A stretch of 48,275 nucleotides of DNA from an uncultured Candidatus Sericytochromatia bacterium (GTDB lineage: Bacteria > Cyanobacteriota > Sericytochromatia > UBA7694 > JACMQJ01), in NCBI GenBank assembly GCA_964422885.1, contig CAYRDV010000001.1:1-48275 (forward strand), given 5' to 3'. This document shows, one piece after another, positions 1 to 48,275 of the stretch. Both the position numbers and the translations under genes were made by a program. The notes under the pieces were generated by a model. That model was not told where the DNA came from. It ran no database searches and was given only the letters and a program-made list of their open reading frames with translations. How positions within the stretch are numbered: position 1 is the first letter of the stretch; the number at the start of each line of letters is the position of its first letter.

Positions 1-2
1 AA

Positions 3-1307
3 AGGAAGAAACAATTACCAGAATTAGATGTAAAGATACTTTCCCAAACGGAATTATCCAAGGTCACTGAAATACCCTTATTACCAGAAATAGATTTTTT
101 TATTGAAGATAAACTTATTGATTTTGATAAAAGAAAAACTGGTTATTATATACTGGCTAATAAATGGGAATGCTGGTCTTTGCCATTGAAATGGATTGAT
201 CATATTAATCAGAATGTTGATCAGGTCTGGATTTCTTCTGATTTTGTAAAACAGAGTTATATTAATTCTGGTGTTGACGAAGAAAGAGTCAAAGTCGTAC
301 CAACCGGAATTGATACAGATAAATATTCACCTTCAGGCAATATATATGAGCTTAAAACTTCTAAAAGCTTTAAATTTCTATATGTTGGCAGCATAATTGA
401 GAGAAAAGGTATAGAGCTATTAATAGAAGCCTTTACTGAAGAATTTTCCCAGGAAGATGATGTTGCTTTAATTATTAAAGATGACCTCATTGATTCCTCA
501 GCAAAAAGTTTTGAATTAGAAAAAAAGATTCATGAGCTTAATGCTGAAATTGAATTTTATTCTGAAGAACCTGAAGATTTTACTGGCTTTTACAGAGCCT
601 GTGATGTCTTTGTTTACCCATTTAAAACCGAAGGGTATGGAATCCATGTTCTTGAAGCAATGTCTAGTGAACTTGCTGCTATAGTCACTGATGGTGGAGG
701 AATTAAAGATTTTTGCAATCAGGAAAACTCTTATCTTTTACCCGCAGAATGGTCTGAAATAGAATGTGAACAATTGGAAACACATGAACTGGTTAGTAAT
801 ATTAATTATTTTGAGTCAGATAAAAAATCACTTAAAAAGGTAATGAGGCAGGTTTATACCCATAGAGATGAGCTAAAAGTTAAAGGCAGGATTGCCAGAA
901 ATACTGTTTTACAAAATTATTCATGGGAAAAAACTCTTAATATTGCAGCAAATGCACTAAATGAATTAAAAGGTAAACCAATTATCAGAAACGAGTTGGA
1001 AAATATTAAAAATGAATTGTATAAACAGGGAATAAGAGCATTATCAGAACAGAGTTATATTAATTCTGAAAAAAAATTTATTAAATTATGCAAATATGAT
1101 AGTAATAATCATAATTATTACTTTAATTTAGGTATTTCCCAACAAAAACTTAAAAAATATGATGAGGCGATCGATTCTTTTTCAACAAGCCTTGAGCTTG
1201 GAAATTGTACTTATGATTTATGTAAGTCTCTGGCCTTTTGCCTTGAAAAAACTGGTGATACTGAAACCGCTGAGTTATATTATGACAAGGCGGATGAGTT
1301 AAAATAA
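3..1307 (+). CDS. Glycosyltransferase, GT4-like (Glycos_transf_1-type C-terminal half) with a TPR-like C-terminal tail; 5' end cut by the window edge
   Basis: The frame of the listed 180..1307 ORF stays open with no stop back to base 3, so the TTG at 180 is probably internal. FLYVGSIIERKGIELLIEAF and FVYPFKTEGYGIHVLEAMSS (E-x7-E) are typical of retaining GT4 enzymes. The tail (YYFNLGISQQKLKKYDEAIDSF) looks TPR-like. Confidence 0.65.
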   Translation, partial: RKKQLPELDVKILSQTELSKVTEIPLLPEIDFFIEDKLIDFDKRKTGYYILANKWECWSLPLKWIDHINQNVDQVWISSDFVKQSYINSGVDEERVKVVPTGIDTDKYSPSGNIYELKTSKSFKFLYVGSIIERKGIELLIEAFTEEFSQEDDVALIIKDDLIDSSAKSFELEKKIHELNAEIEFYSEEPEDFTGFYRACDVFVYPFKTEGYGIHVLEAMSSELAAIVTDGGGIKDFCNQENSYLLPAEWSEIECEQLETHELVSNINYFESDKKSLKKVMRQVYTHRDELKVKGRIARNTVLQNYSWEKTLNIAANALNELKGKPIIRNELENIKNELYKQGIRALSEQSYINSEKKFIKLCKYDSNNHNYYFNLGISQQKLKKYDEAIDSFSTSLELGNCTYDLCKSLAFCLEKTGDTETAELYYDKADELK

Positions 1308-1319
1308 TAAAAACAAATA

Positions 1320-2243
1320 TTAATCTAAATCAGGAAATAAAGTAATAACCGGAACAATATTTGACCTACGGTAATGAAGTGAAGAAAAAGCCATTTTATC
1401 CTTAGTAAATTCTTCAAAAACAGCCATCCAGTCCATATGTTCTTTTACTTCACCCTGTGGCCTTGGCCCCCAAACTTCAACATAAGCCAAGCCAACACCA
1501 TAACTTGAAGGATGTTGTTTACCCCATGCTGTCTGAAACTCAGTTATTGATAATTCTTTTACCTCAATTTCAGCCGGATCTATAACAGTTACTTTTTCAC
1601 TTGAAACGCCAATAATAAGTACTGCATGGCGCATCGAACCCATACCTGGAAGTTGGATAGAGGCGATAGGTGTACAACCTCTGTTTAAAGACCTTAAAAG
1701 ACCTTCAAGCTGGAAAATAAAATTTTCTCCTCTTTGAACCCTTGCTTTTAGACCTAATGATTGTGCATGAAAGGAGATATCTTCAAGAGACATACCAACA
1801 TCATTAAGATGCTGGGCATCTTTGGTCCTGAGTAACTCCACCTTTTGATAGCCTTCCTGTACAGTTTTTACCAGGGCATACTTTCTAAGCAACATTGCCA
1901 GACAGGTGGGAGCACAGCCATTTTTTCGGGGTTGCTGCATTGTTTCTGAAATAGGACTGGATATTACATAAACCTTATTTTCGTCAAATTTTTTTTCATT
2001 TTTTTTGCCTTTCTGGTTTTGCTTTTGTTGTTGCTTATTTTTACCCCGGCCCTCTTTTTCCTGTTTTTCGTCTATTTTCTTTTTGGCGAAATAAAGTATG
2101 GCCTGTATTGTTTCTTCAGGATCTCCTTCCGTTCGGTATACATCACTATATACCTCTCCATTCTTAGGCGCATCCTGATGGAATTTTTTGACTTCAGTAG
2201 TTTTTACCGGTTGGAACCGGTTAATTCTTGATACGTCTGACAT
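1320..2243 (-). CDS. Stand-alone papain-like cysteine peptidase, C39-like domain, with a K/Q-rich N-terminal linker
   Basis: QQPRKNGCAPTCLAMLL gives a Gln then the Cys nucleophile in a C39-like context. MRHAVLIIGV supplies the His and VTVIDPA the Asp. No ABC transporter domain is fused or adjacent. Confidence 0.55.
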   Translation of the reverse strand: MSDVSRINRFQPVKTTEVKKFHQDAPKNGEVYSDVYRTEGDPEETIQAILYFAKKKIDEKQEKEGRGKNKQQQKQNQKGKKNEKKFDENKVYVISSPISETMQQPRKNGCAPTCLAMLLRKYALVKTVQEGYQKVELLRTKDAQHLNDVGMSLEDISFHAQSLGLKARVQRGENFIFQLEGLLRSLNRGCTPIASIQLPGMGSMRHAVLIIGVSSEKVTVIDPAEIEVKELSITEFQTAWGKQHPSSYGVGLAYVEVWGPRPQGEVKEHMDWMAVFEEFTKDKMAFSSLHYRRSNIVPVITLFPDLD

Positions 2244-2326
2244 AATTTTATTATAAACTATCGAGACTGTTTTTTAGCAACATAACCTATTTAAAAGAGA
2301 TTATAGCCTAAATTTAAAAAATTATT

Positions 2327-2875
2327 TTAGACAAGTGACATCAGGTAATCTTTGTATCGTTTGTAGAAATTTTTTCGAATATCTTCTTCAGTAATCTCCT
2401 GTATTTTTTTTGCTGGAAGTAGTTTCTCTTCTTTGCCAGTACTTATCTCACCATTTGGTTCTATATGATAAATAATTAAATTTGCTGAAAATTCATTATC
2501 ATTTTTTATGATTATTCTAAAAATGTATTCTTGTTTTTGTTCATAATAAACAGTCAGAGATATTTGTAACAGTTTAACATTTAATTGTACTGTTCTTTCT
2601 TCACCATAATTATCAAATTCATCTTTTAAATTGTTAAAAGCAGTATTTACTATCTTTTGTAAAAAAGTATCAACTTCTAAGGCATTTTGCCTGACTTTTA
2701 TTTCTTCTTTTTGATCTTTCTCTTTTAATTTATTTTTGTATTCGGATAAAATACCCTTTATTCCAGACTCACTATCATTTTTTTTAGCATGCTTTTTTAT
2801 TTCTTTTAATTCATGCTTATTTTTTAAGTCTTGTTTTTTATTTTTATAAGCTTCAATAATATCTTTAATTTTCAT
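2327..2875 (-). CDS. Hypothetical K/E-rich protein
   Basis: Long ORF with no recognisable motif. The listed ORF starts at a TTG (2893); the in-frame ATG at 2875 (MKIKDII) is preferred but uncertain. Confidence 0.4.
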   Translation of the reverse strand: MKIKDIIEAYKNKKQDLKNKHELKEIKKHAKKNDSESGIKGILSEYKNKLKEKDQKEEIKVRQNALEVDTFLQKIVNTAFNNLKDEFDNYGEERTVQLNVKLLQISLTVYYEQKQEYIFRIIIKNDNEFSANLIIYHIEPNGEISTGKEEKLLPAKKIQEITEEDIRKNFYKRYKDYLMSLV

Positions 2876-3085
2876 ACTTTTGATTGTTAACAATTACTAT
2901 CAAAAATATTACAAGATAAATAGATAAAGAAAAAGGACATTTAGAAAATTATTTAGTATTTAAAAAAGCTATAAAGAAAGTTTGCAAATATTTTTCTTTT
3001 ATTTTGTTTTCAGATAAAATAAATAAGAAAATCATTTCATAATAAATTCAGGATTTTCTAGATTAAATTTTATTCGAGGGGTAAA

Positions 3086-4336
3086 ATGAAAATACCATTT
3101 AAACCATTAATTTTATGTCTTTCAATTTCATTTTTATCAAATTCAATTTCATATGCAGGAGGTATTAAACTGGACGAAGAAAATTGGAATCAGGAAACAA
3201 AGAAAAGACTGGATATTTTGTTGAATAAAAATGCCAATAAAGGAAAAAAAATTATTTTTGATTTTGACAATACAATGGTTTCAAGAGATATTGGTGAAGC
3301 GACATTTGCCTTTCTGGTAAAAGATGGAATGATTAATAAAGAAAAAATAAAATCATTTTCCCCTTCCTTTTTTTTAGATGGTAAAGAATTTTCACTTGAT
3401 AAAGTAATAGATTTAACTGATTATTATGAAAAATTTATTATGTCAACTGAACACCATAAAAATGATGATTCTGCTGCAATTAATAGTTATGCCTGGATGG
3501 TTCAGGCAATGGAGGGGCTAACTCCTTTTGATGTTATTAGTGCTACAAAAAAAGGGTTTATGAATAACCAGGCAAAAAATGATCGAAAATTGGCTAAAGA
3601 AACCACCGTTACCATAACTGAAAATAAAACCAGCTATATGATTCCTTTTTTTCACCCTGAAATTGTGGATTTAATCGGTAAAATGATTTTAAACGGTTAT
3701 GATTTATATTTTGTAAGTGCAAGTAATGTCTGGACAATCAGGTATATGGTTACTGTGGAGCTTGCCAGATTAATCAGCCAAAAATTTAAAAAAGAAATTA
3801 AAATTTCCCCTGAAAAAGTAATTGGAGTTAGTACTTTGCTCAAAGATAAAAGAACAGGTATTTTATATAAGGATCCTTTGTTTGTCAGAGAAAAAAGTGA
3901 GCAGTCCAGATTGTATGGGATGCTTGACTCAGAAGAATTAAAAAATTATGAAATTACTAACCAGATTGTCTATCCAATTTCTGGTTATGATGGAAAAACA
4001 TCTAATATTATGAAATATATAGTAAAGGAGAATGAGAAACCTTTGCTTGTTGCCGGGGATTCCCCAGGTGATTATTCTATGCTTGGTTTTGCTGAAAACA
4101 GGTTATGGTTTGCCCGGCTTGAAAAACCGGATTATCAGGAAAAAGTAACTGGTCTGATAAAAAAAACAGAAACAGATAAGTGGTTTATTCAGCCTGTACT
4201 TTATAAAAAATTTCCAGGTCTGGTAAAAAAACAGGCACAACTTAAGGTCTTGCTAAAAGGAACACCAACTAGCCTGGAAAACTGTTTGAAAAGTTTAAAA
4301 ATCCTCAAGTCTAAAAAAGTTCTGGAAGATTTCTAA
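3086..4336 (+). CDS. Secreted HAD-superfamily hydrolase (phosphoserine-phosphatase-like subfamily IB)
   Basis: GAGGGG Shine-Dalgarno before the ATG and an N-terminal signal peptide. HAD motif I is FDFDNTMV (DxDxT), motif II is VSASNVW and motif III is VAGDSPGDYSML. Confidence 0.6.
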   Translation: MKIPFKPLILCLSISFLSNSISYAGGIKLDEENWNQETKKRLDILLNKNANKGKKIIFDFDNTMVSRDIGEATFAFLVKDGMINKEKIKSFSPSFFLDGKEFSLDKVIDLTDYYEKFIMSTEHHKNDDSAAINSYAWMVQAMEGLTPFDVISATKKGFMNNQAKNDRKLAKETTVTITENKTSYMIPFFHPEIVDLIGKMILNGYDLYFVSASNVWTIRYMVTVELARLISQKFKKEIKISPEKVIGVSTLLKDKRTGILYKDPLFVREKSEQSRLYGMLDSEELKNYEITNQIVYPISGYDGKTSNIMKYIVKENEKPLLVAGDSPGDYSMLGFAENRLWFARLEKPDYQEKVTGLIKKTETDKWFIQPVLYKKFPGLVKKQAQLKVLLKGTPTSLENCLKSLKILKSKKVLEDF

Positions 4337-4345
4337 AATACTCAT

Positions 4346-4377
4346 AAAAAAAGCTCCTGATTTCAGGAGCTTTTTTT
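4346..4377. terminator. Bidirectional rho-independent terminator between convergent genes
   Basis: AGCTCCTGA (4352-4360) pairs with TCAGGAGCT (4363-4371). An A-run lies upstream and a T-run downstream, so it reads as a terminator on both strands. Confidence 0.75.
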
Positions 4378-4390
4378 ATTTAAGCTTTAA

Positions 4391-5065
4391 TTACTTTGCA
4401 GCAGGAGCTGGGCTAGCTGGTGCAGCTGGATCAGCGGGTGCTGGAGCTGGTGCAGCTGGATCAGCAGGTGCTGGTGGAGGAGCAGGTGGTGTATTTGGAA
4501 TATGATTCATTGCAATATCAGCGAATACATTTTCAAACTCTGATTTACTCAACTTATCTTTTGTTCCTTTGTTGAATATTTTACCTGGTTTTTCTTTGTC
4601 ATACTTTTTGAACATATCATTGAAAGCAGTGGAAACTAAACCACTTGATAATTCATCATGTGAAATATAACCGTCTCTGCCAGTATCTAACTGTTTAAAC
4701 AGTGAACTTGCAGCTGATCTTAATCTAAAGTTAAGACCTATTCTCTTGAAAAAACCAGGCATCATTTCTTTTAAGGTAATCTTACCATCATGATTATCAT
4801 CAAGAGCATAAAATGCTTTTGCTGAATCAGGAGTAGCAACACCATACTCTTCAGGAGTAATCATTTTGTTTTTGTCTTTGTCTAATTCTTTGAAAGCATG
4901 TGTACTGGCATCTTGTATAATTTTGGCAACACCCATAACTGATTCTGACTGAACTGAATTGTCAACTTCTGGTGCAAGTATTGGTGCAGTGCTTGAACCA
5001 CATGCAGTTAATGAACTTACTGCAAATACGCTTAAAGCAACCATCGCAACTGTCTTCTTCAACAT
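4391..5065 (-). CDS. Lipoprotein with three EF-hand Ca-binding loops and a Pro/Ala-rich C-terminal tail
   Basis: AGGAG Shine-Dalgarno and a signal peptide ending in the lipobox LTAC. EF-hand loops are DKDKNKMITPEE, DDNHDGKITLKE and DTGRDGYISHDE. The tail is PPAPPPAPADPAAPAPAPADPAAPASPAPAAK. Confidence 0.7.
   Translation of the reverse strand: MLKKTVAMVALSVFAVSSLTACGSSTAPILAPEVDNSVQSESVMGVAKIIQDASTHAFKELDKDKNKMITPEEYGVATPDSAKAFYALDDNHDGKITLKEMMPGFFKRIGLNFRLRSAASSLFKQLDTGRDGYISHDELSSGLVSTAFNDMFKKYDKEKPGKIFNKGTKDKLSKSEFENVFADIAMNHIPNTPPAPPPAPADPAAPAPAPADPAAPASPAPAAK
4415..4474. repeat. Two tandem 30-nt copies (one mismatch) inside the EF-hand lipoprotein gene
   Basis: AGCTGGTGCAGCTGGATCAGC(G/A)GGTGCTGG occurs at 4415-4444 and 4445-4474. 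It encodes the duplicated PAPADPAAPA segment. Confidence 0.85.
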
Positions 5066-5377
5066 TTTTTCTAGACTCCTTAACTATTTTACTAACTTAA
5101 ATTTAACTTATGTTTAATATATCCTTTATTTAACTAAAAACTTTCTTAAGCTTTATTTAAGGATAGATTAACTTTTGGTTAACCGTAAGTTTAAGTGAAT
5201 TATATTTCTTATCATACAATTTTACTTTATCTTTAATTTCAACGTCAAATGAATTAAAGCTATTTATACCAAATTTAAACTATTTTTTTAAGAAAAAATG
5301 AATTTACTTTTTTGGAAACTATATTTGAGCATAATACTATTAATAAGAATATTAATAGTTTTAAACAATTTAAGGGG

Positions 5378-5406
5378 TTGCTCTACTATTAAATGATCGG
5401 TATAAT
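5378..5406 (+). promoter_or_regulatory. Sigma70-like promoter for tRNA-Cys
   Basis: TTGCTC (5378-5383), a 17-nt spacer, then TATAAT (5401-5406). The -10 box ends 16 nt before the tRNA 5' end. Confidence 0.5.
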
Positions 5407-5422
5407 AACAAATGCGAAAAAC

Positions 5423-5493
5423 GGCGGCATAGCCAAGTGGTAAGGCAGGGCTCTGCAAAAGCCTCATCCCCAGTTCGAATCTGGGTGCCGCCT
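5423..5493 (+). tRNA. tRNA-Cys (anticodon GCA)
   Basis: Acceptor stem GGCGGCA/TGCCGCC and D arm GCC..GGC. Anticodon stem GGGCT/AGCCT carries the loop CTGCAAA. T arm is CCCAG-TTCGAAT-CTGGG, the discriminator is T, and no CCA is encoded. Confidence 0.92.
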
Positions 5494-5494
5494 T

Positions 5495-6214
5495 TTAGGA
5501 CAGATAATTTACCAATTCTTTTGCTTTATTAATTCGTGTTTGAAAATCAAGTGACATTAAGGGAATTAGAGTTGTTTCTTCAGAAATTTTAACTTTTGCA
5601 ACTTCTTTTAGACAGTTTACTACAGTTTTTGTAACCGGGTGATATTTCCATTCTTCTACCTGATGGGGATCAATTGCATAACTTTGTTGCCAATAGTTTT
5701 CTGCCGCTTTATAATATTCAATCCCATCTGAATTACCAATTGGAAAACAGCAATGACCAGCCAGTTCAAATGCAAGCCCCAGGCATAAAATATCTCTGCT
5801 GCTATCTTTTTCAAAACTTTCAATTTGCCTTAAAGCTTCTTCAACAAAAGAAAGAGCCCGGTTAAAAGCGACAGAAGCAGTTTTCTCTCTGTTACTGCGA
5901 ATATATAAACAACCAGCTTCCAGCAAACTTTTTATATCTCTGTGAAAATTTCCAAAATTAGGATAGCGGTAACTTAATAACTCATTACCTGTAAAAAATA
6001 CACCAATACTGTGTTGGGCTGAAATTTCAAGACATCGGGCCGCATGATATAAAAAACCAACGTCAATAAGGTTATTTACAATGGTTTCAACATTTTCTCT
6101 AGGCATTGATGCCACATTTGAAAAAGCCCATTGAAGGTAAGAGTTTGTATCAGAAATATTATTGTTTTTATTATTCTGAGGCGGTAGCCAGACGTTTAAA
6201 TCTTCATTATCCAT
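5495..6214 (-). CDS. Hypothetical protein, helical-repeat-like
   Basis: 239-aa ORF whose stop codon lies 2 nt from the tRNA-Cys 3' end (tail to tail). No motif recognised. Confidence 0.5.
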   Translation of the reverse strand: MDNEDLNVWLPPQNNKNNNISDTNSYLQWAFSNVASMPRENVETIVNNLIDVGFLYHAARCLEISAQHSIGVFFTGNELLSYRYPNFGNFHRDIKSLLEAGCLYIRSNREKTASVAFNRALSFVEEALRQIESFEKDSSRDILCLGLAFELAGHCCFPIGNSDGIEYYKAAENYWQQSYAIDPHQVEEWKYHPVTKTVVNCLKEVAKVKISEETTLIPLMSLDFQTRINKAKELVNYLS

Positions 6215-6452
6215 AGTATTTACCTATATTACTCCTTTTATAATATTATTATAAACAATGTTATAAAAAATGCTTATAGCTAAGAAAATTTACAAAAAAC
6301 AATATTTTATATAGACATCGAAAAAAAACAAAATCACCAGTAAAGTTTTTTATCTCCTGAGCTGCGGGTTATTATATGTAATACTTATTATTATTTCCAA
6401 GTTAAGTATAATTAATAATGTGTAATTAAGAAATGTTAAAGAGGAGGCATTT

Positions 6453-6911
6453 ATGAATATTTTTGAAATATTAAAAAAAGATCATAAAACCGTTTCTGAT
6501 CTAATGAATAAACTTGAGCCAACAATACATAGAGTATTTAAAAACAGAGATGAATTATTTAATCGGATAAAAATGGAGTTAAATATTCATTCTGAACTGG
6601 AAGAAAAACTATTTTATTCCGAATTAAAAAATTACCTTGAAACAAAGTATCTTATTGATAATTCATTGGTTGAACATAATAAAATTCATAATTTACTTAA
6701 TGAATTAACTCTAATCTCTAAAGATAGTGATAAATGGAGTGAAAAATTACATCAGTTAAAACAATGTATAGAGCATCATGTAAATGAAGAAGAACATGAG
6801 TTATTTTCACAAGCTAAGTTGGTACTAAGTCAGGAACAAATAATGGAAATGGGTCTTCAATTTAGAATTGAAAAAGATAAATTATTACACTCTACAAGCA
6901 AATTAAAATAA
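6453..6911 (+). CDS. Hemerythrin-like (HHE cation-binding) domain protein
   Basis: Strong Shine-Dalgarno AGAGGAGG. ILKKDHKTVSDLMNKL, HSELEEKLFY and EHHVNEEEHELF match the H / HxxxE / HxxxE pattern of hemerythrin-like domains. Confidence 0.7.
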   Translation: MNIFEILKKDHKTVSDLMNKLEPTIHRVFKNRDELFNRIKMELNIHSELEEKLFYSELKNYLETKYLIDNSLVEHNKIHNLLNELTLISKDSDKWSEKLHQLKQCIEHHVNEEEHELFSQAKLVLSQEQIMEMGLQFRIEKDKLLHSTSKLK

Positions 6912-7127
6912 TTAATCATCATTGATTTATCTTAAATACTAATAATTATCTCTGCCAAAGTTTAAAATTTTTAATATTTTGGCATTTTTTAAGATGATAA
7001 ATATTTACTAAAAATTAACCACTGCTTAATCCCTATTTTACTTAATTCTAGCAAGCTTTTTCTAATAGTAATGATAAGTATAAATATAATGTTGCGAAGA
7101 GAATTTAGATAATTTTGGGGAAAACCT

Positions 7128-8477
7128 ATGAAAATTAAAAATTTGGTTTTAGTGTTACTTACAGCTACCTTTATTGGTGCTCCTGTAACAGGGTGTGGTA
7201 AGGCATCACCTGTATTGCCTGGTACCAATAATCCTAATAATCCCCTTAATCCAAACAACCCTAATGGGGTTAATCCTCCTGTCACAGGTATGGGCTCTGT
7301 AGTCGGACGTGTTGTTGATTCTACAGGAAAAGGTTTATCAAATGTTCAACTAACAATCAGAAATATAATAACAACATCATCTCTTAATGGTGATTTCCAG
7401 TTAAATAATGTTCCTGCTGGTCAGCAGTCATTACAACTACGCCTTTCAAACAGACAACTTAATATTAATGTTAATGTTGTTGCAGATACTGCTGTTACCC
7501 CGGATGTAAACCCAATACAGTTTTCTAATAACGGAACAGGTGGTTCTGGTCTGGCAAATAGCCAACTTAAAACTTTTAAAGTGGATCAGGATTTCTTTAA
7601 TCAGTGGCAGGCAAAAGGGGTTACTGCTACTGCTGGTGTAATCTATGTTGCTGTTTCAGATGGGAGAAATTTATTTAAAAAAGGCTCAATTATTTCTATG
7701 GATGCAGAATCAGGTAAAAGCTGGAAAAATATCGGTTCTTCATGGTTAGGTTTAAGATATCCTTTGGATCAGACTATCCGCTCTGTTGCTGCAAATGGCA
7801 CAAATCTTGTGGCAATAGATTCTAAAGGTGCTTTATATAGTGTTGAAAATAAGAAAAAAGTAAAAGTTGTTAAATCCGGTCCCGGCACTGATATTGCTGT
7901 TGGTGCGGGCATAATATATATTGCAAATGGTGGTAGTGTTGAAAGGGCAGAGTCTTCAGGTGAAGGTAGAACTGTAATTCCAAATTTATCTGTATCAGGT
8001 GGAATTGCAACCGATTCAAAAGGTAATCTGTTTGCAATATGCGGTAGTGGTGTAAAAATGGTTGAGGCTGGTTCAATAAATCATTCTACTGATGTAATTA
8101 CCCAAAGTATTTCCAATGCAATTGACCTTGCTGTAGATGATAAAAATGGTTTTATTTATGTTCTTGAATCTAATGGAATTAAACGTTTTACAACAACAGG
8201 CGTATTGGTAGCAAACTTTGGTAGCGGCGCTCAAAGACCTGTAAGTATTACTACTGATGAATTAGGTAATCTATATGTAGCAGACGAAGGTAAAGATTAT
8301 AAAGAATCAAAAATAGTAAAATTTGGTCCTGGTAATGGAAACATTCCAGCATTTGAAAACTCCGAGTTTTTGAAAAACGGACAAAATCAAAATTTTGATG
8401 GAACTGGTGAAAACACTGATTATACCAGTAACTATGGTTATAATAATAATTCAGGTTATTCAGGTCAAAATTATTAA
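7128..8477 (+). CDS. Lipoprotein with a carboxypeptidase-regulatory-like domain and an NHL/beta-propeller-like repeat region
   Basis: Signal peptide with lipobox VTGC, then a Pro/Asn linker. GRVVDSTGKGLSNVQLTI is CarboxypepD_reg-like. GFIYVLESNG and GNLYVADEG are NHL-like blades. Confidence 0.6.
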   Translation: MKIKNLVLVLLTATFIGAPVTGCGKASPVLPGTNNPNNPLNPNNPNGVNPPVTGMGSVVGRVVDSTGKGLSNVQLTIRNIITTSSLNGDFQLNNVPAGQQSLQLRLSNRQLNINVNVVADTAVTPDVNPIQFSNNGTGGSGLANSQLKTFKVDQDFFNQWQAKGVTATAGVIYVAVSDGRNLFKKGSIISMDAESGKSWKNIGSSWLGLRYPLDQTIRSVAANGTNLVAIDSKGALYSVENKKKVKVVKSGPGTDIAVGAGIIYIANGGSVERAESSGEGRTVIPNLSVSGGIATDSKGNLFAICGSGVKMVEAGSINHSTDVITQSISNAIDLAVDDKNGFIYVLESNGIKRFTTTGVLVANFGSGAQRPVSITTDELGNLYVADEGKDYKESKIVKFGPGNGNIPAFENSEFLKNGQNQNFDGTGENTDYTSNYGYNNNSGYSGQNY

Positions 8478-8483
8478 TTTAAT

Positions 8484-8521
8484 AAAAAAAAGAGAGGTTT
8501 AAAATACCTCTCTTTTTTTTT
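8484..8521 (+). terminator. Rho-independent terminator
   Basis: AGAGAGGT (8491-8498) pairs with ACCTCTCT (8506-8513). It is followed by T8 and preceded by A7. Confidence 0.75.
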
Positions 8522-8578
8522 ATTCTTAATGGCAAACAGGATATCCTTTATATTAGGATTCTTTTTAGGAAATATTTT

Positions 8579-8965
8579 ATGGAAAAAAAACTTTATCAGG
8601 AAATAGGCGGCCTGGAAAAATTAAAAGAAATAATTAATACATTTGTTGATAGGATGTTCGATGATGTTATGATTGGCTTTTTTTTCAGAAAAGCCGATAA
8701 GGAAAGAATAAAAGAAAAGGAATTTGAATTTGTTGCTCAATTTCTTGGAGCAGAAATTAAATATTCGGGAACCCCGCTGCCTGAGGCTCACCTGAAACAT
8801 CGTATTATGGGAGGCCAGTTTTCCCGAAGGAAACAAATTTTAAAAGAGACCTTTGAAGAATATCATGTTCCAAAACATATTATTGACGCTCTTCTTGAAC
8901 ATACCGAAAACTTTAGGATGTTAATTGCCAAGACCAAAAACTCTGATTGTAACCATCAAGGGTAG
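8579..8965 (+). CDS. Truncated (2-on-2) hemoglobin-like protein
   Basis: The N-terminus LYQEIGGLEKLKEIINTFVDRMFDD, the ~128-aa length and the later H-containing helix (PEAHLKHRI) resemble bacterial truncated globins. Confidence 0.55.
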   Translation: MEKKLYQEIGGLEKLKEIINTFVDRMFDDVMIGFFFRKADKERIKEKEFEFVAQFLGAEIKYSGTPLPEAHLKHRIMGGQFSRRKQILKETFEEYHVPKHIIDALLEHTENFRMLIAKTKNSDCNHQG

Positions 8966-8989
8966 AGACATGCCATGGCATGTCTCTAC
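8962..8989. terminator. 28-nt perfect palindrome / bidirectional terminator-like hairpin between convergent genes
   Basis: GTAGAGACATGC-CATG-GCATGTCTCTAC. It overlaps the TAG stop of the globin-like gene (8963-8965) and ends 5 nt before the convergent gene's stop codon. Confidence 0.55.
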
Positions 8990-8994
8990 AATAT

Positions 8995-9564
8995 TTATTT
9001 CTTTTTCCATTTTCCACGGGATTCAACTCTTTTTTTTACAGCTTCAGCCATCCGGTAAAGACTGCCTTTTGAAAAATAATCCTTTACGAATCCAGGCACA
9101 GGTATTCCTATATCAACATTGGTTATATAAACTACTTTTGTATAATGTGAGTCATATGATTCAAGCTTCCATGAACCATTAATACTTTTTATTTTTCCGC
9201 TTACTTTTTCAAAGGTTATTTTCCAGTCATCTTTATCATAATGTCTTCTTATTTCATAGGATATGTCAATCAGAGGAGGAGCTTCAGGCTGTATAAATAC
9301 AACTTCTGTATCTTTAGCTTTACTTCGTATCTGAACTTTTTCTATTGGCATAAATTCAGGGTATTTTTCATAATCAACCAGCACATCCCAGATTTTTTCA
9401 GGCTTAGCTTTTACTAAAAATGTAAGTTGTGTTTCACTCTTACTGGATGTTGAGATGTCTTTGACTACAGGTTTTCCTGATTTTAATGTCGCTAAATCAT
9501 CGTCTGCCAATACAACTGTTGTCATAGCAAAAAAAGCAATTAAAAATGTAAGAGTTGATTTCAT
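8995..9564 (-). CDS. Secreted SRPBCC (START / polyketide cyclase-dehydrase-like) ligand-binding protein
   Basis: Signal peptide present. KIWDVLVDYEKYPEFMP is the characteristic SRPBCC N-terminal motif, and the ~190-aa size fits. Confidence 0.55.
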   Translation of the reverse strand: MKSTLTFLIAFFAMTTVVLADDDLATLKSGKPVVKDISTSSKSETQLTFLVKAKPEKIWDVLVDYEKYPEFMPIEKVQIRSKAKDTEVVFIQPEAPPLIDISYEIRRHYDKDDWKITFEKVSGKIKSINGSWKLESYDSHYTKVVYITNVDIGIPVPGFVKDYFSKGSLYRMAEAVKKRVESRGKWKKK

Positions 9565-9632
9565 AATTAAATTCCGTTTTATTAATAAGGCCAGTTATTT
9601 TCATTATATTTGATAATTGGAAATTTGGAAAA

Positions 9633-12600
9633 CTATTTTATTTTTACAACAACTAATGTAATATCATCCTCCATTTCAGGGACACCAACTGTCCATTTAT
9701 AGAATTCTTCAAGAATTGCTTCTTTTAGTTCAGTACTTGATAAAAAGCTATTTCCTCTGATAAAATCTTCCATTCTATCATAGCCAAATTCTTCACCCTG
9801 AGTATTCCTGGCTTCAACAATCCCATCCGTAAAATATACAAGAACATCTTTGGGAGCAAGTTGTATTGTCGATTCTCTGAATTTTGTAGATTCTTTTACT
9901 CCCAATTGGTAAGCAGGAATTACTGTTATTGGTTCTAGTTCTTTGATTTCATGTTTGTAATAATAAGGTAAAGGATGACCTGCAGAAGATATGGTCATAG
10001 TATTATCCTTCATATTATAAATACTGTATAAAAAGCCCATCCTGGTTCTTCTCTCGCTTTTTCCACCAAGGATCATACTGTTTAAAGCGTTCATTACAGG
10101 AATAACATTTGGATCAACTTTACATTGTACAAACATACAGCTTTTTGCCATTGCCATTAATAAACCAGCTGATACTCCATGACCTGTTACATCACCAAAA
10201 GCAATTGCAAAGCGGTCCTCATCAAGCATTATATAATCGTAATAATCCCCGCCAACTTCCGTTGCTGAACATGAATATCCTGAGATTTCTAATTTTTCAA
10301 ACTGTGGTTCTCCCGAAGGCATCATTGATTTTTGGATATTTCGGGCAATTTCCAGTTCCTGTTTTAGTTGATCCTGTTTTCTCTGAACTTCAAGAAGGTT
10401 CAGGTTTTCAATAGCTACAGCAGTCTGGCCAACAATATCCTCCAGCAATGATAAATCTTTTTGGGTAAAAGATTTAACTAATGTCCTGCTACTCATATAT
10501 ATCACGCCAAGTAGCTTTTTATTACTGATTAGCGGAACACACATTACGCTTCTTATATCCAAAGCGATTATGCTGGCCTGAGTGCTTATTGATTTATCAT
10601 CCATAGTATCAACTACAGATACTGACTTATTTGTTTCTGTTACCTTTTTTATAATGCTGGAACTTATTTTTAAATCAATTTCCCGGTTTCCTTCCTTATT
10701 AAGACGTGCTTCACATTTCAGCTCATCTCCCGTAAGTACGTAGCCAATTTCTCCACCTGTAATTCTAATTGCAAAGCCAAGGACTTTATAAAGTAGTTCT
10801 TCTCTGGTGAAGGCATTGGCAATGGTTCTGGATAACTCATTTAACATTTGCAGTTTTTCATTTTTTTCATTTGCTTGTTGGTGCAGACTGGCATTAACTA
10901 TTGCAATACTGGCAAATGTAGCAATTGACTCTACAAGATTTAAATCATCCTCTGTAAATGTTTTTATAACGGACTGGCGATCCAGGTATATAAGACCGAT
11001 AACTTTTTCGTTATCTTTTAGAGGGACGCAAATAACTGTTCTAAGATCAAGGGCTAATACACTTCTCTGTGTCGAAAACCTGCTATCAGCCTGGGCATCA
11101 GCAACCCATAAAGGTTTTCCGGTTTTTAAAACATCCTCTGTAAAACTTTTACTAAAAGTAAGCATTTTGTTTTCACCTGATGAACCTTCTTTTGTCCTGA
11201 CAATTTGAGAATAAAGCTCTCCCCGTTCATTCAGAAGAATTAAAAACCCCCTGTCTGCTTCACTTACATCAATTATTTTTTCAATAACAATATTTAAGAT
11301 ATTATTCAGGTTAAGGCTACTCAGAAGCATTTGTCCAAAATTATTAAGCAACTCAACTCTTTTTATTTTTTCTATCAAAATTTGGTTCTCAACAAGGTTC
11401 TCCGGGGAAAACTCTTCTTGTTCTGTTTCTTGCCTATTTCCTGTAATTCCTAAAGCAGAGAAGAGGTCAATAAGTTTAAAGCCGATATCTGTAGCATGTT
11501 CCTGTGATGAATTACGGTTAACATTATTTGTTACAGATTTTAACGGTTCTAAAGGTATATTTGTTTCCTTTTTTAGAGGAGTATTTTTTGAGAGCAGGGA
11601 AGGTTTAGGAACCGAGTTTAATCTTGGAAGAAGTTTATTCGCCTGATATTCATTATTTATTTCCCTGAATTTGGCAATGGCTTTTTGCCAGGTAGTTCTT
11701 GTCAAATCAAATTTCTTCCTTTCCTGCCAAATTTCACCGATGGCGATTTGAGTAAATGCTTCCTGTATGGTTATTTCATTTTCTTTGGCAATTCCAAGGC
11801 TTTTCATTAAATAATCATGTGAGTTTTCATAATCTTTTTTTTCGGCATATACCTGCCCAAGTAATCTGTATGTATTTGCCAGATGATAAGGGTTCTCAAA
11901 TTCATCTGAGCTGGCAAGAGAATGAGCTTTTTCAGCAACTTTTAAAGCTTCTTCAACCTGATGGTTTTTTAAATATGCTTCGGATAATCTATAAAGTGCT
12001 GGTAATAACTGGTCATTCCGTAATTTTTCGTCTTCATCCTGGCTTAAATTTACGGCCTGAATAAATAATTCAATTGCTTCTTTAAACTTGTTTTCTTCCA
12101 TTAGAAGCATTGCTTCCAATATTAAGCCATTAGCTTGTTGATGAGGATTCCCAAGTCTTTGTCCCAATTCGACTATTTTTTTTGTCATTGATTTTGCTTC
12201 CAGAATCTGACCATTTTGGATAGCGGCAAAAGCAAGGCAGACGTTAAATCTGTTTTCATGCTGGATTGGTCTTCCCATACGCTTTACCATATTCATCAGC
12301 TTTTCCTGAAGATTTTTTATTTTGTCATAATTTCCAGTTAGGCTAAAATGTACAACATCAGGATAATAGGACCAAAAATCAAGATCAAGGTGATTATATT
12401 TTTTGGCAATTTCAATTACAGTCTCTGAATATTTATTATCACCTACAGGCTCGCCAAGCCAGGCAACCGCATCTTCACGGATAAATGAGGCGAAACCATA
12501 AGCCCATACCAGAGGAGGATGAAGTTTTGAAAGATTCTTCTCCAATATTTCAACTGATTCTTCCATGTCTTGTACCAGTTGTCTGAATCTACCTGTTGTA

Positions 12601-15131
12601 AGAAGGCCGTTTAGCCTGCCAAAAAGCATCAGGCCACTAATAAGTGAGTTCCTATATTCTTCATTTTCAATAACAGGATTGGTAATAGAAAAAGCCTTCT
12701 CATTCTGCCCGATCATTGTATAACTTGATGCTCTTATGCTTTGAAACTCTGCTGTTGTTTCCAGTCCCAGCCCTTTTTTTTCCAGGGCAGGAATCAGTTT
12801 TTCAGTTGTATCAAGACATATTCTGGGGGCAATCATATAGCTTATCCAGGCCAGTTTTTTCCAGGCTAACTCCAGGACAAAACTTTTATTAAAGTAATCT
12901 CCTGCTGTTTCCCTAGTTAGGTTTACCGTTTTTTCATCTCTACTGCATATTTCAAATAAATAAGCATTTAACCATGATTCTCCAAGATCTTCTTCCAATT
13001 GCTCTAGAAAATCTGTTGCTTGCTTTAAAAGCTGTGATGATTCCATTCTTACTGGAGAAGAAAAACCTGCCATCAATAAATATTTAATAGCCCGTTTTAG
13101 ATCAAAGCTTCGGCTAAAGTGGTAAGCTAATTCGCCTGAAATATTTACCAGTTGCTCCATATTTTCATTTTCGATAGTCTCTGCTACCTTTTGGTGCAGA
13201 TTTTTTCGGTTTTCTTCTCCCAAACTGCTGTAAAGAGTTTCTCTTACCCTGTCATGAGGAAACAAATATTCATGTTCAAATCTATTTAAAAATTGCCTTT
13301 CGATTAACTCATCAATTGAAACAAAAATTTCTTCTTCATCCCAGCCACTGACTGCTTTAAAAAGGGATAGTCTGAGTTTTCTTCCGGCTACTGCAGCCAG
13401 CCTGATTAGTTCCATTGCTTTTGGGCTTAAAGTATTTAAGCGCCTGTTTACTGTAGCTTCAATACTTGTAGGTAATTCCCAGGACGTATAATCGGTTGGT
13501 AAAAACCAGGTACCAAACCTTATTTGTAATATTCCTTCTTCAACAAGGTAACGCATTACTTCGCTTATGAAAAAGGCATTTCCTCCGGTCGCATTTTTTA
13601 CATGTTCAACAAAATCCATCTTAAGTTCAACACTGCCAAACATTGCTTTAATAAGGGAAGCAATATCTTCTGTTGTAAATGGTTCAAGCTTTACTAAAGT
13701 AGTAAGTTCTTCTTCAAGTGTTTGCCATAATGGGTGTCCTGGTGGTACTTCATCATCTCTGAATGTTCCCATAAACATTATTTTTGCTTTATGTAAGTCC
13801 CGGATACAGGTGTTTAATAGATCAATACTGGCCTGATCGATCCAATGTAAATCATCAATAAAAACAACTAATTCTTCTCTGATGGATACCCCTGACAGCC
13901 AGGCTGTAACAGTATCAAACAGCCTTAATTTTTCGGCAATTCCCTGTAAATTTTCTAAAGGTTCAAACCCTTTTTCTTTTAATTCGGGAAATAGTTTAAT
14001 TAGTATATTTCCATACTTTTCCAGTTCTTCCCTTGTTGTTAATGGAATAACCTGCCTTAAAGCATCTGCAACAGGTTTATATGCCGACATACCCTGCTCA
14101 AAGCAATGCCCTGTAAGAAAAGGATGTTCAGCAAGTTGCACATGAAGTTTAAATTCCTGGACTAATCTTGATTTACCTACACCAGCCGGAGCCGCAATAA
14201 ATACTGATTTACCATTGCTTTTAGAAACATTTTCTAATGATGCTTCAAGTATTTTAAGCTCTTTACCCCGACCAACAAGCACACTACTGCTTAAATAGCT
14301 TCTTTTTTGTTCCAAGGTCTCTGCTAATACTTCTTCACCAATAATTCCGGTAAGATCTGCAATTACTTCGGATGCTGTTTTGTATCTGTCCTGCTGATTT
14401 TTTTCCAGTAATTTTAAGATTATTTTTTCAAACTTTTCAGGAAGGTCATTTTTAAATTCGCTGGGTGGTGTAACCTGTGTATTTATATGTGCCCTGATTA
14501 CTTCAAGTACAGTTTCTCCAGTAAATGGTAATTTTCCTGTTACCATTTCATATGCCATTACTCCAACTGAGTAAAGATCTGAACTGGCATTGATAATTCC
14601 TCCGGTGGGAATTTCAGGCGGAAGGTAGTCTACAGTTCCTGTAATCTGACCATTACTTCTTAAGCCCATTTGATTCATCAGGCCAAAATCCATTACCTTT
14701 ATAGTGCCATCTCCTTTTATTCTGATATTTTGTGGCTTAATATCACAATGAACCAATAATCTTGAATGGATAAAACTTAGTGCCTGACATATTTGTATTA
14801 GTATCCTACAAATTTCTTTATAATCAAGGCCTTTTATTTCAGAAAGTTCTTTCCCTGGTACAACTTCCATTGTCAGGTAGGGTGATTTATCCGGCATAAT
14901 TCCATAGTCAAAAACATTAACAGTATTTGGATGTTTTAGTTTATTCATTACCCTGAATTCCTGTTTAAACTGGAGTAATGTTTCCGGTGAATCAGCAATT
15001 TGTTTTGAAAGAATTTTAAAGGCTACAATATCTTTGCTGAGATTGTCTTCTACCTGAAAGACGGATCCCATACCACCTTCACCTAATTTTTTTAAAACTT
15101 TATAACGGTTTGCAAGAACCTGCTCAGTCAT
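9633..15131 (-). CDS. Multidomain Ser/Thr protein kinase - STAND (AAA_16-type) ATPase - TPR array - GAF - GAF - PP2C/SpoIIE phosphatase
   Basis: Kinase: GEGGMGSVF, VAFKIL, HCDIKPQN, DFG, GTVDYLPPE. ATPase: Walker A APAGVGKSRL and Walker B VVFIDDLHWID. TPR-like helices span roughly aa 900-1150. Two GAF-like blocks (ADRGFLILLN.., LIYLDRQ; GGEIGYVL.., VIYMSSR). PP2C/SpoIIE: EVGGDYYDY, AFGDVTGHGVSAG, FTDGIVEA, DDITLVVVK. Confidence 0.9.
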   Translation of the reverse strand: MTEQVLANRYKVLKKLGEGGMGSVFQVEDNLSKDIVAFKILSKQIADSPETLLQFKQEFRVMNKLKHPNTVNVFDYGIMPDKSPYLTMEVVPGKELSEIKGLDYKEICRILIQICQALSFIHSRLLVHCDIKPQNIRIKGDGTIKVMDFGLMNQMGLRSNGQITGTVDYLPPEIPTGGIINASSDLYSVGVMAYEMVTGKLPFTGETVLEVIRAHINTQVTPPSEFKNDLPEKFEKIILKLLEKNQQDRYKTASEVIADLTGIIGEEVLAETLEQKRSYLSSSVLVGRGKELKILEASLENVSKSNGKSVFIAAPAGVGKSRLVQEFKLHVQLAEHPFLTGHCFEQGMSAYKPVADALRQVIPLTTREELEKYGNILIKLFPELKEKGFEPLENLQGIAEKLRLFDTVTAWLSGVSIREELVVFIDDLHWIDQASIDLLNTCIRDLHKAKIMFMGTFRDDEVPPGHPLWQTLEEELTTLVKLEPFTTEDIASLIKAMFGSVELKMDFVEHVKNATGGNAFFISEVMRYLVEEGILQIRFGTWFLPTDYTSWELPTSIEATVNRRLNTLSPKAMELIRLAAVAGRKLRLSLFKAVSGWDEEEIFVSIDELIERQFLNRFEHEYLFPHDRVRETLYSSLGEENRKNLHQKVAETIENENMEQLVNISGELAYHFSRSFDLKRAIKYLLMAGFSSPVRMESSQLLKQATDFLEQLEEDLGESWLNAYLFEICSRDEKTVNLTRETAGDYFNKSFVLELAWKKLAWISYMIAPRICLDTTEKLIPALEKKGLGLETTAEFQSIRASSYTMIGQNEKAFSITNPVIENEEYRNSLISGLMLFGRLNGLLTTGRFRQLVQDMEESVEILEKNLSKLHPPLVWAYGFASFIREDAVAWLGEPVGDNKYSETVIEIAKKYNHLDLDFWSYYPDVVHFSLTGNYDKIKNLQEKLMNMVKRMGRPIQHENRFNVCLAFAAIQNGQILEAKSMTKKIVELGQRLGNPHQQANGLILEAMLLMEENKFKEAIELFIQAVNLSQDEDEKLRNDQLLPALYRLSEAYLKNHQVEEALKVAEKAHSLASSDEFENPYHLANTYRLLGQVYAEKKDYENSHDYLMKSLGIAKENEITIQEAFTQIAIGEIWQERKKFDLTRTTWQKAIAKFREINNEYQANKLLPRLNSVPKPSLLSKNTPLKKETNIPLEPLKSVTNNVNRNSSQEHATDIGFKLIDLFSALGITGNRQETEQEEFSPENLVENQILIEKIKRVELLNNFGQMLLSSLNLNNILNIVIEKIIDVSEADRGFLILLNERGELYSQIVRTKEGSSGENKMLTFSKSFTEDVLKTGKPLWVADAQADSRFSTQRSVLALDLRTVICVPLKDNEKVIGLIYLDRQSVIKTFTEDDLNLVESIATFASIAIVNASLHQQANEKNEKLQMLNELSRTIANAFTREELLYKVLGFAIRITGGEIGYVLTGDELKCEARLNKEGNREIDLKISSSIIKKVTETNKSVSVVDTMDDKSISTQASIIALDIRSVMCVPLISNKKLLGVIYMSSRTLVKSFTQKDLSLLEDIVGQTAVAIENLNLLEVQRKQDQLKQELEIARNIQKSMMPSGEPQFEKLEISGYSCSATEVGGDYYDYIMLDEDRFAIAFGDVTGHGVSAGLLMAMAKSCMFVQCKVDPNVIPVMNALNSMILGGKSERRTRMGFLYSIYNMKDNTMTISSAGHPLPYYYKHEIKELEPITVIPAYQLGVKESTKFRESTIQLAPKDVLVYFTDGIVEARNTQGEEFGYDRMEDFIRGNSFLSSTELKEAILEEFYKWTVGVPEMEDDITLVVVKIK

Positions 15132-15259
15132 AAATTAATTCTCATATTCAATTATTTTAGTCCTAAGATAATCATAATCTTTTTGTCTATCATGAATTTT
15201 ACCATCAAGTTTAATTTCCAGTTTAGATTCATGGTGAAAAAAATATTCTATAAAGTTAC

Positions 15260-16696
15260 TTATAGGCTAATTTCAAGTATTTTTTTATTTGAAATCTGTT
15301 TATCCTGAACATCAAAATTACCATTATTATTTGAATCTTCATAGAAAACAGCAAAAGCCTTTTTTCCTTCATCAGATTTATCGATAGAAACGTTCAGTTT
15401 TTCATATTTTCCCGGAGTTAATAGTTTTGTGCTTCCTAAAACCTCTCCTGGTTCCCCTGCCTCATCTTTTTTAATTACGACAAAACCGGGTTTTTCAATC
15501 TGAATTGAATTAATGGTTATTTCATAATTTTGAACCTGCTCCCTTTTTTTCCCTTCATTCGGTGTTGCTGCTACTGCTACTTTATTAGTATTAACTGAAG
15601 GAGGTTCTGCATTTCTGTTTCTGGCAGGTTCAGATAGTTTATTGCTATCTGCTTTTGCTTTCTTGTCTTTAGAATCGTCCAGATCAAAAGTTTTTTCTTT
15701 ATCTTTTAGTGAATCAGTTTCACCTTTATTTTGGATATTATTTCTGGTTTCTGTTTTTTCCAGGGGAATATTATCTGCAATTTGCTCTTCTTCGTTTTTT
15801 AGTAATCCTGTTTCTTCCGGTCTTTGTGCCAGAATCATTGGTTTTTGTTCTGGTGAAGGTATGCTTATGGCAGGCTGAGGAACACCAACTGGTTTAACAG
15901 GTTCTGGAGTTATAATCTGTTTTTTTACTAAAGGTTCTGTGACTACTGGTCCTACCTGACCATCTTCCTTAATAACAGAAGGTTTATCTGGTAAAGGACC
16001 AGCGTTCCTATATTCAGATTTCCCTGCTAAATAATGATTTTTTTTCTCAGTAGCTTGTTTTGGTGCTGATGGAGCCTTTTCTGCAAGTATTGAATTCTCT
16101 TTAAACTTTTCAGATGTGTTTTTCAGAACTGAACTCTTAATTTCATCTGTTGTTTTACCCAATAATTTACCTGACACATTTTCCAAAACTTTCGCTTCTT
16201 TTTGTGGCGCTTTTGCAACTTCCATTTTTGTTGCTTTATCACTGAGAGGATTTATAAAAATAAAGATACAGGCTACCATCGCAACAGCAAGACCAGAAGC
16301 CTGAGTAGCTGGGCTATTTTTTAATTTTAGAATAATGGCAAAAATATTTTTCTTTTTTTGTTCATTTTTTTCCAGTACTTTTTCTTTGAGCCATTGAGGT
16401 GAATAGTTTTCCAGTTCTTCAACTTTTGTTTTTAATTGGGAATAAACTTTGAAGCAGTTATCACATGAAAATAATGTATTCTCAATTTCTACTTTCTGTG
16501 TTTCATCAATATTATTATCATAGTAGGCACAAATATCCTCTATATCATGTCCACAAGGTAAATCTGGGCTATTTGAAACTATTTTTTTTACAAGGTCAAC
16601 AGTTTTAAGAAGCGTTTTTCCCTTTTCTATATTAAGAAAATCGCCTTCCTGTTCTTTATTATCCAGGTATCTTAAAACTTTTTCAAAATCATCCAT
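15260..16696 (-). CDS. Putative membrane anti-sigma factor (degenerate zf-HC2/ZAS-like N-terminus, one TM helix, long Pro/Lys/Glu-rich extracytoplasmic region)
   Basis: ICAYYDNNIDETQKVEIENTLFSCDNC resembles the anti-sigma zf-HC2 region, but the usual His is missing. TM segment GLAVAMVACIFIFI. It sits directly downstream of a sigma-like gene. Confidence 0.45.
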   Translation of the reverse strand: MDDFEKVLRYLDNKEQEGDFLNIEKGKTLLKTVDLVKKIVSNSPDLPCGHDIEDICAYYDNNIDETQKVEIENTLFSCDNCFKVYSQLKTKVEELENYSPQWLKEKVLEKNEQKKKNIFAIILKLKNSPATQASGLAVAMVACIFIFINPLSDKATKMEVAKAPQKEAKVLENVSGKLLGKTTDEIKSSVLKNTSEKFKENSILAEKAPSAPKQATEKKNHYLAGKSEYRNAGPLPDKPSVIKEDGQVGPVVTEPLVKKQIITPEPVKPVGVPQPAISIPSPEQKPMILAQRPEETGLLKNEEEQIADNIPLEKTETRNNIQNKGETDSLKDKEKTFDLDDSKDKKAKADSNKLSEPARNRNAEPPSVNTNKVAVAATPNEGKKREQVQNYEITINSIQIEKPGFVVIKKDEAGEPGEVLGSTKLLTPGKYEKLNVSIDKSDEGKKAFAVFYEDSNNNGNFDVQDKQISNKKILEISL

Positions 16697-16748
16697 ATTA
16701 ATTTTTTATTATTCCTCATAAATATTAGACAGCTAAATTTTTAAATTT

Positions 16749-17711
16749 TTAAACCTCCGTTACTTTAAAAATGTCATAAAGTGCATCCTTAAATTCTTTT
16801 AAATCAACATTACTGTCCTGATAATGCTCTTTTATATTATTAACAAGGGTTTTGATGGATTTATCCAGTTCAGGATATACTTCCTGTTCCGTTTGAAATT
16901 TAAAAAGAGTGGCATATTCAGTAAAAATATCTTTTACTGATAAATTATTCTTAAATTTTAATTTTAATAATCTTTTTTGTTTGCTTTCTAAGGTATTAAA
17001 GCATGATTCAAATACTTGTTTTACTTCTGTATTTGTATAATCTGAATCATAAATTTCTATTTCTTTTTGGGTTTCATTTCCATTTTCATTAATAATGTCC
17101 AATGTTTCTGTTTTTTTATTTTTTGAAAATTGTGAGTAAAGATGTTGCCAGGCTTTATCATTACCATCACTTTTTAGCAGAGTTTCAATTCTCTCAAAAC
17201 TCTTTAACGTACAATCCTTATCTATTCCAAGCCTTTCAAGTTTCTCAACAGCATTATCTACATCAGAGCTTCGGCATAATACTTTATAAACTTTTTTATC
17301 TGTTTCAGTTGTATCTTTTAAGGCAACAGGAATATTTATTTTTCCATGTTTGGTAATAAAGTAATCACTGTATATGAAATTAAGACAAGCTGTAATATAG
17401 GTCTTTAGCGAACTTTTTCCCTGGTATTTAGCTATTCTTGTTTTTAAGGCATTAAAAATATATACATACAAATCAAGGCCTTCTTCGCAGGTTGAACCAG
17501 AGTCAGTTAAAGTCTTTTTATTTCTGATTATTTCTGCTGCACAGTCCTTTGTTTCAGAAATTATTCTACATGTTTTTCTGCACCAGGAAATAATATTGGA
17601 AAGGATATAATCTGAATATTGATTGACAAACTGATTCCAGGCATGACTATCACCTTGAGCAATCATACTTGCAAGGTTTTTATCTGGTTTATATCTTTCA
17701 AAAAACTGCAT
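16749..17711 (-). CDS. Atypical extended ECF-like sigma factor with a Cys-containing insertion in region 2
   Basis: AWNQFVNQYSDYILSNI is region-2.1-like. KYQGKSSLKTYITACLNFIYSDYF is region-2.2/2.4-like. ESKQKRLLKLKFKNNLSVKDIFTEYA is region-4-like. At 320 aa it is much longer than canonical ECF sigmas. Confidence 0.45.
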   Translation of the reverse strand: MQFFERYKPDKNLASMIAQGDSHAWNQFVNQYSDYILSNIISWCRKTCRIISETKDCAAEIIRNKKTLTDSGSTCEEGLDLYVYIFNALKTRIAKYQGKSSLKTYITACLNFIYSDYFITKHGKINIPVALKDTTETDKKVYKVLCRSSDVDNAVEKLERLGIDKDCTLKSFERIETLLKSDGNDKAWQHLYSQFSKNKKTETLDIINENGNETQKEIEIYDSDYTNTEVKQVFESCFNTLESKQKRLLKLKFKNNLSVKDIFTEYATLFKFQTEQEVYPELDKSIKTLVNNIKEHYQDSNVDLKEFKDALYDIFKVTEV

Positions 17712-17833
17712 TACTTTTATGTTTTCGTAAAGTAATCGAATTAACTAAAAGTTTATCAGAAAATCAATTAATGTTTTAAAAATTAATCAGCAGAGTAACA
17801 GAAAAGCCACCTAAAACTCTTAAAAATAAATTT

Positions 17834-17868
17834 AAAAGGTTTCACTATAGACTATGGTGAAACCTTTT
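17834..17868 (-). terminator. Rho-independent terminator of the cupin / cNMP-HDO operon
   Basis: GGTTTCAC (17838-17845) pairs with GTGAAACC (17857-17864), flanked by AAAA and TTTT. It lies 12 nt downstream of the minus-strand stop at 17880. Confidence 0.65.
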
Positions 17869-17879
17869 ATAATAATTAC

Positions 17880-19022
17880 TTAGTTTTCTAACTTTGGATT
17901 ATATTGCATTGCCCGTTCATACATCCAGTCCCAGAATGAGGCCCGTAATGCTAAAGCCTTCCTCATCCCTTTTGCCAGTTCACGTCTTGATTGTTCAGTC
18001 TGTGCGTAATATTTTGCTATATTAAGCAATGTTGCCTGATGATGATCATCTACTGCTGTATGTAAAGGGAAAAATACCATATCACGTGGATCTAAGCCAG
18101 GTATACTTTGCAAAGCCTTAACAAATGGTTTGTAAAGATCACGTACAATACCCTCAGTACCAAGGCCAAGTGCTCCAATTGCTTCTGCTGGTGAACCACC
18201 AAGTACACTAAGAAACATTTCACGCCAGCAAACAACTTCAATTGAATCATCTTCAATAGCACTGTCTACTACACCAAGCGCATTTCTGAAGCGTTGAAAT
18301 AGTTTCGGATGTGGAATACCAACAATCCATTCGGCTTCAATACCAAATTCAGCCAGTTCCTGAATCTCTTCTTCACCATATACTCCAGATTCTTCTGTCA
18401 GGTTTTCGAGCAGGGCAGAACGATGGTCAGGTTTTTCTAGCCTGCTGATAACTGTTGTAAGGTAACGTGGAAAATGAGCAGAATAACCAAAATAATGACG
18501 ACCAAAATCAGCCATAGCCCAGCGTACATCTGGTAATGTCCCTTCAGCCAGAGCTTTTAAATACCGATGATTTACTGCACGATGGTTCCTTGCTTCTTCA
18601 GCCAGGCTTTCGAGATAGTTATCTACATCATCTGAGTCACCAGAACCTTCAAGACGTGTGTGCATACGTAAAGAGACAGCATTTATCCATGAAACGAGCG
18701 CATCAGAGTCATCTGCAAGAGCTCGTAGAAGTGTCTGACGGTCAAGAACACAAACATTTACATTGCCAACAGCCTTTACAGTTGCTGTTCTTGGTCTCCG
18801 ATCCAAAAAGGCAAATTCACCTACAATATCCCCTGCATGTACATAAGAATGAACCTTATCTTTACTATTTACTTCAACTTTGCCATCTTCAATAAGAAAT
18901 AATCTTTCATCGAAATCGCCTTCGCGAATGAATACTTCCCCGTCAGAGAGCTCTTTTATTGTACCTACGGATCTTACGCGGTTTACAACATTTTCAGGAA
19001 AAGCAGAAATCCATGTTGTCAT
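17880..19022 (-). CDS. Cyclic-nucleotide-binding domain fused to a heme-oxygenase-like (iron-containing redox enzyme / HDO-type) domain
   Basis: N-terminus: GDIVGEFAFLDRRPRTATVKAVG is the CAP/cNMP phosphate-binding-cassette-like motif. C-terminus: ENLTEESG...HPKLFQRF and HTAVDDHH (H-x3-D-x2-H) resemble di-iron ligand motifs of the CADD/PqqC-like heme-oxygenase fold. Confidence 0.65.
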   Translation of the reverse strand: MTTWISAFPENVVNRVRSVGTIKELSDGEVFIREGDFDERLFLIEDGKVEVNSKDKVHSYVHAGDIVGEFAFLDRRPRTATVKAVGNVNVCVLDRQTLLRALADDSDALVSWINAVSLRMHTRLEGSGDSDDVDNYLESLAEEARNHRAVNHRYLKALAEGTLPDVRWAMADFGRHYFGYSAHFPRYLTTVISRLEKPDHRSALLENLTEESGVYGEEEIQELAEFGIEAEWIVGIPHPKLFQRFRNALGVVDSAIEDDSIEVVCWREMFLSVLGGSPAEAIGALGLGTEGIVRDLYKPFVKALQSIPGLDPRDMVFFPLHTAVDDHHQATLLNIAKYYAQTEQSRRELAKGMRKALALRASFWDWMYERAMQYNPKLEN

Positions 19023-19537
19023 AATATATCTCCTTTTTTTTCAATTGAATCTGCCCCACCTTCACGAAGGCGGGTCCGGCGATCATAATCACCTAAAACA
19101 GCTGATGTAAAACCGAAATCTGTTATTGCAAGAAGTACAAGAGTTACATTACCGGTATTAATTGTTTGGTGAAACAGCCAGCGTGGAACAAAAGCTATTC
19201 CACCATTTTTTAAAGGAACCCGGGCTTCACCAATTAAAACTTCGCCTTCTCCCTCCAAAGCTACAAATATTGTTTCATGTGCATGACGATGCCGTTCATT
19301 GTTCCGGCCAGGAGGAATCCGTACAATACGTGGATCCATTGTTTGTAGCCCAGGAAATGCTAAGCGTTCAACATTAAATTCAATATTAAGCTTTTCATTG
19401 TGGTTTGAATACATCATATTGCTGACTGAATCAGAATTTCGGACAAATTCTGATGGCTGTGTTGATTCAACAGGGGGGGTACGTGAGGCAGCTACTTTAA
19501 CAAGATTTAACACCTCTTCTGTCATTACGTCATTCAT
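19019..19537 (-). CDS. Cupin-domain protein (cupin_2-like metal site)
   Basis: Cupin motif 1 is GRNNERHRHAHETIFVALEGEG and motif 2 is GGIAFVPRWLFHQTIN. Its TGA overlaps the ATG of the downstream gene (ATGA at 19019-19022). Confidence 0.75.
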   Translation of the reverse strand: MNDVMTEEVLNLVKVAASRTPPVESTQPSEFVRNSDSVSNMMYSNHNEKLNIEFNVERLAFPGLQTMDPRIVRIPPGRNNERHRHAHETIFVALEGEGEVLIGEARVPLKNGGIAFVPRWLFHQTINTGNVTLVLLAITDFGFTSAVLGDYDRRTRLREGGADSIEKKGDIL

Positions 19538-19818
19538 AGTAAATCTCCTTTATTGCTTATAAAGCGTTAATAGTCAATTATAAAACTATTGCTACATTAG
19601 ATATTTAATTTGATTCACCAAATCAGGCGGCCTCATATTACGAGGAGTAATTCAGAAATTTTTGTTATATACTTCCTGATTTGTCAAAGGATTTTGACTT
19701 TAACGATACTGAGATCAGGAGTAAATATAACAAGTGGAATTATATCAGAATAACCTTTAAAAGGATATCTGATTAAATATTAAAAAATTAATTTTTAAGA
19801 TATTTATTATTTGAGTAT

Positions 19819-20490
19819 TTATTGTATTGTTTGCTCAAATGAACTTATTTTATCAAGATTATTTTTAATATAAGAGTTATAAATATCTCCATTTGAAGTT
19901 TTGCTAATAACAATGATTCCATTACTATCTTTTGTCGCATTTTGTAAGGTTGAATCATTAAGACTTTCAACATTTAATAATGAGTTGGGCTTAACTACAA
20001 TTTTAACCCCATATACTTTTCCGGGTTCAACAAGGAACTCTTCTGTTTTGGCATGAATATCTTCCTGATGATCATTTTCGATTCTAATATTATTTCCTTG
20101 CCATGTACCATTAATTTCAAAATTAAGAGCTTCCGGTTTTAAATGTACTTTAAATTTAGCTTTTTTATAAAGTCCTGGCTCTAAAGTAACAGCTGGTAAA
20201 GGAGGATTTGCTGTTCCAGTTGATAAATCTAATGTACTTTCCGCCTCAACTGTTTTAACAATTGTTGTTTCTGCACCCTGATACTCAAACTGGATATTAG
20301 TAATAATCACTTTTCCACTACTCCAGTTAGGTAAAGCTGATAAAGCCTGAGTTACAAAGCCATTATTTAACGCAGCACTTATATTAACTTGACCTGGCCC
20401 ATTTGGTGCGGCAGGATCTTCAAGACATCCTGTTAATAAAATTGCTGATATGCTTGAAATTGCAACAAACTTTGAAAATTTTTTTAACAT
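19819..20490 (-). CDS. Lipoprotein, unknown function
   Basis: Signal peptide with lipobox LLTGC; beta-rich sequence with no catalytic motif recognised. Confidence 0.55.
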   Translation of the reverse strand: MLKKFSKFVAISSISAILLTGCLEDPAAPNGPGQVNISAALNNGFVTQALSALPNWSSGKVIITNIQFEYQGAETTIVKTVEAESTLDLSTGTANPPLPAVTLEPGLYKKAKFKVHLKPEALNFEINGTWQGNNIRIENDHQEDIHAKTEEFLVEPGKVYGVKIVVKPNSLLNVESLNDSTLQNATKDSNGIIVISKTSNGDIYNSYIKNNLDKISSFEQTIQ

Positions 20491-20663
20491 AATATCTCCG
20501 AAACAACTAATAAAAGATTAAAACAACAAATATAATTATAAATATAAATATAAAATTATTCAATAATATAATTAATAAAAAAATATGCTAAAAATGTAAA
20601 TTTCACTGTTAACTTTTGTCAAAATATTGTTAGATTAAGTAAATGGTTCGAATTGGGTTTTGA

Positions 20664-22475
20664 TTAAATCCCTGGCTTCGTTTTTAACATGTCAAATTTA
20701 TGAGTTTTAACAGTAACAGTGGAATTTGAATAACTTGCTCCCAACAATTCCAGCTGACTTAGCACATCTTCAACATTTTTAGTCTCTTCTTCCTTTTTGG
20801 CATTAGGGTCTGGAACCATTCCTCTTTGAATAAGGATATCATCCATTGCTTTATCCAGTTTACTACCTACAGGGTCCCACTTAGCAGTTAATTTAACTCC
20901 AAGCCTACCTTGCCTGTAAATTAATGCATCCTGATCCGGTGAATTAAACATCATAATATCTTCGTTAATCTTATTTTCATTAAATAGTTTAACCAGACAT
21001 TGATCATAAGACATTGAGCCATTTGATGAATACATTTCGATAATTTCTCTCATACTAAATTGCCTATCTTTTTCCTGAGTATGTGTAATAAATGCTTTAA
21101 TATCAGGGTTAGTCTTAAATATTTCCAGAGCAAGTTCTGTCTGACCCTGGGTTCCTTTTACAAGAGTCTGTGCCACTCCCATTTTATATTGTGCAGCCAG
21201 TAAATCTCTTACCTTACGTGATTGATCAGAAGGAAACATTTCTACAATTCTGTCTATTGATTCTCCGGTCGAGCCTGCATGTACTGTGGCAAATATCAGA
21301 TGTCCGCTTTGGGCCAATTCTATTGCCATCATTGCATCATGAGAGTTTCTAATCTCACCAACCATGGCAATATTTAAGGTTTGGCGGACTGCACTTTCCA
21401 TTGCTTTTGGCTGGCTTATCGAGTGCTTTCCTACTTCCCTCTGGGTAATAACTGATTTTGGATATTGTGGGGATGGAAATAATGTTTCTATCGGGTTTTC
21501 AATTGTTAACAGGTTTATACTCTTATTTTTAAGTAGAAAATCAATTAAAGCACTCATTGTAGTTGATTTCCCACTTCCGGTTGTACCTGATACCAGGATT
21601 AATCCCATTTTAAGATTAAAAATTGTATCCATTAGTACCTTTGGTAACTTAAGTTCTTCAACAGTAAATGGTTTTTCAGGTAACAGACGCATAGTTATCA
21701 GGCAGCCATGCTCAGTTTCATTATCGAAAATATCAGCAATATTAACCCTAAATCTCCTTCCTGCTTTTGTTTTATAAGCCAAATCAATATCAAGAGTATC
21801 AAAAATATCTTTATTATTTTTTAAGATAGCTTCAATCGAAGGGTTATGTGAAAGACGGACAAGCATTCTGGCAACCCGATTGGTTATTCCCGGTGTCAGA
21901 ATAGCATCGGTTATTGGCCTTAACCCTCCTGTTACTGTTAAAAACGGATTACTTTTATTTGGATGAAGAATAATATCTTTGGGTTTGGGATTGTTCATTG
22001 CCAAAATTTTTGTTGTAAAATCATCAAACCAAAGCTCAAGTTTATCTTCTGAATCAATACGTGCTATTTCCAGCGGTTCTGAATAACCTATTTTTATTTC
22101 AGGCTCTACGACCATTTTTAAGGTAATTTGCCCATTACTTGTTACCAAAGGAGTGCTTTTTAAGGTTTTTAACCTAAGTCCATGTGGTGTTTCTATGTAA
22201 ATATCATATTCAAGCAGACCTCCTGAGACTTCCAGAAAATCTTTTTGTTCGACACTTTCTATACTGCGGTTTTGATTTTCAGAAATAAGTTTTTTTACTG
22301 CTGCCTGTATTAAATCATCTCTGATTGGAAGCTTGGGATTCTCTACAATTGCATCTTTTACTTTTATTTTAAGGTTTTCTCCAGGGTTTAAGTAAAACTC
22401 AGTTACACCCTGTGATACATGTGCTACAAGCATTTTGTCAAAATAACTTACAAATTCCTGAATATTTGCTTCCAT
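20664..22475 (-). CDS. PilT/GspE-family secretion ATPase with extended N- and C-termini
   Basis: Walker A GTTGSGKSTT, Walker B/Asp-box region IAMVGEIRN and His box GHLIFATVHAG. At 603 aa it is far longer than ~345-aa PilT. Two PilT-N-like segments lie upstream (GVTEFYLNPGENLKIKV and KDIILHPNKSNPFLTVTGG). Confidence 0.8.
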   Translation of the reverse strand: MEANIQEFVSYFDKMLVAHVSQGVTEFYLNPGENLKIKVKDAIVENPKLPIRDDLIQAAVKKLISENQNRSIESVEQKDFLEVSGGLLEYDIYIETPHGLRLKTLKSTPLVTSNGQITLKMVVEPEIKIGYSEPLEIARIDSEDKLELWFDDFTTKILAMNNPKPKDIILHPNKSNPFLTVTGGLRPITDAILTPGITNRVARMLVRLSHNPSIEAILKNNKDIFDTLDIDLAYKTKAGRRFRVNIADIFDNETEHGCLITMRLLPEKPFTVEELKLPKVLMDTIFNLKMGLILVSGTTGSGKSTTMSALIDFLLKNKSINLLTIENPIETLFPSPQYPKSVITQREVGKHSISQPKAMESAVRQTLNIAMVGEIRNSHDAMMAIELAQSGHLIFATVHAGSTGESIDRIVEMFPSDQSRKVRDLLAAQYKMGVAQTLVKGTQGQTELALEIFKTNPDIKAFITHTQEKDRQFSMREIIEMYSSNGSMSYDQCLVKLFNENKINEDIMMFNSPDQDALIYRQGRLGVKLTAKWDPVGSKLDKAMDDILIQRGMVPDPNAKKEEETKNVEDVLSQLELLGASYSNSTVTVKTHKFDMLKTKPGI

Positions 22476-22588
22476 ATGATTTTAATCCTAATCAAGATAA
22501 TAAAATTTTTTTGAGAAATAAATTATACTATAATAAATTTCAAATCATTAGTTTATATTTTAATTCTTAATTATCAGGAATAACATTT

Positions 22589-23359
22589 ATGACATCTGAA
22601 AAATCAAAGTTTAACCCAACCAACAGGTTTTCCAACCGGGTTGAAAATTATATAAAATATAGACCCGGTTATCCTGCTGAAATTATAAATTTTTTAAAGT
22701 TAGAATTAAAGCTTTTATCTTCGGATATAATTGCTGATATTGGCTCGGGCACTGGTATTTCTTCTGAGTTATTTTTAAAAAATGGAAATAAAGTTATTGG
22801 TATTGAACCAAATGATGAAATGAGATTAGCAGGGGAAAACCTCCTTCGGAAATATTCTGACTTTACCAGTATTATTGGAACTGCTGAAGCAACTGGTTTA
22901 TCTAACCATTCTATTGATTTTATTGTTTCTGGTCAGGCTTTTCACTGGTTTAACCCGGAAAAAACAAAAACTGAGTTTAAGAGAATTCTTAAACCAGAAG
23001 GCGTTAGCATTTTATTGTGGAATTCAAGAAAATTGGATTCAACTCCCTTTCTTGTTGCCTATGAAGATTTACTAAATAAATATGCTACTGATTATAAAGA
23101 GATTTATCATCGTAACTCCTTTCAAGATTTAAATTCATTTTTTGAAAATGGTTATCAGCAAAAGACTTTTGAAAATTATCAGCTTTTTAATTATCATTCA
23201 CTAAAAGGAAGACTCTTATCTTCTTCATATGTTCCATTAGAAGGCGATGAAAATTATGAAAAAATGCTGGTTGGCTTAAAAGAGATATTTGAAGAATTTA
23301 AAACGGACGAGTTGGTTAAATTTGAATATCTGACAGAAGTTTACTATGGTAAAGTGTAA
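22589..23359 (+). CDS. Class I SAM-dependent methyltransferase
   Basis: Motif I is IADIGSGTGISS and post-I is VIGIEPND. The Methyltransf_11-like motif is DFIVSGQAFHWF. Confidence 0.8.
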   Translation: MTSEKSKFNPTNRFSNRVENYIKYRPGYPAEIINFLKLELKLLSSDIIADIGSGTGISSELFLKNGNKVIGIEPNDEMRLAGENLLRKYSDFTSIIGTAEATGLSNHSIDFIVSGQAFHWFNPEKTKTEFKRILKPEGVSILLWNSRKLDSTPFLVAYEDLLNKYATDYKEIYHRNSFQDLNSFFENGYQQKTFENYQLFNYHSLKGRLLSSSYVPLEGDENYEKMLVGLKEIFEEFKTDELVKFEYLTEVYYGKV

Positions 23360-23363
23360 AAAA

Positions 23364-23546
23364 GTGAGGAAGAAGTGAGGCGGTAAACAAGTTTACCTGT
23401 GAGGCGATAAGCAAGCTTATCTGTGAGGGGGAAGTAAAAAAGTGAAAAAAGGAATAAAAGAATAATCTTTATTCTTCCTTCTCCCTCACTTCCTCCTCAC
23501 TAGGACAGCTTTAGCTGTCTGACCTCACTGAACGAAGTGGCCTCAC
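23364..23546. repeat. Composite inverted repeat of GTGAGG hexamers interleaved with short perfect hairpins
   Basis: GTGAGG occurs at 23364, 23375, 23399 and 23423. CCTCAC occurs at 23484, 23495, 23523 and 23541. Hairpins are GGTAAAC-AA-GTTTACC (23382-23397), GATAAGC-AA-GCTTATC (23406-23421) and GACAGCT-TT-AGCTGTC (23504-23519). It fills the gap between convergent genes. Confidence 0.8.
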
Positions 23547-23549
23547 TTC

Positions 23550-25871
23550 TTAAATAGTTAGGTTATGATAAAACCGGAACGTTTTTTCATCAAGTTCCTC
23601 TTCTTTTCCTAAATAAACTGTTGTTAGTTTATTATTTATTTCTTCCTGCCGGATATCTTCTTCAATTAATAAGTCATGAAATCTTTTCAGTATGGGGTTT
23701 TGCTCTTCAAAATGAAGCTTTAAAAGTTTAAATTTTACTTCCTTTGTTGAATTTACAATAGGATCAACTACATATTTTTGCAGGAAAAAACCTTCTTCTT
23801 CAGTATATGCAAGAGTGTAATGATCTAATTTATGTAAGTATAAAAGTGTTTCTTTGGTAAGTTCCTCAGATTCACAGGGAAATAAATAAGGGTTGAGTTC
23901 CCAGTGTTCTTTATCTTTATAAAAATCAAGATATTTAGGAAACTCTTCAGTACCGGGAATAGGTGTATACATCATAATTTTTGGACTTAAACCAAGGCGC
24001 CAGCCAAATATCATAGTTTTTATTATCTGTTCCAATGTCTGGTTTGGTAAACCAGTCATTATATAAAAACTCATATTTTTATAATTTGCTGCTTTTAGCT
24101 TTTCCACAGTTTCAGTAATGACTCCCAAATGGCTATTAGGACGGTGGAATCTTGTTTTATAAAGATCATATTCTGAAGATTCAATAGGTACATAAAGGGC
24201 ATTTTTAAGTTTAAATTTACTTAAGATTTCAATAAACTGATCATTAATCAATGCAAATTCAAGTCCATAAGAAAAATCGAGGGTAATAGATTCATTATAG
24301 CCATAGTCAATTAAATAATTTAAAAGAACATATAGATTTTCTTTACCAAATAAAAGATTACTATCCCAGAAAATATAATTGGTATATCCCATTGAATAAT
24401 ATTCCTGAAAATGGTTTATTATTGCTTCTTTCTGATATTCTGTTATTTTTCTTCCTTCAAGGTTGGGTACTACACAATATGAGCAGGTTCTTGGACACCC
24501 TTTTATAATACGCATAATTGCGCTGTCTTTTCCGCTGGTAAGTTCTATTAACGGTCTGTAGCTGTCAGCATTATGATAGGGTCCAACATGTACATCTACC
24601 CCAAGTTTTTTCATTTCATCCGGGCACAAGGATGGGTATACTCCCCCAACTGTAATTTTGATATTACCAAATACTTCTTTTATCTTTTCGATTATCTTAG
24701 GTAAATGAGGATAATGAAATGTCATTGTCATAGTTATATAGACTTCATCTATATCCTGTAAAGCTCTGATATATTTTTCAAAATCTTCAAGTGGTTTGCC
24801 ATAGACAAAAAGTTCTGCTTTTGATTTTAATTCTGATTTTTGCCCTTCCCGATAATAGTCGTAAGGTTCAAAATCATAATAGGCCACTTTTTCACCCTGG
24901 TTTACCAAATAGTGGGCGACTCTCAGAAGACCTGAAGGAGAAACAGAAAGCAGATATGAAGTTTCCCAGATATTCCCTGTTTCAGTAATAGAAGGATGTA
25001 TCAGAAGATATTTTTTATGTTCAGATTTTAAATTTTTATCATAATAAAAACCATCATCATCTTTAAGGATTTTGTGGTCTGTCGTTGTTGGAAACAAATT
25101 TGCTGGTATATATTTTATATCGGGATGATTTTTCCATTTTTGCCTAAAAATAGTAAAGTTTATTGGTATTCTGTTTTTTGTAATTTCCTGATTCTCTGCT
25201 CCTTTATCGTAATAAACTATAGTTCTATTACTAATATAGGTTTTAAAGCCTTTTTTAGCTGCCCTAAAACATAAGTCAAAATCTGCAAAAGACAGACAAT
25301 TTTCAAAAATAGTATCAAAACCACCACATTTAGCAATAACTTCCCGGTTTATCAAAGCACAGTAGGCAATTGTAAATGGAATTTCCGAAAAATTAGGATG
25401 GCTACTATTTTCCAGGAATTTATTAAAGTATTCTAGTTGTGGAATGATTTCAATTTTCTCATTAAAATTTACTGAAATATTAGGAAGTAAATCATTGTTG
25501 CATCTTGGTGCGACAATACCTGCATTTTTGTCTGAAAATACCTGTATTAATTTAGATAACCAGTTTTTAGAAACGATAATATGAGGATGAATTATTCCTA
25601 CTATTTGAGATTTCGAGATTTCCAAACCTTTGTTTAGACATGCTGTAAAACTGGTATTTTTATCTTTGGCAACTAAACTTACATTATTATTATTTTGCTT
25701 TAAATGAGTTAGGAAATCTAGTAAATTCCTATCTTCTATCCCATTATCTACAATTATCAAACGAAATGGTAAATCTGTGTTTTTAAAAATAAAATTAATG
25801 CATCTTTTTGTTTGAAAAAAATTATTTGATACAGGAAGTATTAAATCAATAATTTGGTCTTTATTTTGCAT
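23550..25871 (-). CDS. Fusion protein: family-2 glycosyltransferase + B12-binding-like domain + radical SAM domain
   Basis: GT2: LPFRLIIVDNGIEDRN. The Rossmann-like B12-binding-type segment ends ..IKITVGGVYPS. Radical SAM cluster motif is GCPRTCSYCVVP (CxxxCxxC). The listed ORF starts at TTG 25880; the ATG at 25871 is preferred but uncertain. Confidence 0.75.
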   Translation of the reverse strand: MQNKDQIIDLILPVSNNFFQTKRCINFIFKNTDLPFRLIIVDNGIEDRNLLDFLTHLKQNNNNVSLVAKDKNTSFTACLNKGLEISKSQIVGIIHPHIIVSKNWLSKLIQVFSDKNAGIVAPRCNNDLLPNISVNFNEKIEIIPQLEYFNKFLENSSHPNFSEIPFTIAYCALINREVIAKCGGFDTIFENCLSFADFDLCFRAAKKGFKTYISNRTIVYYDKGAENQEITKNRIPINFTIFRQKWKNHPDIKYIPANLFPTTTDHKILKDDDGFYYDKNLKSEHKKYLLIHPSITETGNIWETSYLLSVSPSGLLRVAHYLVNQGEKVAYYDFEPYDYYREGQKSELKSKAELFVYGKPLEDFEKYIRALQDIDEVYITMTMTFHYPHLPKIIEKIKEVFGNIKITVGGVYPSLCPDEMKKLGVDVHVGPYHNADSYRPLIELTSGKDSAIMRIIKGCPRTCSYCVVPNLEGRKITEYQKEAIINHFQEYYSMGYTNYIFWDSNLLFGKENLYVLLNYLIDYGYNESITLDFSYGLEFALINDQFIEILSKFKLKNALYVPIESSEYDLYKTRFHRPNSHLGVITETVEKLKAANYKNMSFYIMTGLPNQTLEQIIKTMIFGWRLGLSPKIMMYTPIPGTEEFPKYLDFYKDKEHWELNPYLFPCESEELTKETLLYLHKLDHYTLAYTEEEGFFLQKYVVDPIVNSTKEVKFKLLKLHFEEQNPILKRFHDLLIEEDIRQEEINNKLTTVYLGKEEELDEKTFRFYHNLTI

Positions 25872-26001
25872 TAAAATCAAATTCTATAAAGAATTGCCTT
25901 TATTTTAGTTTATCATTAATGTTTTAGAAAAGCAATAAACATCTTTTTGCTATTTTTTAAGAAAAAAGTGGTTTTACGTTTAGATTTATCTGATTTTAAG
26001 T

Positions 26002-26967
26002 TTATTCAATCTGATTTTCTTCATCTTCTTCCAACTCTGCTTCCAAAAATGGAACCATTATACCTGCTTCTTTATCCGAGGGATTTATCTGTAAAATTAC
26101 TCTATATTCATCTAAAGCATTTTGTAAAAAACCTGTCTTAAAATATACTGAAGCTAAGTTTTGCCTTAGAGTAATATCTCCGGGTTTTTCAGCAATTGCT
26201 TCATAGATTCCTTTTATGGTTGCCCTTAACTGCCTTCTTTTTCTGTGGGCAATACCCATATATCTCTGTGCTTCCTCATCACTTGGTTCATACCTGACAG
26301 ATTCTTCAAAAGCTTCAACTGATTTATCAAGCCTTTCCAGGGCCAGAAAAGCTACCCCCAGGTTTTTGTAGGCAATTGCATCTCTTTTATCTGCTTTGAT
26401 TGCCGCCTGATATGCCTGAATAGCATCTGCTGTTCTTCCCTGTGAAAAATATATATTACCCAGATTAATAAAAGGGCCGGGAAAACTGCTGTCAATTTTT
26501 GTAGCACTTATATATTCATCAATTGCTTTTTGTACTTTTCCCTGTTCTTTGTAAATAATTGCCAGATTATAATGAGCGAGAATAAAATTAGGATCAATTA
26601 TTAAAGCTTCTTCGTATTCTTTTATCGCCTGAATAGACATTCCTTTATTTTTATAAGCAACACCTAATAAGTTTCTGGCATATGGATCCCCTGGGTTTTT
26701 TTGTACTTCATGCTTTGCATCTTCTAAAGCCTGGTCAATAGCCTGTTTTTTTGCTATAGAAATAAGTTTATTTGTTTGTTTTGGTCTTATCACTTTAACA
26801 GGATCTGAGCCAGAGGGCTTTTTTATTGTTGACTTCGAATTGCCTGAATCAGCCATTTTTTTTGTAGAAGACTTTGTACTGCTGGTTTTTGAGCTACTGG
26901 TGCCTGATTTTTTATCTCCTGAAGGTTTTTTTGTCCCTCCCGAACCAGTGGTCTTTTTAATTGCCAT
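26002..26967 (-). CDS. TPR-repeat protein with a Ser/Thr/Lys-rich disordered N-terminus
   Basis: Repeated 34-aa units such as ARNLLGVAYKNKGMSIQAIKEYEEALIIDPNF, AHYNLAIIYKEQGKVQKAIDEY and AYKNLGVAFLALERLDKSVEAFEESV. Confidence 0.8.
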   Translation of the reverse strand: MAIKKTTGSGGTKKPSGDKKSGTSSSKTSSTKSSTKKMADSGNSKSTIKKPSGSDPVKVIRPKQTNKLISIAKKQAIDQALEDAKHEVQKNPGDPYARNLLGVAYKNKGMSIQAIKEYEEALIIDPNFILAHYNLAIIYKEQGKVQKAIDEYISATKIDSSFPGPFINLGNIYFSQGRTADAIQAYQAAIKADKRDAIAYKNLGVAFLALERLDKSVEAFEESVRYEPSDEEAQRYMGIAHRKRRQLRATIKGIYEAIAEKPGDITLRQNLASVYFKTGFLQNALDEYRVILQINPSDKEAGIMVPFLEAELEEDEENQIE

Positions 26968-27016
26968 TATGTATACCCTTAACTAACTGTACAATTATTA
27001 TTAAATGAAAAATAGT

Positions 27017-28471
27017 CTAAATTTTTAATTGTTTTTTTAATCCCAGATTTTGCTCAAGTGTATAGGATACCTGATATAAAGTCTCTTCACCCAAAGGTTT
27101 ACCTATAAATTGTATACCAATGGGCAAACCATTACTATCAAAACCACATGGTAGAGAAATAGCCGGAATACCTGCCAGATTTACCATAACTGTTAAAACA
27201 TCTGTTAGATACATGCTGATCGGATCTGATTTTTCTCCTTGTTTAAATGCAGTTGTTGAGGCTGTTGGAGAAACAAGAAGATCGTATCTGGAAAAAGCTT
27301 TTTGTAGTTCAGATATTAATAAAGTCCTGTATTGCTGGGCTTTTTTATAATAAGCATCATAATACCCTGCGCTTAATACATAGGTACCAAGCATAATTCT
27401 TCTTTTTACTTCATCACCAAAACCCTTACTTCTTGTTTTTAGATAAAGTGATTCAAGATCCTTAAGGTCTTCTCTTTCACTAAGTCCATATTTTACACCG
27501 TCATAACGGGCCAGATTTGAGCTTGCTTCGGCCGTTGCGATTATATAATAGGCTGCCAGACTATATTTTACTAGTGGTATGTTAATTTCTTCAACTATTG
27601 CCCCTAACTCTTCAAGTTTTTTTATTGATGAGTTTACTGAATTTCGGACATCTTCATGCAGGCCCTGTTCAAACATTTCCTTGGGAACACCAATTTTTAG
27701 GCCTTTAACATCGTTTTTTAATGAAAGCAGGTAATCCGGGCTCCCGGATTGAACTGAAGTAGAATCATTGGCATCATGACCAGAAATAACATTTAAAATC
27801 AATGCGTTATCTGTAATATTGTTGGAAAAAGGGCCAATCTGGTCAAGTGATGAGGCGTAGGCAATTAAGCCAAACCTTGAAACTAATCCATATGTAGGTT
27901 TTAAGCCAACTACACCGCAAAATGAAGCCGGGAGTCTAATGCTTCCACCAGTATCAGAGCCTAAAGATATTGGTGCTTCCATTGCAGCAACTGCTGCTGC
28001 ACTACCACCACTACTCCCTCCCGGTATTCTTTCCAAATCCCAGGGATTATTTGTTTTCTTAAAGGCTGAGTTTTCTGTGGATGAACCCATTGCAAATTCG
28101 TCCATATTAGTTTTTCCAATAGGTATGATATTTGCACTTTTTAACTTTTCATAAACTGTGGCATTATATGGTGGAATAAAATTTTCCAGAATTTTTGAGG
28201 AACAGGTTGTTAACATAGATTCTGTACAGATATTATCTTTTATTGCTATTGGTATCCCTGCCAGTTGGTGTACACTTTCTCCCCTTAATCTTTTTTCATC
28301 TACTTTTATCGCTTCTTCCAAAGCATTTTTATTAATATAGTTAAATGCCTGAATTTTTGATTCAGTTTGTTCTATCCTGTTTAAGAAACTTTTTACAATA
28401 TCATGAGAACTAATTTCTTTATTTTTTAAGCTTTTAGCCAGATGACTTACAGGTAACTCAAATAACTCCAA
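27017..28471 (-). CDS. gatA: Glutamyl/aspartyl-tRNA(Gln/Asn) amidotransferase subunit A
   Basis: Amidase signature GGSSGGSAAAVAA plus IAIKDNI and GSDTGGSIRLPASFCG. The ~484-aa length and overall pattern are typical of GatA. Confidence 0.88.
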   Translation of the reverse strand: MELFELPVSHLAKSLKNKEISSHDIVKSFLNRIEQTESKIQAFNYINKNALEEAIKVDEKRLRGESVHQLAGIPIAIKDNICTESMLTTCSSKILENFIPPYNATVYEKLKSANIIPIGKTNMDEFAMGSSTENSAFKKTNNPWDLERIPGGSSGGSAAAVAAMEAPISLGSDTGGSIRLPASFCGVVGLKPTYGLVSRFGLIAYASSLDQIGPFSNNITDNALILNVISGHDANDSTSVQSGSPDYLLSLKNDVKGLKIGVPKEMFEQGLHEDVRNSVNSSIKKLEELGAIVEEINIPLVKYSLAAYYIIATAEASSNLARYDGVKYGLSEREDLKDLESLYLKTRSKGFGDEVKRRIMLGTYVLSAGYYDAYYKKAQQYRTLLISELQKAFSRYDLLVSPTASTTAFKQGEKSDPISMYLTDVLTVMVNLAGIPAISLPCGFDSNGLPIGIQFIGKPLGEETLYQVSYTLEQNLGLKKQLKI

Positions 28472-28601
28472 TGTTCAAACTCCGCTTAAATATTTAACTA
28501 ACACAGTATACAGAATTTACTAAGGATAAAGAATAGTTGCAAACTACTCTCCTTAATTACAATAATCATTTAATCATATGAATCACAGTTCAGACAATGG
28601 G

Positions 28602-29519
28602 TTACTTATTTCTTCTTAAATAATCAAGTAATTTTATAAACTCATCTGGTTCTTTTGCTATAAATTCCATATTTTCATTTGTTTTTGGATGTCTTAATGC
28701 TAATTTATAAGCATGTAATGCCTGGCCATGTAATTTCACAGGAATTTTTAGATCCGGACCATAAACTTCATCGCCAACGATCCCATGTTTGATGTAAGCA
28801 AGATGAACCCGTATCTGGTGTGTTCTACCAGTTTTTAATTCCAATTCAAGCAGAGTAAATTTCCCAAATCTTTCTAAAACTGTCCAATAAGTAATTGCTT
28901 CTCTTCCATCTTTCACTACAGCCATTTTTTTTCTGTCTTTTGGATTTCTGTCAATTGGCTGGTTTATTTCTCCCTGATCCTGAGTTATATTACCTATTAC
29001 TACTGCTTTATAAAATCTTTTTGCTTCTTTAGTTTGAATTTGCTTTGATAAATTCTGATGGGAAAAATCACTTTTTGCGACCATTAATAAGCCACTTGTG
29101 TCTTTATCCAGCCTGTGAACTATACCTGGTCGTAATGCTCCACCAATTCCTGAAAGGTTCTTACAATGATAAAGCAGAGCATTTACTATGGTCCCATCCT
29201 TGCTTCCTTCCGCAGGGTGAGTTACCAGTCCTTTTGCTTTGTTAATTATTATCAGGTCATCATCTTCATAAACAATATCCAGCGAAATATTCTGAGGTTC
29301 GGCAGAAATTTTTCTTAATTCAGGAATCATTATTTGAACTTTATCACCAGCTCTGACGTTATAAGAAGCTTTTGTAATATTTTCATGAACCAGTACATTT
29401 TCCTCATCAATAAGTTTTTTTATTCTCGATCTGGTTAGTTCTTTATACCTTTCAGTTATAACTATATCAAGCCTTTTATTATTTTCATCAGGTTCAACAA
29501 TAAATTCAAATTTTTCCAT
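28602..29519 (-). CDS. rluD: 23S rRNA pseudouridine synthase, RluA/RluD family
   Basis: N-terminal S4-like domain (RLDIVITERY..). Catalytic motif HRLDKDTSGLLMVAK and C-terminal TGRTHQIRVHLA. Confidence 0.88.
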   Translation of the reverse strand: MEKFEFIVEPDENNKRLDIVITERYKELTRSRIKKLIDEENVLVHENITKASYNVRAGDKVQIMIPELRKISAEPQNISLDIVYEDDDLIIINKAKGLVTHPAEGSKDGTIVNALLYHCKNLSGIGGALRPGIVHRLDKDTSGLLMVAKSDFSHQNLSKQIQTKEAKRFYKAVVIGNITQDQGEINQPIDRNPKDRKKMAVVKDGREAITYWTVLERFGKFTLLELELKTGRTHQIRVHLAYIKHGIVGDEVYGPDLKIPVKLHGQALHAYKLALRHPKTNENMEFIAKEPDEFIKLLDYLRRNK

Positions 29520-29534
29520 TCTTTATCCCAAATG

Positions 29535-29566
29535 AAAAAAGGGAGCAATTAATTGCTCCCTTTTTT
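29535..29566 (-). terminator. Rho-independent terminator (symmetric)
   Basis: GGGAGCAATT pairs with AATTGCTCCC as a perfect palindrome (29541-29560), flanked by A6 and T6. It lies just downstream of the 29580 minus-strand stop. Confidence 0.75.
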
Positions 29567-29579
29567 CATTTATTAATTA

Positions 29580-31454
29580 TTAATCTCTTTTTATAATGTC
29601 TAAATCAGGGGCTGCATTAATACTTCCACTTACAACATTAAGAAGGGAATAGGTCGCTGGTAAGTATGCATCACTCAATACACCACCATCAACAACGCCA
29701 GCAACAATTATTTTTGTTCCTGTTGGAGCGTTCTTTAATGTGTAAGTTCCATCAGCTTGCACTGCGTCATCATATGATGATATCAGATCTTTGACATTTG
29801 TATCATCTCTGTTTTCAAAAATAGCATTAATTACTTTCTTGGTATCACCACTAGTAAGAGTAACATTACCAGCAAGGTTTAAACTTGCATCAATAGCTGC
29901 TACTTTTATTGCTCCTGATAAAGAGGCTTGTTTTCCAGCTCTATCCTTAATCAGAACTTTTCCTCTGATATCTCCCACAGAAATTACCTGAAGAACATGC
30001 CTCATTAAAACACGTTCAGTTGCTATTGTGTCATTGGATGGTATTACCACCTTTAAGCCTTTTTGGGTCTGGTGAAATGGCAATACAACAGTCAGATTAT
30101 ATTCACCACCAGGAATATTATTTAGTGGTACTGAAAATTCCAGATTTGATAGAAATAAAATCCTGTCAGCTGTTTCTGTTGCTGTAATAAATTCTTTTAC
30201 TGTATATATTGGTGTTTTAGGATAAGTAAATGATTTGGTAATATTAGTACCTTCCAGTTGCAAAGAACCTTGTATGTCATCAAGATAGTGGAATTCATTA
30301 TCATAATAACAGTTAGAGGTTGTTGAGTTTACTCTAATTGCAGAATACCCACGTGGACATACACCATTTACAAAAAGAGCTGTGGTCAGCACAGGACTAC
30401 TTTCTGCCAGAAGTGTAACAGACAAATTACCTATTGGTCTGATATAAAGTGATTTAAGATCTGTTTCAGTAGAATCATTTGATGATGCAACATTTTGGGT
30501 AAATGTTACATAAGAACCATCAGCACTACTAAATTCAAGAGTTGTTGATGTCAGAGGAACCCCTCTCATAGTAAAAGTTCCGTTTGTATCAGTTACAGTT
30601 GAAATAGTTGTTCCTACTACTCTTACTGTAATATTAGGGATCACTTTATTTCTAAGGACAGAATCAAAAACAGCTCCTTTTACGGACCTTGAATTAGCAA
30701 TTAATGGTATTGTTAAATTTTCTATTTGCTCCGGTGTAACTGCAAGCGAAGTAGTTAAGTTATCTGATGAAATTTCCAGGTTTCTTGATGTAGTAAATTG
30801 AGAGGTTGGAAGGTTAAATTCACCCTCTGAATTTGTGGTTGTAAAGTTATTGATAAAACCTCCGGTAACATCTGAAACTCTTGCACTGGCAATTGGTGTC
30901 CCATCAGCTCTTACAACCTTACCACTAATAGATAAAGTTGGGTGAACCTGAGGTGCACCACTATTTGGTTGGTTAAATGCCACATTTCTGAGTTTTGTTA
31001 CCTTTCCTGCTTCGATAGTTGAAGCAAGTTCAGAAGGTGGTTGTTTCGCACTACTTATTGAAACTATTACTGTACCCGGCCTTAGGTTTGTTACTAAAAA
31101 TGTTCCTGTAGATGAAAGCTTTATGGAATCTAGGGTCTGTCCTTTACGCTCAAGTATTTTATCTTTTTTTGTTTTAGGGTCCTGGACAACTTTACCGTTT
31201 TTATCCTTTTCAAAGATATCCTGATCTCTGATTATTTTTACAGTAGTTTCAGGAGGTGCATCATTTGAAGTGTTATCAAATGTTACAGAACCACTGATCG
31301 CTCCTTTGTCAGTACTAGGTATGACCACTTTTGGATTTCTTAAGCTTTCTTCAAGAGCTGCTGCATCTGGATTAACTAATGTTGGCTGACAGGCACTAAT
31401 ACCCATAACTACTGCTAAAAGTATTAATGGCATCCTTTTTAGATTATTTTTCAT
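29580..31454 (-). CDS. Large lipoprotein with several carboxypeptidase-regulatory-like (Ig-like beta-sandwich) domains
   Basis: Signal peptide with lipobox GISAC. Repeated motifs include ISGKVVRADGTPIASARV...NSEGEFNL and VKGAVFD...TVRVVGT...DTNGTFTMRGV. Confidence 0.6.
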   Translation of the reverse strand: MKNNLKRMPLILLAVVMGISACQPTLVNPDAAALEESLRNPKVVIPSTDKGAISGSVTFDNTSNDAPPETTVKIIRDQDIFEKDKNGKVVQDPKTKKDKILERKGQTLDSIKLSSTGTFLVTNLRPGTVIVSISSAKQPPSELASTIEAGKVTKLRNVAFNQPNSGAPQVHPTLSISGKVVRADGTPIASARVSDVTGGFINNFTTTNSEGEFNLPTSQFTTSRNLEISSDNLTTSLAVTPEQIENLTIPLIANSRSVKGAVFDSVLRNKVIPNITVRVVGTTISTVTDTNGTFTMRGVPLTSTTLEFSSADGSYVTFTQNVASSNDSTETDLKSLYIRPIGNLSVTLLAESSPVLTTALFVNGVCPRGYSAIRVNSTTSNCYYDNEFHYLDDIQGSLQLEGTNITKSFTYPKTPIYTVKEFITATETADRILFLSNLEFSVPLNNIPGGEYNLTVVLPFHQTQKGLKVVIPSNDTIATERVLMRHVLQVISVGDIRGKVLIKDRAGKQASLSGAIKVAAIDASLNLAGNVTLTSGDTKKVINAIFENRDDTNVKDLISSYDDAVQADGTYTLKNAPTGTKIIVAGVVDGGVLSDAYLPATYSLLNVVSGSINAAPDLDIIKRD

Positions 31455-31524
31455 TATAAAATAAAACTCCTTATAATTTTTTTGGCTAATTTCCCATTTT
31501 CACTTCTTATGTTAAGTGGCTCTA

Positions 31525-32121
31525 TTAAGTTGTTGTACTATCCTCTTTTTTAGTCTCCGGGGTTACAAAGCCTGAAGGATCAGTTTCAAATCTGAGTGGT
31601 GTAGTAAATTTGAGCGTAACTATATGATCATTACTATCAACACCCAGTAATGTTACTTCTGCGAGACCTGAACCGATACTGACAAAGGCATTATTTGGAT
31701 AAACAGCATTGATTAAATCATCTGATAACTGAAGTATTGGAATACCACCAGAAAAAGAACCTCCATTTGGTATGGTAAGAATCAGGGGAAATTTTTGGGC
31801 AGGTAGCTTTTTATTATTTAATGTTATTTCCACTATTACCTGCTTAAAAATTACCCTTGGTAAACCAGGGCGGTTTTCAATAGTGACAGTTGGCTCATTA
31901 AATTTGTACTCCGCAATATTAAAAGCACCTGATGATTTAAAGCTTTGGATTATACTTACACCTTTTGCTTCATCAGCACTTGTTACTTTTGTTACAGTCA
32001 GCTCCGCTTTTGGAACAATAGGATTATTTAATTCTCCACAACTTGTTACAGTTAGTCCTGAAAATATTAATAAACTAAAGATTACTAATCTTTTTCTCAT
32101 TTTACTTTTTATCATCCTCAT
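31525..32121 (-). CDS. Lipoprotein, unknown function
   Basis: Signal peptide with lipobox VTSC; no other motif recognised. Confidence 0.55.
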   Translation of the reverse strand: MRMIKSKMRKRLVIFSLLIFSGLTVTSCGELNNPIVPKAELTVTKVTSADEAKGVSIIQSFKSSGAFNIAEYKFNEPTVTIENRPGLPRVIFKQVIVEITLNNKKLPAQKFPLILTIPNGGSFSGGIPILQLSDDLINAVYPNNAFVSIGSGLAEVTLLGVDSNDHIVTLKFTTPLRFETDPSGFVTPETKKEDSTTT

Positions 32122-32249
32122 AAAACCTCATAACTTTATCGCTCTTACAATATAACCAACAAGAAAGCCAAATATGAAGGCGAAACCTTTATCACTAATT
32201 ATTAAATGAACAAAATCATTCCAGTGACCCTGAAAACTAGGCATAATAT

Positions 32250-32966
32250 TTAAACCTCCAGACTGCTACCAATTTCAGATTCTGCATCAATAGACATAAA
32301 AACCTGTATTACATTTGGATCAAACATAATTCCTGCCATTCTTTGTAACTCTTTCATCGCATTTTCCGGTGAAATAGAATTTCTATAAGGTCTTTCATGA
32401 GTCAAAGCATCATAAGTATCAACTACAGACAAAATTCTTACAGGCAAAGGAATGAATTCTCCCGAAAGTTGGTCAGGATAACCACAACCGTCCCATCGTT
32501 CATGATGCCACCTTACCCAAAGTGCTGATGAACCTATATTGGCAATTTGTCTTACTAACTGCTCCCCAAGTATTGGATGTTCTTCGAGCCTTAGTCTCTC
32601 TTCAAATGTCAATCCTCTTTCTTCTTTAATAAAATCAAAATTGTTTACCTGGCCTACATCATGTAAAAGGGCAGCACATTCTAAAGCATCTAATTCATCA
32701 TTAGGCAAACCATATCTTTCTCCGATCTGTCTGGCTAATTCTGCCATTCTTCTGGAATGCCCAGGTGAACCTTCGTATTGATCAGCAGAATCAGACCATT
32801 GGCTGATACTACTCATTAATTCTGATAAGGAGCCATCAGCACCCGCCCCTGAACGTGATGAACCTTTTTTGCTGGTAAGTACAGGAATAGATAATACCAA
32901 TGCATATATAAATGACACAAGGTACAACCCATAAGCGATATATCTAATTGTTAATGCAGTTGACAT
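32250..32966 (-). CDS. Membrane-anchored HD-GYP domain protein (putative c-di-GMP phosphodiesterase)
   Basis: N-terminal TM helix (YGLYLVSFIYALVLSIPVL). HD motif ALLHDVGQ and HHERWDGCGYP (HHExxDGxGYP). Confidence 0.85.
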   Translation of the reverse strand: MSTALTIRYIAYGLYLVSFIYALVLSIPVLTSKKGSSRSGAGADGSLSELMSSISQWSDSADQYEGSPGHSRRMAELARQIGERYGLPNDELDALECAALLHDVGQVNNFDFIKEERGLTFEERLRLEEHPILGEQLVRQIANIGSSALWVRWHHERWDGCGYPDQLSGEFIPLPVRILSVVDTYDALTHERPYRNSISPENAMKELQRMAGIMFDPNVIQVFMSIDAESEIGSSLEV

Positions 32967-32996
32967 ACTAAAAACCGTATCTCCCGATTTATATTC

Positions 32997-36634
<3,638 letters not shown>

Positions 36635-36676
36635 TTTTTTTATTAACTCGATTATCTGTTCTACTACTTAACTATA

Positions 36677-37183
36677 TTATTTTTCTTCATCTAAACTCGG
36701 ATACCCGATCAGTTCCTGAACTAAGTCAGCAACTTCTCTGGGGTAATAGGTAATTGATAAGCCATCAGGCGAAATTTTGGCTAATTCATTACCAACAACC
36801 CATCCCTTACTGAAAAACTTGGAGCTTTCTCCACCAACTCTTGATTTTGCGTCTTCAATAAGATTATCAATTCTTTGTGGCTCATTATAACGAATAATTG
36901 TTACCCCATCATCATGAGATGTTTCAGTATACTCCCTGCTTACAGCAGCATCTTTGGTCAGACTCATATTACTATTGGCCATAAGAGGCCCTGTCCCTCT
37001 TTCAGCCTTATTAGTTCTTTGAAAGCTGTCCATTTTTTTATCTGCTGGTTTGGCAGGCTGTTGCCCTTGCGGTTTATTTAAATTGCCAGAGCCAGATGCT
37101 GGTTTCGCAGGAAATGGAGAGGAGGGAAACCGTTTAGACTGGTCTGTACCTTTTTTATCAGGATCTCTATTGTTACCTAACAT
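36677..37183 (-). CDS. Hypothetical protein with a disordered Pro/Lys/Gln-rich N-terminal half
   Basis: The listed ORF begins at 37237, inside the STAS gene. The in-frame ATG at 37183 (MLGNNRD) lies 13 nt after the STAS stop and is preferred. Confidence 0.5.
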   Translation of the reverse strand: MLGNNRDPDKKGTDQSKRFPSSPFPAKPASGSGNLNKPQGQQPAKPADKKMDSFQRTNKAERGTGPLMANSNMSLTKDAAVSREYTETSHDDGVTIIRYNEPQRIDNLIEDAKSRVGGESSKFFSKGWVVGNELAKISPDGLSITYYPREVADLVQELIGYPSLDEEK

Positions 37184-37196
37184 TTTATAATCTCTC

Positions 37197-37559
37197 TTAC
37201 TTCGATATTGCTTTAATTGAATCTTCTTCAGTTTCAAAAATTTCTGAAAACTGGGTAAGACCCATAATTGAAAATGTTTTACTAATTGTTTTGGTTAAAT
37301 TACAAAAGTAAATCTTTCCTCCAATATCAACTAATTTTTCAATTACTTCAATTAAAATTGAAATACCTATACTGTTAACAATATTAGATTTTTCAAAATT
37401 AATAATAAAATTTAGAATCCCTTCATTTATTAACTCATCTACTTTTTGACTAATTTTTTCGCCACCAAGATTATTTACATATCCTTCTGTTCTAAGGATA
37501 GCATAATTATTTTTTTTCTCTATTTTAACATCAAATGTTTCTACCACTTGTATCTCCAT
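37197..37559 (-). CDS. STAS-domain anti-sigma-factor antagonist (RsbV/SpoIIAA-like)
   Basis: ~120 aa. NFEKSNIVNSIGISILIE carries the conserved phosphorylatable Ser context (xNSxG). Confidence 0.8.
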   Translation of the reverse strand: MEIQVVETFDVKIEKKNNYAILRTEGYVNNLGGEKISQKVDELINEGILNFIINFEKSNIVNSIGISILIEVIEKLVDIGGKIYFCNLTKTISKTFSIMGLTQFSEIFETEEDSIKAISK

Positions 37560-37561
37560 AT

Positions 37562-37984
37562 TTATTTTAATTTAGTCATTTTAAGAGTTGTTCCTTCTGG
37601 ACTGCTTTCTATATCAACCGTATCCATCAACTTTCTTATTAGCATCAGACCCCAACCACGCTTATATGTAGATTTAAGTTTACTTTCTATTTTGGGATTT
37701 AATTCTATGGAACCTGGATCAAATCCCCTACCATTGTCTCTTATAATAACAGCCAATTCAGTACTATGCATAATAAATTTTATATAAAGTTTATTATCTT
37801 TACTGTTACTATGTTCAAATGCATTAATACAAGCTTCAATTAAAGCTAATTTTAATTCATCTATTTTGTCTTCATCAAATTTCATATATTCGGCTACAGC
37901 AGCAGCAGTTTCTATAGCCGCAACCTCAATATCCGGTACAATAGGTATTACCAGAGAGACCTCATTTAATGGTTCAGTATTCAT
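37562..37984 (-). CDS. RsbW/SpoIIAB-like serine kinase (HATPase_c_2 anti-sigma regulatory factor)
   Basis: N box ALIEACINAFEH, G1 IRDNGRGFD and G2 GWGLMLIRKLMD. 140 aa. Its stop lies 2 nt before the STAS start. Confidence 0.8.
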   Translation of the reverse strand: MNTEPLNEVSLVIPIVPDIEVAAIETAAAVAEYMKFDEDKIDELKLALIEACINAFEHSNSKDNKLYIKFIMHSTELAVIIRDNGRGFDPGSIELNPKIESKLKSTYKRGWGLMLIRKLMDTVDIESSPEGTTLKMTKLK

Positions 37985-38028
37985 CTAATTAACAGAATAT
38001 TTTCCATTGTTAATTTTTTTGCATTATA

Positions 38029-38448
38029 TCATGGGATAACAGGTAATTCTATATCAAGCCGACCTTTTCCATTAAAGTAGGAATTTTTACTAAATTTTTT
38101 CCCATCCATTTCGTCAAAAGGAATATATACATCTACGAAAATTTCTCCTGCATCAACAGTTATAATATTACCTTCTTCATCATTAAAGTTTGAACCTATA
38201 ATTTTACCCTGCAATTCTGTATAGTATTTAGAATCCAGGTTATTTATTTTAGATTCCAGTTTAATGTCTGTTAATTCAAATTCTTTACAAAAAAGAGTAA
38301 GTCTTACATTAAACTCTTTATTAATCTGAAATTTATCAAGAGTAAAACCCTTTAATTTTTTTGAACTGTTAAACTCTGCTATAACATCAGCTTCGCCTGT
38401 TTCTGCATCCCAGATTTCAAAACTTAAGAGCTTTACTTTATTCAGCAT
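38029..38448 (-). CDS. Hypothetical small acidic cytoplasmic protein
   Basis: 139-aa ORF with no signal peptide. It starts 7 nt after the stop of the upstream lipoprotein gene. Confidence 0.5.
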   Translation of the reverse strand: MLNKVKLLSFEIWDAETGEADVIAEFNSSKKLKGFTLDKFQINKEFNVRLTLFCKEFELTDIKLESKINNLDSKYYTELQGKIIGSNFNDEEGNIITVDAGEIFVDVYIPFDEMDGKKFSKNSYFNGKGRLDIELPVIP

Positions 38449-38455
38449 AATTAAC

Positions 38456-39064
38456 TTATCTCATTTCATCAGGTATAAGAATATACCTGTCCGGACGAAG
38501 CTTTTTATAATAATAATAAGTTGCAATTTGACCATTTAACCTTGTTACACAAAACTCCCCGGTTTTTGGATTCCATTTATCAACACTTATTAGCTTTTCT
38601 TCTATATATGGACCCAAATCAAAATAATATTTCCAATCGGGACTTTTACTTCCTGAAGCTTTTAGAGCCATACTAAGGTAGTCTTCTATTTTTCTTACTG
38701 GAGGCTTAAAATCAGGACCATGTTTGATAAAATGTTTGGTCAGATTTGCTTTGGGGTTATTTTCTGGTCCAGGTGTCCATTCTCCGGTCGGATTTACTCT
38801 TGTTAACATAGAAATTTGCTGTAAATCGTTATTAGTAAGATTTACCTTGAAATTACGAATGATTGATACAAATTCAGCTGTTGATGAAGCATATAGATTA
38901 TTTGGTAAGGGCATTGCTGGAATTGCCTGAGCTTGTACTGAATCTGCAATCTGTTGGTTGTTTATATTATCTAAAAGCGGGGCTTCATCTTCACTACATG
39001 CAGCCATGAATAACATTAAGAAGATACTGATAAACCTTATTAGTAGTATATTTTGCTTATTCAA
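38456..39064 (-). CDS. Lipoprotein, unknown function (possible secreted enzyme)
   Basis: TTG start with a GGGAGA Shine-Dalgarno 8 nt upstream. Signal peptide with lipobox FMAAC. The C-terminal region contains LTKHFIKHGPDFK. Confidence 0.55.
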   Translation of the reverse strand: MNKQNILLIRFISIFLMLFMAACSEDEAPLLDNINNQQIADSVQAQAIPAMPLPNNLYASSTAEFVSIIRNFKVNLTNNDLQQISMLTRVNPTGEWTPGPENNPKANLTKHFIKHGPDFKPPVRKIEDYLSMALKASGSKSPDWKYYFDLGPYIEEKLISVDKWNPKTGEFCVTRLNGQIATYYYYKKLRPDRYILIPDEMR

Positions 39065-39535
39065 AATAAATTCTCCCGGTAAAAAATATTTCCAGTAGTT
39101 AAATTATAGAAATTTTTATATTAAAACTTGTTAATCAAAAAAGTATCAATGACAAGTTCCCATAAACCTTATTTTAATTTTAGCATAACTATTTATTATG
39201 GTTATAACTTTTCCTGTTAATCAATTTGTTTTTTTACCCTTGAAGAGAAAGCTCTTAATAAAAACTATTTTTTTCGCTTGATTGTTTATTGGTCGCATTT
39301 AGATTAGTGATTATTTTTTTAAGAAAAGAAAGTTTTTAATTTTGCTAATTCATAAATCCTGGTAATTCTGATTGTGACTTTTTTCCTCATTGACCATCGT
39401 AGTAAATCGTTACTAATAAATGGTTTCAATAAATCGTGAATGCTCAAACTAATGATATAAATTAAAGTTATTAAATAGAATCTGGCACTCATTACCAATT
39501 TGTTTGAGTATTTACCTCTTTGGTCAATCTAAGCT

Positions 39536-39557
39536 CCCTTTCCTTTGAAGGAAAGGG
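39536..39557 (-). other. Perfect 10-bp hairpin downstream of the three-gene operon (no U-tract)
   Basis: CCCTTTCCTT-TG-AAGGAAAGGG lies 26 nt beyond the minus-strand stop at 39583. No T-run follows on either strand, so terminator function is unproven. Confidence 0.3.
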
Positions 39558-39582
39558 CTGGGGTATGGTTAGAAAAAAAGTA

Positions 39583-39963
39583 TTACGGTTCAGGAAATTT
39601 TGCGTCCTGAATTTTTACAACAACACCATCATGTACTACAAGTTCGCTTATTACGTCATTTACAACAGGCAATTTATCTTCAATACCAAAATTAATCCTG
39701 CCTGGAATAAACTGATAAAAAGGTCCAGCACTATAACCAATTTTTTTAATATATTTCTGAAATTTATCAAGAAAGTCAGGGGGAATAAACGGTTCTCCTT
39801 CTTTTATCTGAGAAGTAAAAATCTTAACTGCCATTTCAGTAGCTGAAGGTGAATCAAATAATGAATAAGCTTCTCTTGATAATTTGTTAAAGTATTCCGG
39901 ACTGTTTTTTATTCTTAATTTTACTGCACCTTCTAGGGTAATGCTGTTTTCTTGTGCTGACAT
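39583..39963 (-). CDS. Hypothetical 126-aa protein, third gene of the paralogue operon
   Basis: Its ATG (39961-39963) directly abuts the TAA of the upstream gene (39964-39966). No motif recognised. Confidence 0.6.
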   Translation of the reverse strand: MSAQENSITLEGAVKLRIKNSPEYFNKLSREAYSLFDSPSATEMAVKIFTSQIKEGEPFIPPDFLDKFQKYIKKIGYSAGPFYQFIPGRINFGIEDKLPVVNDVISELVVHDGVVVKIQDAKFPEP

Positions 39964-40884
39964 TTATTTCTTTCCAAATCTTGTCATTAAACTTCTAACA
40001 AATCCAATATTTTCTAATTTTTTAAGAGGCATCAATATCATACCCCTAATTAGGTTTTTTTGGAAGTTTTTTTCTTCTTCAATTCTGCCTGCAACAAAAC
40101 GATCCGTATTTGCTCTGGCATGACTTTCAGAATAACCTGATATTTCTCCGGTGGCTTCCCATATGCCATCATTACAAGCATATTTTAATTTCTGATCCAA
40201 CTGCTTTGTATATTCTAATTTTGACTGATAATTTTTAAAATAGATTGATAACATGAACAAAGAAGCCCCAAGGCTGTGAGCTGCAAGCTTCATACTGTAA
40301 CCAATATTAATCTTTCCAAATATTATTTCAGAAGAAATAATTTTCATTGCTTCAGCCATAATCTTAGGATCATCATCATGTGGAGAAATTGCCATAAGGC
40401 CAGTTACAATCATTTTAATTGCTTCCTGTAACCGGACTTCATTTTCTTTTGCGGCTTGCATTGAGCCCTGTACTATTTCTCTGGTGATATTTCTATATTC
40501 AGGAGAAAGAATATCAGGTGTGTCCGCCATTGCCTCAACCATTTGGTTGAGAAGAGCTTTTTGCATATTTGTTCCTACACCATTTTCGGCATTAGGATCT
40601 GCATTTGCCGCAACGGTATTAAATACTGCTGAGCCAATTGCACCAAGACTATATTCTTTTATTTGCTCAACAATTGATTTATCACGGACATGGCTTACAA
40701 CCTCTGCCCCGGCAGGGACAAACATGTCCTGTGAATGACCATCAAGAACGCTTGAGCCCTTGATAACAGCCGTTGCCCTCCTTGCATTACTGGAGACATT
40801 CCGGCGATTCATCTGGCCTCCGGCACCGCCTTTGCGATTACCAGATCCTTCTTTTTTTACAAGTTCATCTGTTTGTTCAGCCAT
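39964..40884 (-). CDS. Hypothetical protein, paralogue B (short basic/Gly-rich N-terminus + conserved ~238-aa domain)
   Basis: Aligns without gaps to the C-terminal ~238 aa of the 40921..42255 product, with about half the positions identical by eye. Shared strings include QDMFV, REIVQGS, VTGLMA.SPHDDD, GKINIGY, KNYQS, EEEK and GMIL.PLKK. Confidence 0.7.
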   Translation of the reverse strand: MAEQTDELVKKEGSGNRKGGAGGQMNRRNVSSNARRATAVIKGSSVLDGHSQDMFVPAGAEVVSHVRDKSIVEQIKEYSLGAIGSAVFNTVAANADPNAENGVGTNMQKALLNQMVEAMADTPDILSPEYRNITREIVQGSMQAAKENEVRLQEAIKMIVTGLMAISPHDDDPKIMAEAMKIISSEIIFGKINIGYSMKLAAHSLGASLFMLSIYFKNYQSKLEYTKQLDQKLKYACNDGIWEATGEISGYSESHARANTDRFVAGRIEEEKNFQKNLIRGMILMPLKKLENIGFVRSLMTRFGKK

Positions 40885-40920
40885 TTTTTACTTATACCCT
40901 AAACTCCATTATTAAGCTTT

Positions 40921-42255
40921 TTAGCTATTAATCACTTTCTTTAAGGGCGAAAGAATCATCCCCTTAACTAAATTTTTCTGATAAGATTTTTCTTCTTCTA
41001 ATCTTCCAGTCATAAATTGTTCAATATTTGCCTTGGCATATACCTGTGAAAAATTACTGACTTCACCAGTTGCTTTCCATATTGCTTCACTAAAAGCTGT
41101 ATTAAGTTTATGCTCCAAATCTTTTGTAAATTCAATCTCAGACTGATAATTTTTTAAATAAATCGAAAGTGTAAATAAAGCTGCTCCAAGACTATAAGAA
41201 GCTGACTTCATATTATAACCAATATTTATCTTACCATAAATAACTTCCGAAACGATTGATTTAATTGTTTCAGCCATGATTCTTGCGTCATCATCATGAG
41301 GTGACATTGCCATAAGACCTGTAACAAGCATTTTTACCAAATCTTTTTGTGAAAGATTTGATTCCTGAGCTGCCTTTAAAGAACCCTGAACTATTTCTCT
41401 AACCAGACTTTTGTATTCAGGTGTAAGAACATCATTAATGTTTTCCATACCATTTACTATTTGGGCATATAGATTTTTTTGCATACTGATACTTATGCCA
41501 TTTTTTTCTTTACGATCAACATTTGCTGTTACAGTATTGTATATGGCAGAACCAACCTGACCAAGGTCATATTCTTTAAGGTTGTCTATTACTGTTTTAT
41601 TTCTAACACTACCAATGCTGGTCGTACCGGATGCAACAAACATATCCTGTGTTTGGCTTTCACTAACTTTTGCCCCTTCAATTACTGAAAGAGGTTTTGG
41701 AGCAAACACAGCTTGTTTACGACGACGTCTGCGTCTGCCATTTTCATCTTCATCATCATCATCCGAATTACTCCGGCGATTAACCCAACTATTACTTATC
41801 TGAGATTTACCTCTCGGAACTCCTTCATTAAATCCTAAAACACTTTTACCATTAGCATTAGTATGTTCACTATTTTGATCATCTGTTTTTGATCTTCTTT
41901 CGCCTACCTGATCATTTTTATCAGCTGTTGAACCTTTTTGGGTACTTAACTGAGTCATAAATTTCTGTGCTTCCTGAGTAGATGTGTTCTGTGGGCTTAC
42001 TGGTTTTCCGCTTATATCTGGACGGGTCTCTTCATTTTTTGGCGCATTTGCTGCTGTTTTAATAGCCGTAAATGCTGCTTTATCTTCTTTAACTACAGTT
42101 TCAGCTAACATTTGTGTCTTGGCATCTTTGGCATTTCCTAGTTTTTGCCCGAACTCAGGGTTTTTAACATCACTTTTGTTATTAAAATTAGCGTATCTTT
42201 CTGCAATATTGCTTGCTGCATTTGAAAGATTAATGTTTGAACTCCCATAACTCAT
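40921..42255 (-). CDS. Hypothetical protein, paralogue A (~200-aa disordered N-terminus with an acidic-then-basic block + conserved ~238-aa domain)
   Basis: Low-complexity N-terminus ending in SDDDDEDENGRRRRRRKQ. The C-terminal domain is paralogous to 39964..40884. Confidence 0.7.
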   Translation of the reverse strand: MSYGSSNINLSNAASNIAERYANFNNKSDVKNPEFGQKLGNAKDAKTQMLAETVVKEDKAAFTAIKTAANAPKNEETRPDISGKPVSPQNTSTQEAQKFMTQLSTQKGSTADKNDQVGERRSKTDDQNSEHTNANGKSVLGFNEGVPRGKSQISNSWVNRRSNSDDDDEDENGRRRRRRKQAVFAPKPLSVIEGAKVSESQTQDMFVASGTTSIGSVRNKTVIDNLKEYDLGQVGSAIYNTVTANVDRKEKNGISISMQKNLYAQIVNGMENINDVLTPEYKSLVREIVQGSLKAAQESNLSQKDLVKMLVTGLMAMSPHDDDARIMAETIKSIVSEVIYGKINIGYNMKSASYSLGAALFTLSIYLKNYQSEIEFTKDLEHKLNTAFSEAIWKATGEVSNFSQVYAKANIEQFMTGRLEEEKSYQKNLVKGMILSPLKKVINS

Positions 42256-42491
42256 AGTTTATTTACCCCAGTCTAAAAGATAGATATAAGATTACTATTT
42301 TACTAATTCTATTATAAAGCTTTAATTCGAGATATACCATTATAAGTTCAATAATTTTATTTTAATAAATTGTAAAAGTTAAACTTCTGTTTATATTACA
42401 GTTAAAATTTGATTCATAGTAGCAAGAATTTAACATTAAGTGATATATTTAAAAAAGAGAGTAAATTTTCAGAGTTGAGGGTTGAGAGAAA

Positions 42492-43001
42492 ATGACACAA
42501 GTTTATGGTAACTACGGTGCGCAGCCAGTATATGGTGCTCAACAACCTGCCGGTGCAGGGCCTGTTACTTACAGCCCAGGTATGCCTACCCCATACAGAA
42601 ATGATCAGTTTCAAAATACTCAGCAAAATAATGGCGGTTTATTAGGTGGCTTAACAGCTAATAACAAACCTTATGTAACCAAACAAACTGTTATTACAGC
42701 AGCAGCTCTGGGCATCGGTGGTTTTCTTTGTTTCGGGCCAATTGGTGGAATAATCGGTGCTATCGTTGGTTTATTAATCGGAATTTTCTCCAATATGTCA
42801 AAAATGAAATCTGAAGAAAAAATGGCTCAGCAACAACCTAATGGCGGTATGCCAACCCAGCAAATGTATAGCCAAAATCAGCCAATGTCAGCTAATCAGC
42901 AATATTATCAGCAGAGAATGCAGCAACAGCAACAACAGCAGCAACAACAGGGTGGGCAACAGCAGCCTTTCAACCCTTATCAGCAATATCAGCAAAGATA
43001 A
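42492..43001 (+). CDS. Q/N/Y-rich low-complexity protein with a central glycine-zipper transmembrane segment
   Basis: GAGG Shine-Dalgarno. N-terminus VYGNYGAQPVYGAQQP. TM/glycine zipper GIGGFLCFGPIGGIIGAIVGLLIGIF. The C-terminus is Q-rich, including 10 consecutive Gln codons (42921-42950, mixed CAG/CAA). Confidence 0.65.
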   Translation: MTQVYGNYGAQPVYGAQQPAGAGPVTYSPGMPTPYRNDQFQNTQQNNGGLLGGLTANNKPYVTKQTVITAAALGIGGFLCFGPIGGIIGAIVGLLIGIFSNMSKMKSEEKMAQQQPNGGMPTQQMYSQNQPMSANQQYYQQRMQQQQQQQQQQGGQQQPFNPYQQYQQR

Positions 43002-43011
43002 AATAAACAAT

Positions 43012-43039
43012 AAAAAAAAGGCTTTAAGCCTTTTTTTTA
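43012..43039 (+). terminator. Rho-independent terminator (A8-GGCTT-T-AAGCC-T8)
   Basis: Palindrome just after the TAA at 42999-43001. The GC stem is short and extended by A/T pairs. Confidence 0.55.
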
Positions 43040-43066
43040 TTGTTTATTGGATATGAGGTTTTTAGA

Positions 43067-44173
43067 TTGTTGGATAAATCAGAGTTTAAAGTTAAAGGAG
43101 AATCATTTGACCAAAAAGATTGGAAAGCAGTTCAAATACATTGTCATTCTAAATATGGAGATGGTACAAAATCAGTAAAGCAATTATTAAAAATTGCCAG
43201 AAAAGAATCACTTGATGCAATAGCAATTACGGATCATAACAATATTAACCAGATTAATGATCCTGATTTTAAATCGAAAGATAATCTGACTGTTATCAGT
43301 GGCTATGAATGGGGAAATGTCTCAAAGCATACTCCAGGAGAAAATGAAGAATATGAAACTTCAAATCTGACAGGAAAGGCAAAAAGAATTACAAGAGGCC
43401 CTCATGCTGGAATATTAAATATTGGAAATGATACATTAATCAAAGCTTCACTTGAAATTGATAATCTGATTGAGCAGGTTAGACATACAAAAGCTACTAT
43501 TATAATTAATCACCCAAAATTAAAGGGCCATAACTGGCCTGAAGATATTCCTTCAGAATTTATTCAGGCAATTGAGATCTGGAATTCAAGATTTTCTGTC
43601 TTACCGCGAAGGAAGACAAAAACTGAAGACTTTGAACCAATTGAACCAGGCAATTTAGCTGTCCATAATTATGATGCCTTAAAATGGTGGGACAGTTTGT
43701 TAAAAATGGGACTTAGAATAACTGCTGTTGCTGGCAGCAATTTTCACCGATGGCCTCAAAGGCTTAGTAGCCCCTGTATACTCACATATGCTCCCAATAA
43801 TACAGTAGATGAAATTATGAATTCTATCAGAAATGGGAATGTTATATTGGTGCAAAAGCCTGAAATAAAAGTTTTTTTTAAAGCCAGAGAAAATAAAAAT
43901 GAACACTTTTATTTTAATGTTGGTGATTCTATAAAATCATCAAGTAATATTTATTTTACGGCAATACTTGAAAAAGTAAAGGGTAGTACTCTATTTATAT
44001 ATACCAGAGACGGGCTTTATCAGAGTCTAAAAATACCATCCAATAATTTTATTTTTGAATTTAAACATGCTTCCAGAAAATCCGAAAAGGATTTTATTCG
44101 CCTTGAAGTAAGAGCTTCTATCAACTCAAGGATTGTCCGGGCAATAACCAACCCTATTTATATAAATTATTAA
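43067..44173 (+). CDS. PHP-domain metal-dependent phosphoesterase (CehA/McbA-like)
   Basis: QIHCHSKYGDG and AIAITDHNN are PHP motifs I/II, with later HAGILN and INHP. There is no in-frame ATG before the HCH motif. The listed TTG (43040) lies inside the upstream terminator, so the TTG at 43067 or 43070 is more plausible. Confidence 0.65.
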   Translation: MLDKSEFKVKGESFDQKDWKAVQIHCHSKYGDGTKSVKQLLKIARKESLDAIAITDHNNINQINDPDFKSKDNLTVISGYEWGNVSKHTPGENEEYETSNLTGKAKRITRGPHAGILNIGNDTLIKASLEIDNLIEQVRHTKATIIINHPKLKGHNWPEDIPSEFIQAIEIWNSRFSVLPRRKTKTEDFEPIEPGNLAVHNYDALKWWDSLLKMGLRITAVAGSNFHRWPQRLSSPCILTYAPNNTVDEIMNSIRNGNVILVQKPEIKVFFKARENKNEHFYFNVGDSIKSSSNIYFTAILEKVKGSTLFIYTRDGLYQSLKIPSNNFIFEFKHASRKSEKDFIRLEVRASINSRIVRAITNPIYINY

Positions 44174-44291
44174 TATCAATCATTGATACAAAAATATTCA
44201 TATTATCCTGATTAATAGGTTATAATGAATCGTCTCTGTTTTTGCGGGACAATAAATAATAAAATCTACCTGATGGAGTTTTACAAAAAGA

Positions 44292-45119
44292 ATGATTGAA
44301 GATTATAAAGTAAGGATCAAAGAGGCAAGTGATTTTATAAAATCAAAAACAGGCTGTATTCCTGAATATGCACTTGTTTTGGGCTCTGGACTCGGTGAGC
44401 TGGCAAATGAGGTAGAAGGTAAAGTTGTCTTACCTTATAAGGATATACCCAATTTTGTTATATCAACTGCTCCTAGTCATGCTGGCAATCTGGTAATTGG
44501 AAAACTTTCTGGTAAAAATGTTGCTGTAATGCAGGGTAGAGTACACCTATATGAAGGTTATTCCCCAAAAGAAGTTGCTTTACCTGTCAGAGTAATGCAT
44601 CAGCTTGGAGTTAAAACTCTTTTGACTACCTGTGCTACAGGTGGTCTTAACAAAAACTTTAAAGCCGGAGATTTGATGCTGATTACAGATCATATAAATC
44701 TTTCAGGATGTAATCCTCTTACAGGTGCAAATGATCCTGAAATGGGTGTGAGATTCCCTGTTATGTTTGATGCTTATAATCCAAAACTCAGAGAAATTGC
44801 CAGGAAAGTTGCCATTGAAAATAAAATTTATCTTCATGAAGGTGTTTACCTTGGAATTGCCGGACCTGTATTTTTTACCCGTGCTGAACTTAGATATGCA
44901 ATAAGTCTTGGTGCTGATGCAATTGGTATGTCAGTCATACAGGAAGTAATTGCGGCCATTCATTCGGGAATGAAGGTTATGGGGATTGGTAATATTACAG
45001 ATATGGCACTTCCTGATCTTGAACATCATGCTACTGAAAAAGAAGTTTTGGAAATTGCCAATCGTACAGGCCCTGTCTTTAGACAGTTGTTAAAATCAAT
45101 TCTTGCTGAAATGGAATAG
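44292..45119 (+). CDS. punA: Purine nucleoside phosphorylase, trimeric (PNP-I) type
   Basis: SHAGNLVIGKLSGKNVAVMQGRVHLYEGY, TCATGGLN and GMSVIQEVIAA are typical of inosine/guanosine phosphorylases. Confidence 0.85.
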   Translation: MIEDYKVRIKEASDFIKSKTGCIPEYALVLGSGLGELANEVEGKVVLPYKDIPNFVISTAPSHAGNLVIGKLSGKNVAVMQGRVHLYEGYSPKEVALPVRVMHQLGVKTLLTTCATGGLNKNFKAGDLMLITDHINLSGCNPLTGANDPEMGVRFPVMFDAYNPKLREIARKVAIENKIYLHEGVYLGIAGPVFFTRAELRYAISLGADAIGMSVIQEVIAAIHSGMKVMGIGNITDMALPDLEHHATEKEVLEIANRTGPVFRQLLKSILAEME

Positions 45120-45123
45120 TTAG

Positions 45124-46014
45124 ATGGTTGTTAAAGAGAAAACCGAAAAACAGGAAGAAACCTCATCTCCAAATAAATTTAGTCTTTTTTTCCGGAGAGC
45201 CCGTCGGAATAAAGCTTTTATGCTTGGTGGTACTGTTATTATTGTATTTTTTATTTTAGCTCTTATTCCAGGCGTTTTTGCTCCTTATGACCCATTTGCC
45301 AAAGATCTTTCAGATCGCCTGCTTAAACCTTCAAATATTCATCTGTTGGGAACCGATGACCTTGGAAGAGATATTTTAAGCCGAATAATATATGGAGCAC
45401 AGATCTCTTTTGAATATGGTCTTTTAGCGGTTGTAATAGCAATGCTTATTGGTTCTACAATCGGTGTAATTGCTGGTTATTTCGGCGGAAAAATAGATGA
45501 AGTCTTGATGCGCGGTATAGACGTTGTACTGGCTTTTCCAAGCATTTTACTGGCAATACTGATAGTAGCCATTCTTGGGCCTAAACTTGAAAATGCAATG
45601 ATTGCTATTGGTATTGTAAATGCACCTGCTTATGCAAGATTATTAAGATCTTCTACCCTTACCATTAAAAATAATGAGTTTATTGAAGCTGCTATTGCTA
45701 ATGGTTCTTCTCACACCAGAATTATTTTTTCCCATATTATTCCAAACTGCATGACTCCAATTATAGTTCAGGCAACTCTTGGAATCGGTTCGGCAATTTT
45801 GGAAATGGCTGGTTTAAGTTTTTTGGGTTTGGGGGCACAACCTCCTACTCCTGAATGGGGAGCAATGTTAAATAATGCCCGGGAATTTATTCGCTCAGCT
45901 CCGTGGGTTATTACATTTCCTGGTATTGCAATAATATTTGTTGTTCTTGCTTTTAATTTGCTTGGTGATGGTCTGAGAGACCTGCTTGACCCACATACTG
46001 CAAAAAAACATTAG
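45124..46014 (+). CDS. ABC transporter permease, DppC/OppC-like (binding-protein-dependent transport inner-membrane component)
   Basis: Multiple TM helices. EAA loop is FIEAAIANGSSHTRIIFSHIIPN. The N-terminus is OppC_N-like (FAPYDPF). It starts 4 nt after the punA stop. Confidence 0.85.
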   Translation: MVVKEKTEKQEETSSPNKFSLFFRRARRNKAFMLGGTVIIVFFILALIPGVFAPYDPFAKDLSDRLLKPSNIHLLGTDDLGRDILSRIIYGAQISFEYGLLAVVIAMLIGSTIGVIAGYFGGKIDEVLMRGIDVVLAFPSILLAILIVAILGPKLENAMIAIGIVNAPAYARLLRSSTLTIKNNEFIEAAIANGSSHTRIIFSHIIPNCMTPIIVQATLGIGSAILEMAGLSFLGLGAQPPTPEWGAMLNNAREFIRSAPWVITFPGIAIIFVVLAFNLLGDGLRDLLDPHTAKKH

Positions 46015-46035
46015 TTTTCACAAAAAATTAAAACC

Positions 46036-46139
46036 ACAGATTGTACAGATAAACTCCAGATGTTAACAGATATTAATTTAAAGTTTATTATATAATTTTT
46101 ATCTGTATTAATCTATGTCCTTATCTGAATATATCTGTA
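46036..46139. promoter_or_regulatory. ACAGAT / ATCTGT repeat cluster forming an imperfect ~33-bp inverted repeat upstream of the P450 gene
   Basis: ACAGAT at 46036, 46045 and 46067; CAGAT at 46057. ATCTGT at 46101 and 46133; ATCTG at 46123. Arms TACAGATAAACTCCAGATGTTAACAGATATTAA (46044-46076) and TTAATCTATGTCCTTATCTGAATATATCTGTA (46108-46139) are roughly complementary. Confidence 0.4.
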
Positions 46140-46167
46140 GTAAATAATAATTAAGGTATAAAAATTA

Positions 46168-47541
46168 GTGCTTGGAAAAAATCTGGAAACACAACTACCA
46201 AATCCACCAGGTCCGGTGGGTAATTTTATTCTTGGAAGTCTAAAAGAGGTTGCAGTTAACCCGATTCGACTTTTTATGGAATCTACAGATAAATATGGTG
46301 ATATAGTACGCTTTCGTTTTGCAAAACTTGTTGCTTATCTGATAAGTAATCCTGATTATATTAAATACGTTTTTATTGATAATGCTTCAAATTACAGAAA
46401 AGCTTCAACATATAAAAAATTAAAGCCAATACTTGGCGAAGGCCTTCTTACCAGTGAAGGAAACTTATGGCAAAAGCAAAGAAAGTTTTTTCAACCGATT
46501 TTTCAGCGAAATAAAATGGAAGGTTTTTTTGATACAATAACTGATTCAATAAATTTAATGCTTGAAAAGTGGGAATCTTTGGCTCCTGAAGATTCTCTAA
46601 TAGATATATCAGCCGAAATGATGAATGTTACACTTGGGGTTACTACTCAGGCTCTTTTTAGTAAGGATATCAGTAATGAAGCTGTTGAATTACGACAGGC
46701 TTTTACAATTGCATTAGAATATGCGAATCATCGGATGACCTCACTTGTTTCATTTTCAGAATATCTGCCAACCAGTTTTAATAGACGTTATAAAAAGGCT
46801 TATGAAATTTTAGAGCGTTTTGTTTATGACCTAATTTCAGAACGAAAAGGGAAAGAATCTCAATACCACGATCTTTTGTCAACAATGCTTTTTGGTGAAG
46901 TTTCTGCAAAAGATGAAAAAATGAGTGACAAGCAAATTCGTGATGAAATAATGACTTTTATTCTTGCTGGTCATGAAACGACTGCCAATACTCTTTCATG
47001 GGCCTGGTACCTACTTGCAGTGAATCCTGAAGTTAAAAAAAAGCTGGATAATGAATTAAAAATTGTTTTAAATGGTAAAAAACCTACTTATCAGGATTTA
47101 AAAGAATTAAAATATACAGCAATGATTATTCAGGAAGTGATGAGATTATACCCTCCAATATGGATAATTGAAAGAGATGCTTTACAGGATGATGAAATAG
47201 GTGGATATTTTATACCTGCTGGAGCAATGATGATGCTTAGCCCATATGTTACTCACCATAGCCCTTTATTATGGGAAAAGCCTGAGGAGTTTATTCCAGA
47301 AAGGTTTTTACCTGAACTAATCGCAAAAAGGGCAAAATTTGCTTATTTTCCTTTTGGAGGAGGTTCAAGGCAGTGTATTGGTAACCATTTTGCGATGATG
47401 GAGGCACAACTTCTGATTGCTATTATTGCTCAAAAATTTGATTTTGAACTTGATAAAAACCATTTAGTCGAAAAAGAATCAGTAATAACTTTAAGACCCA
47501 AATATGGAATAAAAATGAAAATTCATAAAAGACTCAAATGA
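46168..47541 (+). CDS. Cytochrome P450
   Basis: GTG start retains the PPGP hinge. I-helix AGHETT, ExxR EVMRLYPP, and heme-Cys loop FPFGGGSRQCIGNHFA. Confidence 0.9.
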   Translation: MLGKNLETQLPNPPGPVGNFILGSLKEVAVNPIRLFMESTDKYGDIVRFRFAKLVAYLISNPDYIKYVFIDNASNYRKASTYKKLKPILGEGLLTSEGNLWQKQRKFFQPIFQRNKMEGFFDTITDSINLMLEKWESLAPEDSLIDISAEMMNVTLGVTTQALFSKDISNEAVELRQAFTIALEYANHRMTSLVSFSEYLPTSFNRRYKKAYEILERFVYDLISERKGKESQYHDLLSTMLFGEVSAKDEKMSDKQIRDEIMTFILAGHETTANTLSWAWYLLAVNPEVKKKLDNELKIVLNGKKPTYQDLKELKYTAMIIQEVMRLYPPIWIIERDALQDDEIGGYFIPAGAMMMLSPYVTHHSPLLWEKPEEFIPERFLPELIAKRAKFAYFPFGGGSRQCIGNHFAMMEAQLLIAIIAQKFDFELDKNHLVEKESVITLRPKYGIKMKIHKRLK

Positions 47542-47945
47542 TAATTTAAACCAATTGACACAGCAACTTCCATAAATTTTTCTGTATTAACCGGTTTTGA
47601 AACAAAGCTATCAGCATTTAAGTTCTCTTCTTTCAGAAAATCGATCTCATCTTCAGATGGAGTCAGAACTACTACAGGAATCTCTTTTAACCATTTATCA
47701 GCTTTAATTTCTTTTAAAACCTGTCTTCCATCCTTTTTTGGCATATGTAGATCCAAAAGGATGATATCAGGTTTTGGAACATTTTTATAATTTCCTTTGT
47801 GTTTTAAAAATTCCAAAGCTTCTACACCATCATTTACTATATGTAGGTGATTTTTTAATTTTCCTTCTTTAAAATATTCTTTTACCAGAAGAACATCAGC
47901 CTGATTATCTTCAATCATTAAAATCTCTAAAAAGTTTTCTTCCAC
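47523..47945 (-). CDS. Stand-alone response-regulator receiver (CheY-like)
   Basis: ILMIEDNQADVLL, phospho-acceptor context IILLDLHMPKKDG, VVVLTPS and the conserved Lys in SKP. No output domain is present. Confidence 0.85.
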   Translation of the reverse strand: MEENFLEILMIEDNQADVLLVKEYFKEGKLKNHLHIVNDGVEALEFLKHKGNYKNVPKPDIILLDLHMPKKDGRQVLKEIKADKWLKEIPVVVLTPSEDEIDFLKEENLNADSFVSKPVNTEKFMEVAVSIGLNYHLSLL

Positions 47946-48061
47946 TTATACCCTCTTTTATGGCAGTTTTAAAACTCCTACTCTTCAAAAACTAATATCA
48001 AAAAAATATCAATATCAAACAAACTAAATAAATTTTAAATCTTTTCATTAATAAAAAGGAA

Positions 48062-48275
48062 CTAATGTTTTGATGGTTCAACATGCGTTATTACATCTTT
48101 AACCCCATCCAACTCCAATTTTAATTTATTTTGAACCTGATGACCTATGTTATGGGCTTCAGTAATTGTCAACTCCGGTTCAACCTGAATGTGTAAATCA
48201 ATATGAATATTGTCCATAAGTCCTCTTGTTCTGATTTTATGAAGAAAAATTGCGAATATGAAGATAATAGATATA
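48062..48275 (-). CDS. C-terminal part of a cation diffusion facilitator (CDF) family transporter; 5' end beyond the window
   Basis: Not in the ORF track because no start lies in the window. My minus-strand translation reads ..LHKIRTRGLMDNIHIDLHIQVEPELTITEAHNIGHQVQNKLKLELDGVKDVITHVEPSKH*, which resembles the CDF cytoplasmic (ZT_dimer) domain. Stop at 48062-48064. Confidence 0.5.
   Translation of the reverse strand, partial: ISIIFIFAIFLHKIRTRGLMDNIHIDLHIQVEPELTITEAHNIGHQVQNKLKLELDGVKDVITHVEPSKH

What the first reader, a model, noticed from the sequence alone, without database searches (positions are those of the whole stretch)
17880..19537. Translationally coupled cupin + cNMP-binding/heme-oxygenase-like di-iron protein with atypical composition
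The cupin gene's TGA overlaps the ATG of the next gene (ATGA, 19019-19022), and a clean terminator follows the pair. The second protein fuses a CAP-type cyclic-nucleotide-binding domain to a heme-oxygenase-like domain. That domain carries an H-x3-D-x2-H string (HTAVDDHH) as in the CADD/PqqC-like di-iron fold. Heme-oxygenase-like di-iron oxidases (HDOs such as SznF, UndA, BesC) perform unusual oxidations. SznF itself combines an HDO with a cupin domain to build an N-N bond. A split HDO + cupin pair gated by a cyclic nucleotide would be an uncommon regulated oxidase module. Both proteins are visibly richer in Arg/Ala/Asp/Glu and poorer in Lys/Asn/Ile than their neighbours. My hand counts of several 60-nt lines gave roughly 43-47% G+C here against much lower values in nearby intergenic and hypothetical genes. 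Horizontal acquisition is therefore possible.
Basis: partly seen in the sequence, partly recalled or inferred. Interest (0 to 1): 0.6.

Follow-up and report, generated by a model that had tools for sequence, protein, structure and literature searches.

The report
Cyclic-nucleotide-gated di-iron oxidase with cupin partner
Two overlapping, co-transcribed genes encode a small metal-binding cupin and a heme-oxygenase-like di-iron oxidase fused to a cyclic-nucleotide sensor; this uncharacterised enzyme pair is conserved across many bacterial phyla and reached this genome by horizontal transfer.

Summary
On the minus strand, a 172-aa Cupin_2 gene (19537..19019) overlaps by ATGA a 380-aa gene (19022..17880) that fuses a cNMP-binding domain to a Haem_oxygenas_2 (HDO) domain. 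A strong hairpin follows the pair. The phosphate-binding cassette is intact. All six HDO metal ligands (E211, H238, E290, H321, D325, H328) are invariant in 39 homologues and align to the CADD ligands. The fold is CADD/BesC-like, not SznF-, PqqC- or TenA-like.

The pairing is not local. In 43 of 80 species genomes the orthologous cupin lies next to the HDO, and cupin–HDO and HDO–cupin fusion proteins exist. In other lineages the partners are a SAM methyltransferase and a BBOX-like TauD dioxygenase. In protists these are fused to the HDO behind EF-hands.

Aquifer metatranscriptome contigs cover both genes and the junction.

The raised G+C comes from amino-acid composition (GC1), not synonymous sites. 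Horizontal transfer is still supported. The host is a Sericytochromatia relative, the sister sequence is acidobacterial, and Arg codons are 79% CGN against 26% elsewhere in the window.

Substrate and chemistry remain unknown, and I found no publication on this family.

The parts
19019..19537 (-). Cupin gene, 172 aa. A single-domain metal cupin with the family-invariant residues H83, H85, H87, E88 and H123, and a conserved N-terminal helix.
   Evidence: ORF. Cupin_2 at 4e-15. Invariant residues in 29 orthologues. AF2 model with pLDDT 84.7, a beta-barrel. Foldseek finds monocupins such as TM1459 and salicylate/gentisate dioxygenases.
17880..19022 (-). cNMP-binding / heme-oxygenase-like di-metal oxidase gene, 380 aa.
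   Evidence: ORF. Pfam PF00027 and PF14518. AF2 pLDDT 92.3. Foldseek finds CADD and BesC for the C-terminal domain and PKA-R/CRP for the N-terminal domain.
18648..18995 (-). Cyclic-nucleotide-binding domain (residues ~10-125). The phosphate-binding cassette GEFAFLDRRPRTATV is encoded at 18771-18821.
   Evidence: cNMP_binding covers residues 23-104. E69, A71 and F72 are invariant, and R76, P77 and R78 are >=90% conserved. Best PDB sequence hits are PKA-R, PKG and PycTIR CNB domains, at 9e-19 to 7e-16.
17907..18626 (-). HDO domain (residues ~133-372). Ligands are E211, H238, E290, H321, D325 and H328. HTAVDDHH is at 18039-18062. An insertion of about 20 aa lies between E211 and H238.
   Evidence: All six ligands are invariant. 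The residue-by-residue alignment to CADD gives E81, H88, H174, D178 and H181, and the profile alignment gives E142. TM-score to CADD is 0.82-0.85 and to BesC 0.82.
19019..19022 (-). ATGA stop/start overlap between the cupin and HDO genes. The internal SD AAGGAG is at 19030-19035.
   Evidence: Sequence. The same 4-bp overlap occurs in orthologous pairs: the P0004 contig, L086 and L088.
17820..17869 (-). Intrinsic-terminator-like hairpin plus U-rich tail, starting 10 nt after the HDO stop codon.
   Evidence: Fold at -15.8 kcal/mol, z -3.95. Metatranscriptome contigs stop at 17911/17940 and none cover 16700-17878.
19538..19818 (-). 281-nt upstream intergenic leader/promoter region. The SD AAGGAG is at 19545-19550 and a TTGACA-N18-AAAAAT promoter-like site is at 19658-19687.
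   Evidence: Promoter scan, which is at chance level overall. RNA contigs reach 19663 and 19775. No Rfam match. The fold z of -2.4 is not compelling.

Best explanation
The two genes form one operon, and probably one complex, encoding a two-metalloenzyme oxidase module.

The larger protein is a CADD/BesC-type heme-oxygenase-like di-metal (Fe2 or Fe/Mn) oxidase. Its N-terminus carries a canonical cyclic-nucleotide-binding domain. The smaller protein is a mononuclear-metal cupin with a His-rich site.

Proposed mechanism:
1. Binding of cAMP or cGMP to the N-terminal domain allosterically switches the HDO domain on or off. This step is inferred.
2. The HDO uses O2 at its 3-His/3-carboxylate site to oxidise a small, polar, probably amino-acid-derived metabolite. 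The reaction would be N-oxygenation or BesC-like oxidative C-C/C-N fragmentation. This is inferred from the family.
3. The cupin performs the preceding or following oxidative or rearrangement step. This is inferred from adjacency and fusions.

Shown here: the gene structure, the domains, the intact ligand and nucleotide-binding residues, the fold, in-situ transcription, pair conservation, fusion proteins, and horizontal origin shared with a low-GC acidobacterial lineage.

Not shown: the metal content, the nucleotide identity, the substrate and the product.
For: - Domains and ligands.
- Cupin metal residues invariant in 29 orthologues.
- Pair conservation: the cupin orthologue (47-66% id) lies within 400 bp on the same strand in 43 of 80 species loci, and 67 of 80 have a cupin and/or MT/TauD partner.
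- Rosetta-stone fusions: cupin-HDO in L069:4565-5806 (413 aa); HDO-cupin in P0399 / WP_164018999.1 of Pyxidicoccus trucidator; HDO-MT, and EF-hand-HDO-MT-TauD in eukaryotes including Lacrimia lanifica.
- A sensor domain for a different second messenger (EF-hand/Ca2+) occupies the same N-terminal position as the CNB domain. This supports a regulatory role.
- Transcription: 100%-identical metatranscriptome contigs cover both genes, and one spans the junction at 18795-19154.
- The window cupin and HDO have the same two nearest relatives, L004 then L005. The pair therefore moved as a unit.
Against: - No biochemical data exist for any member, and I found no paper.
- The CNB domain is absent in 29 of 77 scorable homologues, and its state changes at least 9 times on the tree. 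Gating is therefore dispensable for catalysis.
- The marine Planctomycetota clade has no cupin nearby, so the cupin is not an obligate partner.
- No nucleotide cyclase is present in the window, and the rest of the genome could not be searched.
- RNA evidence comes from assembled contigs, which may contain DNA carry-over.
- Contexts beyond the pair are heterogeneous: HPP membrane protein, globin, multihaem cytochromes.
Confidence: 0.65

Rival explanations
1. SznF-like chemistry in trans. The HDO N-hydroxylates a guanidine or amine substrate. The cupin then rearranges it to an N-nitroso / N-N product, or releases NO or nitrite.
For: - It has the same two domain types as SznF: an HDO plus a His-ligated cupin (PMC13108848; PMC10849742).
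- In picocyanobacteria a SAM methyltransferase follows the pair, which recalls the SznE/SznF logic.
- In the closest relatives the pair is followed by an HPP-family membrane protein. That family is known from my own knowledge as a nitrite transporter. In another relative it is followed by a globin.
Against: - SznF chains are absent from phmmer hits for the HDO domain and the cupin at E <= 10, and from the HDO-profile hits at E <= 10.
- SznF is not among the 60 listed cupin-profile hits, out of 81 at E <= 1.
- SznF is not in the top 50 Foldseek matches of either model.
- The nearest HDOs are BesC and CADD.
- The cupin site is H-x-H-x-H-E...H rather than SznF's 3-His. There is no NRPS or other biosynthetic-cluster context, and no methyltransferase orthologue next to the pair in this window.
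Confidence: 0.12
2. CADD-type self-sacrificing 4-aminobenzoate (folate precursor) synthase carrying an added sensor domain.
For: CADD is the best structural match (TM 0.82-0.85). It is also among the best sequence matches (TIGR04305 at 2.3e-13; 1rcw and 8va9).
Against: - The TIGR04305 score is 50.3 against a cutoff of 200.
- In the printed alignment, CADD Tyr27 corresponds to the invariant Leu155 here.
- The family has dedicated enzyme partners (cupin, MT, TauD) that CADD lacks.
- There is a ~20-aa insertion between the first two ligands.
Confidence: 0.03
3. Non-enzymatic signalling protein. This would be a CRP-like cAMP receptor, as JGI names it, or a di-iron O2/Fe/NO sensor whose output is protein-protein interaction.
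For: JGI annotation reads 'CRP-like cAMP-binding protein'. The neighbourhood is rich in signalling genes: a sigma-like/anti-sigma-like pair, a giant Ser/Thr kinase and a GGDEF protein.
Against: - There is no HTH or other DNA-binding domain. The C-terminus is a full HDO with all catalytic ligands invariant.
- Fusions to a methyltransferase and a TauD dioxygenase place the HDO in a metabolic pathway.
- Many orthologues lack the CNB domain altogether.
Confidence: 0.05
4. The pair is native to the lineage, and its odd composition only reflects a conserved amino-acid sequence. There was no horizontal transfer.
For: GC3 is 0.247 and 0.237, inside the window's distribution of 0.226 +/- 0.038. The G+C excess is confined to GC1, with z of 3.3 and 2.8.
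Against: - Host LigA is closest to named Candidatus Sericytochromatia proteins (64% and 59%) and at most 69% to anything.
- The HDO is 76-79% identical to, and sister (SH-aLRT 95) of, a protein on a contig whose M17 peptidase is acidobacterial.
- It does not group with the picocyanobacterial clade.
- Arg codons are CGN in 34 of 43 cases in the pair, against 123 of 479 elsewhere (Fisher 5e-12). This matches the CGN preference of the acidobacterial contig (73%).
- Both genes rank lowest of 35 for synonymous-codon likelihood.
Confidence: 0.15

Closest known systems
BesC (4-chloro-allylglycine synthase, PDB 7TWA), an HDO that fragments an amino acid
   Same: It is the best profile match among solved structures (E 5e-11), with TM-score 0.82. 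It has the same 3-His/3-carboxylate ligand pattern on three core helices. It also works alongside Fe/2OG enzymes, as this family does in other genomes.
   Different: Identity is only ~18%. The NCBIfam BesC model scores 25.6 against a cutoff of 500. BesC has no CNB domain, no cupin partner and no insertion between ligands 1 and 2.
CADD / CT610 4-aminobenzoate synthase (PDB 1RCW, 8VA9, 8VAG)
   Same: It is the best structural match (TM 0.82-0.85). All six metal ligands align: E81, H88, E142, H174, D178 and H181 correspond to E211, H238, E290, H321, D325 and H328.
   Different: The sacrificial Tyr27 position is Leu155 here. TIGR04305 scores 50 against a cutoff of 200. This family has an extra N-terminal sensor domain and dedicated partner enzymes.
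SznF (streptozotocin N-nitrosourea synthase)
   Same: It combines an HDO domain and a His-ligated cupin domain that act consecutively on one substrate (PMC13108848). Relatives of the window pair also occur as single HDO-cupin polypeptides.
   Different: There is no detectable sequence relationship for either domain. The window version is split into two genes. It has no SznF N-terminal domain, carries a CNB domain, and is not in a natural-product cluster.
CNB-domain enzymes and effectors (PKA-R/PKG, CRP, the EAL enzyme Bd1971, Pycsar PycTIR)
   Same: It has a canonical CNB beta-barrel with G-E...R-T-A phosphate-binding cassette at the N-terminus of an output domain.
   Different: The output domain is an HDO. 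I could not find that combination described.
Gentisate/salicylate 1,2-dioxygenases and the TM1459 Mn cupin
   Same: These are the nearest relatives of the cupin by sequence profile (3.5e-10) and by fold. They share a His-only or His-rich metal site.
   Different: The window protein is a monocupin of 172 aa, against bicupins of ~350 aa. NCBIfam gentisate dioxygenase scores 27 against a cutoff of 442. The H-x-H-x-H-E motif is unusual, and there is a conserved N-terminal helical extension.

Membership tests
Heme-oxygenase-like di-metal oxidases (HDO; Pfam PF14518) | Match to PF14518 above the gathering score | tested here: met
   75.3 bits against a cutoff of 28.9, covering residues 173-360.
Heme-oxygenase-like di-metal oxidases (HDO; Pfam PF14518) | All-helical heme-oxygenase-like fold | tested here: met
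   AF2 pLDDT 92.3. Foldseek TM 0.82-0.85 to CADD and 0.82 to BesC.
Heme-oxygenase-like di-metal oxidases (HDO; Pfam PF14518) | Three His plus three carboxylate ligands on three core helices (E, H / E / H-x3-D/E-x2-H) | tested here: met
   E211, H238, E290, H321, D325 and H328 are invariant in A1 (39 sequences) and A3 (18 sequences), and align to the CADD ligands.
Heme-oxygenase-like di-metal oxidases (HDO; Pfam PF14518) | Binds two metal ions and activates O2 | not testable with these tools
   This needs purified protein, with ICP-MS, Mossbauer or stopped-flow measurements.
CADD-type 4-aminobenzoate synthase (TIGR04305) | Score above the model cutoff, and the sacrificial Tyr27 | tested here: not met
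   50.3 bits against a cutoff of 200. Tyr27 aligns to the invariant Leu155.
BesC (NF042919) | Equivalog score | tested here: not met
   25.6 bits against a cutoff of 500, and only the last ligand helix matches.
SznF-type N-nitrosating enzymes | Detectable homology of the HDO and cupin domains to SznF | tested here: not met
   SznF is absent from the PDB phmmer and HDO-profile hit lists at E <= 10. It is absent from the 60 listed cupin-profile hits (81 at E <= 1) and from the top 50 fold matches.
SznF-type N-nitrosating enzymes | HDO and cupin act on one substrate as a unit (one polypeptide in SznF) | tested here: inconclusive
   The genes are split here. Adjacency holds in 43 of 80 loci, and fusions exist in both orders in relatives. 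The chemistry is untested.
   TENA_THI-4 scores 18.3 bits against a cutoff of 22. No PqqC chain appears among the PDB hits. All six ligands are present.
Cyclic-nucleotide-binding domain (PF00027) | Pfam match, beta-barrel fold, and a phosphate-binding cassette with Gly-Glu and Arg-Thr/Ala | tested here: met
   64 bits against a cutoff of 27.5. The cassette reads GEFAFLDRRPRTATV, with E69 invariant and R78 >=90% conserved. The fold matches PKA-R, PKG and CRP.
Cyclic-nucleotide-binding domain (PF00027) | Actually binds cAMP/cGMP, and which one | not testable with these tools
   This needs ITC, DSF or a co-crystal structure.
CRP/FNR transcription factors (JGI's name for homologues) | C-terminal helix-turn-helix DNA-binding domain | tested here: not met
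   There is no HTH domain, and the C-terminus is an HDO. The CRP model scores 23 against a cutoff of 266.
Cupin_2 metalloproteins (PF07883) | Pfam match, beta-barrel, and conserved His/Glu metal motif | tested here: met
   55.7 bits against a cutoff of 27.2. H83, H85, H87, E88 and H123 are invariant. The model is a barrel with monocupin fold matches.
Gentisate 1,2-dioxygenase | Bicupin of ~350 aa reaching the equivalog score | tested here: not met
   The protein is a 172-aa monocupin. TIGR02272 scores 27.1 against a cutoff of 442.

The most novel reading that the evidence does not exclude
The pair is the minimal core of an unrecognised, second-messenger-gated oxidative pathway. The full set is an HDO, plus or minus a cupin, plus or minus a SAM methyltransferase, plus or minus a BBOX-like Fe/2OG dioxygenase. 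It is conserved from groundwater Sericytochromatia and Acidobacteriota to marine and freshwater picocyanobacteria, marine Planctomycetota, Myxococcota and Sphingomonadales. It also reaches diplonemid-type protists, where HDO-MT-TauD are one polypeptide behind EF-hands. The pathway would make or destroy an as yet unknown small metabolite on a cAMP/cGMP signal in bacteria or a Ca2+ signal in eukaryotes. That would be the first HDO under direct second-messenger control.
Probability: 0.4. Interest if true: 0.8.

Novelty: new variant of a known kind. Interest (0 to 1): 0.6.

Why it matters
HDOs are a fast-growing enzyme superfamily that performs unusual oxidations, such as N-nitrosation, alkene, alkyne and nitrile formation, and pABA synthesis. 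Most sequence clusters still have no assigned function (PMC11363339).

This subfamily has 146 clusters at 50% identity with E <= 1e-30. Three features are not described for any characterised HDO:
- a fused cyclic-nucleotide sensor, or EF-hands in eukaryotes;
- a dedicated cupin partner, seen both adjacent and fused;
- alternative methyltransferase/TauD partners.

The subfamily occurs in ecologically abundant organisms, including Synechococcus/Cyanobium, marine Planctomycetota and diplonemids. An unknown metabolite of environmental relevance may therefore be involved. The conserved partners and fusions give a direct, testable route to the chemistry.

Tried and rejected
- The consensus terminator scan found nothing. 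The hairpin was recovered only by folding.
- An Rfam scan of the operon and leader gave no match. The leader fold has z of only -2.4.
- I looked for SznF homology by phmmer, profile and fold search and found none.
- My recollection that GrbD/GrbE are a split HDO plus cupin was wrong. GrbD is an SznF homologue whose only shared homology is the cupin domain, and GrbE resembles arginine hydroxylases (PMC9679993). Related SznF homologues pair with the heme-dependent ChmN (PMC10849742).
- I considered that the HDO could be the missing DMSHB decarboxylase of DMSP synthesis, because of the MT partner. The known DsyD is an unrelated ureidoglycolate-lyase-like domain, and I have no evidence for the link. 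I dropped the idea.
- I first read 'GC3 native, therefore ancient ameliorated transfer'. I revised this when the sister lineage turned out to be low-GC itself (GC 37%, GC3 0.22-0.27).
- I tested whether the 37%-GC 'Blastocatellia' contig was misbinned. Its M17 peptidase is acidobacterial.
- The window methyltransferase at 22589-23359 did not group with the family's MT partner in clustering at 1e-8 and 50% coverage. I did not compare the two directly.
- The genome search and the fetch from genomes were shut, so I could not search the host genome for cyclases or for MT/TauD.
- Model coordinates are not exposed, so I could not measure ligand geometry or pocket residues.
- Five literature searches found nothing on this architecture.
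Full report
**1. Observation**

The window carries two overlapping minus-strand ORFs at exactly the stated coordinates. One is a 172-aa gene at 19537..19019. The other is a 380-aa gene at 19022..17880. The + strand reads TCAT at 19019-19022, which is ATGA on the coding strand.

Each start codon has its own AAGGAG Shine-Dalgarno: 19545-19550 for the cupin and 19030-19035 for the second gene, inside the cupin's last codons.

Pfam assigns Cupin_2 (4e-15) to the first protein. It assigns cNMP_binding (1.2e-17, residues 23-104) plus Haem_oxygenas_2 (6.6e-21, residues 173-360) to the second. All three are above their gathering scores. HTAVDDHH is encoded at 18039-18062.

The consensus terminator scanner found nothing. 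However, a 13+3-bp hairpin with a U-rich tail starts 10 nt after the stop codon. It folds at -15.8 kcal/mol, z = -3.95, and 0 of 200 shuffles fold as well.

**2. Is it expressed?**

The sequence is held by groundwater and aquifer metagenomes and by two aquifer metatranscriptome runs. Contigs from those RNA runs match both genes at 100% identity. One contig spans the gene junction (18795-19154). None covers the downstream sigma-like gene region 16700-17878, although DNA runs do.

This fits one cupin-HDO transcript ending at the hairpin. The caveat is that these are assembled contigs, which have no strand information and could include DNA carry-over.

**3. The larger protein**

An AlphaFold2 model built on 39 homologues is confident (pLDDT 92.3).

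- *N-terminal domain.* It matches PKA-R, PKG, CRP and PycTIR cyclic-nucleotide-binding domains by sequence (9e-19 to 7e-16) and by fold. The phosphate-binding cassette reads GEFAFLDRRPRTATV. The ribose-contacting Glu (E69) is invariant, and the phosphate-binding Arg (R78) is at least 90% conserved. There is no DNA-binding domain, so JGI's name 'CRP-like cAMP-binding protein' is misleading.
- *C-terminal domain.* It matches CADD (1RCW and 8VAG, TM 0.82-0.85), BesC (7TWA, 0.82) and the CADD-like Npun_F6505. A profile of the HDO domain alone finds only BesC (5e-11), CADD (1e-8), a second 4-aminobenzoate synthase and a TenA/THI-4-annotated DUF. It finds no SznF, UndA, PqqC or TenA proper at E <= 10.
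- *Metal ligands.* The printed alignments place E211, H238, E290, H321, D325 and H328 on CADD's E81, H88, E142, H174, D178 and H181. All six are invariant in both alignments.
- *Not a pABA synthase of the CADD kind.* CADD's sacrificial Tyr27 aligns to the invariant Leu155, and the TIGR04305 score is 50 against a cutoff of 200.
- *A family-specific insertion.* About 20 residues lie between E211 and H238. In the BesC alignment this insertion looks like a duplicate of the following helix.

**4. The cupin**

Twenty-nine orthologues share the invariant residues H83, H85, H87, E88 and H123, together with R70, N80, E81, P118-R119-W120 and D140. The model is a monocupin barrel with a conserved N-terminal helix.

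The nearest relatives by sequence are gentisate and salicylate 1,2-dioxygenase domains (3.5e-10). The nearest by fold are generic monocupins such as the 4-His Mn cupin TM1459. All equivalog models fall far below their cutoffs. SznF does not appear.

**5. Is the pairing conserved?**

The HDO has hundreds of homologues at 50-79% identity. A full HMMER scan of 1.84 billion representatives gives 146 clusters at E <= 1e-30.

I examined 80 species-representative genome loci. The results were as follows:

| Feature | Loci (of 80) |
|---|---|
| Orthologue of the window cupin (47-66% id) within 400 bp on the same strand | 43 |
| Conserved class-I SAM methyltransferase and/or BBOX/TmpA-like TauD dioxygenase within 2 kb (identified) | 36 |
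| At least one of these partners | 67 |

The arrangements sort by lineage:

- cupin -> CNB-HDO: the window, Acidobacteriota and some Myxococcota.
- cupin -> CNB-HDO -> MT -> TauD: picocyanobacteria.
- CNB-HDO with convergent TauD and MT and no cupin: marine Planctomycetota.
- HDO without CNB -> cupin: Sphingomonadales, Cyanobium and Myxococcota.

Fusion proteins tie the partners together:

- A 413-aa cupin-HDO in a Cyanobium MAG (L069:4565-5806).
- A 433-aa HDO-cupin in Pyxidicoccus trucidator (WP_164018999.1).
- A 502-aa HDO-MT.
- 960-1254-aa EF-hand-HDO-MT-TauD proteins from eukaryotic transcriptomes, including the diplonemid Lacrimia lanifica. Their MT and TauD domains are 35-46% and 28-34% identical to the bacterial neighbours.

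A Ca2+ sensor therefore occupies the same N-terminal position in eukaryotes that the cNMP sensor occupies in bacteria. This is the best indirect evidence that the N-terminal domain regulates the oxidase.

The CNB domain is optional. Its state changes at least 9 times on the tree.

**6. Other context**

In the closest relatives (76-79% id) the pair keeps the 4-bp overlap. It is followed by an HPP-family membrane protein (L086 and L087) or by a globin and an HDO-cupin fusion. More distant relatives sit beside multihaem cytochromes and a Pyr_redox-cNMP-Fer4 protein. These contexts are suggestive of redox or N-oxide chemistry, but they are not consistent.

In the window itself the neighbours are unrelated. 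They are a sigma-like/anti-sigma-like pair, a lipoprotein, a T2SSE ATPase, and a methyltransferase that did not cluster with the partner MT family. No nucleotide cyclase is present in the window.

**7. Composition and origin**

The pair has the highest G+C in the window, 41.4% and 40.5% against 33.2%. The excess lies in first codon positions (GC1 z = 3.3 and 2.8). Third positions are native-like: GC3 is 0.247 and 0.237, against 0.226 +/- 0.038. The G+C bump is therefore the conserved Arg/Ala/Asp/Glu-rich protein sequence, not a foreign mutational signature.

Horizontal transfer is nevertheless supported on other grounds:

- *Host identity.* The host's LigA is closest to named Candidatus Sericytochromatia proteins (64% and 59%; at most 69% to anything). 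This agrees with earlier notes of this scan.
- *Gene tree.* The HDO is sister (SH-aLRT 95) to the protein of a 37%-GC contig. That contig's M17 peptidase is clearly acidobacterial (88% to 'Acidobacteria bacterium' and 55-61% to named Blastocatellia proteins). The window HDO does not group with the picocyanobacterial clade. The cupin has the same two nearest relatives.
- *Arg codons.* In the pair 34 of 43 Arg codons are CGN (14 of 14 in the cupin), against 123 of 479 in the other 33 genes (Fisher 5e-12). This matches the CGN preference of the acidobacterial contig's own genes (73%).
- *Codon likelihood.* Both genes rank lowest of 35 for synonymous-codon likelihood.
- *Age.* Four-fold sites still share 52% identity with the acidobacterial orthologue, against 35% expected. 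The split is therefore old but not saturated.

The direction of transfer and the true donor cannot be fixed.

**8. Mechanism**

*Shown:* an expressed, translationally coupled operon. It encodes a His-rich mononuclear-type cupin and a CADD/BesC-like HDO with a complete di-metal site and an intact cNMP-binding domain. It has been inherited and transferred as a unit, and it is linked to its partners by fusions.

*Inferred:* cNMP binding gates O2-dependent oxidation of a small polar, probably amino-acid-derived substrate by the HDO. The cupin catalyses the adjacent step. Sequence favours BesC-like fragmentation or N-oxygenation. SznF-like N-nitrosation remains possible by analogy only.

The substrate, the product, the metal and the nucleotide are all unknown.

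**9. Novelty**

I found no publication on a CNB-HDO fusion or on this HDO/cupin/MT/TauD module. It is a new, regulated variant within a known enzyme superfamily, not a new kind of system.

Noticed in passing
P0412, P0428, P0441, P0438, P0493, P0461, P0510: There are 960-1254-aa proteins with the architecture HDO - SAM methyltransferase - TauD, and an N-terminal EF-hand in the three scanned members P0412, P0428 and P0441. Several come from EukProt transcriptomes, for example the diplonemid Lacrimia lanifica. They are the eukaryotic single-polypeptide version of the bacterial HDO/MT/TauD gene trio, with a Ca2+ sensor where bacteria have the cNMP sensor.
   Followed up: partly
L069:4565-5806; P0399/P0511 (WP_164018999.1): Natural fusions exist in both orders. 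One is cupin-HDO (413 aa, Cyanobium MAG). The other is HDO-cupin (433 aa, Pyxidicoccus trucidator). A 411-aa HDO-cupin gene also lies two genes downstream of the pair on the P0004 contig.
   Followed up: partly
80 genome loci: Gene order correlates with domain content. When the HDO carries the CNB domain, the cupin is upstream (14 of 17 loci). When it lacks the domain, the cupin is downstream (23 of 26 loci).
   Followed up: no
window 18309-18389 (HDO residues 212-238): A family-specific insertion of about 20 residues lies between the first Glu and first His ligands. HMMER aligns it to the helix that follows the His ligand in BesC. It looks like an internal duplication of that helix.
   Followed up: no
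L086:2140-3459, L087:4588-5940: In the two closest low-GC relatives the pair is followed by a 439-450-aa protein with two TM_HPP regions. HPP proteins are known as nitrite transporters in plastids and cyanobacteria (my own knowledge, not tested here).
   Followed up: partly
L089:3735-5855 and the P0023 contig: A 706-780-aa Pyr_redox_2/3 protein with two cNMP-binding domains and a 4Fe-4S dicluster sits near CNB-HDO genes, beside a ~390-aa multihaem cytochrome c. It is another cNMP-linked redox enzyme.
   Followed up: no
L006 (contig CAXQPR010000023.1, labelled Salipiger bermudensis MAG): Its HDO is sister (99*) to that of a Synechococcus genome, and it has the picocyanobacterial gene order cupin-HDO-MT-TauD. 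The contig is probably misbinned.
   Followed up: no
window 19538-19818: The 281-nt intergenic region upstream of the cupin is covered by metatranscriptome contigs up to 19775. This is beyond the only good promoter-like site at 19658-19687. It implies a long leader or read-through from the upstream lipoprotein gene. There is no Rfam match.
   Followed up: partly
window 23550-25880: A 776-aa fusion of a GT2 glycosyltransferase with a B12-binding radical SAM domain.
   Followed up: no
window 6453-6911, 4391-5065, 46168-47541: The same window contains a stand-alone hemerythrin, a bacterial EF-hand protein and a cytochrome P450. The host is rich in signalling proteins, including a 1832-aa kinase-GAF-SpoIIE protein, a GAF-GGDEF protein and an HD-GYP-like HD_5 protein.
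   Followed up: no

What the first reader, a model, noticed from the sequence alone, without database searches (positions are those of the whole stretch)
39583..42255. Three-gene operon of two tandem paralogues plus a stop/start-coupled small gene, none assignable to a known family
The 444-aa and 306-aa products share a C-terminal domain of ~238 aa. It aligns without gaps, with about half the positions identical by eye (QDMFV, PEY..REIVQGS, VTGLMA.SPHDDD..IMAE, GKINIGY.MK, KNYQS, GR.EEEK..QKNL..GMIL.PLKK). Both precede it with disordered, charged N-termini. The long one ends in an acidic-then-basic block (SDDDDEDENGRRRRRRKQ); the short one is Gly/Arg-rich (NRKGGAGGQMNRRN). The shared domain looks helical, with one hydrophobic stretch (LGASLFMLSIYF / LGAALFTLSIYL). 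The 126-aa third gene starts at the nucleotide after the second gene's TAA. I recognise no catalytic, nucleotide-binding, secretion or phage motif in any of the three. The operon is bracketed by the long non-coding gap on one side. On the other side a 236-bp divergent promoter region leads to a Q/N/Y-rich glycine-zipper membrane protein. Duplicated scaffolding-like subunits, a small partner and a prion-like membrane protein would fit a structural or assembly module such as a cytoskeletal, condensate-forming or membrane-remodelling system. That is speculation.
Basis: partly seen in the sequence, partly recalled or inferred. Interest (0 to 1): 0.7.

Follow-up and report, generated by a model that had tools for sequence, protein, structure and literature searches.

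The report
Orphan helical-protein operon of Sericytochromatia
This is a real, strongly conserved gene module found almost only in the non-photosynthetic cyanobacterial class Sericytochromatia: a helical-repeat protein (here duplicated and split into two complementary halves) plus a small coupled partner; it matches no known protein family, and its function is untested, though it looks most like a scaffold that may attach to the membrane.

Summary
Three minus-strand genes, A (444 aa), B (306 aa) and C (126 aa), exist as described. A and B share a 271-aa domain with no gaps (52% identity). C's ATG directly follows B's TAA.

Nothing matches in Pfam, NCBIfam, PADLOC, PHROGs, PDB sequences, or Foldseek against PDB and viral structures. 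An exhaustive profile search of 1.84 billion cluster representatives finds only 29. All named close members are Sericytochromatia.

AlphaFold2 gives a confident all-helical, repeat-like domain behind a disordered N-terminus.

New findings:
- The conserved core is the helical gene plus the C-family gene, adjacent in 16 of 18 loci.
- Most lineages have one ~460-aa gene, then C, then a HEAT-repeat protein.
- Only the window's clade has the tandem pair.
- The parts were split in a complementary way. A keeps the long disordered arm, lacks the 13–17-aa C-terminal tail and evolves fast. B lost the arm, keeps the tail and is 75–84% conserved.
- The "hydrophobic stretch" is a buried helix, not a transmembrane segment.

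Best reading, by inference only: a cytoplasmic A–B hetero-oligomeric scaffold, possibly membrane-tethered through the amphipathic tail. The family is new at sequence level, its fold is generic and its function is untested. Interest is moderate.

The parts
40921..42255 (-). Gene A (444 aa). This is the fast-evolving paralogue: a long disordered N-terminal arm plus the helical domain, ending 4 residues after the PLKK motif with no C-terminal tail.
   Evidence: ORF. Paralogy. Long-branch A-type clade. N-terminal and C-terminal lengths.
41686..42255 (-). Disordered, N/S/K-rich N-terminal arm of A (aa 1-190, pI 9.4, GRAVY -1.27).
   Evidence: Composition. The equivalent N-terminal region of B is predicted disordered by AF2; A itself was not modelled. 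Coordinates.
41713..41766 (-). Acidic-then-basic charge block SDDDDEDENGRRRRRRKQ (A aa 164-181). A basic cluster at this position precedes the domain in all family members.
   Evidence: Coordinates. Alignment A1 shows RKRRRPRQ, RRQY or NRRN at the same place.
41632..41685 (-). Conserved linear motif of A, VIEGAKVSESQTQDMFVA (aa 191-208), upstream of the folded domain.
   Evidence: Gly, Asp and Phe are invariant in 26 sequences.
39964..40884 (-). Gene B (306 aa). This is the slowly evolving orthologue of the single-copy long form: a short N-terminus, the linear motif, the helical-repeat domain and the C-terminal amphipathic tail.
   Evidence: ORF. 75-84% identical to B of L004-L007. Nested within the single-copy clade.
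40714..40767 (-). Conserved linear motif of B, VIKGSSVLDGHSQDMFVP (aa 40-57). It lies in the part that AF2 leaves unstructured.
   Evidence: Invariant G43, D53 and F55. pLDDT 31-50. Coordinates.
40012..40677 (-). All-helical repeat-like domain of B (aa ~70-291). It includes the superfamily signature REIVQG (40465-40482), the Sericytochromatia-specific loop SPHDDD (40369-40386) and the buried hydrophobic helix LGASLFMLSIYF (40237-40272).
   Evidence: AF2. Foldseek. Invariant columns. Hydropathy. Coordinates.
39967..40014 (-). C-terminal cationic amphipathic tail ENIGFVRSLMTRFGKK (B aa 291-306). It is present in all B-type and single-copy members and absent from the A-type.
   Evidence: Modelled as a separate helix of lower confidence, H294-304.
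39583..39963 (-). Gene C (126 aa, pI 5.4). This small partner starts directly after B's stop codon. A member of its family lies immediately downstream of the helical-domain gene in 16 of 18 loci.
39536..39557 (-). Hairpin (9 bp in the RNA fold) located 25 nt after C's stop codon. It has no U-tract. It may mark the transcript end, but it is not statistically unusual.
   Evidence: Sequence. Fold (centroid -14.2 kcal/mol; z = -1.66 for the 71-nt stretch).
39065..39582 (.). AT-rich 518-bp non-coding spacer between C and D. No Rfam family matches it.
38456..39064 (-). Gene D (202 aa from a TTG start). It is a predicted lipoprotein (signal sequence plus LFMAAC lipobox) with a conserved GEWTPGPENN...KHFIKHGPDF core. 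It lies downstream of C in L007 (L001 and L002 are the same genome) and occurs on two further short contigs, at least one of which also carries A-like and B-like genes. It is an accessory neighbour, not part of the core.
42492..43001 (+). Divergently transcribed single-pass membrane protein (169 aa). It has a Y/G/Q-rich N-terminus, an NKPYVTKQTV motif, a glycine-zipper TM helix and a poly-Q tail. It sits next to the module in 4 of 19 loci.
42256..42491 (.). 236-bp AT-rich divergent intergenic region between A and the Q-rich gene. Promoter-like hexamers occur at the chance level.

Best explanation
The locus encodes a cytoplasmic scaffold-type complex restricted largely to one bacterial class.

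Ancestral form (seen in most Sericytochromatia). It is one ~410-480-aa protein built from four parts:
1. A 150-220-aa disordered arm with acidic and basic charge blocks.
2. An ~18-aa conserved linear motif (I-K-G-x-x-V-x-x-G-x-[ST]-Q-D-M-F).
3. A ~220-aa alpha-helical repeat domain.
4. A 14-21-aa cationic amphipathic C-terminal helix.
Its gene is always followed by a small acidic partner (the C family) and usually by a HEAT-repeat protein.

Window's clade. A tandem duplication split these parts. A kept the arm, lost the tail and diverges quickly. B lost the arm, kept the tail and is held almost constant.

Shown: the anatomy, the conservation, the synteny, the complementary loss and the fold class.

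Inferred:
- The helical domains self-associate, so A and B now form a hetero-oligomer that together restores the ancestral set of parts.
- C binds this complex; its expression is coupled to B.
- The amphipathic tail tethers the complex to the inner face of the cytoplasmic membrane, or alternatively docks a partner.
- The disordered, charge-patterned arm and the linear motif recruit other components. In other lineages the HEAT-repeat protein is the obvious candidate.
For: - Real and under selection. B is 75-84% identical between genomes in which A is 38-60%, C 30-39%, D 46% and the Q-rich protein 46-57% identical. Mean column identity across the domain alignment is 68%.
- Functional linkage. 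The helical gene and the C-family gene are adjacent and co-oriented in 16 of 18 loci, while the flanking genes differ. C follows B's stop codon directly.
- HEAT-repeat partner. A HEAT-repeat gene follows C in 11 loci (HEAT_2 E=2.8e-60).
- Complementary loss. All single-copy forms have both arm and tail. All B-type forms have a 28-57-aa N-terminus plus the tail. All A-type forms paired with a B have a 190-226-aa arm and end 4-6 aa after PLKK. In the tree, B is nested inside the single-copy clade and A sits on a long branch.
- Soluble helical-repeat fold. AF2 gives pLDDT ~90 over aa 70-290 with 10 helices. The best Foldseek matches are designed helical-repeat proteins (TM 0.69-0.73 normalised to the target). 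No TM-grade hydrophobic segment exists.
- Tail. The hydrophobic moment is 0.5-0.8, against 0.45 for the MinD and 0.78 for the FtsA membrane-targeting helices on the same scale. A cationic, amphipathic and hydrophobic C-terminus occurs in 67 of 77 B/single-copy members but only 8 of 269 control proteins.
- No catalytic signature. Across the whole superfamily only R and G of VR(D/E)IVQG and one Glu are invariant, and the SPHDDD loop is lost in distant members.
- Ordinary chromosomal context, with no phage or defence signal.
Against: - No experiment or complex prediction supports the A-B, B-C or HEAT interactions. AF2-multimer was not available.
- The amphipathicity test does not separate A from B. 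The A-type C-termini (...LSPLKKVINS) pass it 14 of 14 times. The membrane-tether reading therefore rests only on the resemblance of the extra segment to known targeting helices.
- C could not be modelled (pLDDT 41), so its role is unknown.
- The HEAT partner is absent from the window.
- L003 and L019 have the helical gene without a detectable C.
- 'Scaffold' is a default reading for a conserved non-enzymatic helical-repeat protein and may simply reflect ignorance.
Confidence: 0.35

Rival explanations
1. A polyanion-binding (RNA, DNA or polyphosphate) protein that may form condensates. The Arg-rich and Gly/Arg-rich segments of the disordered arm would bind nucleic acid, and the helical domain would oligomerise.
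For: - An RRRRRRK block in A, RKRRRPRQ followed by Gly-rich stretches in the long forms, and NRKGGAGG..NRRN in B all lie directly upstream of the domain.
- The charge-patterned arm has GRAVY -1.27.
- Several weak Foldseek hits are RNA-related alpha-solenoids such as the UPF2 MIF4G domain, CNOT1 and Pat1. These are non-specific, with E>0.2.
Against: - No nucleic-acid-binding domain is detected.
- No RNA gene or conserved non-coding element accompanies the module.
- B, the most conserved copy, has only a vestigial basic segment.
- The Foldseek hits are at chance level.
Confidence: 0.15
2. A secreted or exported substrate, or a pair of substrates, with a dedicated small chaperone (C). This would be analogous to type III or flagellar substrate-chaperone pairs. 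The disordered N-terminus and linear motif would be the signal and chaperone-binding region.
For: - A small acidic protein (pI 5.4) is coupled to the substrate gene.
- The N-terminus is disordered, and a conserved linear motif lies in an unstructured segment.
- Neighbours are often envelope proteins: lipoprotein D, the Q-rich membrane protein and other lipoproteins in L005.
- In one distant lineage the homologue lies in a 15-gene cluster of unknown proteins rich in coiled coils and Ala/Gln.
Against: - C matches no chaperone family.
- No secretion-system genes are conserved near any locus.
- Foldseek finds no translocator, gatekeeper or flagellar axial protein.
- 75-92% identity over the whole domain is unusual for effectors.
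- The arm is lost in B without loss of conservation.
Confidence: 0.12
3. A metal-dependent enzyme or metal-binding protein that uses the invariant His and Asp residues of the SPHDDD loop.
For: H169 and D172 are invariant in 26 Sericytochromatia sequences, along with other invariant polar residues.
Against: - The loop is not conserved in distant members of the superfamily (SPIES, STKSK, SPFTED).
- The fold is a helical repeat with no enzyme neighbour.
- No Pfam or NCBIfam enzyme family matches.
Confidence: 0.07
4. A toxin-immunity, pore-forming or anti-phage defence module. This would be a helical bundle with a buried hydrophobic helix, in the manner of colicin pore domains, with C or the membrane protein acting as immunity.
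For: - A roughly 10-helix bundle with one hydrophobic helix.
- An adjacent small gene and a glycine-zipper membrane protein with a weak holin-family hit (phrog_1350, 1e-4).
Against: - No PADLOC or PHROG hit for A, B or C.
- No members in viral contigs.
- No colicin, Bcl-2 or diphtheria-toxin T-domain structures appear among the top 50 listed Foldseek matches.
- There is only one weakly hydrophobic helix, not a hairpin.
- The module is single-copy, confined to one class and highly conserved, which is the opposite of arms-race genes.
Confidence: 0.04

Closest known systems
Alpha-solenoid (HEAT/ARM-type) scaffold proteins, including the cyanobacterial PBS-lyase HEAT-like repeat proteins
   Same: The fold is all-helical and repeat-like. 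It has no catalytic signature. In most lineages it is encoded in one operon with a bona fide HEAT-repeat protein.
   Different: A and B have no sequence match to any HEAT, ARM or TPR profile. The domain is compact (~220 aa) and conserved over its whole length rather than repeat by repeat. It also carries a disordered arm, a linear motif and an amphipathic tail.
De novo designed helical repeat protein DHR4 (PDB 5cwb) and derivatives (6vfi)
   Same: These are the best structural matches: about 200 aligned columns, rmsd 3.6-4.2 A, TM 0.69-0.73 normalised to the target.
   Different: They are designed proteins, so there is no evolutionary relation. Identity is 12-14%, E-values are 3e-3 or worse, and the TM-score normalised to the query is only 0.47-0.50.
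Peripheral membrane proteins anchored by a terminal amphipathic helix (the MinD and FtsA membrane-targeting sequences; comparison drawn from my own knowledge of those systems)
   Same: A short C-terminal segment follows a Gly/Pro break. It has an F-x3-L-x3-F hydrophobic stripe flanked by Arg and Lys. Its hydrophobic moment lies in the MinD-FtsA range.
   Different: There is no ATPase or actin-like domain and no homology. Membrane binding is untested. The metric also scores the tail-less A-type termini as positive.
Bacterial hub proteins made of a disordered region plus a helical oligomerisation domain (PopZ, McdB; comparison from my own knowledge)
   Same: The architecture is a charged disordered region followed by a conserved helical C-terminal domain. 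The presumed role is recruitment.
   Different: There is no sequence or structural relation and no ParA-type partner nearby. Oligomerisation is not shown.
Type III or flagellar substrate plus dedicated chaperone gene pairs
   Same: A larger protein with a disordered N-terminus is followed by a tightly coupled small acidic protein.
   Different: There is no chaperone-family match, no export apparatus in any neighbourhood and no structural match to known substrates.

Membership tests
HEAT/ARM/TPR helical-repeat families (Pfam) | Significant match to a HEAT, ARM or TPR repeat profile | tested here: not met
   A and B give only sub-threshold noise. By contrast, the operon partner in other lineages scores HEAT_2 at 2.8e-60.
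HEAT/ARM/TPR helical-repeat families (Pfam) | Stacked helix-turn-helix repeats forming a solenoid | tested here: inconclusive
   AF2 gives 10 helices at pLDDT ~90. The best Foldseek hits are designed helical repeats, with TM 0.47-0.50 by query and 0.69-0.73 by target. Internal repeat periodicity was not analysed.
MinD/FtsA-type membrane-targeting-helix proteins | Terminal cationic amphipathic helix | tested here: met
   Hydrophobic moment 0.5-0.8. 67 of 77 B/single-copy members pass against 8 of 269 controls. Caveat: A-type termini also pass.
MinD/FtsA-type membrane-targeting-helix proteins | ParA/MinD ATPase or actin-like fold | tested here: not met
   No Pfam or NCBIfam match. The fold is all-helical.
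MinD/FtsA-type membrane-targeting-helix proteins | Demonstrated binding to membranes | not testable with these tools
   This needs localisation or liposome assays.
ESCRT-III / PspA / Vipp1 membrane-remodelling proteins | PspA_IM30 or Snf7 profile match and a long helical-hairpin fold | tested here: not met
   No profile match. No such structures appear among the top 50 listed Foldseek PDB matches.
Pore-forming colicin / Bcl-2-like helical bundles | Buried hydrophobic helical hairpin and a structural match | tested here: not met
   There is only one helix, with a 19-residue Kyte-Doolittle maximum of 1.0-1.2. No such PDB match was found.
Type III / flagellar substrate-chaperone pairs | Chaperone of a known family (CesT, FliS, FlgN or FliT type) | tested here: not met
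   The C-family profile gave nothing significant against PDB sequences or Pfam. The C model is unusable.
Type III / flagellar substrate-chaperone pairs | Export apparatus genes in the neighbourhood | tested here: not met
   None is conserved across the 18 loci. The window has only a T2SSE-type ATPase about 17 kb away.
Known anti-phage defence systems (PADLOC) | Match to a defence-system protein model | tested here: not met
   No hit for A, B, C, D or the 139-aa protein.
Phage proteins (PHROGs, BFVD, IMG/VR) | Sequence or structural relative in viruses | tested here: not met
   PHROGs E>0.03. BFVD Foldseek E>0.04 with TM<0.27. No member in viral contigs.
Bacterial microcompartment shell (BMC domain) | Significant BMC-domain match | tested here: not met
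   Only PDB sequence hits at E=0.055-0.83 over about 40-60 residues of a helical region. No Pfam BMC match.

The most novel reading that the evidence does not exclude
The module is the core of a previously unrecognised, class-specific cell-biological system of the Sericytochromatia, the deepest-branching cyanobacterial class. In this reading it is a self-assembling, membrane-associated lattice or filament. It would be built from a new helical-repeat protein, or from an A/B heteropolymer after duplication. Its disordered arm would recruit a HEAT-repeat partner and other factors, for example for division, envelope organisation or polarity.
Probability: 0.15. Interest if true: 0.7.

Novelty: new variant of a known kind. 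Interest (0 to 1): 0.4.

Why it matters
Sericytochromatia are uncultured, and their cell biology is essentially unknown (PMC6340189). This gene pair is present in at least 16 species-level genomes of the class and almost nowhere else. One component is held at 75-92% identity. That makes it a candidate lineage-defining cellular component and a useful marker for the class.

The tandem pair also gives a clean natural example of subfunctionalisation at the level of domains. The arm stays with one copy and the tail with the other. This yields a directly testable prediction that the ancestral protein is a homo-oligomer and that A and B form an obligate hetero-oligomer.

At the same time, orphan conserved families are common in uncultured phyla. 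Nothing here points to an unprecedented mechanism, so the finding is worth recording and testing but is not startling.

Tried and rejected
1. Curated families. Pfam, NCBIfam, PADLOC and PHROGs gave nothing for A, B, C, D or the 139-aa neighbour. Scanning 16 diverse family members for recurrent weak Pfam hits also gave nothing.
2. PDB sequence searches. Profiles of the domain and of the C family gave only noise. D and the 139-aa protein gave nothing.
3. Foldseek of the B model against PDB and BFVD returned only designed repeat proteins or noise.
The 2-sequence run gave pLDDT 41, which is unusable, so no Foldseek search was run on it.
5. The homology search for C found only 2 proteins and that for D only 3. 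C's wide distribution was recovered from synteny instead.
6. Phage origin was rejected: there are no members in IMG/VR.
7. Transmembrane reading of the hydrophobic stretch was rejected.
8. More context for distant members.
   - Pattern generation from the divergent alignments failed.
   - The metagenome scan with P0087 found nothing.
   - The 13.5-kb contig that carries P0106/P0107 returned a gene table but no DNA.
9. The 112-aa gene next to the distant homologue P0087 was tested as a C relative. The hhalign probability was 2.5%, so this is suggestive only.
10. The 202-aa ORF after C in L006 is not a D homologue.
11. Literature. No paper describing this family was found.


Full report
OBSERVATION. 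BLASTP of A against B gives 52% identity and 77% positives over 271 residues with no gap, E=2e-108. It starts at a short linear motif (VIKGSSVLDGHSQDMFVP in B, VIEGAKVSESQTQDMFVA in A). B's TAA is followed directly by C's ATG (AAATAAATG). The A-B spacer is 36 nt. The acidic-then-basic block of A (aa 164-181) and the Gly/Arg stretch of B (aa 16-29) are present. The 236-bp divergent region and the 518-bp gap downstream of C are as described.

NO KNOWN FAMILY. Pfam, NCBIfam, PADLOC and PHROGs give nothing above noise for A, B or C. A profile of the domain finds nothing among PDB sequences. A word-indexed search of 5.8 billion proteins returns 65 relatives. All are unnamed or 'hypothetical', and every named source is Candidatus Sericytochromatia or 'Cyanobacteriota'. 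An exhaustive HMMER profile search of 1.84 billion cluster representatives returns only 29. A scan of 185,579 species-representative genomes returns 16 loci, all Sericytochromatia including Ca. Blackallbacteria. No member occurs in IMG/VR viral contigs. The window itself is ordinary chromosome. It carries LigA, a GGDEF protein, an RsbW/STAS pair, PNP, an ABC permease, a P450, GatA and a giant Ser/Thr-kinase signalling protein.

STRUCTURE. AlphaFold2 with a 26-sequence alignment models B residues ~70-291 as ten helices at pLDDT ~86-96. It leaves residues 1-67 unstructured, and it gives a separate, less confident terminal helix at 294-304. Foldseek against the PDB finds only de novo designed helical-repeat proteins at the top. 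DHR4 and its derivatives align over about 200 columns at rmsd 3.6-4.2 A, with TM 0.69-0.73 by target and 0.47-0.50 by query. No natural protein scores better than E~0.08. The viral structure library gives nothing. The 'hydrophobic stretch' reaches only 1.0-1.2 on a 19-residue Kyte-Doolittle window and lies within helix 198-218 of the bundle. A and B are therefore soluble proteins. D, in contrast, has a signal sequence and lipobox, and the Q-rich protein has a true TM helix.

SYNTENY: WHAT THE UNIT REALLY IS. I clustered all ORFs from the window and 17 independent loci, using no information from the window to define the clusters.
- The only neighbour conserved throughout is the C family (111-155 aa). 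It lies immediately downstream and co-oriented in 16 of 18 loci.
- Window C is only 30-39% identical to its orthologues. This is why a direct homology search found almost nothing.
- In 11 loci, which belong to the lineages with a single ~460-aa helical gene, C is followed by a ~449-aa protein. This protein is an unambiguous HEAT-repeat protein (HEAT_2 2.8e-60, also HEAT_PBS).
- The tandem A+B+C arrangement is confined to the window's clade (window, L004, L005, L006, L007). The flanking genes there differ from genome to genome. No HEAT partner lies in the window.
- D, a lipoprotein with a conserved KHFIKHG.DF core, follows C in L007 (46% identity). It also occurs on two other short contigs, and the 13,357-bp one also carries A-like and B-like genes.
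- The divergent Q-rich glycine-zipper membrane protein recurs in L005, L006 and, in shorter form, L019. That makes 4 of 19 loci across two clades.

DUPLICATION AND COMPLEMENTARY LOSS. A neighbour-joining tree of 89 domain sequences places the short B-type proteins inside the slowly evolving clade of single-copy long forms. The A-type proteins form a separate clade with long branches. The rates are very unequal. Between the window and L004-L007, B is 75-84% identical, the A domain 38-60% and C 30-39%. Across all members the pattern of parts is clean.
- Single-copy forms have a 150-220-aa N-terminal arm and a 14-21-aa segment after the PLKK motif.
- B-type forms have only 28-57 N-terminal residues but keep that segment (ENIGFVRSLMTRFGKK in the window).
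- A-type forms paired with a B keep a 190-226-aa arm but end 4-6 residues after PLKK.
- Three deep-branching A-like sequences (P0075, P0076, P0077) still have both parts.
This is subfunctionalisation at the level of protein parts. The simplest inference is that both parts are needed in one assembly. It follows that the ancestral protein self-associates and that A and B now act as a hetero-oligomer.

THE TAIL, THE MOTIF AND THE ARM. The tail follows a Gly/Pro break. It forms an F-x3-L-x3-F stripe flanked by Arg and Lys.
- Its 11-residue hydrophobic moment is 0.5-0.8. On the same scale the E. coli MinD membrane-targeting sequence scores 0.45 and that of FtsA 0.78.
- A C-terminus that is amphipathic, cationic and hydrophobic to this degree occurs in 67 of 77 B/single-copy members but only 8 of 269 control proteins from the same loci.
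- Caveat: the tail-less A-type termini also pass this crude test (14 of 14). The physico-chemical metric therefore does not discriminate between A and B, and the membrane-tether reading is an inference from resemblance only.
- The linear motif upstream of the fold has invariant Gly, Asp and Phe yet lies in the unstructured part of the model. This is typical of a segment that folds on a partner.
- A basic cluster precedes the motif in every member.

DISTANT MEMBERS. Six remote relatives keep the VR(D/E)IVQG and G..GY.MK helices but lose the SPHDDD loop. They carry other N-terminal modules, for example TPR repeats in P0093, and several end in hydrophobic-basic tails. Their contigs have 24-70% G+C, so the superfamily exists sparsely outside Sericytochromatia. 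In one lineage a 112-aa gene overlaps the start of the helical gene, in two independent contigs (L022 and L146). It resembles C at equivalent positions, but not significantly (hhalign probability 2.5%). That homologue sits in a 13.5-kb run of 15 genes, none of which has a Pfam hit.

INTERPRETATION. Shown: this is a real gene module under purifying selection, restricted almost entirely to one class. It belongs to no curated family. It has a helical-repeat fold, an obligate small partner and a frequent HEAT-repeat partner, and its parts were partitioned in a complementary way after duplication.

Inferred (confidence about 0.35): it is a non-enzymatic cytoplasmic scaffold. The helical domains oligomerise, with A and B forming the hetero-oligomer in this genome. 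C and the HEAT protein dock on it. The cationic amphipathic tail may hold it at the membrane, and the disordered charge-patterned arm recruits clients.

Rivals, with rough confidence:
- A polyanion- or RNA-binding, condensate-type protein (0.15).
- An exported substrate with C as its chaperone (0.12).
- A metal-dependent enzyme using the SPHDDD loop (0.07).
- A toxin or defence module (0.04).
The remaining probability is 'something else'.

COMPARISON WITH KNOWN SYSTEMS. The module works most like helical-repeat scaffolds and like peripheral membrane proteins with terminal targeting helices. It is a member of none of these families. It fails the sequence tests for HEAT, ARM and TPR. It lacks the ATPase or actin-like fold of MinD and FtsA. 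It has no structural match to ESCRT-III/PspA, colicin-type bundles or type III substrates. It has no defence or phage relatives.

NOVELTY AND VERDICT. At sequence level this is an undescribed family and an undescribed gene module. At fold level it is generic. Its function is untested. I rate it a new variant of a known kind, namely helical-repeat scaffold-type proteins, rather than categorically new, because no evidence points to an unprecedented mechanism. Interest is moderate (0.4). The finding is useful as a class-specific component of a poorly known lineage and as a neat case of domain-level subfunctionalisation, but orphan conserved families are common in uncultured phyla.

Noticed in passing
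window 38456-39064 (-): Gene D has a proper lipoprotein signal (MNKQNILLIRFISIFLMLFMAAC) only if it is read from the TTG start (202 aa). The public gene call for this contig is 186 aa (P0096), which by length would begin near the internal Met at residue 17 and truncate the signal peptide. The start codon is probably mis-annotated.
   Followed up: partly
window 9633-15131 (-) and 37197-37984 (-): An 1832-aa signalling protein combines a Ser/Thr kinase, an AAA_16 domain, TPR repeats, two GAF domains and a PP2C-type (SpoIIE) phosphatase. About 22 kb away lies an RsbW-like anti-sigma kinase plus a STAS anti-anti-sigma pair. This may be a partner-switching circuit.
   Followed up: no
window 23550-25880 (-): A 776-aa protein fuses a family-2 glycosyltransferase with a B12-binding domain and a radical-SAM domain. 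This domain combination caught my eye as unusual.
   Followed up: no
window 17880-19022 (-): A 380-aa protein joins a cyclic-nucleotide-binding domain to a haem-oxygenase-like iron-containing redox enzyme domain (Haem_oxygenas_2).
   Followed up: no
window 43002-43048: A long AT-rich perfect inverted repeat (20-bp stem around AAGGCTTAAAGCCTT, flanked by T and A runs) lies between the Q-rich gene and the PHP-domain gene. It looks like a bidirectional terminator, and it overlaps the listed TTG start of the PHP gene.
   Followed up: no
window 38029-38448 (-): The 139-aa acidic protein (pI 4.7) directly downstream of D matches nothing in Pfam, NCBIfam, PADLOC, PHROGs or PDB sequences. It has no counterpart in the related loci.
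   Followed up: partly
L022 1-6358, and the 13.5-kb contig of GCA_041443025.1 (gene table only): The distant homologue P0087/P0107 lies in a run of 15 genes with no Pfam hit. Several are Ala/Gln-rich or coiled-coil proteins, and two end in ...QQLLR or ...FQALR. From memory this resembles flagellin-type C-termini, but no flagellin profile matched.
   Followed up: partly
L020 1610-2275 (+): In this 63% G+C relative the gene after the helical-domain gene encodes a 221-aa protein with a KKKEDREGRGRRPRP charge block. This block resembles the one inside the disordered arm of A, as if the arm were a separate polypeptide there.
   Followed up: no
L016 12623-13685 (-), and equivalents in L008, L009, L011, L014, L015: A convergently oriented pair of unknown genes (~186 aa and ~164 aa, no Pfam hit) recurs directly after the HEAT-repeat gene. 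The 186-aa gene is in six loci of the single-copy lineages and the 164-aa gene in five of them. They may belong to the same system.
   Followed up: partly
L005 11321-12259 (+) and L003 9269-10873 (+): In two loci that lack D, the next gene downstream looks to me like a papain-like (NlpC/P60/LRAT-type) hydrolase. The L005 product is a 312-aa lipoprotein judged by eye from its sequence and not scanned. The L003 product had only a weak LRAT hit (3.8e-4, below the Pfam cutoff). Envelope-directed neighbours seem to recur, although the families differ.
   Followed up: no
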